Shown here: one piece after another, positions 1 to 64,000 of the stretch
Layout of the letters: each line of letters begins with the position of its first letter
How positions within the stretch are numbered: position 1 is the first letter of the stretch
NCBI GenBank assembly: GCA_964016885.1
Contig: OZ024741.1
Coordinates: 108,500,001-108,564,000, forward strand
Direction of reading: 5' to 3'
DNA length: 64,000 bases
Source: Eledone cirrhosa
Taxonomy: Eukaryota
Program-made: the position numbers and the translations under genes
Notes under the pieces: generated by a model
Told to the model about the DNA's origin: nothing
Seen by the model: the letters and a program-made list of their open reading frames with translations, nothing else
The model's database searches: none

Positions 1-995
1 GAAAATAGGGCCCTCCTTCTCTGTATTCAATTTTAGGATAGTAGCCCAAGAAGATAGGTTCAAGGTTCATTATGGCTCTGATAATAGTGACTCGGACTTT
101 AGCTAGTCGGAGGGTCTTTATCATCCAAAACTGGGGAACAGAATCGAATGCATGTATGGATGAATGGATGGATGGACGAATGGATGGATAGTTGGATGGG
201 TGGCTTTATGTATGAATATGCTTATGTATGTACTAACTGGCGGGGTTCGTTGTTGCCAGTGACTAAATCAGTTGCAATAGCAGTGAGTAGGGTGATAGGA
301 CGGGTACTCAGAATACCAGAAGCTTCCACCACTATAACGAAAAATTAGCGGAGAGTGGCCCGGACTACAGTAACTTGCCTTCTTCAGCTTGTCGGACAAC
401 GAAACCTGGGGCTGTAGTTGAATTCACCAGATTTCTGCTTGAGAGTGTATTGTTGCATGTCATGTACTAGATAAAATGTTTACATACACGGAATGAGATG
501 ACTATGCTGCCATCTAGCCTTTTACTGCCCTCTCTCACGAGCAGAAGTCGACAGCGTCCCAGCTTCGCTTATTCATATAGTTAAGAGAGGCTTGACAGCG
601 GAAGATCAATGAACTCATGTACCATGGATCCAAACCGGCGTTTGTGTTGCTCGCAAATCCAAAGGCCAAGCCTCCGGAAAAACACATATGGGGACAATCA
701 CTGGTGCTGGACAAGCAAGTTCGAAAGGCTGTCCAAAAGTTAGACACACTGGACTACTTTCGATTTTTGTTAGTATTAGAGTGATTGGATGTTGGCAGAA
801 TAGAAGCCAAGACAGCTCAACGTAGCATATGTGTATGTGGCCATATGTCGACACCATTGTTAAACTTGTTGATAAATAAAAGCTTTATTATTCGTGATAG
901 GGACGATATATCGTTGAAACTGTACATTCAATGATGTTGCATATGTGTGTATGTATATGTATATATATGCATATATATATATATATAAATATATA

Positions 996-1070
<75 letters not shown>

Positions 1071-1236
1071 AATTAATATCTAGTAACATATATATACATA
1101 CAGATGCATATCAATGCTAGCAAATATATAGGTTTTGTCTTAGTAACATTGTGGTTCAATGCATGGGGTTGCAGAACAATAATATGAGAGACGTAAAGTA
1201 AGAAAATTATAAAATTAACTTAATTACTAAAATATC

Positions 1237-1318
1237 ACTTCCAACTAATTAGTTTCTGGAATGGAGTAAATATATTTTCCGAAGAAGATATGGAGAAACA
1301 TTCCGTCGTTAGGGAAGT
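1237..1318 (-). ncRNA. Type-I hammerhead ribozyme, core-mutated copy (CUAACGA)
   Basis: Minus strand: stem I ACUUCC/GGAAGU, core CUAACGA (G5A), stem II GGAAUG/CAUUCC, GAAA-CUAAUUAG-UU. Confidence 0.6.
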
Positions 1319-1759
1319 CTATTCTCATCCAAGTTTCCAGGCAAAGCGGGGACTCTGGAAACTTGTTAAAAAATAATTCAGTGGATAGGAAATAGCAAAG
1401 CGTGGACCCGAATTCCTAGCCATTGAGAAAATCACTGCCTCTGCGTCTGTGGCAAATTAAAAAAAAATCAATCACGTGACATCGAGGTCAATCAGTGGAA
1501 AGTGGTTTGCTAATAAGACAGCGGCCTGCCTACTACCATAGCAGCAGTCATGGCCAATATTGCTCGACAAATAATTTGGAGATAATTATAAAGAATTAAT
1601 ATCTAGTAACATATATATACATACAGATGCATATCAATGCTAGCAAATATATAGGTTTTGTCTTAGTAACATTGTGGTTCAATGCATGGGGTTGCAGAAC
1701 AATAATATGAGAGACGTAAAATAAGAAAATTATAAAATTAACTTACTTACTAAAATATC

Positions 1760-1841
1760 ACTTCCAACTAATTAGTTTCTGGAGTGGAGTAAATATATTT
1801 TCCGAAGAAGATACTGAGAAACATTCCGTCGTCAGGGAAGT
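1760..1841 (-). ncRNA. Minimal type-I hammerhead ribozyme
   Basis: Minus strand: ACUUCC-CUGACGA-stem II-GAAA-CUAAUUAG (palindromic loop III)-UU-GGAAGU; 6-bp perfect stem I. Confidence 0.8.
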
Positions 1842-2214
1842 CTATTCTCATCCAAGTTTCCAGGTAAAGCGGGGACTCTGGAAACTTGTTAAAAAATAAT
1901 TCAGTGGATAGGAAATAGCAAAGCGTGGACTGAATTCCTAGCCATTGAGAAAATCACTGCCTTCTCTCACGAGCAGAAGCCGATGTATGTATGTATGTAT
2001 TCCGTAAGGGTGGGGAGCACTCAATAGGTATTTAGCTACTTCATAGTAGAGATCGATGAACTTAGCAACAGAGACTATAGTTTAGTCCGCTTAAATCATT
2101 GAACCCTATGAAATTGATGCTACAGCATGGGCATACCCTAATAAAGATTAAGAAAAAATGTATGTTCGTATATATATTATTACTCACACACACACATATT
2201 TATATGTATATATA

Positions 2215-2270
<56 letters not shown>

Positions 2271-2381
2271 TACACACACATTTATATTTTCATATATATA
2301 TATCTATATATATCTATATATATATAGATATATATACAGTATATATATATATACGAGTATATATATATATATATATATATA

Positions 2382-2449
<68 letters not shown>

Positions 2450-2489
2450 TGTATATATATATATATATATAAATGAAAATATAGAAATT

Positions 2490-2679
2490 AATTGTTTCTA
2501 CTTTAAGCACAAGGCCAGCAATTACCCAGTGCATTACTGGTACTTTATTTTATCGACCCCGTTACGATGAAAGGCAAAGTCAACCTCGGCGGGATTTGAA
2601 CTCAGATCGTAAAGGGACGTAACTATGCTGGAAAGCATGGCATCCGGCCCTCTACCGATACTGCCAATCCAACGCCCTA
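2490..2679 (-). mobile_element. tRNA-derived SINE (Meta-domain-like core)
   Basis: A box TGGCAGTATCGG, B box GAGTTCAAATCC, core GCCTTTCATC..GGGGTCGATAAAATAAAGTACC; 19-bp TSD 2474-2492/2698-2716. Confidence 0.9.
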
Positions 2680-2843
2680 TATATAATTACATAATACTGA
2701 AAATATAGAAATTAATGTGAGCAAGAAGCCAACAGTATTTCATAATATATAAGTGACTATAACGTCAAAATGGAAAATAATTAACGTAAGATATGGGAAA
2801 ATAATTCAAACTCAATTATATATATATAGATATATTATTACAT

Positions 2844-3034
2844 AATTGTTTCTACGTTTGGCACAAGGCCAGCAATTATCTCAGTGTATTACTGGTACTT
2901 TATTTTATCGACCCCGTAAGGATGAAAGGCAAAGTTAACCTCGGCGGGATTTGAACTGAGACCGTAAAGGGACGTAACTATGCTGGAAAGCATGGCGTCC
3001 GGCCCTCTACCGATACTGCCAATCCATCGCCCTA
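2844..3034 (-). mobile_element. tRNA-derived SINE, same family
   Basis: Full-length copy with A/B boxes and the shared 3' tail; ATTACATAAT on both flanks. Confidence 0.9.
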
Positions 3035-3345
3035 TATATAATTACATAATACAAGCTGATTGATACCACTATCTACTATAAGCAGCTTCATTTGTGTGTG
3101 TGTACGTGTGTCTGTGTGTCACAAAAGTGTTATATAAGAGTTTCACGTGCATACACCCACAAATATAGGTAGAAAGACGCATGCGCATGCACTGACATTT
3201 ACACCTACACACAGGGAGAGAGAGGGGGATAAATAAAAGGAGGAGAAAAGAGCGCGCGCCATCGATTTTGTCCTTTTGTCATTTCAAACCAATGGATTTG
3301 AGAAAGACACGTTACACCGATTACAAAAGCCTACATTACTCTCAT

Positions 3346-3403
<58 letters not shown>

Positions 3404-3485
3404 ACTACTACTACTACTACTACTACTACTGCTGCTGCTGCTACTACTACTACTACTACTACTACTGCTACTACTACTACTGCAT

Positions 3486-3538
<53 letters not shown>

Positions 3539-3555
3539 ACTGCTGCTACTACTAT

Positions 3556-3586
<31 letters not shown>

Positions 3587-4040
3587 GCTGCTACTACTAC
3601 TGCTACTACTACTACTACTACTACTACTGCTGCTACTACTACTACTACTACTGCTGCTACTACTACTACTACTGCTGCTGCTGCTACTACTACTACTGCT
3701 ACTACTACTGCTGCTACTACTACTACTGCTACTACTACTACTACTGCTACTACTACTACTACTACTACTACTGCTACTACTACTACTACTACTGCTACTA
3801 CTACTGCTGCTGCTGCTGCTACTACTACTACTGCTACTACTACTGCTGCTACTACTACTACTGCTACTACTACTGCTACTACTGCTACTACTACTACTAC
3901 TACTGCTACTACTACTACTACTGCTACTACTACTACTGCTACTACTACTACTGCTGCTACTGCTACTACTACTACTGCTACTACTACTACTGCTGCTACT
4001 ACTACTACTACTACTACTACTACTGCTACTACTACTACTG

Positions 4041-4075
<35 letters not shown>

Positions 4076-4182
4076 GCTGCTGCAGCTGCTACTGCTGCTA
4101 CTACTACTACTACTACTACTACTGCTGCTGCTACTACTACTGCTACTACTACTACTACTGCTGCTACTACTACTACTGCTAT

Positions 4183-4216
<34 letters not shown>

Positions 4217-4259
4217 GCTGCTACTGCTGCTACTACTGCTGCTGCTGCTTCTACTACTG

Positions 4260-4294
<35 letters not shown>

Positions 4295-4373
4295 GCTGCT
4301 ACTACTGCTGCTACTACTACTACTGCTACTACTACTGCTACTGCTACTACTACTACTACTGCTGCTGCTGCTA

Positions 4374-4408
<35 letters not shown>

Positions 4409-4793
4409 ACTACTACTACTACTACTATTACTACTATACTACTACTGCTGCTGCTACTACTACTACTACTACTACTACTATACTACTACTACTATTACTA
4501 CTACTACTACTACTGCTACTGCTACCGCTACTACTACTGCCGTTACTACTACTACTACTACTACTGCTACTACTACTACTACTACTACTACTGTTACTGC
4601 TACTGCTACTAATATAATACTACTACTACTTCTACTACTACTACTAGTACTACCACCACCACCACCGCTACTACTACTACTACTACTATTACTACTACTA
4701 CTACTGCTACTACTGCTGCTGCTGCTGTTGCTGCTGGTGTTGATGCTCCCACTACTACTGCAACTACTTCTGCTGCTTCTGCTGCTTCTTCTG
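3346..4793. repeat. ~1.45-kb compound (TAC/TGC)n trinucleotide microsatellite
   Basis: Directly visible; source of the spurious poly-Y/C/L ORFs. Confidence 0.97.
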
Positions 4794-4848
4794 CTCTGTG
4801 TGTGTCCAGCGCTATCTTTGCCAAGGCTCTGTATGTGTGTGCATCTGC

Positions 4849-4893
<45 letters not shown>

Positions 4894-4933
4894 CGATATT
4901 AACAAATGGAAACTATATTTATAAAACCATATC

Positions 4934-4998
4934 TATTTTATTATACATATTTCAAGGATACCATGTTAAATTATGGTGTGCTTTCATCAGACAAAATA
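4934..4998 (-). ncRNA. Minimal type-I hammerhead ribozyme
   Basis: Minus strand: UAUUUUGU-CUGAUGA-AAG..ACCAU/AUGGU..CUU-GAAA-UAUGUA-UA-AUAAAAUA; same family as 36089-36155. Confidence 0.75.
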
Positions 4999-5168
4999 CA
5001 ATATATACCAGCTTTATAAATATATTTTAACATACCCTTTCAAAATGCAACCGTTACTTTTGGAAGACACCGGGATATTTACATCAATTACTTGTCGAGT
5101 GCTTTATATCAGTTATAAAAGTATTTACTTGTTGTATCCCAACAATTTAAATAGAACTTTTGCATATA

Positions 5169-5217
<49 letters not shown>

Positions 5218-5548
5218 GCATATGTGTGTGTATCTGTGTTCGTGTGTTTGTCGGCCTTTTTACAAATATCGGCATACTCTCCTTTTCAGGACTACTTCCA
5301 ACAACTTATTTTATTACTTAGTTTGGGCGTACACTAAAATGTTAATATTTAAAGGTAAGAATCCTGATGAATATAATTAAATTGCCCACTAAATAAATTA
5401 CCCCCAGAAATAATACATACCAGGTGTTTACATTACATCCACATGATGCCGCAAACTTCCTACTTTAAACATAGGATACTTGTAACATCATCAAGTGAGT
5501 AGATAACGACCGGAGTTATACTGATTGTACATGATTAGCTTCGCTGGA

Positions 5549-6145
<597 letters not shown>

Positions 6146-6559
6146 GTATGTAAAAGTAAACAGAAATAACAAGGCAAACGACGCAGTACATTAAAGAAAT
6201 ATATTAGTTTAAATCTTGAAATAGCAGGAAACGAATCATAACTTTTCGGACGCGTGTCTTTCATCAGATCATAGAGTTAGAAAGAGAAGATAATTTAGAA
6301 AGATACAGAAAAAGAGGAAGGAGCGAGGACAAATGAGAAAAAAACACCCGTGTGTAATCAGTCAGCCATTACATACACACAGACACACACACACACACAC
6401 ACACATACACATACATACACACACAGAGACACGCACAGACACACACACTCACACACACACAAACACACACAGACACACACACATATATATATACATCTAA
6501 AAGTGTAAAGTCTGTCTCAAGAAGGCTCGTTATGTCGGTGTTTATCTCGGTTTCGTGGT

Positions 6560-6760
6560 GTGAAGCAACAGAGAGTATAAGACTCTTCCTCGACAAAGTA
6601 CCTGTCCACCATAGGCTGAAACCCCAAGATATTGCTGGTACTCATTTTCAGTTGAGTATATTGGAGCAGCCTGAAATGAAGTATTTTGCTGAATAACACA
6701 ACACGCAACCCAGCCTAGGAATAGAACCCACGAAAATGTGATCGTAAGTCCAACATCCTA
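6560..6760 (-). mobile_element. Old tRNA-derived SINE of a second family
   Basis: B-box-like GGTTCTATTCC and core GCTCCAATATACTCAACTGAAAATGAGTACC; similar to 45960-46280 and 27540-27670. Confidence 0.55.
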
Positions 6761-6806
6761 CGGATATAAACCCACCAGTGTTCTACACTTGTATATATAT
6801 GTACCA

Positions 6807-6897
6807 GGGGTCTGACGAGCCACGGATTACAGAGCCAGGTTAGATCGATACAGATCGAACCTTGAGCTGGTCAGTGGCGAAACGCGCGTCACCAACC
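6807..6897 (+). ncRNA. Type-I hammerhead ribozyme with extended stem II
   Basis: GGU-CUGACGA-GCCAC...GUGGC-GAAA-CGCGCG-UC-ACC, then AATAAA at 6898-6903; stem I is short. Confidence 0.75.
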
Positions 6898-6949
6898 AAT
6901 AAACGTAATGAAGGAGTAACCAATAGTCGTTGTTATCTTATTTAACTAT

Positions 6950-7088
6950 AATTGTTTCTACTTTTGGCGCAAGGCCAGCAATTACACAGTACATTACTGG
7001 TACTTTATTTTATCGACCCCCGTAAGGATGAAAGGCAAAGTTAACCTCGGCTGAATTTGAACTCAGACCATAAAGGGCCGTAACTCTA
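6950..7088 (-). mobile_element. tRNA-derived SINE, 5'-truncated
   Basis: Core and 3' tail match the family. Confidence 0.85.
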
Positions 7089-7196
7089 TAATACACTCTG
7101 TCTAGCTCTACACATCGACACTGAAATGAACCTAAACATCGAGTGCTCACACGGGTGAACCTACAGTAACTCCAAGTTACAATTCTTCGTTATATC

Positions 7197-7319
<123 letters not shown>

Positions 7320-7326
7320 ATGTATG

Positions 7327-7381
<55 letters not shown>

Positions 7382-7520
7382 TATTGTTTAGCTCTAGTTT
7401 TCTTAACTATTGGAGCGCTTGCCAGTAATTCTACGATTTTACGTTTCGTTTCGCTTTTTCTACCAGCCGAAAGGCGATTCTCGTTGAATTTATATTTGTA
7501 TATATATATATATATATATT

Positions 7521-7589
<69 letters not shown>

Positions 7590-7777
7590 ATATACATATA
7601 ATCATTTCAAATCTGGCATTGCCCACACATATATGTCTCTGTGTGCATAGTATATACCCTTCAAAATTATACATATTTTTGGCGTTATCGTAAGACCTAT
7701 TATATATAATTACTTTACTAGATATAGACACACGATTATATAGATTATATGGCTATATAGATTATATAGATATACTG

Positions 7778-7838
<61 letters not shown>

Positions 7839-8008
7839 CGCACGTGGGATGGTGTGTGTGTGCGCGTTAGTTATTATTGCAACGTGGTGAGTCTTGTTAC
7901 TCTGGAGTTTCAACTGTGTATTTAAAGGATCATGTCTAATGAACACGTGAGAACACAGGTGAAAAACCACTTAACCATAATAAGGAATATTTAATCTCTA
8001 CTTCGCAA

Positions 8009-8039
<31 letters not shown>

Positions 8040-8815
8040 TCTATATCAATAATTTATCTGGTATTTTAATGAACACTTTGAAGATTATCGTATCATATAA
8101 TTTTTATACAATACCACCTGTAAAACTCATATCTGTTATCCTTCATTTTAGACTTCTATGTCTAATGAACCCTAATTTGTAATTCATATGTATACAGATA
8201 CATATATACACTCACACGCACACATACACTTGCACACATAGATACTCTATAAATTTTCCTCTTGCTCTACTTTTTATCATAAAGTTGTTAACCTCATTAT
8301 AGTCACAGATATATTCTTACAGTAGTTTATCTCCTCTGTAAATATAATTAGTTATTCAAAGTTTCTAAGTCTCTAAACGTTCATTTTAATTATAGATATA
8401 TCTATTACAATGTATGCGTCCAAATGTTCTTAATGTCCTTTTAGTATATTCTGATAATATTACACTTCACTTATTAAAGAGTAGTAGCCCTTATAATTCC
8501 TATTTGTATACTTCTAGCTCTAATTTAGTGTATGGTATTTCTTTTTTATCGATGTAGTACAGTTTGTAAAATATCTAATGTAACTGAATGAAATTTTCAT
8601 ATTTCTATCATTCATACATTGTCTTTGGGTTTCCATAAGTTTTAACGCATTCATTAATGTTTACGTTCGTCGGACTTTTCTTTTTTCACTGGGACTTTAA
8701 AACATGTAAGGTGTTTATTTATATTTGATTCATCCTGATGACTTAATTATGCACGAATAAATATTCATTCCTATTAGTTTAACGAAACGTTCGTAAAACC
8801 ATTAAAGGCTTTAAT

Positions 8816-9000
8816 AATTGTTTCTACATTAGGCACAAGGCCACCAATTACTCAGTGCATTACTGGTACTTTATTTTATCGACCCCGTAAGGATGAAAGG
8901 CAAAGTAAACCTCGGCGGGATTTGAACTCAGAATGGCAAAGACCGTAACTCTATGCGTCAAAGCATGGCGTCCGACCCTCTACCGATACTGCCAATCCAC
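8816..9000 (-). mobile_element. tRNA-derived SINE
   Basis: A/B boxes, core and tail match the family. Confidence 0.88.
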
Positions 9001-9653
9001 AATAATCCTTGTTTACACTTTCGTTTGTATGTATGCATGTATGTATTTACATACACAGACACGCGCGCACACACACACACACACACACTGATATATACAC
9101 ACACACACACATATATATATATATATGTACATATGTATATATATATGTGTGTGTGTTTGTGTGTATATCAACTCGTTCTTTGTATTTCCCTATTATTTGT
9201 TTGCTTGATTCTCTGTCTCTAATTTCCCTGCTTTAATACCTCCCCCTTCCACTTTATCTTACGTAATAGTCTTCTCTTTCTCCTTCTATTCCCTCTATTC
9301 TCTCTCTTTCTCTCTCCTTCTCTTTATCTCTACCCCCCTCCCCTTATATCTCTCTCACGCTTTGTTGTTTTCTGTGTACTTTTTAATAAGTGCTGCTCTT
9401 TCTCCTACTTCGTTTATTTCTTCCTAACTATCTAACTTTTCCCTTCTAGCATAGACAGTTGACTGACTGGACCGACCCTGCTTCAAAGACAGGGCTCCAT
9501 CGCTACCCCAACGCCGTAATCCACTTTAATAATATTTATCTTCCCGCGCTTTATTCACCCCATTCATTCATCTAAATATCTGCCGCCATGTTTCATTCAT
9601 CTGTCCACACTGATACAGCAGTCTTAATATTTATACAACTTTGCGATGACATT

Positions 9654-9777
9654 TAGTTACGGCCCTTTACGTTTTGAGCTCAAATAGCGACCAGGGAGTT
9701 GATAAATAAAGTACCAGTAGAGTACTGTGGTCGGTTTAATCATCTTTGTTCTTGTGCCTATGTTAGAAAGTATTATT
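9654..9777 (+). mobile_element. Degenerate SINE whose tail runs into the (TAC)n(TAA)n tract holding the Tx1 pair
   Basis: GTTACGGCCCTTTA...GATAAATAAAGTACCAGTA...CTTGTGCCTATGTTAGAAAG. Confidence 0.6.
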
Positions 9778-9782
9778 TATAT

Positions 9783-9814
<32 letters not shown>

Positions 9815-10081
9815 ATAATAATAATAATGATTTCATTTATTGGCCACAAGGGCCGACATATAGGGGACAACACAATAGACAGGGACAGTGGGGGTTTACA
9901 TAGAGATCGAGTAAGTATAAATAACAAAAAAACAAAATAACAATAAAAATACAACAATGAAAGTTCCCCAATAAGAGGGATCACCACCCAGGGTTGACTC
10001 AAGCACCCCACCAGTCCTGAGCCACCCGACGCTCCTAGGGCACCCGGGAAGGGCACCCCTCTCCTTCTCGAATTCACCAGC

Positions 10082-13000
10082 CTACAGGCGCATGATCAGA
10101 GTAGGCCCACTCACGCGGGCCATTCTCGCCACATTCACCCACCTTTCAGTAAATGTACTGGGGGGCAGCACTTCTCTCTCCACCCTCACCTTCCTTTCCA
10201 AGTGAAACTTGAAGAAGTTGATGAGGGATTGGCCGAAGAGAAAAGTGTCTGTCTTCAGTCCTTTCAACCTGGTCCACCATGCAACCTCTTTCGCTACTGC
10301 CACCAGGCAGAGGAAAATTGCCTGCCCTTCCTGACCAAAAGAAGGCGGCGGGTCAATCTTCACTATGGACTCGGACGATAGCCGGATCCGTTCTACACGC
10401 GACAATAGCTGTTCGACATAACCCCACAAGTCAGCAATGCACGGACACTGGACGAGTGCGTGCAGAACGGTTTCGTCGCTCTGCGCGCATCTCGGGCAGG
10501 TTCGTCTGACAGCACTTCCGTGCCTGTAGAGTTTATCCCGAACCGGCAGCGCCCCCCGGTAGCACTGCCAAGCGAGGGATTTATGGAAGTTATCCATCGT
10601 CCCCGGCTCGAAAGTCCTCCGGAACATACTGGTCAGTTCTACTTCGTTGACGCCCAGAGCCTCTCCTAGTACGTCATCGCACTTGCCCTCCACTAATCCT
10701 CTATAGAAATCTTGAGTGGAAGTTCCACTGACCGCATTGCCCACCTTGCAGAGTGCAGTGAGCGCCTGGCAACATTCCAGATGCCAGTCGCCCAGTCTCG
10801 GTCTCTTCTTGACCCAGGACTGCAGCTCAGTCAAAGAGATGAGCTGCGGAAAGGCCCGTCTAACAAACGGCGACCACACCTGTTCACCGTTTAGGCAAAA
10901 TATCTGGAGATGTCGCAGCCTCAGCGCATGTCTGCGCATCATTAGCCACGGCATGCCCAGCCCTCCACGAAGAGGGTGCTGGCAGCAGATGGACCGCCTC
11001 ACCAACGGGACCCGTCCCCTCCACAAAAATTTGAAAAGGAGCCGTTCCAAATTGGCGAGGCGTGGACGGGGGCAAGGCACGACGGTCAGGCGGTAGTAGA
11101 TGACGGACGCGATGTACGCGTTCGCCAACTCCGCCCGCCCTTTCAGTGATAGCTTTCTCTCAGCCCATTTCTGGGTGAGGTTGGCTATCCTGCTCGTCAC
11201 CTCGTCCCAATTCTTATCCACCTGGAGGTCTGGTCCGAACCAAACCCCGAGCAACTTTACCGGTCCGTCTGTCCAGCGCCCAACGACGCTGTTGGACGGC
11301 ATGGACTTGCCTCTCCAGGTGCCGAGCTGCAAGCCCACCGACTTTTCCGGGTTAAGTTTTGCTCCCGTCAACCTTTCATATTCCTCCAAATGGGTGCGGA
11401 TCACCTCGATTTCCGAGGTGTCCGACACCATCACGGTGATGTCGTCCGCATAAGCGGACGCAGCCTTTCTGCGTCCCGGTTCGAGCGGGATGCCCTGCAA
11501 CAACTCCAGCTTCCGCAGTAGAGGCTCAAGAGTCAATACGTACAGAAGTGAGGAGAGAGGGCACCCTTGACGGACCGATCGAGAGATCTGAAACGGTTCC
11601 GAGAGGTGGCCATTAACTTTGACCACCGAGCGGATGCCGCTGTACATTGCAGCGATCCAGCTTCTGAAGACGGGGCCGAAGCCAGCCGCCTCGAGGACAG
11701 CCTCCAAGTACCGATGGTCGACCCTATCGAATGCTTTCGATTGATTTAAATTGATCAGAGCCCCACCGAAGCCAGGTTTGCACCCAACCCTCTCTATGAT
11801 GTATCGCATGAGGTGGAGGTTGTCGTGTATGGACCTGGTCGGGATTGCGCAAGTTTGCGCCTCCCCAACCAAATCTTTGACGACAAGCGCCAACCTTTTC
11901 GCTAACACCTTGGCCAAAATCTTAAACTCTGTGTTGAGCAGGGTTATGGGCCTGAAATTATCTAGTGTGTCCCTCTTGTTCTCGTCTTTCCTTATCAGCG
12001 TCACTACGCCACGGCTCACAGAACTGGGAATGCTCCCGTTCTGCTGCCAGTTGCAGTAGAGCGCTTCGAGGAGATCGGAGAACAAGTCTGGCATATTTAC
12101 GTAAAGCTCGTAGGGCAGACCATCCAAACCGGGTGACTTGCGACTCGAGCAGCCGACAAGGGCGTCCTGAATTTCGGCTGATGTTATCGGCTCTTCGCAG
12201 CGCTCAGCGTCGGCCGTCGAGAGGCGTGGCAAGCCGTCGAGGTAGGGACTGAAGTCCGCCGCCGTCTCCGACTCACCCATCCTCCCGAACAATCGAGCAA
12301 AGTGCTGGCGAAAGGCCTCACACATCTGCTTGGAATCGCTCAGTTCGTGTCCATCTCGATCCGTCAAAGACCGAATTGTGGTTTTATTTCCACGCTGCGT
12401 CTCTGCAAAGCGAGCCCATCGGGCAGCTTTGCTTCCCTCGTTCCTCAGAGCACGCGCCTTAGCTCTGACAATGCAACCTTCGTGTTTCGCATTGAAGAAA
12501 TGGTCTAGTGCCATTCTCGCCGCTAGCACGTCTGTTGCAATGCCACTACAAATAGCCTCGTCTAACTTAGCTATCAGCCCCTCCTCCTTTCTATTTTTCT
12601 CTATTGCTACTTCTTTGCTAAATCCTATCGAGGTTGCTCTAATCTCTCTTTTGAGTGCCCCCCACCACCTGTTGTTGACAACCCCCCCTGTCAACTTTTG
12701 CTTAACTAAGTTGTTGACCCGGTCCCTGTAAGCTTTACGTGCCGGAAACGACATGTTTAGCTTCCAGTAGCTAGGTCCTAACCTACGTGTCTTATCTAGG
12801 TCGACCATACAGATCACAAGCTTGTGATCTGAATAGGCAACCGTTTTAAAATGTGGACATCCTACACTATTTCTATCTCTTTTCCTAATGAAAATCCTAT
12901 CTATGTACGATCTAGATGACCCTATGCGATTGGTCCAGGTCCATACTGGCGCATTAGGGAAATCTAGTCGGTACCTGTCAGACAGTTGAAACTGGCTGAT

Positions 13001-13501
13001 CAGGTACTTGAGGCTTTTGCACCCCCCGCTCCTATCAGATACTCCCACACAATCCCAGCGTGCTTCTAAGATGCCATTCCAATCCCCTATTAACAGTAAA
13101 GGGCGAGACGTAAGCAGAAAGTTTTCCAGGCGCCTAAAGAAGTCCGGCCGACCGGCCCCAGTAGGGGCGTAGACGGCCACCAGTCTAAAGGCACCACCTT
13201 CGCTATTGCTCACGTCCAGGACCACCAACTTTCCGTCAGGATCCCGGAAGATTGACCTTACCTCGAGATCCAGACATTTCCTAAACAGCACAGCCACTCC
13301 ACCTCCCATTCCCGGCCGACTAACAGATGCAAAGATCTGATAATCGTCGAAAATCGGCGCCAGTGCGCGTGTGTCGGAAATTCTGGTCTCGCTGATGGCA
13401 ATTACATCCATTCCTAGTGACCTGAGGTCGTTGAGCAAGTGACCTTGCTTCCAGGGCGACCCCAGGCCACGAACATTTAAACTTCCTACTCTTATGGCCA
13501 T
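10082..13501 (-). CDS. Tx1 ORF2: AP endonuclease + reverse transcriptase + C-terminal CCHC zinc finger (motif-A Asp mutated to Asn)
   Basis: EN motifs SLNVRGL, ISET, VYAP, GDWN, IDRI, SDH; RT motifs SPGLDG, FRPITLLN, LNQSKAFD, RQGCPLS, YADD; CPRC..ETVLHALVQC. Confidence 0.95.
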   Translation of the reverse strand: MAIRVGSLNVRGLGSPWKQGHLLNDLRSLGMDVIAISETRISDTRALAPIFDDYQIFASVSRPGMGGGVAVLFRKCLDLEVRSIFRDPDGKLVVLDVSNSEGGAFRLVAVYAPTGAGRPDFFRRLENFLLTSRPLLLIGDWNGILEARWDCVGVSDRSGGCKSLKYLISQFQLSDRYRLDFPNAPVWTWTNRIGSSRSYIDRIFIRKRDRNSVGCPHFKTVAYSDHKLVICMVDLDKTRRLGPSYWKLNMSFPARKAYRDRVNNLVKQKLTGGVVNNRWWGALKREIRATSIGFSKEVAIEKNRKEEGLIAKLDEAICSGIATDVLAARMALDHFFNAKHEGCIVRAKARALRNEGSKAARWARFAETQRGNKTTIRSLTDRDGHELSDSKQMCEAFRQHFARLFGRMGESETAADFSPYLDGLPRLSTADAERCEEPITSAEIQDALVGCSSRKSPGLDGLPYELYVNMPDLFSDLLEALYCNWQQNGSIPSSVSRGVVTLIRKDENKRDTLDNFRPITLLNTEFKILAKVLAKRLALVVKDLVGEAQTCAIPTRSIHDNLHLMRYIIERVGCKPGFGGALINLNQSKAFDRVDHRYLEAVLEAAGFGPVFRSWIAAMYSGIRSVVKVNGHLSEPFQISRSVRQGCPLSSLLYVLTLEPLLRKLELLQGIPLEPGRRKAASAYADDITVMVSDTSEIEVIRTHLEEYERLTGAKLNPEKSVGLQLGTWRGKSMPSNSVVGRWTDGPVKLLGVWFGPDLQVDKNWDEVTSRIANLTQKWAERKLSLKGRAELANAYIASVIYYRLTVVPCPRPRLANLERLLFKFLWRGRVPLVRRSICCQHPLRGGLGMPWLMMRRHALRLRHLQIFCLNGEQVWSPFVRRAFPQLISLTELQSWVKKRPRLGDWHLECCQALTALCKVGNAVSGTSTQDFYRGLVEGKCDDVLGEALGVNEVELTSMFRRTFEPGTMDNFHKSLAWQCYRGALPVRDKLYRHGSAVRRTCPRCAQSDETVLHALVQCPCIADLWGYVEQLLSRVERIRLSSESIVKIDPPPSFGQEGQAIFLCLVAVAKEVAWWTRLKGLKTDTFLFGQSLINFFKFHLERKVRVEREVLPPSTFTERWVNVARMARVSGPTLIMRL

Positions 13502-13530
13502 GCTGGCAGGATGAATGGGAGAGGAAAGGT

Positions 13531-15441
13531 TTACTTACCTTCCGGGGTCTTGTGAAGGTCGGGTGGTTCGACCTCCATGGTTTGTGGGGTTTCTTTTGGG
13601 AACCCCTTTAATAGTCTTGACGTGGGTTTTACGTTCGGGGTTCCCACATCCCGAGGAAAGCTCTTTCGAATTTCTTTGTATGAAGCGAGCGACATTCGCA
13701 TCAGAAGCAAATTATCTGGTACGCGAAATGTGCTCGCTTCAAATGTTTCCCCGTCTTTTTCGATGTTTGTGCTTCGTGCTACATGGGCCATCAATTCCTT
13801 GTTGGCCCTTCTGGCAAGCACGAAGTTTTTAATGTTTTGTTGCTCGGGTTTTATTTGTTCGTGTGATTGTGGTGGTGATAGCTTTGTTAGTGTTGTTTCT
13901 ATTGTGTCTGCGTTTGTTGTGGGTGGGGTGTCTGTAGTTTCTGATGTTTGTGTGTCTATTTGTTCTTGTGTCTGTTTAGCTTGTTTGCGTTTGGGGGATT
14001 TTGGTGGTTGTGTTGGTGATGCTGTGGGGAAAATGTTTGTGTGGGTGATGTGTGTATTTTTTTTTGTGGGGGTGTCTGTGCTTTGTGGATTTCTTTTTTT
14101 TTTGTGTTTTGTTTTTTGTATTTTGGGGGACTTTGGTTTTCCCTCATCTTCACTGCTGGAGGATGAGGGGTCTGTGGCTGTGAGCGTGTTTGTGTCTGAG
14201 TGAGTGTTTATGTTCTTGTTCGTGTGTGTATTTTGGGGGGGAGGGGGAATGGGAGAGCTTTCCTCGTTTCCCCCCTGGGTGTGCAATTTTGGTGGTTCCA
14301 TTGTTGACGGTGTTGCTGGTGGTCCTTGTCCCGGCGTCGCCAGCAGTGGAATCTTTCGACCCCTTGCGCTTTTCGGCAGTTGAGGGCAGAAGGCTCGCAA
14401 GTGTGTCGTTTCCCCACAAAGGAAACAATGCGGCCTTTTGCCCTCAGTCATTATATGCAACACCCTCCCGTTTTGGAGGCGGATGTGGTCCGGGATTGCT
14501 TTTACGTTTTCGGGTCTGATTTGGAGCAGTATCTCCAGATCAACCCCGGACCAGTCGTCCCTGGCAGTTCTCGTTGCCTCTACCGGGACTGTATCCGTTC
14601 CTTCCACGATTACGCAACCCAGGAGCCACCACATATCAAGTCCTGGTGGAATCCTGGGAATGCGCACACGTGCTATTCGTTTTCCCATGTGGGAGGGGTA
14701 CATTATAACCTTGCTGGTTTTGCAAGGGGTCATTGAATGCTTCACAGCGAGGGCTTCAGACTTGAACAGCACCGAAACGGTGCCGTATTGCCTGCCCCTC
14801 TCTATGAAGTCTGTGTCCTCTCTGATGTATTTCAGTGCGGCTTCTATGTCAGCTTGGGCGATTATCGCTGCCCTCTTTGTCTCTACTGAGATGCATCTGA
14901 AATGCACCGTTCTTTTTTCCACTGCCTCAATGGCTTCTGCCGGGACAGTTAAGTTTGCCCAGGTCTGCTCTTGATTTATGATTTTCCAGGCCTGGGCCAA
15001 CTTTTCCTCTCTGTTGGTTAAGTCGATGCTGTAGCATGGTCTCCTTTTAGCCGCTGCCACAGCAGCGAAGGTGTTCTTGTTGGTGTTGTCACTGTTGTTG
15101 TTCTTGTTGGTGTTGCTGCTGCTATTGCTGTTGTTGTTCTCCCCTGTGTCGTGGTTACCCTCTGTGTTGTTGGCCTTGTTGGTGCTGTTGCTGTCGCTAC
15201 TATTACTCTCTGTGCTGTTCGTTTTGTTGGTGCTCTCGCTATTACCACCTTCTGCGCTGTTCGGCTTGTTGGTGTTGGTGTTGTCGCTGTTACCACCTTC
15301 CGCGCCGCTCGGCCCGTTGGTGCTGGCACTGTCGCTGCTCACATTCGTGCTGGTGGCGCTCCTCACCTCACCTCTCCTCTCAACGCTCAAGTCGCCGTTG
15401 CACGACAGCAGACCCGCCTCTAGGGGGCGTGGCTCCGCCAT
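13531..15441 (-). CDS. Tx1 ORF1 gag-like protein (636 aa) with CCHC zinc knuckle
   Basis: Likely start AAACATGG (MAEPRP); N/S/T-rich N-terminus, TFAAVAAA motif, CFLCGETTHLRAFC knuckle; stops 29 nt before the ORF2 ATG. Confidence 0.9.
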   Translation of the reverse strand: MAEPRPLEAGLLSCNGDLSVERRGEVRSATSTNVSSDSASTNGPSGAEGGNSDNTNTNKPNSAEGGNSESTNKTNSTESNSSDSNSTNKANNTEGNHDTGENNNSNSSSNTNKNNNSDNTNKNTFAAVAAAKRRPCYSIDLTNREEKLAQAWKIINQEQTWANLTVPAEAIEAVEKRTVHFRCISVETKRAAIIAQADIEAALKYIREDTDFIERGRQYGTVSVLFKSEALAVKHSMTPCKTSKVIMYPSHMGKRIARVRIPRIPPGLDMWWLLGCVIVEGTDTVPVEATRTARDDWSGVDLEILLQIRPENVKAIPDHIRLQNGRVLHIMTEGKRPHCFLCGETTHLRAFCPQLPKSARGRKIPLLATPGQGPPATPSTMEPPKLHTQGGNEESSPIPPPPQNTHTNKNINTHSDTNTLTATDPSSSSSEDEGKPKSPKIQKTKHKKKRNPQSTDTPTKKNTHITHTNIFPTASPTQPPKSPKRKQAKQTQEQIDTQTSETTDTPPTTNADTIETTLTKLSPPQSHEQIKPEQQNIKNFVLARRANKELMAHVARSTNIEKDGETFEASTFRVPDNLLLMRMSLASYKEIRKSFPRDVGTPNVKPTSRLLKGFPKETPQTMEVEPPDLHKTPEGK

Positions 15442-15979
15442 GTTTTTTTGAGAAAAAAAGTTTTTTTTTTTCAAAATAAAGTTCAAATATTTGGGCCAAA
15501 AGGCCCAAATATTATGAGTTATTCCTTCACAGGATACAAATTAATGTCTTATAATGCTTCAGCGGTACAAAAAATAAACAATTCTCTACAATTAATCCTC
15601 AAAAATTGCTTACTCACGGAGCTTCAAAAAACGTACATCCACTTTCGTCAATAATAATAATAATAATGATTTCATTTATTGGCCACAAGGGCCGACATAT
15701 AGGGGACAACACAATAGACAGGGACAGTGGGGGTTTACATAGAGATCGAGTAAGTATAAATAACAAAAAAACAAAAACAAAATAACAATAAAAATACACC
15801 AATGAAAGTTCCCCAATAAGAGGGATCACCACCCAGGGTTGACTCAAGCACCCCACCAGTCCTGAGCCACCCGACGCTCCTAGGGCACCCGGGAAGGGCA
15901 CCCCTCTCCTTCTCGAATTCACCAGCCTACAGGCGCATGATCAGAGTAGGCCCACTCACGCGGGCCATTCTCGCCACAT

Positions 15980-18900
15980 TCACCCACCTTTCAGTAAATG
16001 TACTGGGGGCAGCACTTCTCTCTCCACCCTCACCTTCCTTTCCAAGTGAAACTTGAAGAAGTTGATGAGGGATTGGCCGAAGAGAAAAGTGTCTGTCTTC
16101 AGTCCTTTCAACCTGGTCCACCATGCAACCTCTTTCGCTACTGCCACCAGGCAGAGGAAAATTGCCTGCCCTTCCTGACCAAAAGAAGGCGGCGGGTCAA
16201 TCTTCACTATGGACTCGGACGATAGCCGGATCCGTTCTACACGCGACAATAGCTGTTCGACATAACCCCACAAGTCAGCAATGCACGGACACTGGACGAG
16301 TGCGTGCAGAACGGTTTCGTCGCTCTGCGCGCATCTCGGGCAGGTTCGTCTGACAGCACTTCCGTGCCTGTAGAGTTTATCCCGAACCGGCAGCGCCCCC
16401 CGGTAGCACTGCCAAGCGAGGGATTTCTGGAAGTTATCCATCGTCCCCGGCTCGAAAGTCCTCCGGAACATACTGGTCAGTTCTACTTCGTTGACGCCCA
16501 GAGCCTCTCCTAGTACGTCATCGCACTTGCCCTCCACTAATCCTCTATAGAAATCTTGAGTGGAAGTTCCACTGACCGCATTGCCCACCTTGCAGAGTGC
16601 AGTGAGCGCCTGGCAACATTCCAGATGCCAGTCGCCCAGTCTCGGTCTCTTCTTGACCCAGGACTGCAGCTCAGTCAAAGAGATGAGCTGCGGAAAGGCC
16701 CGTCTAACAAACGGCGACCACACCTGTTCACCGTTTAGGCAAAATATCTGGAGATGTCGCAGCCTCAGCGCATGTCTGCGCATCATTAGCCACGGCATGC
16801 CCAGCCCTCCACGAAGAGGGTGCTGGCAGCAGATGGACCGCCTCACCAACGGGACCCGTCCCCTCCACAAAAATTTGAAAAGGAGCCGTTCCAAATTGGC
16901 GAGGCGTGGACGGGGGCAAGGCACGACGGTCAGGCGGTAGTAGATGACGGACGCGATGTACGCGTTCGCCACCTCCGCCCGCCCTTTCAGTGATAGCTTT
17001 CTCTCAGCCCATTTCTGGGTGAGGTTGGCTATCCTGCTCGTCACCTCGTCCCAATTCTTATCCACCTGGAGGTCTGGTCCGAACCAAACCCCGAGCAACT
17101 TTACCGGTCCGTCTGTCCAGCGCCCAACGACGCTGTTGGACGGCATGGACTTGCCTCTCCAGGTGCCGAGCTGCAAGCCCACCGACTTTTCCGGGTTAAG
17201 TTTTGCTCCCGTCAACCTTTCATATTCCTCCAAATGGGTGCGGATCACCTCGATTTCCGAGGTGTCCGACACCATCACGGTGATGTCGTCCGCATAAGCG
17301 GACGCAGCCTTTCTACGTCCCGGTTCGAGCGGGATGCCCTGCAACAACTCCAGCTTCCGCAGTAGAGGCTCAAGAGTCAATACGTACAGAAGTGAGGAGA
17401 GAGGGCACCCTTGACGGACCGATCGAGAGATCTGAAACGGTTCCGAGAGGTGGCCATTAACTTTGACCACCGAGCGGATGCCGCTGTACATTGCAGCGAT
17501 CCAGCTTCTGAAGACGGGGCCGAAGCCAGCCGCCTCGAGGACAGCCTCCAAGTACCGATGGTCGACCCTATCGAATGCTTTCGATTGATCTAAATTGATC
17601 AGAGCCCCACCGAAGCCAGGTTTGCACCCAACCCTCTCTATGATGTATCGCATGAGGTGGAGGTTGTCGTGTATGGACCTGGTCGGGATTGCGCAAGTTT
17701 GCGCCTCCCCAACCAAATCTTTGACGACAAGCGCCAACCTTTTCGCTAACACCTTGGCCAAAATCTTAAACTCTGTGTTGAGCAGGGTTATGGGCCTGAA
17801 ATTATCTAGTGTGTCCCTCTTGTTCTCGTCTTTCCTTATCAGCGTCACTACGCCACGGCTCACAGAACTGGGAATGCTCCCGTTCTGCTGCCAGTTGCAG
17901 TAGAGCGCTTCGAGGAGATCGGAGAACAAGTCTGGCATATTTACGTAAAGCTCGTAGGGCAGACCATCCAAACCGGGTGACTTGCGACTCGAGCAGCCGA
18001 CAAGGGCGTCCTGAATTTCGGCTGATGTTATCGGCTCTTCGCAGCGCTCAGCGTCGGCCGTCGAGAGGCGTGGCAAGCCGTCGAGGTAGGGACTGAAGTC
18101 CGCCGCCATCTCCGACTCACCCATCCTCCCGAACAATCGAGCAAAGTGCTGGCGAAAGGCCTCACACATCTGCTTGGAATCGCTCAGTTCGTGTCCATCT
18201 CGATCCGTCAAAGACCGAATTGTGGTTTTATTTCCACGCTGCGTCTCTGCAAAGCGAGCCCATCGGGCAGCTTTGGTTCCCTCGTTCCTCAGAGCACGCG
18301 CCTTAGCTCTGACAATGCAACCTTCGTGTTTCGCATTGAAGAAATGGTCTAGTGCCATTCTCGCCGCTAGCACGTCTGTTGCAATGCCACTACAAATAGC
18401 CTCGTCTAACTTAGCTATCAGCCCCTCCTCTTTTCTATTTTTCTCTATTGCTACTTCTTTGCTAAATCCTATCGAGGTTGCTCTAATCTCTCTTTTGAGT
18501 GCCCCCCACCACCTGTTGTTGACAACCCCCCCTGTCAACTTTTGCTTAACTAAGTTGTTGACCCGGTCCCTGTAAGCTTTACGTGCCGGAAACGATATGT
18601 TTAGCTTCCAGTAGCTAGGTCCTAACCTACGTGTCTTATCTAGGTCGACCATACAGATCACAAGCTTGTGATCTGAATAGGCAACCGTTTTAAAATGTGG
18701 ACATCCTACACTATTTCTATCTCTTTTCCTAATGAAAATCCTATCTATGTACGATCTAGATGACCCTATGCGATTGGTCCAGGTCCATACTGGCGCATTA
18801 GGGAAATCTAGTCGGTACCTGTCAGACAGTTGAAACTGGCTGATCAGGTACTTGAGGCTTTTGCACCCCCCGCTCCTATCAGATACTCCCACACAATCCC

Positions 18901-19345
18901 AGCGTGCTTCTAAGATGCCATTCCAATCCCCTATTAACAGTAAAGGGCGAGACGTAAGCAGAAAGTTTTCCAGGCGCCTAAAGAAGTCCGGCCGACCGGC
19001 CCCAGTAGGGGCGTAGACGGCCACCAGTCTAAAGGCACCACCTTCGCTATTGCTCACGTCCAGGACCACCAACTTTCCGTCAGGATCCCGGAAGATTGAC
19101 CTTACCTCGAGATCCAGACATTTCCTAAACAGCACAGCCACTCCACCTCCCATTCCCGGCCGACTAACAGATGCAAAGATCTGATAATCGTCGAAAATCG
19201 GCGCCAGTGCGCGTGTGTCGGAAATTCTGGTCTCGCTGATGGCAATTACATCCATTCCTAGTGACCTGAGGTCGTTGAGCAAGTGACCTTGCTTCCAGGG
19301 CGACCCCAGGCCACGAACATTTAAACTTCCTACTCTTATGGCCAT
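15980..19345 (-). CDS. Tx1 ORF2 (EN+RT+CCHC) with intact catalytic motifs and a -1 frameshift near the C-terminus
   Basis: LDQSKAFD and YADD intact; G5 at 16005-16009 versus G6 at 10160-10165 replaces the native C-terminal tail, which continues in another frame to 15927. Confidence 0.93.
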   Translation of the reverse strand: MAIRVGSLNVRGLGSPWKQGHLLNDLRSLGMDVIAISETRISDTRALAPIFDDYQIFASVSRPGMGGGVAVLFRKCLDLEVRSIFRDPDGKLVVLDVSNSEGGAFRLVAVYAPTGAGRPDFFRRLENFLLTSRPLLLIGDWNGILEARWDCVGVSDRSGGCKSLKYLISQFQLSDRYRLDFPNAPVWTWTNRIGSSRSYIDRIFIRKRDRNSVGCPHFKTVAYSDHKLVICMVDLDKTRRLGPSYWKLNISFPARKAYRDRVNNLVKQKLTGGVVNNRWWGALKREIRATSIGFSKEVAIEKNRKEEGLIAKLDEAICSGIATDVLAARMALDHFFNAKHEGCIVRAKARALRNEGTKAARWARFAETQRGNKTTIRSLTDRDGHELSDSKQMCEAFRQHFARLFGRMGESEMAADFSPYLDGLPRLSTADAERCEEPITSAEIQDALVGCSSRKSPGLDGLPYELYVNMPDLFSDLLEALYCNWQQNGSIPSSVSRGVVTLIRKDENKRDTLDNFRPITLLNTEFKILAKVLAKRLALVVKDLVGEAQTCAIPTRSIHDNLHLMRYIIERVGCKPGFGGALINLDQSKAFDRVDHRYLEAVLEAAGFGPVFRSWIAAMYSGIRSVVKVNGHLSEPFQISRSVRQGCPLSSLLYVLTLEPLLRKLELLQGIPLEPGRRKAASAYADDITVMVSDTSEIEVIRTHLEEYERLTGAKLNPEKSVGLQLGTWRGKSMPSNSVVGRWTDGPVKLLGVWFGPDLQVDKNWDEVTSRIANLTQKWAERKLSLKGRAEVANAYIASVIYYRLTVVPCPRPRLANLERLLFKFLWRGRVPLVRRSICCQHPLRGGLGMPWLMMRRHALRLRHLQIFCLNGEQVWSPFVRRAFPQLISLTELQSWVKKRPRLGDWHLECCQALTALCKVGNAVSGTSTQDFYRGLVEGKCDDVLGEALGVNEVELTSMFRRTFEPGTMDNFQKSLAWQCYRGALPVRDKLYRHGSAVRRTCPRCAQSDETVLHALVQCPCIADLWGYVEQLLSRVERIRLSSESIVKIDPPPSFGQEGQAIFLCLVAVAKEVAWWTRLKGLKTDTFLFGQSLINFFKFHLERKVRVEREVLPPVHLLKGG

Positions 19346-19374
19346 GCTGGCAGGATGAATGGGAGAGGAAAGGT

Positions 19375-21285
19375 TTACTTACCTTCCGGGGTCTTGTGAA
19401 GGTCGGGTGGTTCGACCTCCATGGTTTGTGGGGTTTCTTTTGGGAACCCCTTTAATAGTCTTGACGTGGGTTTTACGTTCGGGGTTCCCACATCCCGAGG
19501 AAAGCTCTTTCGAATTTCTTTGTATGAAGCGAGCGACATTCGCATCAGAAGCAAATTATCTGGTACGCGAAATGTGCTCGCTTCAAATGTTTCCCCGTCT
19601 TTTTCGATGTTTGTGCTTCGTGCTACATGGGCCATCAATTCCTTGTTGGCCCTTCTGGCAAGCACGAAGTTTTTAATGTTTTGTTGCTCGGGTTTTATTT
19701 GTTCGTGTGATTGTGGTGGTGATAGCTTTGTTAGTGTTGTTTCTATTGTGTCTGCGTTTGTTGTGGGTGGGGTGTCTGTAGTTTCTGATGTTTGTGTGTC
19801 TATTTGTTCTTGTGTCTGTTTAGCTTGTTTGCGTTTGGGGGATTTTGGTGGTTGTGTTGGTGATGCTGTGGGGAAAATGTTTGTGTGGGTGATGTGTGTA
19901 TTTTTTTTTGTGGGGGTGTCTGTGCTTTGTGGATTTCTTTTTTTTTTGTGTTTTGTTTTTTGTATTTTGGGGGACTTTGGTTTTCCCTCATCTTCACTGC
20001 TGGAGGATGAGGGGTCTGTGGCTGTGAGCGTGTTTGTGTCTGAGTGAGTGTTTATGTTCTTGTTCGTGTGTGTATTTTGGGGGGGAGGGGGAATGGGAGA
20101 GCTTTCCTCGTTTCCCCCCTGGGTGTGCAATTTTGGTGGTTCCATTGTTGACGGTGTTGCTGGTGGTCCTTGTCCCGGCGTCGCCAGCAGTGGAATCTTT
20201 CGACCCCTTGCGCTTTTCGGCAGTTGAGGGCAGAAGGCTCGCAAGTGTGTCGTTTCCCCACAAAGGAAACAATGCGGCCTTTTGCCCTCAGTCATTATAT
20301 GCAACACCCTCCCGTTTTGGAGGCGGATGTGGTCCGGGATTGCTTTTACGTTTTCGGGTCTGATTTGGAGCAGTATCTCCAGATCAACCCCGGACCAGTC
20401 GTCCCTGGCAGTTCTCGTTGCCTCTACCGGGACTGTATCCGTTCCTTCCACGATTACGCAACCCAGGAGCCACCACATATCAAGTCCTGGTGGAATCCTG
20501 GGAATGCGCACACGTGCTATTCGTTTTCCCATGTGGGAGGGGTACATTATAACCTTGCTGGTTTTGCAAGGGGTCATTGAATGCTTCACAGCGAGGGCTT
20601 CAGACTTGAACAGCACCGAAACGGTGCCGTATTGCCTGCCCCTCTCTATGAAGTCTGTGTCCTCTCTGATGTATTTCAGTGCGGCTTCTATGTCAGCTTG
20701 GGCGATTATCGCTGCCCTCTTTGTCTCTACTGAGATGCATCTGAAATGCACCGTTCTTTTTTCCACTGCCTCAATGGCTTCTGCCGGGACAGTTAAGTTT
20801 GCCCAGGTCTGCTCTTGATTTATGATTTTCCAGGCCTGGGCCAACTTTTCCTCTCTGTTGGTTAAGTCGATGCTGTAGCATGGTCTCCTTTTAGCCGCTG
20901 CCACAGCAGCGAAGGTGTTCTTGTTGGTGTTGTCACTGTTGTTGTTCTTGTTGGTGTTGCTGCTGCTATTGCTGTTGTTGTTCTCCCCTGTGTCGTGGTT
21001 ACCCTCTGTGTTGTTGGCCTTGTTGGTGCTGTTGCTGTCGCTACTATTACTCTCTGTGCTGTTCGTTTTGTTGGTGCTCTCGCTATTACCACCTTCTGCG
21101 CTGTTCGGCTTGTTGGTGTTGGTGTTGTCGCTGTTACCACCTTCCGCGCCGCTCGGCCCGTTGGTGCTGGCACTGTCGCTGCTCACATTCGTGCTGGTGG
21201 CGCTCCTCACCTCACCTCTCCTCTCAACGCTCAAGTCGCCGTTGCACGACAGCAGACCCGCCTCTAGGGGGCGTGGCTCCGCCAT
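19375..21285 (-). CDS. Tx1 ORF1 gag-like protein, copy 2
   Basis: Translation identical to copy 1 ORF1. Confidence 0.9.
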   Translation of the reverse strand: MAEPRPLEAGLLSCNGDLSVERRGEVRSATSTNVSSDSASTNGPSGAEGGNSDNTNTNKPNSAEGGNSESTNKTNSTESNSSDSNSTNKANNTEGNHDTGENNNSNSSSNTNKNNNSDNTNKNTFAAVAAAKRRPCYSIDLTNREEKLAQAWKIINQEQTWANLTVPAEAIEAVEKRTVHFRCISVETKRAAIIAQADIEAALKYIREDTDFIERGRQYGTVSVLFKSEALAVKHSMTPCKTSKVIMYPSHMGKRIARVRIPRIPPGLDMWWLLGCVIVEGTDTVPVEATRTARDDWSGVDLEILLQIRPENVKAIPDHIRLQNGRVLHIMTEGKRPHCFLCGETTHLRAFCPQLPKSARGRKIPLLATPGQGPPATPSTMEPPKLHTQGGNEESSPIPPPPQNTHTNKNINTHSDTNTLTATDPSSSSSEDEGKPKSPKIQKTKHKKKRNPQSTDTPTKKNTHITHTNIFPTASPTQPPKSPKRKQAKQTQEQIDTQTSETTDTPPTTNADTIETTLTKLSPPQSHEQIKPEQQNIKNFVLARRANKELMAHVARSTNIEKDGETFEASTFRVPDNLLLMRMSLASYKEIRKSFPRDVGTPNVKPTSRLLKGFPKETPQTMEVEPPDLHKTPEGK

Positions 21286-21511
21286 GTTTTTTTGAGAAAA
21301 AAAGTTTTTTTTTTTCAAAATAAAGTTCAAATATTTGGGCCAAAAGGCCCAAATATTATGAGTTATTCCTTCACAGGATACAAATTAATGTCTTATAATG
21401 CTTCAGCGGTACAAAAAATAAACAATTCTCTACAATTAATCCTCAAAAATTGCTTACTCACGGAGCTTCAAAAAACGTACATCCACTTTCGTCAATAATA
21501 ATAATAATAAT

Positions 21512-21589
21512 ACGACGACCACCACCACCACTACTGCTACTACTTCGACTGCTGCTGCTACTACTACTTCTATTTCTACTGTTGCTACA

Positions 21590-21626
<37 letters not shown>

Positions 21627-21629
21627 TTG

Positions 21630-21673
<44 letters not shown>

Positions 21674-21691
21674 GCCACCAGCACCACCAGC

Positions 21692-21763
<72 letters not shown>

Positions 21764-21810
21764 GTTGCTACTACTTCTACTTCTACGACCGTTGCTGTTA
21801 TTATTACTAC
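21512..21810. repeat. (TAC)n-rich microsatellite, right flank of the Tx1 pair
   Basis: Continues the (TAC)n tract interrupted at 9783-9812. Confidence 0.9.
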
Positions 21811-22039
21811 ATATACTACAGCTACACCCCACAACTATACTCGTCCACGGACACACAGACTTATACAGAACGTTCAATCAAGCTGATGAATCAAGGAAGC
21901 AATATGTGTTACATTCGATCTATTATAAAGACGTTCGATCTTTAGAATTATTACTTAAATAAATGGGATCATTAAATTGGTCGAACTTCTATTCTTGCCA
22001 ATGAGATAGAGATTTAGCATTGAATAGACTTCACCTCAA

Positions 22040-22746
22040 GCTATCCGCCTCCACCTACTCCTACATCATCACCACCATCTCTAATACCTCATCATCATCA
22101 TCATCATTATCATCCTTCTCCCCATCCCCTTCACCCCATCCCCTTCCCCCACTCCTCTTCCTCTGCCTTCACTTCCTCCTGGTCCTACATCATAATCATC
22201 AACATCTACACCACCTCCTCCTCCTCCCCCTCATTCACCTATTCTTCTGCTTCCTCCTCGTTCTCCTCCTCCTCCCCCACTCTTCCCCTTCCTCTTCCCC
22301 CCCTTCTCCTTCTCCCCCTCCTCCTTCACCTCTTCTTCTTCTTCCTCCTTCTCCTCCTCCTCTACCTTCACTTCCACCTGGTCCTACATCCTCCACACCC
22401 TCCCCACCTCACCTTCCTCTTCCTCCTACATCATCAATATCTATATAACTACCGCCTACTCCTCGTCTACGAACACCACATACTCCCCTCCTCCCCCCCC
22501 CTCCTCCACCTTCTCCATTATCAACACCAACATCTCTAATTCCCCCTCCACCTCCAACCCCCTCTTATCCTCCTCTCCTTCGTTCTCCATCATTACCACA
22601 AACATCACTAATTTCCTCTCCATCACCCCACCCGCCCCTTACATCATCAGCACGAATTTCTCTACTTACCCCTCCTCCACCCCATCACCCTACATCATCG
22701 CCACCAACATCTCTACTTCACCCACCACCACCTCCTACTTCTCCTC
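22040..22746. repeat. C/T-rich low-complexity (CCT/CAT) tract
   Basis: Directly visible. Confidence 0.85.
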
Positions 22747-22935
22747 GGAAGATTTATCATATTTACTGAAAATATGAAATCGAAGTCAATATTGAGAACG
22801 TCTGATGATGTTTATTTTTTTCAAATCAGACTTGGCAGATGAAAGACAAGAAAACTTGCCACACTTGGCCAACAATGGGGTCCATTATATAGCTGTCATC
22901 AACTTTAAGTATGGATGGATATACTAGATATAGAT

Positions 22936-23517
22936 AATTGTTTCTACTTTTGGCACAAAGCCAGCAATTATCCCAGTGGTGCTTTATTTTATCCACCCCG
23001 AAAGGATGAAATGCAAAGTTATCCTGCGCGGGATTTGAGCTCAGGCCATAAAGAGCCGCAACTCTTTCCTGCAAAGCATGGCGTCCGACCCTCTGCTGAT
23101 ACTGCCAATTTTGATTTAGGCAACAATTTTGGAGTTGGGGAAAGTCGATTAAATCGACACCCCCGTGCGTTACTAGTACTTTTTGTTATCGAATACGTAA
23201 TTATGAAAGGCAAAACTGACATCGGCGGATTTGAAGTCAAAATGTAATGTAAAGGGACGTAACTGTTCGCCGCAAAGCATGTCGTCCTACGTTCTACCTA
23301 TATTGTCAATCAATGACCCTAATATATGTAAATAATAATTGTTTCTACTTTTTGGCACAAGGCCAGCAATTATCCAAGTTCATTACTGGTGCTTTATTTT
23401 ATCGATCCCGTAAGGATGAAAGGCAAAGTTAACCTTGGCGGTATTTGAACTCAGACCATAAAGGGCTGTAACTCTATACTGCAAAGCATGGCGTCCGACC
23501 TTCTACCGATACTGCCA
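22936..23517 (-). mobile_element. Cluster of three tandem SINE copies (~22936-23110, ~23120-23320, 23337-23517)
   Basis: Family core and tail repeated three times in the same orientation. Confidence 0.85.
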
Positions 23518-23748
23518 TATTGTGTACCACGGCAAGTTTGTGTCACAACAGTCACGTGTATTGCTGTTTATATCTAAAAGTGTCTTTATACGTTATGGAT
23601 AATCGTCTGTGAAATATATATTCAGATCTTGCATACAACTAGTTGAGTGCCAAAGTTATATTAAGTAGATATAACAAAAAGGAAAAATTCATGGAGCGGG
23701 ATAATACAGGGAATTTAAAACAACCACGCTTAGGAAAAATATGTATTA

Positions 23749-24180
23749 CTAGCAGAGGGACCCGGCGTTGCTCGGGTATTAAATAGCAGTTGTGTACACC
23801 ATTTATGTCAATTCTTCAGTGCTGCTTCGAAAACTATACTTTTACAAAATCATCGGCTTTTTCCAAAAGGGGTTCCTTCCCCCAGGGGTCCCCTACTCAA
23901 TATGTGCCAATTCTGAGCGTTCACATTCATCTGTAGGACAAACGTAGCCCATCTGTCAAGTTTTGTGAAAATCGGTTGCGAACTCCAGAAGTTATGACGT
24001 TTTGTTGCATTGCACTGCAGTGCTTCAGTCGACTCCAAGAAAGTGGTTAAAGAGGGTTATCTGCCGGGAGGCCTTATAATCAATATCTGGAAAAATGAAA
24101 GTGCCCATGACCATCCGGAGTACATAAGTAACCTATGTCTTAAGTTTGGTGAAAATACTGTAGAAATGCATGAGGTTTAA
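23749..24180 (-). mobile_element. Non-autonomous Helitron-like element (3' part)
   Basis: Minus strand ends CCCGAGCAACGCCGGG (hairpin)-TCCCTCTG-CTAG|T. Confidence 0.65.
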
Positions 24181-24194
24181 ACATACGCGCGCGC

Positions 24195-24285
<91 letters not shown>

Positions 24286-24947
24286 TGGGTGTGTATGTAC
24301 ATGTGGGTGCGTATGCATGTGTATGTCCGTCGGGGCATACGTATGTACTAGCCTAAATCTTCACTATTTACTTTTACTCTTTTAATAACCTCTGTCATTT
24401 TCGTTTTCAATTTTATTTACATCATTCTTAAACTCCGGGGCTGGAAATCATTATGTTATTTTAAATAGAATATTAGTCTAACGACTCCATTTATACCATA
24501 AACTTGGTCTTGTCTTTGCATGAAATTATTCTTCACGCTCCACATAACGACGTATTATCCTCGCTTTTTTCCCCGTTTATTGCCAGGGAACGTCTTCACG
24601 AACCAAAATATCGTCTTCCTGTTTTCGTTCAGTTGGAACGTTTCTCAAAATATTTACTTCTGCGTTCACAGATTACTCTCAGTTTAATTTGAATGGGAAA
24701 TTCCTGTTTCATCAATTTTCTCCGTAACCTTGAAAGCTTGTACCCTAAAAGTCGACCCAACGCCTCCTCGGGTCATTCTGCATAACTGTGTACATTTTCG
24801 CTGCATTCCACCAAGCCATTTCGACGTTTATCCGACTATACCTACTTACTTAAATATACAACGTCCGACCACTTCCAATTTATATAGTAGATTAAATTTG
24901 CTGGTGATTTGAGTTGTTTCAAAGACATATGGCAATCATTACATATG

Positions 24948-25043
24948 TTAACTTTGCCTTTCAGCCTTACGGGGTCGATAAAATAAAGTACCAGTAATGC
25001 ACTGGGATAATTGCTGGCCTTGTGCCAAAAATAGAAACAATTA
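24948..25043 (+). mobile_element. 5'-truncated SINE
   Basis: Core plus GGCCTTGTGCCAAAAATAGAAACAATT tail. Confidence 0.85.
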
Positions 25044-26588
25044 TATATGTATGAAGAGAAAGAAGAAAAGGATTTTATAATGAAAGTAAAATCCATAAAA
25101 CAGAGGTATTCTATAATGAAATTATTTATATTATCGATTATATATCCGAAATTGTTCGTTAGTTGCAGTCAATCATTTAGTCAGCGGTGCCAGAATCTTT
25201 ATATATTAATAATCAGCTTATAGAAGTGTTTGTTTTATTCATTTCTAATTACCTGATCTAATAAGGTGTCTGTTTTCTATGATATTTGATGGATTTTTAA
25301 ACTAAATTGATTTACTTTTACAGTGTTTCCACCTACTTCCATATAAGCTGCATACAATTAGCAGACCTTCAATTAAATATTAAAACTTCATTGAGATATT
25401 GATTTCAGAGAACACATACTCCCCCAACAATCACATATACATACATGCATACATACATTAGAGGAATGTTTTAAAGTCTTCTTTTGTCTCTGGTTCGTTT
25501 AGCGAGAAGGTGGAGCACGGCCTCTTAACCGCTGCAGATAATAATAGTTTTATTACACAGTAACTATGTAATATGTCAGCTGTGGCTTGATAACATCTGT
25601 CTTCCCTATACTGGTGACTAGTGCTGTCCATAGTTGGTTTAAGAAATACAGGGATATGGGTAGTGGGCCCGTTTAGCGGGAATTATGTGTGCAGGTCAGC
25701 GGTTGGTTTACTGTATTTTCTGAGTATTTCGTTTTACGGAGTAAGGCTATAAACGATCTTATTTACATACGTACAAACACACACACATACATATATATAT
25801 GTATATATATACATGCATAAATACATACATATATGCATACATACATAAATACACACATACATACGTACATACATTTAAGTACAAGAGACGAGTTAAATTT
25901 CGTGTGTAAGATATTTATACATGATCGTGCTGACAGACATCTAACGTTGAGTGAAAGTGGTAGGTGGGGTTTAGTAAAGAAGGAAAAAGTTAAAAAAGCG
26001 AGAGAAATATATAATGGTTGTAGGTTGATGGCTTGAGAGTTCATATTAGTGTTGTAGTGTTACACACGTATTGAGTAAAGCGGTGTTCAAATTAAGTAAA
26101 CGAATGACATGTTGGGAAAAGGTATAGTTGAGAATATTGAAAAATAAGTAATGAGGGACTGAGAATTTGTATAATAGTTTTGGATTTCCCAATTTCGGTA
26201 GTGCACTCACAGGATGATTGGGAGTCTCGATTGATGACCTGTGAATGTATAAGTGAAACTTCAGAGTAACAAGACTCACCACATAACAAGGATAATGAAT
26301 ATTTAAACTCTACTTCAATATCGAGGACTCATTCTCACCCCAGTCTATAGCATCGGATATATAAGGAAATAGTGAGATGGATTTATCTTATCGTGAATAA
26401 TAATAGGGTGGTACATAACTGATATAGATTAGTCAATATATCGATATTATGGTTCATTCAACATTTTGAAACGATCGTATATCATTGAAATAATTATGCC
26501 AAAAAATCTCGTGTTATTTGTTTTTGTTGCCAATGTTCAACCTATATATATATATATATACATATATTCACAGACACACACAAACACA

Positions 26589-26665
<77 letters not shown>

Positions 26666-26912
26666 GTATATATATATATATATAGGTGTATCAAATATGT
26701 ATGTATAAAAGCATATGACAAAACATTGTAACATGACGCTGGGAACAGGAAATTCTTGACCTGCTGGTGAATGTACATGATTAATGCTGCAACCTACATT
26801 GGCTTAGTTACACGCTCATTAGATTACTTAAACAAACCTCATGCCCGCAAAAACATAGACACTCAAGCACACACATGCTTATATATTCGTACTAGTAGTA
26901 GTAGTAGTAGTA

Positions 26913-26946
<34 letters not shown>

Positions 26947-27023
26947 CTACTACTTGTAGCTCAATGACATTCCAGAGAGACAGCGAGAGAGAGAGAGAGA
27001 GACATGGATACATAAACACATGA

Positions 27024-27241
27024 ATGGTTTCTTATATAGGCACAAGGCTATCAATTTTGGAGAAGGGGTGAGTCGATTAAATCAACCCCAGTGCGTGACT
27101 TGTACTTTATTTTATCGACCTTGTAAGGATGACAGGCAACGTTGACCTCGGCGGGATTTGAACTGAGACCGCAAAGGACAGTAACTCTATTCTCCAAAGC
27201 ATGGTGTCCGAACATCTACCGATACTGCAATCTACCGCCCT
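27024..27241 (-). mobile_element. tRNA-derived SINE, longer subfamily
   Basis: A/B boxes, core and an extra GGGGTTGATTTAATCGACTCACCCC segment before the tail. Confidence 0.85.
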
Positions 27242-27931
27242 CAGCATGCTAAGTAATAAGAAGATAAAATTCACTTTCCTCCAGTTTGCGTGTCAATTTG
27301 TTGAGTCGGCCATTCCGTTTGGAGGTACATTAAATCTTGCTTTATTACAAAACATTTTTCCCAATGCTGCACCGATTCTTCTAAACTACAAATACATAAC
27401 AGAGGCATCCTAGCCGACGTTAATTAACTTTTGTCTCGAAGGAACATTTATAAACTTAATGTATAATTTAAGGATACGGACATTTTGGCGGGAGAAGAAA
27501 GAATAAAATCAACCATAGTATTAGACTAGTTTCTTATAGTAAGTAGATTAGTAGTTAGAGCATTGGGTTTAGAATGTTGAGGTTGTGTGTTAGATTCCGG
27601 GACCTAGTGGTGCTCCAGTTTACTCAGCCGGAAGTTGTTACGTCACTGGTGCTAAGCAGTATCAGCATTTGTTTTTCTCTTGAACAACATTATTTAAAGT
27701 GCATATATAATGTATATATATATATATGTGTGTGTGTGTGCCTGTCTGAATGTCTGTAAATATCAAATGTTTAGAAGCTGGTGGTTCAATTTGAAAAATG
27801 AATTCAATTAGTCACTTCGCCGTATTTGTTTCACTTCATGCTGATATCCATTTATTCCGTTCACTCTGTTATTTTTGTTATTAGACTACATTCTGTAGAA
27901 AAAATTATGGCGAAGTTACTAATTCAATTTA

Positions 27932-28028
<97 letters not shown>

Positions 28029-28082
28029 TATGTACACATTAAGCGCGTTGAAAATTGCAAACTCGACTGTCACAACATATCA

Positions 28083-28121
28083 TGAACCTGAAGATTGCGA
28101 AAGCATGAAAGTACTTGTTCA
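28083..28121 (+). ncRNA. 39-nt minimal type-I hammerhead ribozyme
   Basis: UGAAC-CUGAAGA-U-UGC(GAAA)GCA-U-GAAA-GUAC-UU-GUUCA; lies in a ~180-bp repeat also at 30701-30885 (-) and 35613-35826 (+). Confidence 0.85.
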
Positions 28122-28237
28122 ATTAACACTTAGAATTTAATATTCTATCATACTATTTCATTATAATACCATATTATATATATTTTAAAGGATTGTAAAT
28201 AAAACGAGTAAATAAGACAAAGTTGGAATTCCTCTTA

Positions 28238-28275
<38 letters not shown>

Positions 28276-28349
28276 TATATGTATGTATATATATATATAT
28301 AAATATATATGTATGTATATATATATATATATATATATAAATATATATG

Positions 28350-28402
<53 letters not shown>

Positions 28403-28408
<6 letters not shown>

Positions 28409-28540
28409 AAAAAGGGATGAAATCGAAAATGCAACTGAAGTCTAATTTTTTTTAAAAATATATATATTTATTTTATATATATATTTTAAAAAAAAATAAG
28501 ACTTCAGTTGCATTTTCGATTTCATCCCTTTTTCTTTATA
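28403..28540. repeat. Short fold-back inverted repeat
   Basis: GAAAAAGGGATGAAATCGAAAATGCAACTGAAGTCT and its reverse complement around an AT-rich centre. Confidence 0.85.
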
Positions 28541-28596
28541 CTTCCACTCGTGTAGGACACCTCGGTTATTTTTCATTTTGTTAAAAAAAACCTCAC

Positions 28597-28662
<66 letters not shown>

Positions 28663-29299
28663 GTTGCGACATCCCCGGTTCCAAGCTGTATTGGCCATTA
28701 CCTTCCTCTTGGAAAATATCGCTGGAGAGGACAGGAGAGACTAATATGCATGAACGTTGTTATCGAGGTGTATTTTATTAACTGGTAGTTCAATGTTTTG
28801 AGCCAGGTATAATAAATATCAAAATTGATCTTAGCGTTGCTTGAAATCATAAAATAACCAGAAATTATGATCCGTTGTTTGAGTAATATTATTGCACACA
28901 CACGCACACACATATATACATGCTCCCCCACCCCCGCACACACACATAGATCAGGATTTGGAGAAAATGGCCCATTCAAGTAGTGAGTTATTGTTTATGG
29001 AGACATGTCTGGAGACATACCCGGATGTAGGACGTTTATCCGGGATTTCTGGAAGGAATTGTCCAAAGGCTTTTGGAATTTTATGGGAACCGTTTCGGTT
29101 TTTAAGTGTTTTGGTAAGTGAGATGGTTCAGGTGAAATAATTGTGCTGTAATGTTGCTATGAGATGCGAGTTTGATGTTTGTTGTGGGCAGATAGCACAG
29201 GGCCCATGCCTTGGGTGCACTTTAAAGATGAAGCGACCATTTTAGCAACGTTGCTGCAATATTTTGCACATCATGCAGCGGATTTGGAAAGAGAAGAGT

Positions 29300-30240
29300 T
29301 TGATCTTTTCTAGTCACCCCAATAGTCAATGCATGTCATGCCGTCTATCATTTTTGTGTTTGACCTATGAGATGCTACAATTTTCATAATACTTTGTTTT
29401 GTGTCGGGAGACCAGAGTGGACAACAGTATTCAAGGTGAGGTGGGGCAAAAGTAGTAAGAAAAGGATAATTGTGTTCATATCATTCGACTACAAAGTTCT
29501 GAGAATCGACGAACACATTGTATGGGCCATATCTAATTTGCTGTTGAGAGTTTCAGTGCATCATCTTTTCCAATGTGCATTAATTCGAATCTATCCCCGT
29601 TCGCCTATTGGATAACCACAAGTAGATATGATTGAAGGCACGTCCGGTCGCTCATTCCATTAATGAACTTCTGGATCTTGGAAACATCTACAAAGATTCT
29701 TATGTTGCTGTGCTTGATGACGCCAGTAATATCAGATATAAATAATTGTTTTTACTTTTGGCACAAGGCCAGCAATTAACCAGTACATTACTGGTACTTT
29801 ATTTTATCGATCCCGTAAGGATGAAAGGCAAAATTAACCTCGGAAACCCAATGTGCCCAGTGCACTGCCTTGTGGAACGCCACTACTGACTTTGGCTGGG
29901 CTGGATTGTACTCCTTCGACTAGACTACAACATTTTGCGCTCTGTTTGTCAGGAGACAGTTGATCCACTGCAGCAACTTTCCAGAGACACCAATGTGTTT
30001 TCAGTAGAATGTCCTGAACAACCCTATCAAAAGCCTTGCTGAAAAAAAGGTAGATGATATCAGTATTGGAGCCCTATCCCAACGCTTTTAAAATTTCATC
30101 CAACGATGCAGGAGCCCACGTTAGGCAGCCCTTCTATTTTGGAACCCATGCTGCTTGGAGTTCAGTAGATTGTTGGTATCAAGAAAGTGAGAAATTCGTG
30201 ATCTCACCGGTCTCTCATATATCTTAATGATATGAGAGTT
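29300..30240 (-). pseudogene. Decayed CR1-like RT fragment interrupted by a SINE fragment (29743-29843)
   Basis: Minus-strand remnants QHGF, FSKAFDRV, SGVPQGSALG, PHLEYCCPLWSP. Confidence 0.75.
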
Positions 30241-30591
30241 ATATGTAATATATAAATATAATAGCCAACTGACAGAGAACGAAGGACAAACACGGAAGGA
30301 GATATGAACTCTTCCATCTAAATATGTATGTAAAAACTAATAATTTTTCTTCCTCTTTTTGTTATTCGCATAAATATGCAGCATAACTACATTATGCATA
30401 TCCGCATCTGAAAAAGCATATAATGCTGAAACCGGTACCATTATTAAATGCAGAAATATCCACTTTATAAATAAATGTTTTGATATTACACTGAAAGAAT
30501 CTCTTCAGCATTTTCTACTGAAAAAAATCTTTTTCCTCTCTACTATATTTGTTTTTTATATATATCAAATCGTATGTTCCTTTTCTACATT

Positions 30592-30701
<110 letters not shown>

Positions 30702-30885
30702 ATATACACGGGTGTGTATGATTGTGTATAAAAGATTATATTAATAAAAGAAATTCCAACCTTGTCTGATTTACTCGTTTTATTTACAATCCTTTAAAAT
30801 TTATAATGGTATTAGAATGAAATAGTATGGTAGAATATTAAATGTTAAGTGTTAATTGAACAAGTACTTTCATGCTTTCGCAATC

Positions 30886-33800
30886 AGCCTCTCCCGGAAG
30901 CTCATCTCTTTCATTGTAGCAATCCCTTGGTGTAGCTTCGTTGGATTGCTTCAAGTTCTGCAATTAGTTTGAGACTGTGGGCCATCACAGCTGACAGCAA
31001 TAGTGCAGTCGCCTGATGACGAAAGTCCTCCAGAGGACCAACATGGTTTCCGAGTCTCTTGTTCTGAATGTCCTCAGAATCCAACCTACCAGCCAACTAC
31101 ATATTGCCATCATTTTGCTGATGTGTGCATGCAACGATGCATCGTCGTTCATCTCAATACCCAGATCCCGTATTGATTTTGAGTCTGGGATTTCGATTCT
31201 TCCTGGACCAATGTACCTTTATTGTGATGGTCCTATATTTCTGGGTTAATAGCGGAGGGCTTGAAACTTACCTGCATTAAATTGCATACTGTTGTTTTCA
31301 GCACATCCGTATATGACATCTACATCATGTTGTACGAGAGTAGCGTCAGTCGGTTTCTTGATTGCATGTGTTACTTTCGTGACATCAGCGTCACTTGTGG
31401 GGGAGACTGTCCGTATTACAGAGGGCATGCCTGAGAGAGCCACCATAACACTAGTCGCTCCAAGATAGTTCCCTGGAGCACGCCGCTTGTGATTGACATT
31501 TCCTTTAAGAGGGCCCTGTTGGCTGCAACGGTCTGGCTTCTCTCTTTTAAGAAGTCATGAAGCCATTCACCTATTTTCCAGCTATTCCCAAGCTACGTAG
31601 TTTGTGACATATCATTCCATGATCAAACTTTTCGAAGGCCGTCACAAAAATCGAGATATATCATATCCACGTTGAACCATCTTATGGCTGTTTGAGTATC
31701 CAGTCATAATGCTTCAGAATCTGCGCAAGACAGCTTCCACTCGGTCGAAACCCTGCTGGGCGTCAGTTAGGATACCATTTTCCTCTTGAAAAGTAATCAA
31801 TTTCCTTCTGATGATTCGTTCCATGAATTTACTGATATGTGACTTCAGGGAGATAGGTCTGTAGTTTTTAACTTCTGCTCTGCTTCCTCCTTTATGGATT
31901 GGACATATGACTTATTTTAGTCTTCCTGGTAGTATACCACTTGCAAGGGATCTTTAGAGGTGGTTTTCGTAATGTTCGCTTGCATGTTTTTAGGAGGATT
32001 GCTCGGAAACTATCACAGCCAGCAGCTGTATTTGATCTCATCTCATGTATGGCTGATATTATATCTTTCACCCTTATATCTATGTAGTTGATGGTTGCCA
32101 TTTCTCTGTGTTATGCAGTTTTGTTAAAGAACTCATCTGGCTTATTTATTTGCATGTGTCTCATTAGACGTATGTAAACACTTATATATTGTTCATGCAG
32201 TACCTCACTTATTCCTTGGTGGTCTGAGGTCAATGAGTCACTTTTATGTAAAAGTTGCGTACTTCACAGTATGCCAAGGTGGTCACTTTTCCAAATTTTA
32301 AGAAGACCTTAGATTTCGTCTTCATGTTTTCTATATCACTGACTTCTCTTTCTGCCTTCTCGTTTTCATGGGAGAGTTTGAGATCAGTTACAATTTGAAA
32401 CAGAGCCTGCTTCAAATGGGATTATTTTATGTTCTGTACTTGTATATGCAGCCGGTTTGAGATCTTTGTTGTTCTCATAGAGTTTCTGTTGTCTCTAGGA
32501 ATAATATGTTTGCGTTTGTTGACCTTTTTTTCTGTGGTAAACCTGGAGCATATAGCCTGTATTATTTCCATGAATTGCTCACATTTTATGTTGACATCTT
32601 TCATAGAGAGATTCTCGATCCAATTTTGCTTCAGGAGCTTCTCCTGAATCCTTTTGCACTTAGCTTTGTGGTAGTTTAATCTGGATAATGAGCGAATGTT
32701 GCCTGTCAGCTGTATATCTAGGGGCTTCCTTGGACTATACTTTATTCCTAGTTCTACTATGTTAGGGTCCGAGAAGATCATTGGTGTCATATTCACATTG
32801 TAAAGGAGCTCAGTGTTATTCGTGAAGCAGAGATCTAGGGTAATCCCACCTCTTGTTGGATGAAGTACCATTTGTTCCATGTAGTCTGTGTTTGTAAGGT
32901 CAAATAGAGATTCTGCCTTTGTTCAAAAGCCGTCATTGCTGAGAGGGGCTGGTCTTCGGGCCATTTGACCTTGGGAAGGTTAGTATCTCCCAGGAGTAGG
33001 ATGGTGAGACTTTGATACAGATTAATTAGCACGTTTTCCGTCTTTCCGTGTTTATCTTCAAATGTATATTCATGACTTGGGACAAATGGTGATCGATATG
33101 TGGTAAATATTACCATTTGCTTTACGTGCATTATCAGCGTATCACATACAATTGGAATGTGACAACAGTACTAATGGTGTGAAATCTTCACGGATGTACA
33201 CATCAACTCCACCATGAGTTCTCTCCCTCCTGTCAGTACGAAATACAACATACAATACATACAAATATGTGTATTTCCGCATCTACTATGCTGGCTGTCA
33301 GGTGAGTTTCAGTTAGTGTCATGCATAATGTTTATTCGCTTGTGGCTAGGTTCCTAAGCTTGGGGATCGTTCACATGTTTGTAAGTTTTAGCAGGCCTCT
33401 GACATTTAGTGATAGCATTGGTCTGACATTTGTGATGTCAGTGGAGGCTGCTGATATGACATTTGCGTGTGTATAAGTTGTGGCCAACCTGGGTCCTTTA
33501 TTTGTGGTGGTCGCAAATATTGTTGTACCTGACTTTGGTTTCGAATTTGATGATGTTAAGTCTGCTTTCTCACAATCGTTTCCGCATGTTTAAAAAGACT
33601 GTGGTTCCGCAGCTACAGGCTGTACTGCTTCCGCATACTGTCTCCTGTGACCATGTGTGCTGTGTTGTTTGCCCATGTTGGTTTTGGTTTGAGTATTTGG
33701 CATGAATTGTTTGGGTGCAGTTTGCATAGAGCATGGGATGGCAAAACTGCTGCTTGTCCCAGCTTCTCCATGCCAGCAGGTCCTTTTCTTGTAGAATTTA

Positions 33801-33907
33801 AAGAGTATTTGGGGTTCCTTTTCCCCAGGTTCTCTGATGACCTTAGTTCTAGTCCTCTGTCTTAGCATTTATCCACTGGTTGCCTCCTGTCTCTCCCTCT
33901 CTCTCTC

Positions 33908-33978
<71 letters not shown>

Positions 33979-34003
33979 AGTAAAGACATTCTGAGAAATG
34001 ATT

Positions 34004-34049
<46 letters not shown>

Positions 34050-34200
34050 AATCATATAATTGAGTAAAATGACAGGAGGCTGGACAGGTTGAATTCCTTC
34101 AAATATGTATTCCTGCAAACATACTGCACACTTGGAGAGTGCCATTTTTATCAATCAGAGGGTCATCAGTGGAGACAATGACCTTGTATTTTTTCTCAAA
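30886..34200 (-). pseudogene. Decayed CR1-like LINE (ORF1 remnant + EN + RT), many stops and frameshifts
   Basis: LNVRGL, LTETHL, GGVDVYI, LLGDTNLP, PTRGGITLDLCFTN, MQFNAGKFQALRY, ELEAIQRSYTK; KFYKKRTCWHG zinc-finger-like ORF1 remnant. 5' limit uncertain. Confidence 0.8.
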
Positions 34201-35514
34201 TGAAAATAACACTTTGGAATTAAGGTTGATATTCTCAATGGTCCATTTCTCCACGGCTGTTCTTTGGTTATTGATGATGGTCTTCGTTCATTATTGAAGA
34301 TTACATTTTTTTTATTCGAGCTGTATGATAGCAGTCGAATGTGTATGTTGCTGTTGGCAATGTTTGCTATTTTTATTTTTCTGATAATAGTTTTTCTGTT
34401 TGAGTGGGTTCTGCACTTTTATATGTGTGAAAAACCTGTCAACGTGTAATAGCTACATTAAGTTTTCTAAGAATGTCTTTACTAACCAGTTCTGATTTCT
34501 TTTTGGCAGGGTTTATGAGTCTGCAAGTTAGTTTATTAATGAAATCATCCTTATGATCTTTACGTGTAGTAGAGGCTTCTCTCCTAACCAAGCTACTTGT
34601 TATCTGCTTTGAGGGTGATGGTTATATGCGTCGCCTCATTATTGTTGGCATTATAAATAGCAGGGTTAGCTTTTTTATTATTTAGACTGTATGGTCTTGA
34701 TCAGTAGGTGGTTGTAGGTGGAAGGATTTAGTTCATAAAGATTGTTGGTTTTATCTTATAAGATGAATGTTTTATCAGAGGATCGGAAGTTTTTTATGTG
34801 TATACTTGTTTATTCTGAAAGGGGTTGGAGTATTTTCGGAAAGATGTTAGCAACTAGATTAAAATAATGAGCTTCAAAAGTAGCGAGGTAATTTATCTGT
34901 GGGTACATTCTAGATTCAAGTTGAAAATATTAGCTGAACTTGATAATTTTCCTTCGAAAGCCAGTGCCCTAAATCTCAATAAACTCCATTAAATGGAATA
35001 TATTAGAGAAATCAATCCCTATATCAATGGGACAAAATTTTGCCTGCATGTAATTCGAAAAAGTGTAATACATTATCGCAACTGGCTTCAGAGAAACAGT
35101 TCTTAAATATTCACCTCGGCTGCATCAGTCGTTGAAAATGGTATAGACCAGATTAACTGATTTTAATTTTAAAGAATTTAATATCTTTAATATCTTTGAA
35201 TTTAATATCTTTGCATGAGTTTTCCCCATCGTAATGTTTTTCTTTTTATAGTTACCGCCATTTACATTATATAAAAAATGTATTCATTCATAGCTAAATT
35301 CGAAATTACCTGCCCTCGAGGAACTCTCGTGTATCTCCCCAAAACTTCAAAATAATATGTGGAGGAAGCCATTACTACTTTATATAACAGGTTGAATAAT
35401 TTGGGGTATATTACCCAACGAAACCAGAGTAACTGTAATATGTCACTGTAGTAACTAATTATATTTATCTCGCCCTATAGACTGAGTGCACTTATCCTTG
35501 GATATTTCTACCAC

Positions 35515-35606
<92 letters not shown>

Positions 35607-35630
35607 GTATATGACTGTCACCACAGAATA

Positions 35631-35669
35631 TGAACCTGAAGATTGCGAAAGCATGAAAGTACTTGTTCA
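35631..35669 (+). ncRNA. 39-nt minimal type-I hammerhead ribozyme
   Basis: Identical to 28083-28121. Confidence 0.85.
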
Positions 35670-35841
35670 ATTAACACTTAACATTTAATATTCTACCATA
35701 CTATTTCATTCTAATACCATTATAAATTTTGAAGGATTGTAAATAAAACGAGTAAATCAGACAAAGTTGGAATTCCTTTTATTAATATAATCTTCTATAC
35801 ACAATCATACACACCCGTGTATATTTATTTATATATATATG

Positions 35842-35871
<30 letters not shown>

Positions 35872-35872
<1 letters not shown>

Positions 35873-36203
35873 TATTAATTCAAAATATTAACAAATGTAG
35901 ACATTCGTGTGATCAAGTATATTTTATTATACATATTTCAGAGGTACTGAGCTATATTCAACAGTACGTCCTCATCAGATAAAATAAGATGATACATGAC
36001 ATACCTTGACTCAGTAGATGGTTAAAATTCAGTCATGCCACGACTGAATTGTAACCATCTACTGAGTCAAAGAAGTCATGCATCATCTTATTTTATCTGA
36101 TGAGGACGTACTGTTGAATATAGCTCAGTACCTCTGAAATATGTATAATAAAATATACTTGATCACACGAATGTCTATATTTGTTAATATTTTGAATTAA
36201 TAT
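35872..36203. repeat. Fold-back inverted repeat (~163-bp arms) with one hammerhead per arm
   Basis: Arms are near-perfect reverse complements around a ~7-nt loop; hammerheads at 35920-35986 (-) and 36089-36155 (+). Confidence 0.92.
36089..36155 (+). ncRNA. Minimal type-I hammerhead ribozyme
   Basis: UAUUUUAU-CUGAUGA-GGAcGUACUG..CAGUACcUCU-GAAA-UAUGUA-UA-AUAAAAUA; 8-bp stem I. Confidence 0.8.
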
Positions 36204-36297
36204 TAATAACTCCGGAAAACCATTACTGTGGAATGCTTCTAATCTATTGTAAAACTTTATTCATTGATTTATTCATTGAACCTTGTTTAACCTTTAA

Positions 36298-36324
<27 letters not shown>

Positions 36325-36337
<13 letters not shown>

Positions 36338-36982
36338 TGTAGTTCCTGTCTGTTTGTTTGTTTGTTCACGAACTCCTCCTATGCTTTTGGAGAGAGACCC
36401 GCATAACCATATATATTCTGAAACTACATTGCCCGGGGTACTTCGATAAGTATATTTCATTTTAATCAAAGGGATTCCTCGGGGGAACAAACTCCCGCTG
36501 AAAATGTTCTCCCTTCGATTTATATGAAATTTAAACCATAGGTAAATGACAAGATATGATGTCTATTTACAAAATTCCAGCAAATTTCAATAATATTAAG
36601 ACACGCTAATGGGGGTTAAACCCCCTATTAGGGTTCCCGGGGGCACAAAGCCCCGCTGAAAATTGTTTCCCTTCGATTTATATGAAATTTAATCAATAAT
36701 TAAATGACAACATATGATGCTTATTTATAAAAGTTTTGAATTGATATTTTGAAAAACATTATTTACAAGAAACAAAATAAGAATAAGATTTAATAATGTA
36801 ATTTTCATTTGATATGTTACAAGAAATAATGTTTTCCAATTTTTTATGCATTACATTTTACATTGAGTAATATTGAAATACAGAGGTTTTCTCCATAAAT
36901 TATATCACTGATTTAAAATCAATCATCATTTTCTTACAAAAAGAAATGTGTTAAACGCAGCCAAGCGCGGGTAATTCGGCTA

Positions 36983-36983
<1 letters not shown>
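36325..36983 (+). mobile_element. Non-autonomous Helitron-like element with an internal ~160-bp tandem duplication
   Basis: 5' TATATAAA..GTCTGTTTGTTTG..AACTCCTCC; 3' GC-rich segment then CTAG|T; internal repeat starting at 36471 and 36631. Confidence 0.65.
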
Positions 36984-37056
<73 letters not shown>

Positions 37057-37904
37057 CATATGTATATAATATATATATATATATAAATATAATATATATT
37101 ATATATATATATATATATATGAAATAAACGTGCTGCGGGGTTGCTAATGGGTTACATATGAATAAAGTTAGTCCTTCATCAGTGATCTTCCAACCATCAT
37201 TGGTATTTCATCGCTTTAAAGACAATATACCTCCGGTTGGTGCGAGCAACGGCTAAAAAAAGTCGTTGGGACACGTAAATAAAGGGGACACGAGTGTAAA
37301 CAAACAAAAATGGTGAAGCAACGAAAAGTGAGGAAGAAGGAGTCAAGTCCCAAATTTCTATGAATTTAAATTCGGTGAAATCGTGAACGAGAGAGAATAA
37401 AGACCATCAAACCTGGTTGGAATGTGAGCAAGGAAGGAATTCCGTACAGGTCTAACGGGAGGAAGAAGGGGTCTAATCTGTGTATTCAGTAAACATAAGT
37501 TCTGTGAAATGGTAGACGAGAGAGAGAAAAAAATGCCGACCGGCCTGGCCAAGCGTGCGAAAGAAAAGAATTACGCACAGGTCAAATGGAAGAAGGAAGA
37601 GGAGGAGAGGTAGTAACAGAGAGTGAGTGAGTGAAGGGTGAGGAAGAGGCTAACAGAGAGAGTGACTGTTAGAGAGGGTAAAGATACAGAGAAAGAGGAA
37701 GCAGTAAGAACGAAATCGACGGGTAACAGCAGGGGAAAAAATATGTGTAAATATGAAATAAACGCATGCGGGGTTGCTAATGGGTTACATATTTTTTCCC
37801 CTGCTGTTACCCGTCTATTTCGAAATGATTCATATGGCGTTATAATTGTTTCATTTTTGTAAAGATTTCATATGAATGAAATAGTTCTAGTTTTGTAGAA
37901 GTCA

Positions 37905-37966
<62 letters not shown>

Positions 37967-38823
37967 GTACATGCTTAATAAATTTTAACGTAATAATATT
38001 TCCTAAATGCGATGAATACTAAAAAGTAATTTGAAAAAGAAAGAAAAAAAAAACTTGCGTGAACCATTAAATAGAGATTTTCACTTATTACTGACAATTT
38101 TAGCAAAATTCTAGAATTAGACGTCACTGGTAATGAAAGAGTATTGCTAAAAGATTTCAAGTATTATCGCTATTAATGGCATGTTATTAGCAGCTAGCGT
38201 CATCAATTGGTGTGTTTCAGCGGAAATAAACAACAACAAACTTAATGGAGGAGACGTGCCAGTAAACGAGAAGAGAGCTGCTTGTTTTTTTTTTATTTTT
38301 GCATTTTATTTCTGGTTTTCCTTTCTTAAAGAGAGAACGGAAATTACGAATGCAGTATGGGACTTCCTGTCTGTTGAAATTACACAGGCATTTCACCTTT
38401 GAAACACTTCATAAGAACACACAGACAGTCGCAGACACAAACCCGTGTGCACGAACACACACATACACAGATGTATACAGTCACATATATACATGCACAC
38501 ACATATCTACACATATACATAAGACATCGTATTCGAGTATGGCTTGGTAGAATGCACCTATCTTTTGCGAAAGGTTTGGGTAGCCTTGCAAACAGAAACA
38601 TAGAAACACTCTCCGCGTTCCCTGCCGTCATAGAGCGGGATATCCTGCATGTGATAACTTGGAGCAGGGAAGCTTGCGCCGGTACTGTGCTTCTACTTTC
38701 TTTAACGATCCACGATAGATGAAAGGCAAAGTTGACCTCGGTGGAATTTGAATTCAGAACCGGAACTAGTATCTAACGCTCTAACTATTTCGCGAATTTG
38801 AATACATTATATATTATGTATTA

Positions 38824-39014
38824 TAGGGCGGTGGATTGGCATTATCGGTAGAGGGTCGGACGCCATACTTTGCAGCAAAGAGTTACGGCCATTTATGGTC
38901 TGAGTTCAAATCCCGCTGAGGTTAACTTTGCCTTTCATGCTTATGGGGTCGATAAAATAAGTACCAGTAATACACTGGGTAATTGCTGGCCTTGTGCCAA
39001 AAGTAGAAACAATT
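38824..39014 (+). mobile_element. Full-length tRNA-derived SINE
   Basis: A/B boxes, core and tail; 14-bp TSD ATTATATATTATGT (38806-38819/39012-39025). Confidence 0.92.
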
Positions 39015-39074
39015 ATATATTATGTTCTTCTGGTTTTATTATTTTACATATTTTCACCAAGAGAGAGAGAGGGG

Positions 39075-39111
<37 letters not shown>

Positions 39112-39142
39112 AGTGTAATTTTCTACACAAAACGAAGGTTAT

Positions 39143-39567
39143 AGAGAAAATTGAGGTTGGTAATGGCACATGGAATATATAAGAGACAGAATACTTTTTT
39201 GTGAAAAAACATAATTTTATAAGGTAAGGAAATAATAAAGGGTATAAAAAATGACCGGTTTCGATGGGTCTGCAAAAGCCATCTTTTCAAATGTTGATTA
39301 ATATTAAGAAAAATTAATAATACGAAGAGTTAAAATTTGAGACTTGAAAATTCAAGTATAAAATTCATTGTGGGATTTCATAGCAGTTTTCATCTAGGTA
39401 GCAACAACAGGTTGACTGCTGTGTCCCTTTCTGGTAGTGAATGAGAAGTTATTTGGGGTGTGGGTTATTTTATAAAGGTCAGATTTAGCAATAGCCAGCT
39501 GCTGGTCAGTGAGGGGGTGGAAGCAATATACACACACATACCTTCATCCACACATACATACACATAC

Positions 39568-39614
<47 letters not shown>

Positions 39615-39675
39615 CACACATACATACACACACACATACATATACATACACACACACACACACATATATACACAT

Positions 39676-39740
<65 letters not shown>

Positions 39741-39779
39741 TATATATACATACACATACATCCAGATACACACATACAT

Positions 39780-39865
<86 letters not shown>

Positions 39866-39921
39866 CCCCACACATACATACACACACACATATATATATA
39901 TACATACACACATACAAACAT

Positions 39922-39952
<31 letters not shown>

Positions 39953-40085
39953 CACACATACACACACATATATATACACACACACACACACACACATGCA
40001 TATATATATATATATACACATACGCATACATCCAGATGTATATGTATGTGTATGTATGTGTGGATATACATATACATATATATAC

Positions 40086-40135
<50 letters not shown>

Positions 40136-40555
40136 GTATGTGTATGTATGTGTGGATGAAGGTATGTGTGTGTATATTGCTTCCACCCCCTCACTGACCA
40201 GCAGCTGGCTATTGCTAAATCTGACCTTTATAAAATAACCCACACCCCAAATAACTTCTCATTCACTACCAGAAAGGGACACAGCAGTCAACCTGTTGTT
40301 GCTACCTAGATGAAAACTGCTATGAAATCCCACAATGAATTTTATACTTGAATTTTCAAGTCTCAAATTTTAACTCTTCGTATTATTAATTTTTCTTAAT
40401 ATTAATCAACATTTGAAAAGATGGCTTTTGCAGACCCATCGAAACCGGTCATTTTTTATACCCTTTATTATTTCCTTACCTTATAAAATTATGTTTTTTC
40501 ACAAAAAAGTATTCTGTCTCTTATATATTCCATGTGCCATTACCAACCTCAATTT

Positions 40556-40560
<5 letters not shown>
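39143..40560. repeat. Long inverted repeat (~430-bp arms) with a (CA/TA)n spacer and a variant hammerhead motif in each arm
   Basis: 39143-39575 is the reverse complement of ~40128-40560 with no differences noticed; UUGAAAA-GAUGG..CCAUC-GAAA-CCGG-UC at 40413-40450. Confidence 0.92.
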
Positions 40561-40623
<63 letters not shown>

Positions 40624-41272
40624 AACGGTTTCTAACATAGAAACAAGAGTCTTGGAATTTAGATAGAATCAACTAGGTAAACAGTTATGTATATCTGTAT
40701 ATGTTTGTGTTCGTGCATTCAGGTACGGATATATTTGTTTGTATGGACTGGTATGTTTTGAGTTATACGTGTACCCGTGTATATGTCTCTGTATCTATAC
40801 ATATGTGTATACAGCTATGACATACTGAATTTCTGAAATGTTTTACATATTGTTACAGTTCCATTAAGGAAATATACTTGCTCCTTTCTAACTAGCCATG
40901 CTTCCTCTGGTTCAGTGAAACTCAGCTTCTGAGGATCTGTACTGAGGCAATTAGTATCTAAGAGTTCAATGGAACAAATATTCATATCTAAACGTTTAGA
41001 CAAGGTGGAGTGCCTGCAGATTCCTCATGGTTCATCATATATGCATGTATTATGCATATATGTATGTGTGAATGTGTGTGTGTGTGTGTGTGTGTGTATA
41101 TAATGAATTGTGGTACTAAACTTGTATATAATACTGTTAAGTCAAATAAAATACTAAATACTGTTAGGTATAGTTGAATAAAATTAGCTGAAAGCTGATT
41201 CTATGGGGGTCTCTAGTTGAAGATCCTAGTTTCCGATTTTCAAATAGCAGCAGCAATAGCAGCAACAGCAAC

Positions 41273-41330
<58 letters not shown>

Positions 41331-41784
41331 AGTATGTATGTAATTTGTATCCCATAATACCAAAATTATTAGAAGCTAGAATGAAGTTAATTTACATTTT
41401 TCAACACTGATTGTAGGCATGTATAAAAAAAAGTCGAGACACCAATTTAACGCTCCTTTTCATTCGTGATTTCTGGACGGTTGCCATTCTCACGATTTCG
41501 CTGGTGATCTAAAGAAAGTAATCAATGCGTTAATTAATTTGTTAATTGAAATTTAACGATGGTAAAACACCAGATAAACTAATTTAGTAAATTTTCTCGA
41601 ATATATTCACTCATATGTGACATGTTGTCAGGTATAAATTTGAACACAGACACACATATATTGAGAATACTTCACACACCTATATGTATAAACACACAAA
41701 TATATACCTACCTACCTACCTACCTACCTACCCACCTACATACATACATACATACATACATACATACATACATACATACATACA

Positions 41785-42206
41785 TGGTGGCTGCCAACTC
41801 GTTTTCGAGTACGGCCACTACTTTATATCCATGTAGGAGAACCCGTACCGATGCGCTGAACGAGTGTGACTTTTTAGTCCAGCCAGCGACTTGAACACTC
41901 TGGTACAAACACTACACTTGTGACAATTATTGACACATAGTGCTGGGCCCATGGTACCATGTGACGACAAGTGCAGATAGATCTCCAGATATAAAGCAAT
42001 GCCTGTGCCGTGAAGCTTTTATAGTGAGCAAAGGCACTGCACAAAGCCAGTCCCACTCTCTTAACCAATATTATATTTAGCAAAAAGAAGAACAAGTCAA
42101 CATCATTGGATACCACTAGAGTTGCAGGTGTTATATCAGAGTTTTTCCATCTCCTAGAAGTCTGCCTTGACAAAGGCTAAGGGTCATCTCTCCCGATGAT
42201 TTTGGA
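41785..42206 (-). mobile_element. 5'-truncated non-autonomous retroelement flanked by (ATGT)n
   Basis: Reverse complement of ~50490-50913; (TACA)n on both sides. Confidence 0.8.
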
Positions 42207-42216
42207 TACATACATA

Positions 42217-42748
42217 CATGATGGTTGCAACTCGATTTCGAGTAATGTCATCGCATGATACTTAAGAATCAGCATCACGAAAGTGGCTTTTTAGTCCTGC
42301 TAGGAACCTACCTATGGCCAGCAATGATGCATCGCAAAGAAATGTCACATATCAAGCGAAGCTTTTTTAAGGGAGGAAAGGCTTTGCACAGATTCAGTCC
42401 TTCTCTCTGAACATCAAATGCATTTACCCCAAACGAAGGACTGCTCTACCTCTTTGGATGCAAACGAAGTCGCAGGCCTTATATCAGAGTGACTTTCTCC
42501 TAGAGAGATGTCTTAATAAAGACTACGAGTCTCACGCACCACAAAAAAATATATTTATTGGGTGGTCGTTGACCCTCTTGAGTACCCCCGTCCTTTGACG
42601 TGTTTTGATGTTCATCCCGCAGGGTGTCTAAAATCAAACTCGTCACCAAACAAGCTTGGTGCGGTTGCCGGGTTAGTCGCCGACGAACCAACCATGCACA
42701 GATTGTACTGGCTTACATGTTGCTAGTAGCACTGAAGAGCGACCTGAC
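42217..42748 (-). mobile_element. Diverged full-length relative of the (ATGT)n element, in tandem with the previous copy
   Basis: 5' end GTCAGGTCGC..GTGCTACT..AACATGTA..CCAGTACA..GGCGACTAA aligns with 50306 onward; 3' end CTCGAAATCGAGTTGCAACCA resembles CTCGAAAACGAGTTGACAGCCA. Confidence 0.7.
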
Positions 42749-43748
42749 ATACGTACATACATACATAAACAATAACACAAGGTGAATTAATTAATTCATT
42801 AATTTAAGATTGCTTTAAAAGCAAAATTATCTAAGAGCAGACCAATCGATGGGAGTTGTGAAGCTCCATACCTCACAAAAGCACATCAATTCTTCTACGT
42901 ATCCTACCTCACAATCGAATTCTAGAATGGCTATATACACAAATCTGCTGAGGTAGAACACTAACGTATATATATATATATATAATATCCAGGTGATCTT
43001 GAAGAATTTAAGATAATTTTTATTTGTTTTAGGCGTGATTCAACAACTAAAACGTGAAGCTATATGGTAAATAGAAAAAAATCCTTAGGCTGCATTATTG
43101 TATGTAGGAGTAACTCCAAATACTAAATTATGAGTATAAAACCGAATAACCCACATAAACATCTCATGTTATATATCAGAGATGTTGAAAAGTCACCTGA
43201 ATTCTAAAATAGCGTTTGTCTCATAATGATATAGTGATGCATGCGTGTTCTTTTTAAGAAGATTTCTCTCATAATTTAAGTAATACGATCTTCCAACCAA
43301 TTACCTCATTAAAATATATTGGATCTTGGAACGCCAAATGATAACAATATATCAATAAAAGCATGCCATAAATTATCGAAGAACTTGAATTCACCATTGA
43401 GGAAGTTTAGGAAGATATGACTCGTTTAGCAGCTGTTCAACCTATCTTGTTGTATGGCTAGAGACTAATAAAGACCGATTATACTCCCACATGTTACAAA
43501 TGTTTCTTAACATGACATGGAAAGCCGTACCACCAATACAGGTCTTTATGATGGTTAGTAAAGTTTATCTGAAATAGTGTCAAATCTTGTTTTATAACAG
43601 TCAATACATGGTTTCATTAACCGTGAGAAACGAAACACTTATTTTATTGGCATATGTGAAAAGACTACAGAAATATAGTGATGGTGAATCGTGGCATATG
43701 GTATGTTTGCTTCCTTGGTTCGATCGGGAAATTGGCTGCATTGAGATT

Positions 43749-43807
<59 letters not shown>

Positions 43808-44075
43808 GAGAGAGTTTATATATATATACATTGGTATAAAAACTCTCTGGGCAGTCTCCCTTGATCAAACCTATGTTCTTCCTCGGCCTTCCAATTCCAT
43901 CTTTCTCATAACATTAGTCTTTCCCAATGAAGTACTTAAGTCCTAAAGGTTGAAACATTCCCGTCCTTTTCCCCAACAAACGTACAACCAATAACACCGT
44001 AATTGAATTCCTTTTTTATTTTGAATAGGAAACATATATATGGGAGGTTTATGTGTGCATATATGTGGGAGATCT

Positions 44076-44235
44076 AGGCGGCGAATAGGCAGAGTTGAAG
44101 AACGTCGGATAGAAAGCTTTATGTTATTCGTACCGTCTCTCTGCTCTCTGAGTTCAAATCCCACTGCTGTTAACTTTGCCTTTCATTCTTTCGAAGTCGA
44201 TAAAATAAGTACCATTCTAGTACTCGGGTCGATTC
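44076..44235 (+). mobile_element. Old SINE copy (5' part)
   Basis: GAGTTCAAATCCC B box and GTTAACTTTGCCTTTCAT..GTCGATAAAATAAGTACC core. Confidence 0.75.
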
Positions 44236-45325
44236 TTCCTGCTTCTGGAAGAAATATGCTGTACTCAGGCCTGGAGAGGGATGCGCTCCGCCAGGCTGAA
44301 AATGCCCAAGAAACGCCTTATGTCAATATGGCGCCCCTACGACTCTATTAGGACTTGCAGGACCATACGTACATGTGTGCGTGTATGTATAAATGAGTAT
44401 GTATGTATGTGCGTGTGTGTATAGCTGACAAGGCTCTCTAGTGAGGAGTTTCCTTCAACGTCACATGTTTCTGCATTCCATCCCGCAACGAGGTATCATA
44501 TACCGATGACATCTGTTGTTCCCATTGGTGGATAAATGTCATTTAATGGAAATTGGTAGAGGGGAAACTGAGGGTTGTTTGGTCAGTTCCGCTATCCGGG
44601 GATGGACGGGCAATGATGGGTTCATTAATTTATGGCGCCCGCTTTCCTAAAAAGAAATCTCTGACCGCTTGAATGTTGAGAGGAAACCCACAACTCAACA
44701 CTGGGCCCAAAAGCTATCTTCTACTGCCATGAACATTTTCTCACGAATGTCTGTGGCCCCCAGTCTGGCGTTTCCAAATGTATTGCTGAGTGTCGGCAAA
44801 TTCCATGAGTTATATTCAACATTTCAAGTATTTAAACAAATGTACACTCACGTAGTTTGGTATCTATTTTCCTTCAAGTATACGCATTTTCCTCTTTTGG
44901 TTGCTATTCTCATTATATAATAACCTGAGAAGGCAGTAATTGTCGTAGAATATCCACATGAATGTTCATTTAAATAGAAGGGGCTTTTAGTAATGAAAAG
45001 GTTCGCAGACATAAAAGAAAAGAAAATTCTTTAGATGCATACCTTCTTCTGGTCATACGAAACAATCACAAACATCACCACATTCCCACAATTATTTTAA
45101 TACCAAAATCATAACATTGACATCACCACCAGCAGCAACACCATCACAACCACAAACAGCAGCAACATCAATATTATCAAAAATACCACCAACAAGAACA
45201 TTGCCACTAACACTACCAAGAGCAGTAGTTCCAACACCACCACCCCAAGCTAAATGATCAGCAGCACCAACACGACCACCACCAACACTGCAATCATCAA
45301 CACCAACGCCACCACTACCACTATT

Positions 45326-45364
<39 letters not shown>

Positions 45365-45959
45365 CCATCACCATGGTAACCATTACCATGACAATTTACT
45401 GCTACCCTTACTACATAGAGTCACTACCACTGACACCATTACGTCGCTCACACACCTCTACGCTAACAAAGAGTAACATTATCATGGTTGCCAATTCGTT
45501 TAACCGCAATTTCTTTGCTAAAATTATAAACATTTCAACGATATTAATGGTGATTAATCTGACATACTGTCCTCATTAACGCCAACAGAACCAACACAAC
45601 CACCACAACTACTACCATCATAATTGCTATCACCATAACTTGTACTACAGCGAGCTCGAGCGGTTTCAGCTTTTAATCTTTCCAAGCCTTTTCAGGGCAC
45701 TGTCTCTATTTGAAGAAATAGAAAATAAGTTTTGCATATATATACATTTATGGATGATAATGTTACATTGTAGCTTTATAAGAATATAAAAATATCATTT
45801 GCTGATGGGGTGACTTCAATCATATAATAAAAGTGTTACATATTTTCTGTATCACGGTTGTCTGGTATTTTATTTTCAACATCTGGATGATCAACTGTTA
45901 GCTTCGGCGAAACACGAGTACAAGTCAACCGTGATAAATCGTATGTATATATAAGTGAA

Positions 45960-46280
45960 TATATTAGTGGTTAAAAGGTTGGTTTCTCAATTGTGGAATG
46001 GCGTTCGATTCCTGGATGGGTCGATGCGTTGAGTCTTTGAATACGACTCTTTATTTCATGCGGCTCCAGTTCATTCAGTTGTAGGAATGAGTTGCGGCGT
46101 CATTGGTACCAAGCTGTATCGGCGTTTGTATTTCCTTTGGACAAAATCGGTAGCGTAGAGAAGGGAGATTGGTATATATGGCCGAGTGCTGATCTTCCAC
46201 AAAAACACATCCTGGTTTGTGTATCGTAGAGCAAATTTCCAGGTGCAAAACTCATGGTCATTCGTAACCGAACGGGGTCT
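45960..46280 (+). mobile_element. Old tRNA-derived SINE of the second family
   Basis: AGTGGTTAA A-box part, GTTCGATTCC B box, GCTCCAGTTCATTCAG core. Confidence 0.6.
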
Positions 46281-46299
46281 ATACTTTTTGCCTTTTTAT

Positions 46300-46342
<43 letters not shown>

Positions 46343-46378
46343 AAATAAAAAAAACAAGGCGAGCAGTTACTCCTTCAT

Positions 46379-46428
<50 letters not shown>

Positions 46429-48030
46429 TATTGTTATGCACGGACGTTTTTATATATATATATGTGTGTGTGTATATATGTGTGTGTCTGTGTGTGTGTG
46501 TGTGAGTGTGTCCATAATGATTGTTCCTTCTTGTTCATCAAACCACTTGGATTAAGACTAAATGATATGAAAGGTCAAATGAAGTGAAGTTAGGTGGGAT
46601 CAGTTAAGATGGGTATCAGGTGAGATCAGGCGCGATCAGGTGATGTCAGATAAGGTCACGTGATATACTCCACAGATTTTAAAAAGATTAGTTGGGAACA
46701 TAGATATTTCTTAATTTATTATTTATGTAGTTTTGTTTGTGTTGGTTTCTTACGGCAGCTGGTTGGGAGCCGTTGGAAACATCACTTTACTGGTAGCGCC
46801 ATCTGTAACAGCTACTACTGTGCTGCTGCTAACACTACTACTACTACTACTACTAAAGGGATGACACAAGTTCATAAATACATACGTACGTACCTACATA
46901 AACACACACATAGATACATACATACATGCATACATGCATGCATACATACATTCTACTATTACTACTACTACCACTACTAATACTAATATTACTACATACA
47001 TGCATGTATGTATGTATCTGTGTGTCTGTATTTGTGTAGGGCCGTGCGTTTGTATTTATAAACTTGTTTGTGTCTTCTCTTTTACCCTTTAACTCGTTTC
47101 AGCCGACGGCTTGGGGTCACGCAGACCCCCCCACACACACACACACACTCCAATTTGCTATACTTAGTGTAGCTTATATTCCTTAGGTGGCCTTTGGTAT
47201 ATGAGGGAACTTGACATTGCCGCCTAGATTTATTTTTATTGCCTTGGTTTAGGCTCATCTAGGATCTAGGGCGATTAAAAAATAACAACATCCATATCTA
47301 TACTATGTATAACTCCTAGCTATTTTCAACAGCATATTAAAGAGCTGAAGGACATTGAAACACAATATATTTGCAGTATCTGCTCCTTAATATAGATGTT
47401 GAGAGAGGGACCTATGGTCCAGCGCAGTGACATCCTGTTCGGTTGTTCAACCCTGAATGTTAAAGTTGGTTGCTACCCCGTCTACAATCATCCATACATA
47501 TATGTCTATTCGCCAAGGAATAGCCTTATATTTTATTTAGCATCTAACAATAGCTCTTCTTTTTAACTGAAGTAATTGTCTTGGTGTAGCATCCTTTGGA
47601 AATCTCTGGGGGCGGTTCTGGTAAGTAAGAGAGATAAAGAGTAATGGATGAGATTTAAAGTATTTAATGTGAAATATTTTATATAAAGTTTCGGCTGTTA
47701 CACGTTTGTATTTTACTGATTGATTTCTGTAACCTTAAAGTCTAAAACCTAACTAATTAACTCATTAATTTTAATTCAGTCACACATCGATTTCAGATGA
47801 TCACGTTATAGTTAAGTTTAAAACTTTAATTTAATATTCCTGTCTGACAACCTTCATTTGTTAGTTCCGAATGAGCTCAGGCATGTCTACATGAATGAAA
47901 ATTTTGCTTAAAGACCATCTAGTGTCAGGTTTAAATTGCAACGCGTGACACACTGGAATGTTGTGTTTTACCTTGGCGAGTTAGTCAATATCTTATAAGT
48001 GAAATTTGATAGACGGTAAATTTACCCGTC

Positions 48031-48071
<41 letters not shown>

Positions 48072-48133
48072 GTGCTTTATATCAGTTATAAAAATATTTG
48101 CTTGTTGTATCCCAACAATTTAAATAGAACTTT

Positions 48134-48174
<41 letters not shown>

Positions 48175-48182
<8 letters not shown>

Positions 48183-48867
48183 TAAAATAACAGATTAAAG
48201 TTTAAGCAAAGAATCGCTGCTTTCACCCTTAACGGGATCTTCTGAAACTAACAAAGTCAATCTGTAAACGCAGAGCTGGATATTTAAAAAAACGTTGCAA
48301 CCGGAGGAAGACAGGAAGACGATACTTTGGTTCGTGGAAACGTTCGCTGGCAAAGAACGGGAAAAAACGAATAATACGTCATTAATAGGAGCGGTGAAAA
48401 ACAATTACGCGCAAAGACAGAACCACGTTTAGGTATAAAAGAGGTCGTAGACTAATGTTCTCTTAGGTGGTGCATAGAGACGTTCTCTGGCAATGAACGA
48501 AAAAACGAAGATAATACGTCATATGTGGAGCGTGGAGAACAATGCACGCAAAGACAAAACCACGTAAATGGTATAGCAGAAGTGAAGTCGTAGACTAAAA
48601 TTCTAACTAGGAGACCAAATGAAGTCCGCTACAGAGTTAAGAACAAAGTAAATAAATACAATACAGAAGTAATAGAAATAAATAAATACATACACGCAAA
48701 CAAATACGTACATACACAAGCATACGCAAAACCTTACCATAGGTATACAACCACGCACATATAAATATGTGTGTGTGTGTGTATGCTTGTGTACTTTCAG
48801 AAGATCCCGTTAAGTGTGAAAGCAGCGATTCTTTGCTTAAACTTTAATCTGTTATTTTAATAAATAT
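48175..48867. repeat. Inverted repeat (~73-bp arms) with a degenerate hammerhead-like motif and a ~140-bp internal tandem duplication
   Basis: 48175-48247 versus 48795-48867; motif CAGAAGA-UCCC..GGGU-GAAA; the outer extension is related to 59612-59665. Confidence 0.8.
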
Positions 48868-48955
48868 TTGCTCTACGGTTCTTATATATTTGATATATAT
48901 TTATCCTTATCGAGCCCTCTTTGGATTTTAGTCTTCAATTTTATTATTATTACTA

Positions 48956-48993
<38 letters not shown>

Positions 48994-49124
48994 GATAAAT
49001 CTACCAAGAGTTTACGGTAGTGTCCAATCCGTATGAAGAACTCAATGTAATCCGGATATCATGGAAAGAAGAGATGCAATGAAAAATCACTTTCGGTGAA
49101 AGATAAACGGAATACAGAGTCAAG

Positions 49125-49576
49125 ATAAAATATTTAAAAAATAATGAATAAAACAATGAAACAGTTCCTTATATTAAACAAAAAAAGTTCATTATTTAAC
49201 GATCGTTTCTAGGATATATATGTGTTAGAATTGGCATGCATATTCAACAGATCTATGTACAAAATTATACAAAATTATACAAACTATCAAAATTAAATAT
49301 ACATACCAACACATATATATGCCGTCTTCAGAAATAATAAAATATATTTATTAATATATTTCATTATTTCTGAAGACGGCATATATATGTGTTGGTATGT
49401 ATATTTAATTTTGATAGTTTGTATAATTTTGTATAATTTTGTACATAGATCTGTTGAATATGCATGCCAATTCTAACACATATATATCCTAGAAACGATC
49501 GTTAAATAATGAACTTTTTTTGTTTAATATAAGGAACTGTTTCATTGTTTTATTCATTATTTTTTTAATATTTTAT
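49125..49576. repeat. Near-perfect fold-back palindrome (~220-bp arms) with one hammerhead per arm
   Basis: Symmetry centre ~49350; hammerheads at 49188-49341 (-) and 49360-49513 (+). Confidence 0.93.
49360..49513 (+). ncRNA. Type-I hammerhead ribozyme with ~115-nt stem II
   Basis: UUCAUUAUUU-CUGAAGA-..AUAUAUAUGUGUU/AACACAUAUAUAU..-GAAA-CGAUCG-UU-AAAUAAUGAA; 10-bp perfect stem I, palindromic loop III. Confidence 0.85.
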
Positions 49577-49735
49577 ATATATATATATATATAAAGCCTG
49601 TTTAGCTTGTCTGGCCCTTATAACGTATGTTAATTGCTCTGGCTTCTTCCATTGAGCGTTTGCCGGAGTATCTCGAAAATTGAGTTTCGTTTTGTTTTGG
49701 CCGCTGCCGAAATACGATCTTGCTGAAATTATATT

Positions 49736-49772
<37 letters not shown>

Positions 49773-50305
49773 ACAGGGAGAAAGAGACGATTATTAGGAA
49801 GAAACATATATTTTCTTCCTTTTTTGTTTCTCTCTCTCTCTTTTCTGAGTTAGAAAATGATTAAAACGAAATGTTTTACTTTGTGTGAAGTGGTAAAGTA
49901 TTAGTTGATTTATTTATTATTTAACAATGGCATTTATTTATCTATTTATATATTTAATAATTGTCTATTATCGGTGTCAGCATTTTTATGCATTATCAAA
50001 TGATAGTGAAATGTATTAGTGTGGGGTCGCACATCTTAAAGAGAAGGTGCAGAAAGAATAATGTTATTTACAAACAAGGTTTATGAAGTAAAAAAAAAAA
50101 CGGGCATAATGTAGGGCATAAAAAGTCAATGTGGAAGAAAAAATAATTTTATTTACAGTCATAGTTCTTGAAGTTATGCAGATCAAAATGTGTTTATATA
50201 GCAAGAGTGTGTTATATATGTGTGTGTATGTATGTATGTATGTATGTATGTATGTATGTATGTATGTATGTATGTATGTATGTATGTATGTATGTATGTA
50301 TGTGT

Positions 50306-50913
50306 GTCAGGTCACCAGTTGGTGCTACTGGTAACATGTATCCCAGTACAACCTGTCTCATGGTCGGGTCGTTGGCGACTAAACTGGCAACCCCACCAAG
50401 GTTTCTTGGTAAGGAGGGTGACTTTGGACATCCTGCAGGACTAAAAACAAAACCTGTCAAAGGGCAAAGGAGCTCTTAAGAGTCAATGGCCATCCAAAAT
50501 CCCCGGGAGGGATGACCCTTAGCCTTTGTCAAGGCAGAATTCTAGGAGAAGGAAAACTCTGATATAACACCTGCAAGCCTGATTGTATCCAATGATGTTG
50601 ACTTGTTCTTCTTTTTGGTAAATATCATCTTGGTTAAGAGAGTGGGACTGGCTTTGTGCAGTGCCTTTGCTCACTATAAAAGCTTCACGGCACAGGCATT
50701 GCTTTATATCTGGAGATCTCTCTGCACTTGTCGTTACATGGTACAATGGGCCTAGCACTATGTGTCAATAATTGTCACAGGTGTAGTGTTTGTACCAGAG
50801 TTTTCAAGTCGCTGGCTGGACTAAAAAGTCACACTCGTTCAGCGTATCAGTAGGGGTTCTCCTACATGGATATAAAGTAGTGGCCGTACTCGAAAACGAG
50901 TTGACAGCCACCA
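50306..50913 (+). mobile_element. ~610-bp non-autonomous retroelement (RTE-like 5' region) within (ATGT)n
   Basis: Three related copies in the window; CTAGGAGAAGGAAAACTCTGA motif recalls RTE 5'UTRs; (TATG)n on both flanks; no ORF. Confidence 0.7.
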
Positions 50914-51744
50914 TGTATGTATGTATGACTTGTATTTTAGAAACAATGAGCGAAACTTGAAGTCTTTAAGAAAGTTAGAAGCTTCATCGAATTGTTTTGA
51001 CTACAGAAAAATAGTCTAAATAAAAGGGTATATAAGGCCCCTTAAGGGACAAAAATGGTCATTAGCACACATGGAATTCGAACACACATCTTCCTGCTTC
51101 TCGGGAGGACATGTTACCCGAAGCATAAATGTATGTATTGCATCTCGGCAAAGGATATAAACATTTACGAGAAATTCGATAATCAGGTGAATCCAAAAGA
51201 AATGAATCTTTTATGGCATTTGTTGCAGTTGAGTTTACAGGTGCTTTCATCACTCTTATTCTCAGAGATGTTGTGAAACCAGCTATTGTTCACAGATAAT
51301 GGTAAAAGACACATAAATAAATGTGCATTTGCTACTTTGCAAAATCATTCTTCTTTCCAACTTAGATTTATATACAGAACTTCAGTTTACACTCTTAAAG
51401 TTTAACCTCTGGTCAGCTCTATGATTCAAATTGTTCCAACAATTACGTTGACGCTTTTCAGCCATATTCCAGCCATAGTTTATCTCGGACAGTAGTTATT
51501 CCTGAATTTGTTTGCGGGGCACCACATAGTTTGACGAGATAAATTGTATTTTAATAAAGGAGCTATAACAATTAGACCATTTCAGAACCTGGTACTAGTA
51601 GTTTATTTATCAACCCTCGAGTCATGAAAAACAAAGATTCTTTCCGCATAATGATGAATAAATACATGCTTCTCAAAGAAAATAGATTCTTGAACATCCT
51701 TTTAACGATTTGTGTTAATATACTTTGTATTTGATCTTTTACAG

Positions 51745-51810
51745 ACACAGTACTTGGGAGCCAGAGGAAAATATCTTGGATCCTTTACTAATTAAATCAT
51801 TCGAAAAAAG
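51745..51810 (+). CDS. Pc: Internal exon of a Polycomb/CBX-type chromodomain gene (HSTWEPEENILDPLLIKSFEK)
   Basis: TTTTACAG acceptor, AG|GTGCGT donor; 66 nt, phase 2-2, matching as I recall the third coding exon of CBX2/4/6/7/8 (STWEPEENILDPRL). Confidence 0.8.
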
Positions 51811-52416
51811 GTGCGTATATTTCAATACTTACTGTCTGTGTTTATATATGTCCGTGTGCGAGTGTGTATGTATTGTGTGTATGTATGTGTAAGTTCAAAT
51901 TCCCCTGTGCTCTGCTTGAGTGGCAGATGTTGATCCTTTGCTCATTTTAACTCGACTACCTTCGTCATAGGTGCATATATTAGAGCCAACACTCTAGCAA
52001 ACATTCAGAGGCCGTCTTTGGCTTGCTAATAGATACCTCCTTTCTTAATCATATTAGAGACTCTGAAAATAAAGGGACGTGAGCGCTAGCATTCCCGCAC
52101 TGACGTTACAGTAACAAAAGCTTACAACTCTAAAACAAAACTAACGACAGGCCAAAAGGCATATGCAATTTCAGGAGCATATTTATGTTGCTAAAATGAC
52201 TGTAAATTCATATGGTTAATTCTCCCTCACCGATGATACTAATTAACCATTGAACTTAACCATTCCAAATGTGAAACATGTTTCTGAAGCCATTAAGGAA
52301 TTATGTACGAGAGAGTTAAATCTAAACTATAATAAAGTAAGGAGTACGGGACTGCGTATGGTTTATTTCTTTTAATCCAGTTAGTAAAATAAGTTTAATT
52401 AATTTGAATAAATAAT

Positions 52417-52603
52417 TGTTTCTACTTTTGGCACAAGGCCAGCAATTATCCAGTGCATTACTGGTACTTTATTTTATCGACCCCGTAAGGATGAAAGGCA
52501 AAGTTAACCTCGGCGGGATTTGAACTCAAACCATAAAGGGGCGTAACTCTTTGCTGCAAAGCATGGCGTCAGACCCTCTACCGATACTGCCAGTCCACCG
52601 CCC
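52417..52603 (-). mobile_element. Young full-length tRNA-derived SINE
   Basis: Perfect 17-bp TSD TAATTTGAATAAATAAT (52400-52416/52604-52620). Confidence 0.95.
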
Positions 52604-53089
52604 TAATTTGAATAAATAATGAATGAATATTACATAATTTATCTGCTAAATTTCGTGGCTGTTGATTAAATATATTTTATCGCTTATTTTAAGATTCTCT
52701 TCTTTAAAATGTTCAAATGTCAACACTCCCGGTTAGCGATCGATTAAATAAACATTCATATATTTCCGTCACTAATTTTCTCCTAATGCAGTTTATATAT
52801 AATGTCGTCTTTTTTAATTTATCATGGATTCCGTTACGATTTTATTTGATGTATCATATCTACATGCATATATACTTGCGTATAATATCAATATGCACAC
52901 TACACAAGCTAGCAGAAAACAACCCGAAGGGTGATTTTTCCGCTAGTAGTTATTTAATGACCGGCATCTACCATTTGATATTTTTCATAAACTGGCTATA
53001 CTGCTCATTTGTAATCATATGTTCTTACATTCTTTGCAAATTATCTCCTGCTTTAATGTTATATATATTTCTATATATGTCATTCTCTT

Positions 53090-53135
<46 letters not shown>

Positions 53136-54029
53136 GTGTGTGTGTTAGACACATATCTATATACGTCATTCGCTTTTGAATATATGTGTATATATATATA
53201 TATGTTCGATATATATCCCGGAAAGAAGTCGATCACGGATAAATGTCTTATTTTTGCCCCAAAATTTAAATTTTGCCACGCATTACATTTTTGTATATAT
53301 ATATATATTTTAAACATTGGAAGTGAAAACTCCGCCTACATCGTCCGTAAGATAGAAACAGGTAGTTGCTCACTGAATTGAACAACCAGGGGTAAATTGT
53401 AGTTCACGCCACTAATGTGTTTCAAGTAAACATCACGAACCCCAAAACACGTGAAACTTGAGTAGCATGTCCCGTCTTTTTTCCTGCCTTACGGAGGACT
53501 AGTCAAGCAAAGTACCAATTACAAAACAAAAAGAAAAAAGAAATAGTGGCTGACACTAGCTACAATAAAAACATGAACAGTAGTAACAGAACCATTAAGA
53601 ATAATGTTTTTATTTAAAACCCAAATGGCACCACATTTATTTTTAGTACTATTCAGAACAATACTACCACCGCCATCGCCATCAACCCTATTACCTCAAC
53701 CAAAAATATAACCACTAAAAGCAACAACCTCATCATAATGTAGTTTAAGTTTCGGTGGTCTTATTCGCGCCAGTCATCAAACTGGTACTTTTCGAACCAC
53801 GCGAAGACTAAGCTTATTTACAGACGGCCTTTACTCACCACGTCGTAGCTACGTCACTGGGTGGGGAGAGTTTTCTTGGGAGTTGCACGTATCACCCATT
53901 ACTCCATGTCACCTAGTAGTTTACCGCTGTTGGTCGGGGGTTGCTCATTCCTCCGACAGTTGCCCGCTTATAACGCAACTAGCCATTATATCTGTTGGCC
54001 ATATCGCTATCCGTCACCTGCGACCCGTT

Positions 54030-54230
54030 CTCTGGCAGAACAGCAGGAGGCTGAATTAAGTGCAAGAATTGCAAAAGCTGCTGCTGTAATGCACCAGTTT
54101 CAGCCTCCAGTATTCAGAAGAAGGGAGGTAGGCATACAAGCCAAACTCGCTGTCTTCTATTCGGTTGTTCTGCCAACCGTTACCTATGGACATGGATCTT
54201 GGGTAATGAATGAAAGCGATCAAATTGATC
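54030..54230 (+). pseudogene. RTE-clade LINE fragment
   Basis: AELSARIAKAAA...AKLAVFYSVVLPTVTYGHGSW, typical of the RTE post-RT region. Confidence 0.7.
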
Positions 54231-54282
54231 AAAGTAATGAAGAGAACGATCCAATTAGATGATAAGATTTGCTTTTTAATCA

Positions 54283-55400
54283 TCTAGGCGGTATCCATCA
54301 CTTTCCTAATTATTCTGGTAGAGCCTAGTAGGCATGCATTTTGTAAAACTCTATACCAAGATCAAATCCAATTTGTTGTAAGAATGTCTGTTACAAACTC
54401 CCCCAAAAAGATTTAGTTTCGTTGCATCTCCGTAGAAAATAATCACCTTGAAGCAGCACTATTGGCTTCAATTGTGAGCGCCTAAAAGAAATATTGTCAA
54501 TAGTTTAATTATTACTCACAAGAGCAAGATAGTTTGGTAATGTAGACGCACTCTTCAAAAGCAAAGCCTCACCAGAGAACATTCTATTGTTCCTAGACTC
54601 AGAACTACTACGTAAATTTTCCTCCCTCTTTAGGATGAAAATCCGTAATGGGTCTGTATTTCGGCTGGCACATCGGAGTTGGACATCCGATGGTTTGGGG
54701 CCTGTGTTCTACTGGAGAGGAGCGACATCCTACTGGACATTAAAAGAACGTGATAGTAGTACAGGTCTCGTACCAGTTTGGGTGTCCTTCTTCATATCAA
54801 ATCGGAGAACTTGGATAAGATCCCAAAACTTATTTGGATGCTGAATGGGGTCGAAATGGGTGTTGCAATTGAAGGCTTTTATTTGTCTCGTGTTGTTGTT
54901 ATTAATATTATATTTTATTTGTCTGGTGATGGTAGTGACAGTGTTTGGCTAGTTGTTGGCGGTGGAGGAAAATACATGACTCTCTGCTATGGTTTCACAT
55001 GTCTTGTAATTGTTGCTGTTGCCTTCTGTCATTATTGCAACGGCAATGGGAAAGGGAGTATATATTTGTGTTGAAAAAGAAAGAGGTTAATCATATTGCA
55101 TTGTTCGACCATCATTCCAAACATATCTCTTTCACTTTCTGCCACGTGGGGCACGATCTTTGATTGTGTTTCATTGGGAAGCCGATGTTAATAATTTCCC
55201 TTCCCAGTGGAGGACTGGCCAGGATCTGCCTTCAGGTGTGAAAGCGTATAACATGATTTTCTGAGCCATGAGAGTTCAGACATATCATGATCGATAGTTT
55301 CTTCTGTGCCACATTGCAACAAGTTTGGTTTCAAGAATCGACTTTATTCGTGGGGATTTTCGGAGTGATGCTTACTTGAAGATTTCATTATCATCATAAT
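54283..55400 (-). pseudogene. Highly decayed R4/Dong-like (restriction-like endonuclease) non-LTR element, 3' part
   Basis: Minus strand QCGTEETIDH knuckle remnant (~55260-55325) and C-terminal LQNACLLGSTRIIRKVMDTA*. Confidence 0.55.
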
Positions 55401-56509
55401 TAATTGTTGAGTTGGGTGATGAACGTTTAAGAGCTACTTTCTCGGACTTCTTGACTTCATCACCCTGCTCTCTCATTCTTACTTTCATATCGTGAATCTC
55501 CTTTTCCTTCTTTTGAATGGTTCTCACTTGTTCTGAAACAAAACTAGCCAAGAAAGAAGACATCTGATTTTCGCGTGGTGTTTCAAGGAAATCCTTCTCT
55601 TCAGATGGGACATCCTTTCGTTCGAGAACATCAATGTCCGCGGGATCTCATTTCCAAATCTTACGCTTTTCAATTGCTTTGTAAGACAGCATCGACTTTT
55701 TTCCCGTTCATCAACAATTCCTCTATTGAAGTGCTGATGATTTTTCCGTTTTGTTAGGACTTGTTGCCCCCATACTTGTTGGATATTCTGACTAGTGCCT
55801 TTTACGGTAACTGAAGTTGTGTCCCCGATTTAGAGGTGATGGTAGTAAAAACTCAAGAGCACTTGTTTGGAAGGGAGTCACGTCTGAGGCTTTTTCTCAG
55901 GCAGCCAAATAGTATTTCTGTTTTCCATTAATCGATACATTTTATTTTAATGAGCATTCGGGTTCTTAAATTTCTGCAACACATTCATGCTATGAAAAGC
56001 AAAAGAGAAGAATATTTTTTCGTGACTTAATAACAACGGATGGAACTTCACGAAAACCAACGTGTTTCCTTCTCGTTAACAAAACCAGAACTGAACCAAC
56101 AATGCAATAAACCTTAGAAACGTATTATTAACTCATTACCTTGTCGAATTATAAAAACAAGTCACAGATGGAAAATTATTCCTACATACTTAGTTTAAGT
56201 TTATGGTTCATTTTGTTTTATTTTAGTATCTATAAACGGTAGAAACGTCTTTTGCATGTACCAAGTTAAAACGGACAACGATGCAACCTGGGTACAATCA
56301 ACAAGTGTTGAAGTAAACGTTTTGTATTCAAAAAGCACCAAAATCTGCAACTCTAAATGTATTCGCATCTCTTGGAATTTTCGCGTGTATAGGTTGTATG
56401 TCTAATGGATTCAGTGTGCAATCATCAGTGATTCCCCGCAACAATCTTTCTCTATATATATGAAACACAGTAATATATATATATATTACCGTGTTTCATA
56501 TATAGATAT

Positions 56510-58063
<1,554 letters not shown>

Positions 58064-58616
58064 TATAATATTATCGTTTACATGATGGAACGTGCACAGA
58101 TACTGCTGCATTTAAAACAATTTCAAATGTGTTCATGCATCACACAGTCTGTTTTCATTAGCTGTGTATATGTTAGTGTGCGTATGCTAGCTTAAATGAA
58201 TGTGAGTATGCGTGTGTGTTTATTTATTTAGTGTTTCATTACCAGGAAGATAGTTACAACCTATGTTCTTCACTGTTGCTCTGCCTACTTTATCACAACA
58301 TCTCTGGCACTCTCACCTTAAAATGGCGCTTTCAAATTTTTTTACTAAATAAACTAAACTATCAGATATTGCACACATACGAATGTGCCCTTGCACAGAC
58401 ACACAGACAGACAGACTCACACACATATATATATATACATATACGTATGTTTTCGTATGAAAGCTACGATAAAAGCATGTGATGGTGTAGAGGGATGTAC
58501 TGTTTAAGGCAAGTTATAAAAAAGATACGATAAAACTACAGAGGGGCGAAGACAGATTAATATATGAATACGTGAAAAGATAGAAGGTAAATATAGATAC
58601 TACTATCTACATGTAT

Positions 58617-58761
<145 letters not shown>

Positions 58762-59567
58762 GACATCCTAGACGCGTAAATCTGTCCAAGATTTCTTGAC
58801 TGAGATAATTTTTCAACAGCCAATATAAAGGGTTGTAATGATATATATTAATGTGGCAACAGTTTATTTGACTTGAAGAATTAAGGAATAGATTAAAAAT
58901 ATAGGAAAATACCAGTGTCATGAAATATATAAAATAACATGTGCGTATTTGTGTGTGTAGGGTTGTATGTGTGTTGTTGTGTGTGTGTATATGTATGTAT
59001 GTTGCATTGTTGCATGTGTGCAAATGTGTTTGGGTTGCAACCGCTACATGCAGATATTCTGGAAGGTTTACTATAAGGTAACCATATATATATTTTCCTT
59101 ATATGGGTTTATTTCAAATTCATTCTTTCCGTTTGTTTATTCCACATAGACATTTGACGTAGCCTAAGCTTATATCTTACTGCATCTAGAACATTGACAG
59201 TGAGCTAATGCTTGAATAAAATCTGTCGAGTCGTGCCTTGTGACGCTGATGTGTGTCTTGCGTTACATATATATAATTGGTGTGAGGTACGGGTGAAGTA
59301 ACTCTGTAGATGTTTCAGCTCCTCTACTGAGACACCAGAGCTACTTAGGGGCCACCCACGATGTAGCTGAAGAAACCCTTGTACACCAGCACATTCTTAA
59401 TTATGTCTGATGTTGTGACTCCGAACGATGCGTCATATATATATATAGATTGAGATTTATAAGTTTAGCCTAGTAAGATTATTGTTCAACTTAGTACCCG
59501 ATACTTAAGAACGCTGAGTCTAGGTATTATACACCAATATATATATATATATATAATTATATATATA

Positions 59568-59616
<49 letters not shown>

Positions 59617-60619
59617 ATAATAATAAATGTGAAGACTAAACTCCAAAAAAGGGTTCGATAAGGATATATATATATATATATAGCGTTACGTATACATAGA
59701 TTTATGTAGACAGTTGTTACCACCTTGCCTGTTATTTCTATTCAGTGTTATACAAACAATGAAAATATATGAACAACGGAACAACCGAACGCCAACTTCT
59801 TTAAGAGAGATTTGCGATTACAGAAAGACGTTAAAACGATATAAATGACGCGAGTGGGTGGTAGTAATAAAATAACGGAAAGCCAGCATACTTTTGAAAT
59901 ATGGCACGTGCCTGGACGTGGGGGTGTAAAGTGTAAAATAGCAGAAAAAAAGGTGTTAGAGCCAGCATATATAGGGAGAGGCAATTAAAAAGTAGTTTAG
60001 TAAAGACTATAGAGAAACTTCGAGCCAGATATAATCAGCTCTATATTACGTTATGTAGGCTTTTCACTGCGGTGTCGTTTTACACAATGTTCTTTTCCGT
60101 TATATTCTTACACATTTATTTACTACCTTATTTAAGTTTCTCATTATTTTATATTTACTTTTTTTTTTCTGTATGCATGTATGATTTTTTTTGTCTAGCT
60201 TACTTTTTTCGTTCGGATTTCTCTTTTTCTTCACTTTTTTATTATCCTGCCCTTTCTTTCTGTATCTCATTTTCTTTCTTACTTTTATTCTCTTTTCTTT
60301 GTTTCTTTTTCTTTCTCTCTTTCTGTTTGTCTTCCTTTCTTTCTCACCTTCTTTCTCTCTTCATCTATATATATATGATGTCTATTTATCTGTTAACCCC
60401 TTTAAAACCATATATATATATATATATATAATACCGAGGATAACTACATTTAAGGAATAAAATATATAAGCAGAGCATATGACGAAAGAATATACTTTTT
60501 TCATATATATATATATATATAGGCATTAACATAAGGGACATTCATACATATAGATATTAACACGAGGTATATTCAAATGTCAAATGACAAGATCACTGAA
60601 ACCGTCGAAATATCTTGGC

Positions 60620-61050
60620 TCCAGAATCAGTTCTTCGTTTGATGGTTTCAAACAACTCCGTACAATTACCTATGACAAATACTGACAAGTTCAAAACATA
60701 TGGAAGTACCCCAGCATTACAGCAAATTAAAAACTACATCTCTTTGATTCTTTAATCCTGTCAATGTTGTTTTATGGGGCTGAGTCATGGACACTCACCA
60801 AACGCATGGCTAATATACTGAACTCTTTTGGTACCACATGATACATGTATATTTTCTGTGTTAAACGAATTGACTACGTTAAAACTGAAAATATGTAACA
60901 GATCAAGAATCATTACTCATGACAGCTAATAACATTAAGACATTGGTTAAGAACAAACAACAGTCCAGTATCACAATTAGCTCTCTAATGGCAAGAACAA
61001 GTGAGGCCGCCTAAGAAAAATCTACTTCAAAAACATAGAGGATTTAATGA
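60620..61050 (+). pseudogene. Decayed RTE-like LINE 3' fragment
   Basis: NIWK..I...KLHLFDSLILSMLFYGAESWTLTK..ANILNSF. Confidence 0.7.
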
Positions 61051-61201
61051 ACAAAAACGCTGAAGAACTTAGAGCCCTCGATTTAAGCTTAGAAGAGTGG
61101 AGAAGCATAGTCGAGCTGTATGATACATACTCCTGTATAATAATAATAACGATAATATATGTATATATATGTGTGTGTGTATATATATAAATGAGTATGC
61201 A

Positions 61202-61455
<254 letters not shown>

Positions 61456-62224
61456 AAAACTTACAGAATAGAAGAGACAGAGCCTCAGTTGTTTCCTCAC
61501 TCAATAATTTAATATTAAGAAGAGATATTATCTCGAAAATTAAGGACATTTAAATAAATTCAAGGTGAAAGACGAATTCTCATCAATATCTTTCACTATT
61601 GCATTCTTTTTTCTATGTCCATATCTGCATTGTCTTGGCCTTATTACACATATTCTAACGTTAATATTTATTAATTTAATATATTATTAAGGTACGTACC
61701 TAACCGATTAGAGTGTGCATTTTAATCAGAGGAAGGCGACTTCGTGTGGGTAGTAAATATATATATGCATAAATATAAGAGATAATAGGTGTAACTCAAT
61801 GACGATGATGAGGATGTGGATAGGTACGTAGGTATATATGTATACGTATGTGTCTTCTTATGTGGATGCCATGTGTTTAGTTTGTGATATGAATATCATT
61901 TATTTTCAATTTACATATATATCTAAATATTCACTTGGTAAAAAGGGCTTATGTTAAAACTGGCAATTCTGTCTAGATTATTCTTTTTACAACTTTCACT
62001 ACTCCTTATATTTGGCAAATATCATGTAAATAGAAAGTAATTTCTGTAACATCATAGATGCATTATATTCTTTATCTTGGTATTGCGTACTTTTCCTGGA
62101 GTTCGTAAAATCAAAGAGACACAAATACACACACATACACACACACACTCTCTCTCTCTCTCTCTCTCTCTCTCATACACAAACACACTATTGAACACAC
62201 ACTCACAGAAACACACAGAAACAC

Positions 62225-64000
62225 ACTTCTGGGTGAGTGCAAACGCCTTGGCCGTCACCTCGTTCCAGTTCTTCTCCACCTGGAGGTCCGCACCAAACCA
62301 GACCCCGAGCAGCTTTACCGGACCTTCCGTCCAACGTCCGACGACGCCATCGGAAGGCATCGGTTTGCCTCTCCACGATCCGAGTTGCAAACCGATGGAC
62401 TTGTCCCGGTTCAGATTCGCTCCTGTGAACCTTTCGTATTCCTTCAGTAAGGTGCCGACTTCCTCTATTTGCGAGGCACTCGACACCATTACTGTCACGC
62501 CGTCGGTGGAGGCCGACGCCGCTTTCCGCAGTCCCGGTTCCAGAGGATGCCCTGCAATAGATCCAACTTCCGCAGTAGTGGCTCGAGAGTCAGTACGTAG
62601 AGAAGGGAGGAGAGAGGGCATCCCTGTCGAATGGATCGCGTGATATGGAACGGCTCCGAAAAGTTGCCGTTCACCTTGACCCTTGAGCAGCCCCTGAACA
62701 CGGGTCCGAAACCTGCCGCCTCGAGCACAGCATCCAGGTAACGATGGTCAACCCTATCGAAAGCCTTAGACTGATACAAGTTGATCAGGGCCCCACCGAA
62801 GCCGGGTTTACACCCTACCCTCTCTATGATATATCGCATGAGGTGGAGGTTGTCGTGTATGGACCTGGTCGGGATTCCGCATGTCTGCGCTTCTCCCACC
62901 AGGTTTTCGACGACAAGCGCCAGCCTCTTTGCCAACACATTGGCCAAAATCTGTAACTCTGTGTTTAGCAGAGTTATGGGCCGGAAGTTGCCTATGTCAT
63001 CCCCCTTATTCTCGTCCTTCCTGACTAGTGTGATTACGCCCCCGGTCACAGAACTGGGAATTCTCCCGTTCTGTTGCCAGTTGCCGTAGACCGGTTCCAA
63101 GAGACCGGAGAATGAGTCCGGCATTGCTACGTTAAATTCGTAGGGTAGACCGTCGAGACCTGGAGATTTACGTTTGCCGCATTGGCTCAGCGCGTCCCCT
63201 ATCTTAGCGGCCGAAATCGGCTTTTCGCAATACTTTGCCTCGCTGTCCGAGATTCGCGGTAGGCCGTCGAGGTATGGACCAAAATCCATAGCCCCTCCCG
63301 GCGCGCCGTCCTGCCCGAACAGTTGAGCAAAGTGCCGCTGAAAGGCCGCACACATCTCCTTAGGCCTACGTATCACACGTCCGTTTTGGTCCTTCAAAGA
63401 CCGAATCGTGGACTTGTTGCCACTTTTTGCCTCCGTCACTCGGGCCCAGCTAACAGCTTGGGCTCCCTCGTTTCCCAGAGCACGTATTTTGCTTCTGACA
63501 ACGCAGCCCTCGTGCTTTGCGTCGAAGAACTGGTCCAAGGCCGTTCTCGTTGCTAGCACGCTGGCTACGTTGCCACTTCTAATTGCCTCTTCTACTTTAT
63601 CTACCAGTTCCTTCTCGGTTATATTTCTATCTAACGCTAATTCTTTACTAAACACTAATGAGTCTAATCTAACTGCCCTCTTGAGAGAGTACCACCATCT
63701 GTTGTTGACAATGTCCCCTGTCAAGTGCTGTTTAACTAAAGTGCTAATCCGTCTACTGTAGGCTTTGCATGTCGGTAACGACAAGTTCAGCTTCCAGTAG
63801 CCGGGTCCTTGTCTATGGCTTCTATCAAGGTTGACCATGCAGGTCACTAGTTTGTGATCTGAATAGGCAACCATGAACATTTGTGGACAGCTTAACATGT
63901 CCCTATCCTTCTTTCTAACTAGAACCCTATCTAGGTACGATCTAGATGTTCCGCTGAGATTAGTCCACGCCCACAATGGAACAGTCGGAAAATCTAGTCG
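62225..64000 (-). pseudogene. Diverged, disrupted Tx1-like ORF2 from a related subfamily; runs off the window end
   Basis: ORF 62495-63976 aligns to copy 1/2 ORF2; LINLYQSKAFD, an in-frame deletion, a frameshift before the YADD region, and the 3' part lost at 62225. Confidence 0.9.

Follow-up and report, generated by a model that had tools for sequence, protein, structure and literature searches.

A tandem pair of ATT-specific L1/Tx1-type elements in Eledone cirrhosa and its likely origin by re-use of a duplicated target

In a 64,000-nucleotide stretch of Eledone cirrhosa contig OZ024741.1 (hereafter the window), two copies of one long retroelement lie head to tail with ATT runs before, between and after them. 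How did a second copy come to stand beside the first, and where do the runs come from? The reading that we consider fairly probable is that both are real copies of a young ATT-specific L1/Tx1-type element, that the runs are duplicated target, and that the second copy entered the upstream duplication of the first.

Layout of the pair and identity of the element

The element lies on the minus strand, and on its sense strand the order is (ATT)6, copy B, (ATT)6, copy A, (ATT)5, exactly as a first-pass annotation had described it. The features are as follows.

about 9783..9814, plus strand: (TAC)10 flank, extending a tail judged by eye to be SINE-like
9814..9828, minus strand: (ATT)5 on the sense strand, taken as the 3' target-site duplication (TSD) from imperfect TSDs elsewhere
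9829..15649, minus strand: copy A, full length, 5821 bp, downstream, likely the resident judging from the deduced order of insertion
9836..9841, minus strand: AATAAA hexamer in copy A, 7 nt short of its 3' end, by its sequence a candidate poly(A) signal
10082..13501, minus strand: ORF2 of A, 1139 aa, with APE endonuclease, reverse transcriptase and zf-RVT
13531..15441, minus strand: ORF1 of A, 636 aa, with low-complexity ends, two RRM-like domains and a CCHC knuckle (type I)
15442..15649, minus strand: 5' UTR of A, 208 nt, first base G
15650..15667, minus strand: junction (ATT)6, one TSD in length
15668..21493, minus strand: copy B, full length, 5826 bp, upstream, likely the later copy by the same deduced order
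15980..19345, minus strand: ORF2 of B, 1121 aa, with a 1-bp indel causing a frameshift near the C-terminus
19375..21285, minus strand: ORF1 of B, 636 aa, same sequence as ORF1 of A
21494..21511, minus strand: 5' TSD, (ATT)6
21530..21786, plus strand: imperfect ACT microsatellite flank

The array sits inside a TAC-type tract, as had been noted, with (TAC)10 on one side and the imperfect ACT tract on the other. The three runs that border A and B are the only (AAT/ATT)4 or longer runs in the window, and no duplicated flank was seen around the pair within it. Both copies begin at the identical base and lack poly(A), in agreement with the first-pass annotation, and its estimate of about 11 differences between them proved to be exactly 11 in a global alignment (nine substitutions, a 6-bp indel and a 1-bp indel). 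All 11 are confined to the 3' 2,924 bp, while the 5' 2,897 bp are identical. Each copy carries one lesion, the ORF2 frameshift in B and, in A, an Asn in the first RT motif of ORF2 (window position 11746) where L1 and copy B have Asp, which we take to be a catalytic residue.

The element is a young APE-RT LINE of the L1/Tx1 type, a classification already suggested and upheld by the protein comparisons. ORF2 has an N-terminal APE endonuclease (residues 7-226), a reverse transcriptase and a C-terminal zinc motif (Pfam Exo_endo_phos, RVT_1 and zf-RVT). Its top PDB match is human L1 ORF2p (E 1.7e-56, residues 4-853) and R2 proteins match at E 1e-21, in a comparison set that was without CR1, RTE, I or Jockey references. 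The AlphaFold model of ORF1 (pLDDT 93.5) matches tandem-RRM proteins with a best E of 1e-5, and the Atlas matches scored 0.90-0.93; a single-sequence fold was set aside for its pLDDT of 35. The ORF1 sequence contains a CCHC motif, and zf-CCHC was found in 7 of 40 homologues. This combination of RRM and CCHC knuckle, the type I ORF1, is described as consistent with Tx1 in the excerpted text of PMC5203782 and is not exclusive to that clade; no Tx1 label was found among the names of the protein homologues. Both ORFs and the checked motifs are intact in 55 of the 111 copies examined.

Target specificity and the nature of the ATT runs

The family is strictly ATT-specific. Genome-wide, 310 of 316 exact family 5' ends (heads) are preceded by at least (ATT)3, and five of the six exceptions were identified, every one an imperfect ATT run. 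Tabulation of the 5' flanks of other copies, which the first-pass annotation had recommended, thus found them not random and supported the (ATT)n specificity that it had proposed; the proportion exceeds the 20% of flanks used as a criterion of target preference in the relevant section of PMC4494074. These counts exclude a 5'-end search whose query contained (ATT)6 and was therefore biased, so they rest on the other searches; the first 30 heads, obtained with a query free of ATT, had an ATT run in 30 of 30 cases. The family comprises about 300 copies, mostly full length, and truncated copies are scarce (1 of 30). The single young 5'-truncated copy, L169, has no ATT at its 5' junction, and the few older ones have 5' junctions that are mixed for ATT. 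No empty allele was found at the window locus or at locus L157 in the contigs and RAD reads.

The flanking runs are TSDs, not an RNA tail. At G000:C3:98.97-98.99 Mb, two copies that are distinct at 29 sites are flanked and separated by the same imperfect 18-bp run, present three times, and exact imperfect TSDs of 18 bp and 15 bp are present at L334 and L329, respectively. Furthermore, GTT directly follows the 3' ends of L157 and of the final copy in a 10-copy array, and GTT is also found in their 5' flanks. Since imperfect units stand on both sides of the insertions and a non-ATT unit can directly follow the 3' end, the repeats come from the target. An (ATT)n RNA leader at the 5' end was rejected as well, as L329, L334 and L330 have units other than ATT at no more than 3-9 nt from the head. 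The length of the TSD varies; some single copies permit only 6-12 bp, and the flanks of L330 and C9_43 fail to match as 15-18 bp TSDs. The runs at the window pair are all perfect ATT, and its TSDs are therefore inferred from the other loci.

These observations contradict an earlier proposal, in which an (ATT)n tail terminates the RNA, is copied into the genome and thereby supplies each copy with fresh target behind it. ATT does indeed follow nearly all 3' ends, and a transcript may enter the ATT run before polyadenylation and then pair with the nicked strand. Against this stand the two-sided imperfect units, the GTT after the 3' end, 3' ATT runs that in some copies have only 0-3 units, and the tendency of younger copies to lie upstream. 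The proposal is already largely refuted by the imperfect TSDs, and we regard it as very improbable.

Tandem arrays and the origin of the second copy

The head-to-tail arrays that the first-pass annotation attributed to insertion of the family next to itself are real. Genome-wide there are 23 arrays of 2-10 young copies, against at most 3.0 tandems predicted on the assumption that the 65,958 ATT tracts counted are all equivalent. Tail-head junctions with spacers of 15-18 nt number 44, at 25 loci; together with the triple imperfect 18-bp TSD they have the form of R1-type arrays, with one TSD between copies. ATT spacers shorter than 15 nt were found at no junction, and the extra loci fetched included five junctions at which young copies are 7-8 units apart. 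Gap-free tail-head matches (11 of 15 matches) were discarded, being an unrelated repeat in the three that were fetched. Adjacent copies differ at 10 or more sites in 22 of the 44 pairs, and the arrays hold distinct sublineages at one site; repeated insertion accounts for them at least partly.

Since the family lands in ATT repeats and duplicates a few units on landing, a later copy is likely to have re-used the same spot, and because each insertion duplicates its ATT target, it would leave two usable targets. In this scheme the APE endonuclease would first cut the TAA strand some 5-6 units short of where the ATT run ends, and the element RNA would be copied by target-primed reverse transcription (TPRT). 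A second cut, at the run's end, would give the order flank, TSD, new copy, TSD, old copy. Longer arrays may subsequently have been reshaped by unequal exchange. New copies probably enter the upstream TSD of the resident, as in Drosophila R1. This is suggested by the younger appearance of the 5' copy, which has fewer locus-private variants in 17 of 22 mixed pairs, against 3 for the 3' copy (p=0.003), where mixed pairs are adjacent pairs differing at 10 or more sites, a threshold set after looking, and pairs within one array are not independent. The result is metric-dependent: comparing first with last copies gave 8 vs 2 (p=0.11) and nearest-outside distance gave 7 vs 4 (p=0.55). Two chimeras that lead arrays have an old 5' part.

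The markers of the window pair point to a composite history. Copy B has alleles 3063A and 3386T, common to four copies at three other loci, and copy A has 3218G and 4179C, while both carry one 5' haplotype found in 4 of 116 copies. Neighbours sharing 5' but not 3' markers were found seven times and the reverse never. Because marker alleles are shuffled across the family (40-54% of site pairs violate the four-gamete test), a single marker says little about lineage. The combination in B of 3' markers of another sublineage with the exact 5' 2.9 kb of A suggests a second insertion that was completed on its neighbour or converted by it afterwards. Copying of the 5' half of B from A may have come about through a switch of the growing cDNA to the adjoining copy or through a subsequent gene conversion, a step with less support than those above. 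Simple ATT targeting does not explain the self-adjacent excess and the 5'-half identity of the window pair. Tentatively, a resident full-length copy could be both landing pad and template, with cDNA primed in the upstream ATT duplication and completed on the DNA of the neighbour; we hold this to be rather unlikely, and no precedent for neighbour-templated completion of a LINE was found in the literature searched.

Near-identical neighbours are not explained by independent insertion alone: 17 of the 44 pairs differ at five sites or fewer, compared with 2.8% between loci, and 12 are without a marker difference. A tandem duplication at the DNA level, by misalignment or break-induced replication between the ATT direct repeats and followed by mutation and ectopic gene conversion, would produce such neighbours. 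It would also fit the identical 5' halves of the window pair and one dimer of identical copies with 14 locus-private variants, and the mosaic neighbours in the 10-copy array make it evident that DNA exchange does occur. However, confinement of every one of the 11 differences to the 3' half is not what a plain duplicate would show (p about 0.0005), and of the nine substitutions that separate A from B, four are alleles known from other sublineages, three of these four lying outside CpG. No variant exclusive to A and B was seen, they do not form a clade of their own (support 0.72), and the 22 clearly different pairs also speak against duplication, which we consider unlikely.

Integration of a dimer in one event, through a jump of the reverse transcriptase between RNAs or the copying of a read-through transcript of a tandem source, is less likely still. 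It would account for the narrow junction lengths and for arrays such as that at C7:62.8 Mb, where near-identical copies of a dispersed sequence share no private variant. Nevertheless, the C3:98.97 Mb junction repeats the local imperfect target and not a source sequence, poly(A) is found in no junction despite the AATAAA at the 3' end, and an informal look at nearest-neighbour lists revealed no second locus closely matching both members of a mixed dimer. The least probable explanation, by our estimate hardly credible, is an assembly artefact in which two haplotypes or a collapsed repeat were falsely joined in tandem. The pair is known from the assembly, the contigs and RAD reads searched do not span A-B, and identical neighbours occur at two other loci. 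On the other side, no flank is duplicated, the window junction has the same form as 43 others, and A and B carry markers of different sublineages. Contig depth was about 1,900-2,150 on the family-specific 5' part and 6-11 on the flanks, in line with some hundreds of copies, a rough estimate from two runs of one sample, possibly the source sample.

Relation to known elements and significance

Dong elements share the microsatellite class of the target. They belong to the R4 clade and have a C-terminal restriction-like endonuclease and no APE. The N-terminal APE domain (residues 7-226) sets the present element apart from them. In the portion of PMC3812793 consulted, Dong is TAA-repeat specific, has a snail member listed and is placed under the APE type. 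Also comparable, by their published descriptions, are the microsatellite-specific Tx1 families Kibi, for (TC)n, Koshi, for (TTC)n, and those of crocodilians, for (TTCC)n/(TTTC)n (excerpts of PMC4494074 and PMC3812793). These are likewise APE-type and Tx1-like, but the target here is (ATT)n, not (TC)n or (TTC)n, and the host is a mollusc.

Precedents for the arrays have also been described. In ancestral-type Drosophila R1, insertion into the 5' TSD of a resident gives head-to-tail copies with one TSD (14 bp) between them (PMC2718515). The spacing is alike, but R1 belongs to its own clade and targets 28S rDNA in one locus type, whereas there are tens of thousands of dispersed targets here; despite this dispersal, sites that have already been used, next to young copies, are hit again more often than chance predicts. 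McGurk and Barbash (PMC5932611) derive TE dimers and satellites from double insertion, with the same junction TSD, bursts through site preference and later expansion by unequal exchange. Their non-LTR dimers are mostly tail-to-truncated, and here nearly all copies are full length, in mixed-lineage arrays of up to 10. SINEU-3 tandems with Tx1-Mar arise by sequential insertion that sandwiches a TSD and uses Tx1 machinery (PMC4494074), but SINEU-3 is a non-autonomous SINE and its target is a Mariner transposon. Templated insertions in tumours, in which the growing L1 cDNA departs from its RNA and anneals to DNA close to where it is inserting (10.1101/2024.08.27.596794), resemble the suggested borrowing; their templates are short and non-L1, and here the template would be kilobases of an adjacent element.

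Repeat-seeking, stacking and tandem formation by re-use of TSDs are already known, and the ATT target and the possible borrowing appear to be new. No ATT-specific Tx1 or Tx1 arrays in octopus were found in the literature searched, and Repbase and older compilations may list such a family. The (ATT)n repeat is an added target among APE-type site-specific LINEs, and an APE endonuclease that is specific for a microsatellite and yields TSDs of 15-18 bp is useful for studying how such enzymes read sequence. The system is unusually clean: the family has about 300 copies, most of them full length, and its arrays of 2-10 members can be put in order of age. Within one genome it becomes testable how dispersed LINEs pass into tandem satellites and whether neighbouring copies serve for the completion of TPRT intermediates. 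If the resident copy does act as landing pad and template, this would account for the self-adjacent excess, the near-identical neighbours, the sharing of 5' but not 3' markers, the few truncated copies and the family-wide mosaicism. In that case the arrays would seed 5.8-kb satellites and serve as recombination sites, through which a LINE family would acquire a kind of sex.

Organization of the window pair

The two LINE copies, A and B, lie head to tail in the window (genome assembly G000, 3.0 Gb; contig C2, 108,500,001-108,564,000).

Features in the window
9829-15649, minus strand: copy A, downstream on the sense strand
15668-21493, minus strand: copy B, upstream on the sense strand
13533-13539 and 19377-19383, minus strand: GGTAAGT, a canonical splice donor overlapping the ORF1 stop codon
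62226-64000, minus strand: fragment of a further related LINE with about 67-70% ORF2 identity, truncated at the window boundary
3346-4795 and 56453-58071: imperfect tracts of great length, (TAC)n with about 457 units and (AT)n

Runs of (ATT)5, (ATT)6 and (ATT)6 bracket and separate the copies, and they are the only such runs of at least four units in the window. A and B differ by nine substitutions and two indels; the layout reported in the first-pass annotation, two copies with about 11 differences alternating with ATT runs, was exact. From 5′ to 3′, each copy comprises a 208-nt 5′ UTR, an ORF1 of 636 aa, an ORF2 that is 1139 aa long in A, and a 3′ UTR in which AATAAA lies 7 nt ahead of the element end. 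ORF2 includes APE, RT and zf-RVT domains. Its top match among solved structures was human L1 ORF2p and its nearest named homologue was from Argonauta hians (69% identity), which makes an octopod the likely host. The first RT motif has Asn in A and Asp in B and L1, and B has a frameshift near the end of ORF2. Both ORFs and the checked motifs were intact in 55 of the 111 full-length family copies examined. The ORF1 core fold, confidently predicted from a 40-sequence alignment (pLDDT 93.5), matched tandem-RRM proteins, and a CCHC knuckle closes the ORF. This makes it a type I ORF1, which is said to be consistent with Tx1 (PMC5203782). The family is a likely candidate member of the Tx1 clade. The TAG stop of ORF2 could serve as acceptor for the GGTAAGT donor.

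Target specificity and target duplication

The exact 32-nt head (5′ end) of the element occurs 316 times in the genome, and (ATT)3 or longer precedes 310 of these occurrences. Of the six exceptions, five could be traced, and all five are imperfect ATT runs. An ATT run was present at all of the first 30 heads listed, and at least seven units precede 191 heads when a shorter 14-nt head word is used for counting. This tabulation of flanks bears out the (ATT)n specificity proposed earlier for the family. The exact 38-nt tail (3′ end) occurs 875 times, a number to which an older sister subfamily with 87% ORF2 identity contributes. Young copies picked by their 3′ end were nearly all full length (10/11 in genome order and 19/19 ranked by 3′ identity).

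The sister subfamily had ATT before the head in all 10 copies with a head found, and a related ATT-target family (5,402 exact tails, about 78% ORF2 identity) has longer ATT runs (loci L261-L290 and L162-L178). Related families with this target number at least two; head-to-tail chains mix them with the young family, and nearly all heads start with G. The end of an abundant SINE-like repeat (window 9660-9782, plus strand; also loci L232, L234, L237 and L246) resembles the LINE tail and is followed by ATT; of 30 ATT tracts sampled, roughly one third are such tails. A dispersed low-complexity repeat with an internal (ATT)2-10 run (886 exact copies of its 34-nt core) is a recurrent landing site of the young family (L181-L210).

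The ATT runs flanking family copies are target sequence that has been duplicated. An 18-bp run containing a single ATC unit is found before, between and after two copies at C3:98.97-98.99 Mb, and imperfect runs are exactly duplicated at loci L334 (18 bp) and L329 (15 bp). In two cases, locus L157 and the last member of a 10-copy array, GTT lies directly 3′ of the element and also in the 5′ flank. Empty sites of the low-complexity host repeat have a mean of 5.8 ATT units (n = 29), and filled sites typically have 4-9 units before the element and 2-8 after it. The length of the target-site duplication (TSD) is not fixed: some single insertions permit only 6-12 bp, and the flanks of two loci fail to match at 15-18 bp. 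The imperfect runs, with ATC or GTT units recurring on both sides of the element, and the empty and filled host-repeat sites remove any need for the RNA to carry an ATT tail or leader; the earlier proposal that the element's own (ATT)n tail supplies the target is not supported. If the transcript reads on into the ATT run, this may aid priming.

Head-to-tail arrays across the genome

Tail-head junctions with 15-18 nt spacers numbered 44, at 25 loci; in three of these junctions the upstream copy belongs to the older sister subfamily. No junction was found with an ATT spacer shorter than 15 nt, and among spacers above 18 nt, which lie outside the genome-wide count, five of 7-8 units were met. Tandems accounted for 17 of the first 100 heads. 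At most 3.0 are expected if all ATT tracts are equal, because the genome contains at least 65,958 (ATT)5 tracts.

We compared 116 young copies, roughly one third of the family, in an alignment that drew on 72 loci. One truncated, one internally deleted and one partly retrieved copy were left out, as were columns next to gaps and a homopolymer region of 25 nt. The alignment holds 44 adjacent pairs in 23 arrays. In half of them (22/44, from 13 loci) the two copies differ at no fewer than 10 sites; 5 pairs differ at 6-9 sites and 17 at five or fewer, a closeness seen in 2.8% of comparisons between loci. The copies of the triple-TSD dimer on contig C3 differ at 29 sites. Repeated insertion at one site is shown by the divergent pairs, above all by this dimer, and the suggestion that arrays form by insertion beside a resident copy is upheld at least in part. 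Among the 22 divergent pairs, locus-private variants were fewer in the 5′ copy in 17, fewer in the 3′ copy in 3 and tied in 2 (p = 0.003). The polarity persisted without the 10-copy array (13 vs 2); by other measures it was weaker (8 vs 2; 7 vs 4).

The 10-copy array (G000:C1:423.362-423.420 Mb, L121-L127) spans 58 kb with (ATT)5 at all nine junctions. Its copies run from young at the 5′ end to old at the 3′ end, neighbours are mosaic, and the 3′ end abuts a piece of the element's own tail in inverted orientation. Another array, at G000:C10:44.67-44.71 Mb, has at least six copies.

Origin of the window pair and 5′ sharing

Against an assembly artefact as the origin of the A-B tandem, its flanks show no duplication, its junction is typical of the family, and read depth fits some hundreds of family copies, but none of the reads examined covers the whole pair. 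All 11 differences between A and B fall within the 3′ 2,924 bp, and the 5′ 2,897 bp show none (p about 0.0005 for a uniform spread). Their 5′ haplotype was found in 4 of the 116 copies, two of these chosen for likeness to the window. The 3′ half of B carries two markers also seen at three other loci, in copies without this haplotype, and the 3′ half of A carries two different markers. In the simplest reading, A would have been resident first, another source RNA would have supplied the 3′ part of B, and the 5′ part of B would have been taken from A. Switching of L1 cDNA onto nearby DNA has been described (10.1101/2024.08.27.596794). Gene conversion after insertion is a possible alternative source of the A-like 5′ part.

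Across the genome, seven pairs of neighbours shared 5′ markers yet differed in the 3′ part and none showed the reverse (cuts at 2.0-2.3 kb), although four of the seven rest on one marker and the cut was set after looking; the same classes made up 2.4% and 5.6% between loci. A matched test of 5′ sharing gave a mean rank of 0.60 with p = 0.04 only, the window pair being the most extreme. Two array-leading copies are sharp chimeras of an old 5′ and a young 3′ part, which points to exchange in the opposite direction too. In L131-L132 (first copy) 23/24 locus-private variants, and in L137-L138 14/14, lie in the 5′ 2.3-2.6 kb, and the 3′ parts look young.

For R1 arrays, the mechanism described in print is insertion into the 5′ TSD (PMC2718515), and double insertion gives rise to TE dimers more generally (PMC5932611). 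Tx1 families specific for TC, TTC, TTCC and TTTC microsatellites are known, as is a TAA target for Dong (PMC4494074; PMC3812793). A recent Octopus vulgaris annotation reports 13 recently active L1-Tx1 families and gives no target analysis (PMC13282606). No ATT-specific Tx1 family was found in the literature searched, outside Repbase, a 2004 survey and one set of supplements. The present analysis adds a demonstration that the repeats are TSDs, counts and orders the same-family arrays across the genome, and detects a signal of 5′ sharing between array neighbours.

Follow-up and report, generated by a model that had tools for sequence, protein, structure and literature searches.

A group of Tx1-type LINEs very probably mobilises an abundant SINE in the genome of Eledone cirrhosa. 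The SINE and the LINEs have in common both a terminal motif and a landing site that begins ATTAT, and it is this double agreement that points to three Tx1 lineages, here called A, C and D, as the elements that move it. The motif consists of two stem arms around the loop CYTGT, followed after 12-13 nt by the insertion site, and is common to four Tx1 lineages (A-D) and to every SINE subfamily seen. Judging from sequence, the motif, in whatever form it is recognised, probably serves as a handle for the Tx1 ORF2 protein (ORF2p); that the hairpin structure itself is what the reverse transcriptase reads seems to us an evenly balanced proposition. We favour the explanation as a whole, in which lineages A, C and D drive the SINE and the motif is likely the ORF2p handle, as the probable one. 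The window referred to throughout is the whole stretch of 64,000 nucleotides that was analysed (contig OZ024741.1, positions 108,500,001 to 108,564,000).

Two full-length Tx1-type copies of 5.8 kb each lie in the window (Table 1), with 99.7% mutual identity. Their ORF2 matches Pfam families PF03372, PF00078 and PF13966 (zf-RVT), and the best PDB match of the copy 2 protein is human L1 ORF2p (E 2.6e-57, with R2 at E 4.6e-22). The element combines the AP endonuclease, reverse transcriptase and C-terminal zinc finger of an L1-clade non-LTR retrotransposon, and its ORF2 lies far nearer to L1 ORF2p than to R2. ORF1 has no match in Pfam. As characterised in PMC5203782, ORF1 of the Tx1 group carries a CCHC zinc knuckle rather than Transposase_22, and our LINE fits that group by its ORF1 knuckle and target preference, a placement by features and not by a tree of named Tx1 references. 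A search of the 3.0-Gb genome found at least 40 lineage A copies that are identical across the 255-nt 3′ UTR. Within the tandem pair (ORF2s at 10082-13534 and 15980-19378, minus strand), a reverse transcriptase motif reads LNQSK in copy 1 and LDQSK in copy 2, and the ORF2 of copy 2 goes out of frame close to its C-terminus. Elsewhere, too, Tx1 copies nest head-to-tail in one another's ATT flank and form arrays, with lineages mixed in some (A behind C; loci L001, L006, L014, L015, L183, L184, L186, L188 and L197). One or more further conserved hairpins lie in the Tx1 3′ UTR at 10010-10060, present in all four lineages and in no SINE. Relatives found outside the E. cirrhosa genome comprise 92 ORF2 homologues and three short, distant metagenome loci, which do not include 3′ ends.

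Table 1. Tx1-type LINE and SINE features of the window (positions counted from its first letter)
Feature	Position	Strand	Remarks
Tx1-type LINE copy 1, lineage A	9829-15649	−	full length: 5′ UTR, ORF1, ORF2, 3′ UTR
Tx1-type LINE copy 2	15668-21493	−	full length; head-to-tail with copy 1
Copy 1 terminal mini-hairpin GGCC-CTTGT-GGCC	9842-9854	−	identical in copy 2 at 15681-15693
Copy 1 spacer AATAAAT-GAAATC, hairpin to insertion site	9829-9841	−	contains AATAAA, with no genomic poly(A) after it
(ATT)5 target repeat behind copy 1	9814-9828	−
(ATT)6 target repeat between the copies	15650-15667
(ATT)6 target repeat before copy 2	21494-21511
Copy 1 ORF2, 1150 aa stop to stop	10082-13534	−	AP endonuclease, reverse transcriptase, C-terminal zinc finger
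Copy 1 ORF1	13531-15441	−	CX2CX4HX4C zinc knuckle
Upstream C-rich/G-rich second hairpin	9966-9978	−	kept in 4/4 Tx1 lineages, missing from the SINE
Tx1 lineage B fragment	62253-64000	−	74% identical to A; relatives have the same end motif, then (ATCT)n
Young SINE, full-length copy, 188 nt	52417-52604	−	16-bp target duplication beginning ATTAT
Young SINE, A-like box	52581-52592	−
Young SINE, B box	52516-52525	−
Young SINE, terminal hairpin	52429-52441	−
Older long-tailed SINE copy	27026-27241	−	end aligns exactly in register with lineages B-D of Tx1
Ancient decayed SINE copy	9600-9780	+	tail-to-tail with Tx1 copy 1; TATGTTA spacer as in the R4/Dong-like internal motif
Further hairpin-bearing SINE ends	2493-2517, 2847-2871, 6953-6977, 8819-8843, 22939-22963, 23340-23365	−
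Further hairpin-bearing SINE ends	25015-25039, 38987-39011	+

The SINE is short, non-coding and interspersed, and its copies are 5′-truncated and flanked by target duplications. Of its Pol III boxes, the B box agrees with the consensus and the A box only loosely; ARAGORN and Rfam returned nothing on the SINE, and its central block presumably resembles the Meta-domain. Genome-wide, 127,459 exact young SINE ends were counted. Young short-tailed, older long-tailed and ancient copies alike end in GGC-CTTGT-GCC, seven variable letters, GAAA and two letters, and in the youngest subfamily the stem is reduced to 3 bp (TGGC/GCCT in 27 of 30 copies). Among the 30 best-matching copies, which represent the young edge of the family, 22 differ from the column majority by at most 2 nt; the median divergence among 41 near-full copies is 6.5%. 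Recent activity of Tx1 and SINE thus overlaps, and the age comparison suggested in the earlier note came out in favour of the pairing, with 40 identical lineage A UTRs on one side and these young SINE copies on the other. A sister SINE (window 44131-44234; L278, L129 and L112) has the same head and central block and a longer, different tail that is free of the hairpin, which suggests that it is served by another partner LINE. In a 5′-truncated SINE variant (L309, about 2950-3020, minus strand; L122:4841) the spacer is TGGAGTG-GAGA, and the distance from hairpin to end is unchanged. At L077:2240-2450 a Tx1 3′ end is joined straight to a 5′-truncated SINE with no ATT between them, a fusion that is possibly a template jump.

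With loci of a second window family and of a zf-RVT search added, a tree of 53 Tx1 copies shows four lineages, each with the end motif. Stems differ among them (A, GGCC/GGCY; B, TGCC or CGCC/GGCW; C, AACC/GGTT; D, AGCC/GGCC); the loop is CTTGT or CCTGT throughout, and the hairpin leads on to AATAAA(T)GAAA plus two letters. A pattern that leaves the stem positions free, and outside which lineage A falls, matched 29,133 Tx1-type ends genome-wide against 12 for the reversed pattern; a hand tally of the first 100 matches listed found the three inner pairs intact in 88, and in 29 the third pair counted from the loop is A-U. For lineage A, all 30 fetched copies end identically and then enter ATT repeats of varying length, so the motif is element sequence. 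Both ends quoted in the earlier note proved exact: the Tx1 end reads GGCC-CTTGT-GGCC-AATAAAT-GAAATC-ATT (9854-9826, minus strand) and the SINE end TGGC-CTTGT-GCCA-AAAGTA-GAAACA-ATT (52441-52414, minus strand).

Perfect 4-bp stems around CTTGT occur eight times in the window, twice at Tx1 ends and six times at SINE ends. The earlier note had described, for the two ends it quoted, a shared loop within compensatory 4-bp stems. The loop is borne out and some compensation is seen, but the conserved stem is 3 bp long: among 11 representatives, the outer (fourth) pair is unpaired in seven, the youngest SINE subfamily among them. Next to the loop, the pair is C-G in all 11; the second is C-G in the seven Tx1 and G-C in the four SINE representatives; the third is G-C in nine, A-U in one and unpaired in one. 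Covariation of the stem across these 11 related rows (0.38) was reached in none of 500 shuffles and exceeds every slid control, and it consists of two double changes, both of which keep the inner 3-bp stem paired. RNAalifold on seven Tx1 3′ UTRs predicts the 3-bp hairpin and another upstream. Isolated hairpins fold at -6.6 and -4.4 kcal/mol, and the ends were no more stable than shuffles (folding z -0.65 to +0.73). The hairpin lay outside the contigs of four RNA runs.

The target site provides the other line of evidence. The earlier note had described a similar spacing from the stem to GAAA and ATT; a fixed 12-13 nt to the end was indeed found, but the final ATT already belongs to the target-site duplication, which it opens, and is not element sequence. 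Among 39 young SINE copies drawn from evenly spaced stretches and the window, 33 are followed by ATTAT (background 0.002), and duplications of at least 10 nt flank 16, against 0.8 for mismatched flanks. The exact young SINE ends counted genome-wide continue in WWWMT; the first 100 listed all have ATTAT, and TATCT follows none. Ends of Tx1 lineages A, C and D are likewise followed by ATTAT (42 of 47), whereas B ends are followed by TATCT (11 of 13; four unassigned ends left out). Duplications starting with ATT were found in 18 of 20 lineage A copies. Seventeen of the 20 are full-length copies flanked by ATT repeats at either end, one shows no duplication, one abuts a gap, and one truncated copy has a 15-bp duplication beginning ATTATT outside a microsatellite; since 17 of the 18 duplications are pure (ATT)n, they look the same as a pre-existing or element-borne repeat. 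At locus L195, a SINE and a lineage A Tx1 are each bracketed by the same duplicated 17-bp site, which reads as two successive insertions. Poly(A) stands behind one of 79 Tx1 ends and none of 268 SINE ends, and because it is nearly absent, poly(A) reading of the mammalian type fails to explain these insertions.

An ATT tail as such was dropped as evidence of partnership, as a CR1 family ends in (ATT)n too. With that tail shared, only the pattern of duplication discriminates: ATTAT was found in the 5′ flank of none of the 16 resolvable CR1 copies (9 of 25 were unresolvable), and one copy had an offset duplication. A very young CR1-type family (L081-L110, L198-L222), with 40 copies identical over 213 nt, has its own GTGC/GCAC hairpin and (ATT)n and lacks target duplications. 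Behind Dong A and B come TAA repeats, which is the ATT tract on its opposite strand. At L065, L068, L253 and L309, Dong-type LINEs stand tail-to-tail with Tx1 or SINE ends on opposite strands of one ATT/TAA tract, so that several LINE clades compete for one microsatellite. Tx1-SINE chimeras were rejected as single template-jump events: adjacency is frequent, and flanking duplications were unresolvable in seven of seven extended loci.

Which Tx1 lineage is the partner is decided by target rather than by tail. Compared without gaps, the SINE end is in register with lineages B-D, and the nearest in sequence are B (19/25) and D, not A. Lineage B is nevertheless out as the driver: it lands on (ATCT)n, a target found after none of the young SINE ends. 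As the closest tail match has this other target, the driver among the lineages cannot be told from likeness of tail. The earlier note had named the lineage present in the window as the partner. Its attribution survives for the Tx1 group, through the motif in register, the ATTAT duplications, the lack of poly(A), the concurrent activity and the failure of 11 of 12 other LINE families to match; it needs amending in that the motif spans A-D, the window's own lineage A is not the closest, and the target leaves A, C and D as candidates.

Other explanations name another partner or none. Chance likeness between two short AT-rich ends is extremely improbable and already largely refuted. Only about 25 nt are at stake and many family pairs were compared, yet over the last 25 nt, anchored at the 3′ end, four SINE copies and seven Tx1 ends agree at 14-19 positions in all 28 comparisons (shuffled mean about 9), against 6-12 in all 36 comparisons with nine other LINE ends, of which one CR1 reached a local z of 3.7 with a single SINE copy; the target site agrees independently. 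Non-Tx1 ends came from 12 families found through Pfam searches and in 920 kb of evenly spaced DNA; the labels CR1, RTE, Dong/R4 and Ingi are our own, given on the strength of translated frames and typical motifs and not taken from a database. When these 3′ ends were aligned to the SINE tail, as the earlier note had proposed, 11 of the 12 families had no match within the last 200 nt. The exception is an R4/Dong-like LINE, whose fit to the older tails equals or exceeds that of Tx1 (z 5.8 for the old tail, z 9.8 for the ancient copy at window 9743-9770, which itself has no significant match to any Tx1 end). The motif has 4,637 exact copies there, and the ancient SINE subfamily (298 exact ends) has the TATGTTA spacer of this LINE. 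A restriction-endonuclease LINE of this kind may thus have given or once moved the SINE tail before a switch to Tx1 through the GGC/GCC stem; as a donor or captor of the tail it is a doubtful but conceivable candidate, compatible with Tx1 as driver. In the strong form, in which it still drives the SINE, the proposal is very improbable. The motif lies 49-52 nt inside the end, within the LINE's own long 3′ UTR hairpin, and in 99 of 100 listed copies it is followed by GACTCT-like sequence; the LINE ends in (CATA)n, whereas the ancient SINE stops at GAAA plus two letters and mostly continues in ATTAT-like sequence; and the young A subfamily is unmatched (z 1.0). A better match in another LINE clade, against which the earlier note had set its proposal, therefore exists for the older tails, but internally and with another landing repeat. 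R4/Dong-like loci include L291:4928-5057 and L312-L323, with an older decayed copy in the window at about 40615-40700 (minus strand). We consider it very improbable that the true, better-matching partner is an unsampled element, such as Hero, R2, L2, a Penelope-like element or another Dong or L1 family. Twelve non-Tx1 families is a limited range, the R4/Dong-like candidate surfaced late, and Hero, R2 and Penelope are active in Octopus vulgaris according to the repeat account of PMC13282606; a PF09004 search for L2-like elements gave no match, its controls being silent too. However, scans for the hairpin with GAAA, one over 967 kb and one over 920 kb of evenly spaced DNA, picked up nothing beyond SINE and Tx1 ends except two strays in the former and one in the latter (three in each control). 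In 2,250 ends the letter after the loop is neither that of the SINE nor that of Tx1; the first 100 listed resemble point mutants of Tx1 or SINE. The combination of a SINE-type stem with AATAAA, sought genome-wide, occurs in no LINE and four times in all, each a SINE point variant.

The alternative with an appreciable, if minority, chance keeps Tx1 as driver and has no structure read: priming would come from AUUAU of the transcript annealing to the nicked target, and the motif would be a linear site for a host RNA-binding or 3′-processing factor, or a relic of template switching. In its favour, the stem is only 3 bp; among 92 full SINE RNAs the predicted inner-pair probability exceeds 0.5 in no more than 7, against 32 of 48 Tx1 UTRs, the hairpin being predicted to be sequestered in the other 85; the string CTTGTG-N9-GAAA stands inside the unrelated R4/Dong-like UTR with the stem absent; and the Tx1 motif adjoins AATAAA. 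Counter to this, the two independent double changes preserve pairing, an exchange of C-G for G-C beside the loop would be unexpected in a linear site, and the spacing to the end is constant though the spacer letters vary. Given the predicted sequestration, a hairpin that acts as handle would have to be freed by a protein or by the folded head. The most elaborate reading is rather unlikely: an animal L1-clade reverse transcriptase would pick its template by a protein-stabilised 3-bp CUUGU hairpin at a fixed 13 nt from where priming starts, poly(A) being absent, and the SINE tail, derived from R4/Dong, would have switched LINE clade through a few point changes that built the hairpin, and then become hugely abundant.

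For the explanation we prefer, in which lineages A, C and D drive the SINE, a sequence of events can be proposed. Tx1 and SINE both end in GAAA plus 2 nt, both lack poly(A), and the duplications around them begin ATTAT. Tx1 ORF2p would nick the strand opposite ATTAT; ORF2p or a recruited factor would bind the mini-hairpin, whose fixed distance would set the start of reverse transcription, while AUU repeats read through into the RNA would anneal to the DNA at the nick. Such read-through would be longer in a Pol II transcript of Tx1 and shorter in a Pol III transcript of the SINE. In every SINE subfamily the loop, GAAA and the spacing are retained and the stem is re-paired, but AATAAA has been lost. 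A point against the explanation is that lineage A occupies longer ATT tracts (median of 5 units, 32 ends) than the SINE does (median of 2, 87 ends).

Two further features of the window lie apart from this pairing: a decayed CR1-like LINE (29322-33252, minus strand) that hosts a 5′-truncated SINE insertion, and long inverted repeats at 39143-40560 and 41771-50927 (569 nt at 94%, 437 nt at 95%), possibly the ends of a DNA transposon.

The octopus tRNA-SINEs OK, OR1 and OR2 were reportedly described by Ohshima and Okada in 1994. They and the MetaSINEs, as outlined in PMC4824008, have tRNA-type promoter boxes, a central conserved block and variable tails, as does our SINE, a likeness of description and not of consensus. 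Membership is there defined by a 66-bp Meta-domain after a tRNA head, and the partner LINEs of MetaSINEs are stated as not known in 2016 (PMC4824008). The eel UnaL2 and zebrafish ZfL2-1/ZfL2-2 pairs treated in PMC4176376 resemble the present case in that only the extreme 3′ end is common, the loop is conserved and the stem exchangeable; they belong to the L2 clade and were shown by experiment, whereas ours is an L1/Tx1-clade pair with a 3-bp stem, known from sequence. Closer in clade are maize LINE1-1_ZM with ZmSINE2/3 (PMC3472496) and Chlamydomonas L1-1_CR with SINEX-3_CR (PMC3747384), where stringency was inferred, as here, from a shared covarying 3′ hairpin. Those pairs share about 50-80 nt, and at least the algal one ends in poly(A) as these two sources present it; the pair described here involves a Tx1 from an animal, shares about 25 nt, lacks poly(A) and has a microsatellite as its target. 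The crocodilian SINEU is, like our SINE, tied to a Tx1 (Tx1-Mar) by its target, with tandem insertions around the duplication, but has snRNA heads and poly(A) tails, and in the account of PMC4494074 no LINE with the SINEU-1 3′ terminus was found; here tail and target agree. The Kibi and Koshi Tx1 families of the same source also insert in simple repeats, (TC)n, (TTC)n, (TTCC)n and (TTTC)n as against (ATT)n and (ATCT)n here, a comparison by description and not by tree. Mammalian L1 and Alu share with our pair the LINE clade, the ORF2 layout and duplications of 10-20 bp, and differ by their dependence on poly(A). For mammalian L1, a role of a 3′ stem-loop is presented in PMC5135761 as a proposal only.

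The literature searched, outside which lie the 58-pair table of PMC3472496 and Repbase, Dfam and SINEBase, yielded no pairing of an octopus SINE with Tx1 and no Tx1 with a terminal hairpin shared with a SINE. The LINE-SINE pairing is real, well supported and of a known kind; its clade and host are new as far as that literature goes, and its putative recognition element is unusually small. SINEs make up 11.6% of the Octopus vulgaris genome, by the figure in PMC13282606. The present analysis names the likely engine of a SINE with well over 127,000 copies, whose partner we did not find in print. If the explanation is true, the Tx1 enzyme would count among those relatives of human L1, rare in animals, that choose their RNA by a tail motif and not by poly(A). 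With its young intact Tx1 copies and natural stem variants, this animal lineage allows the shift of the L1 clade from structure reading to poly(A) reading to be tested directly, and should the protein-stabilised hairpin hold, E. cirrhosa would offer a living animal model for the transition from stringent to relaxed L1 elements.
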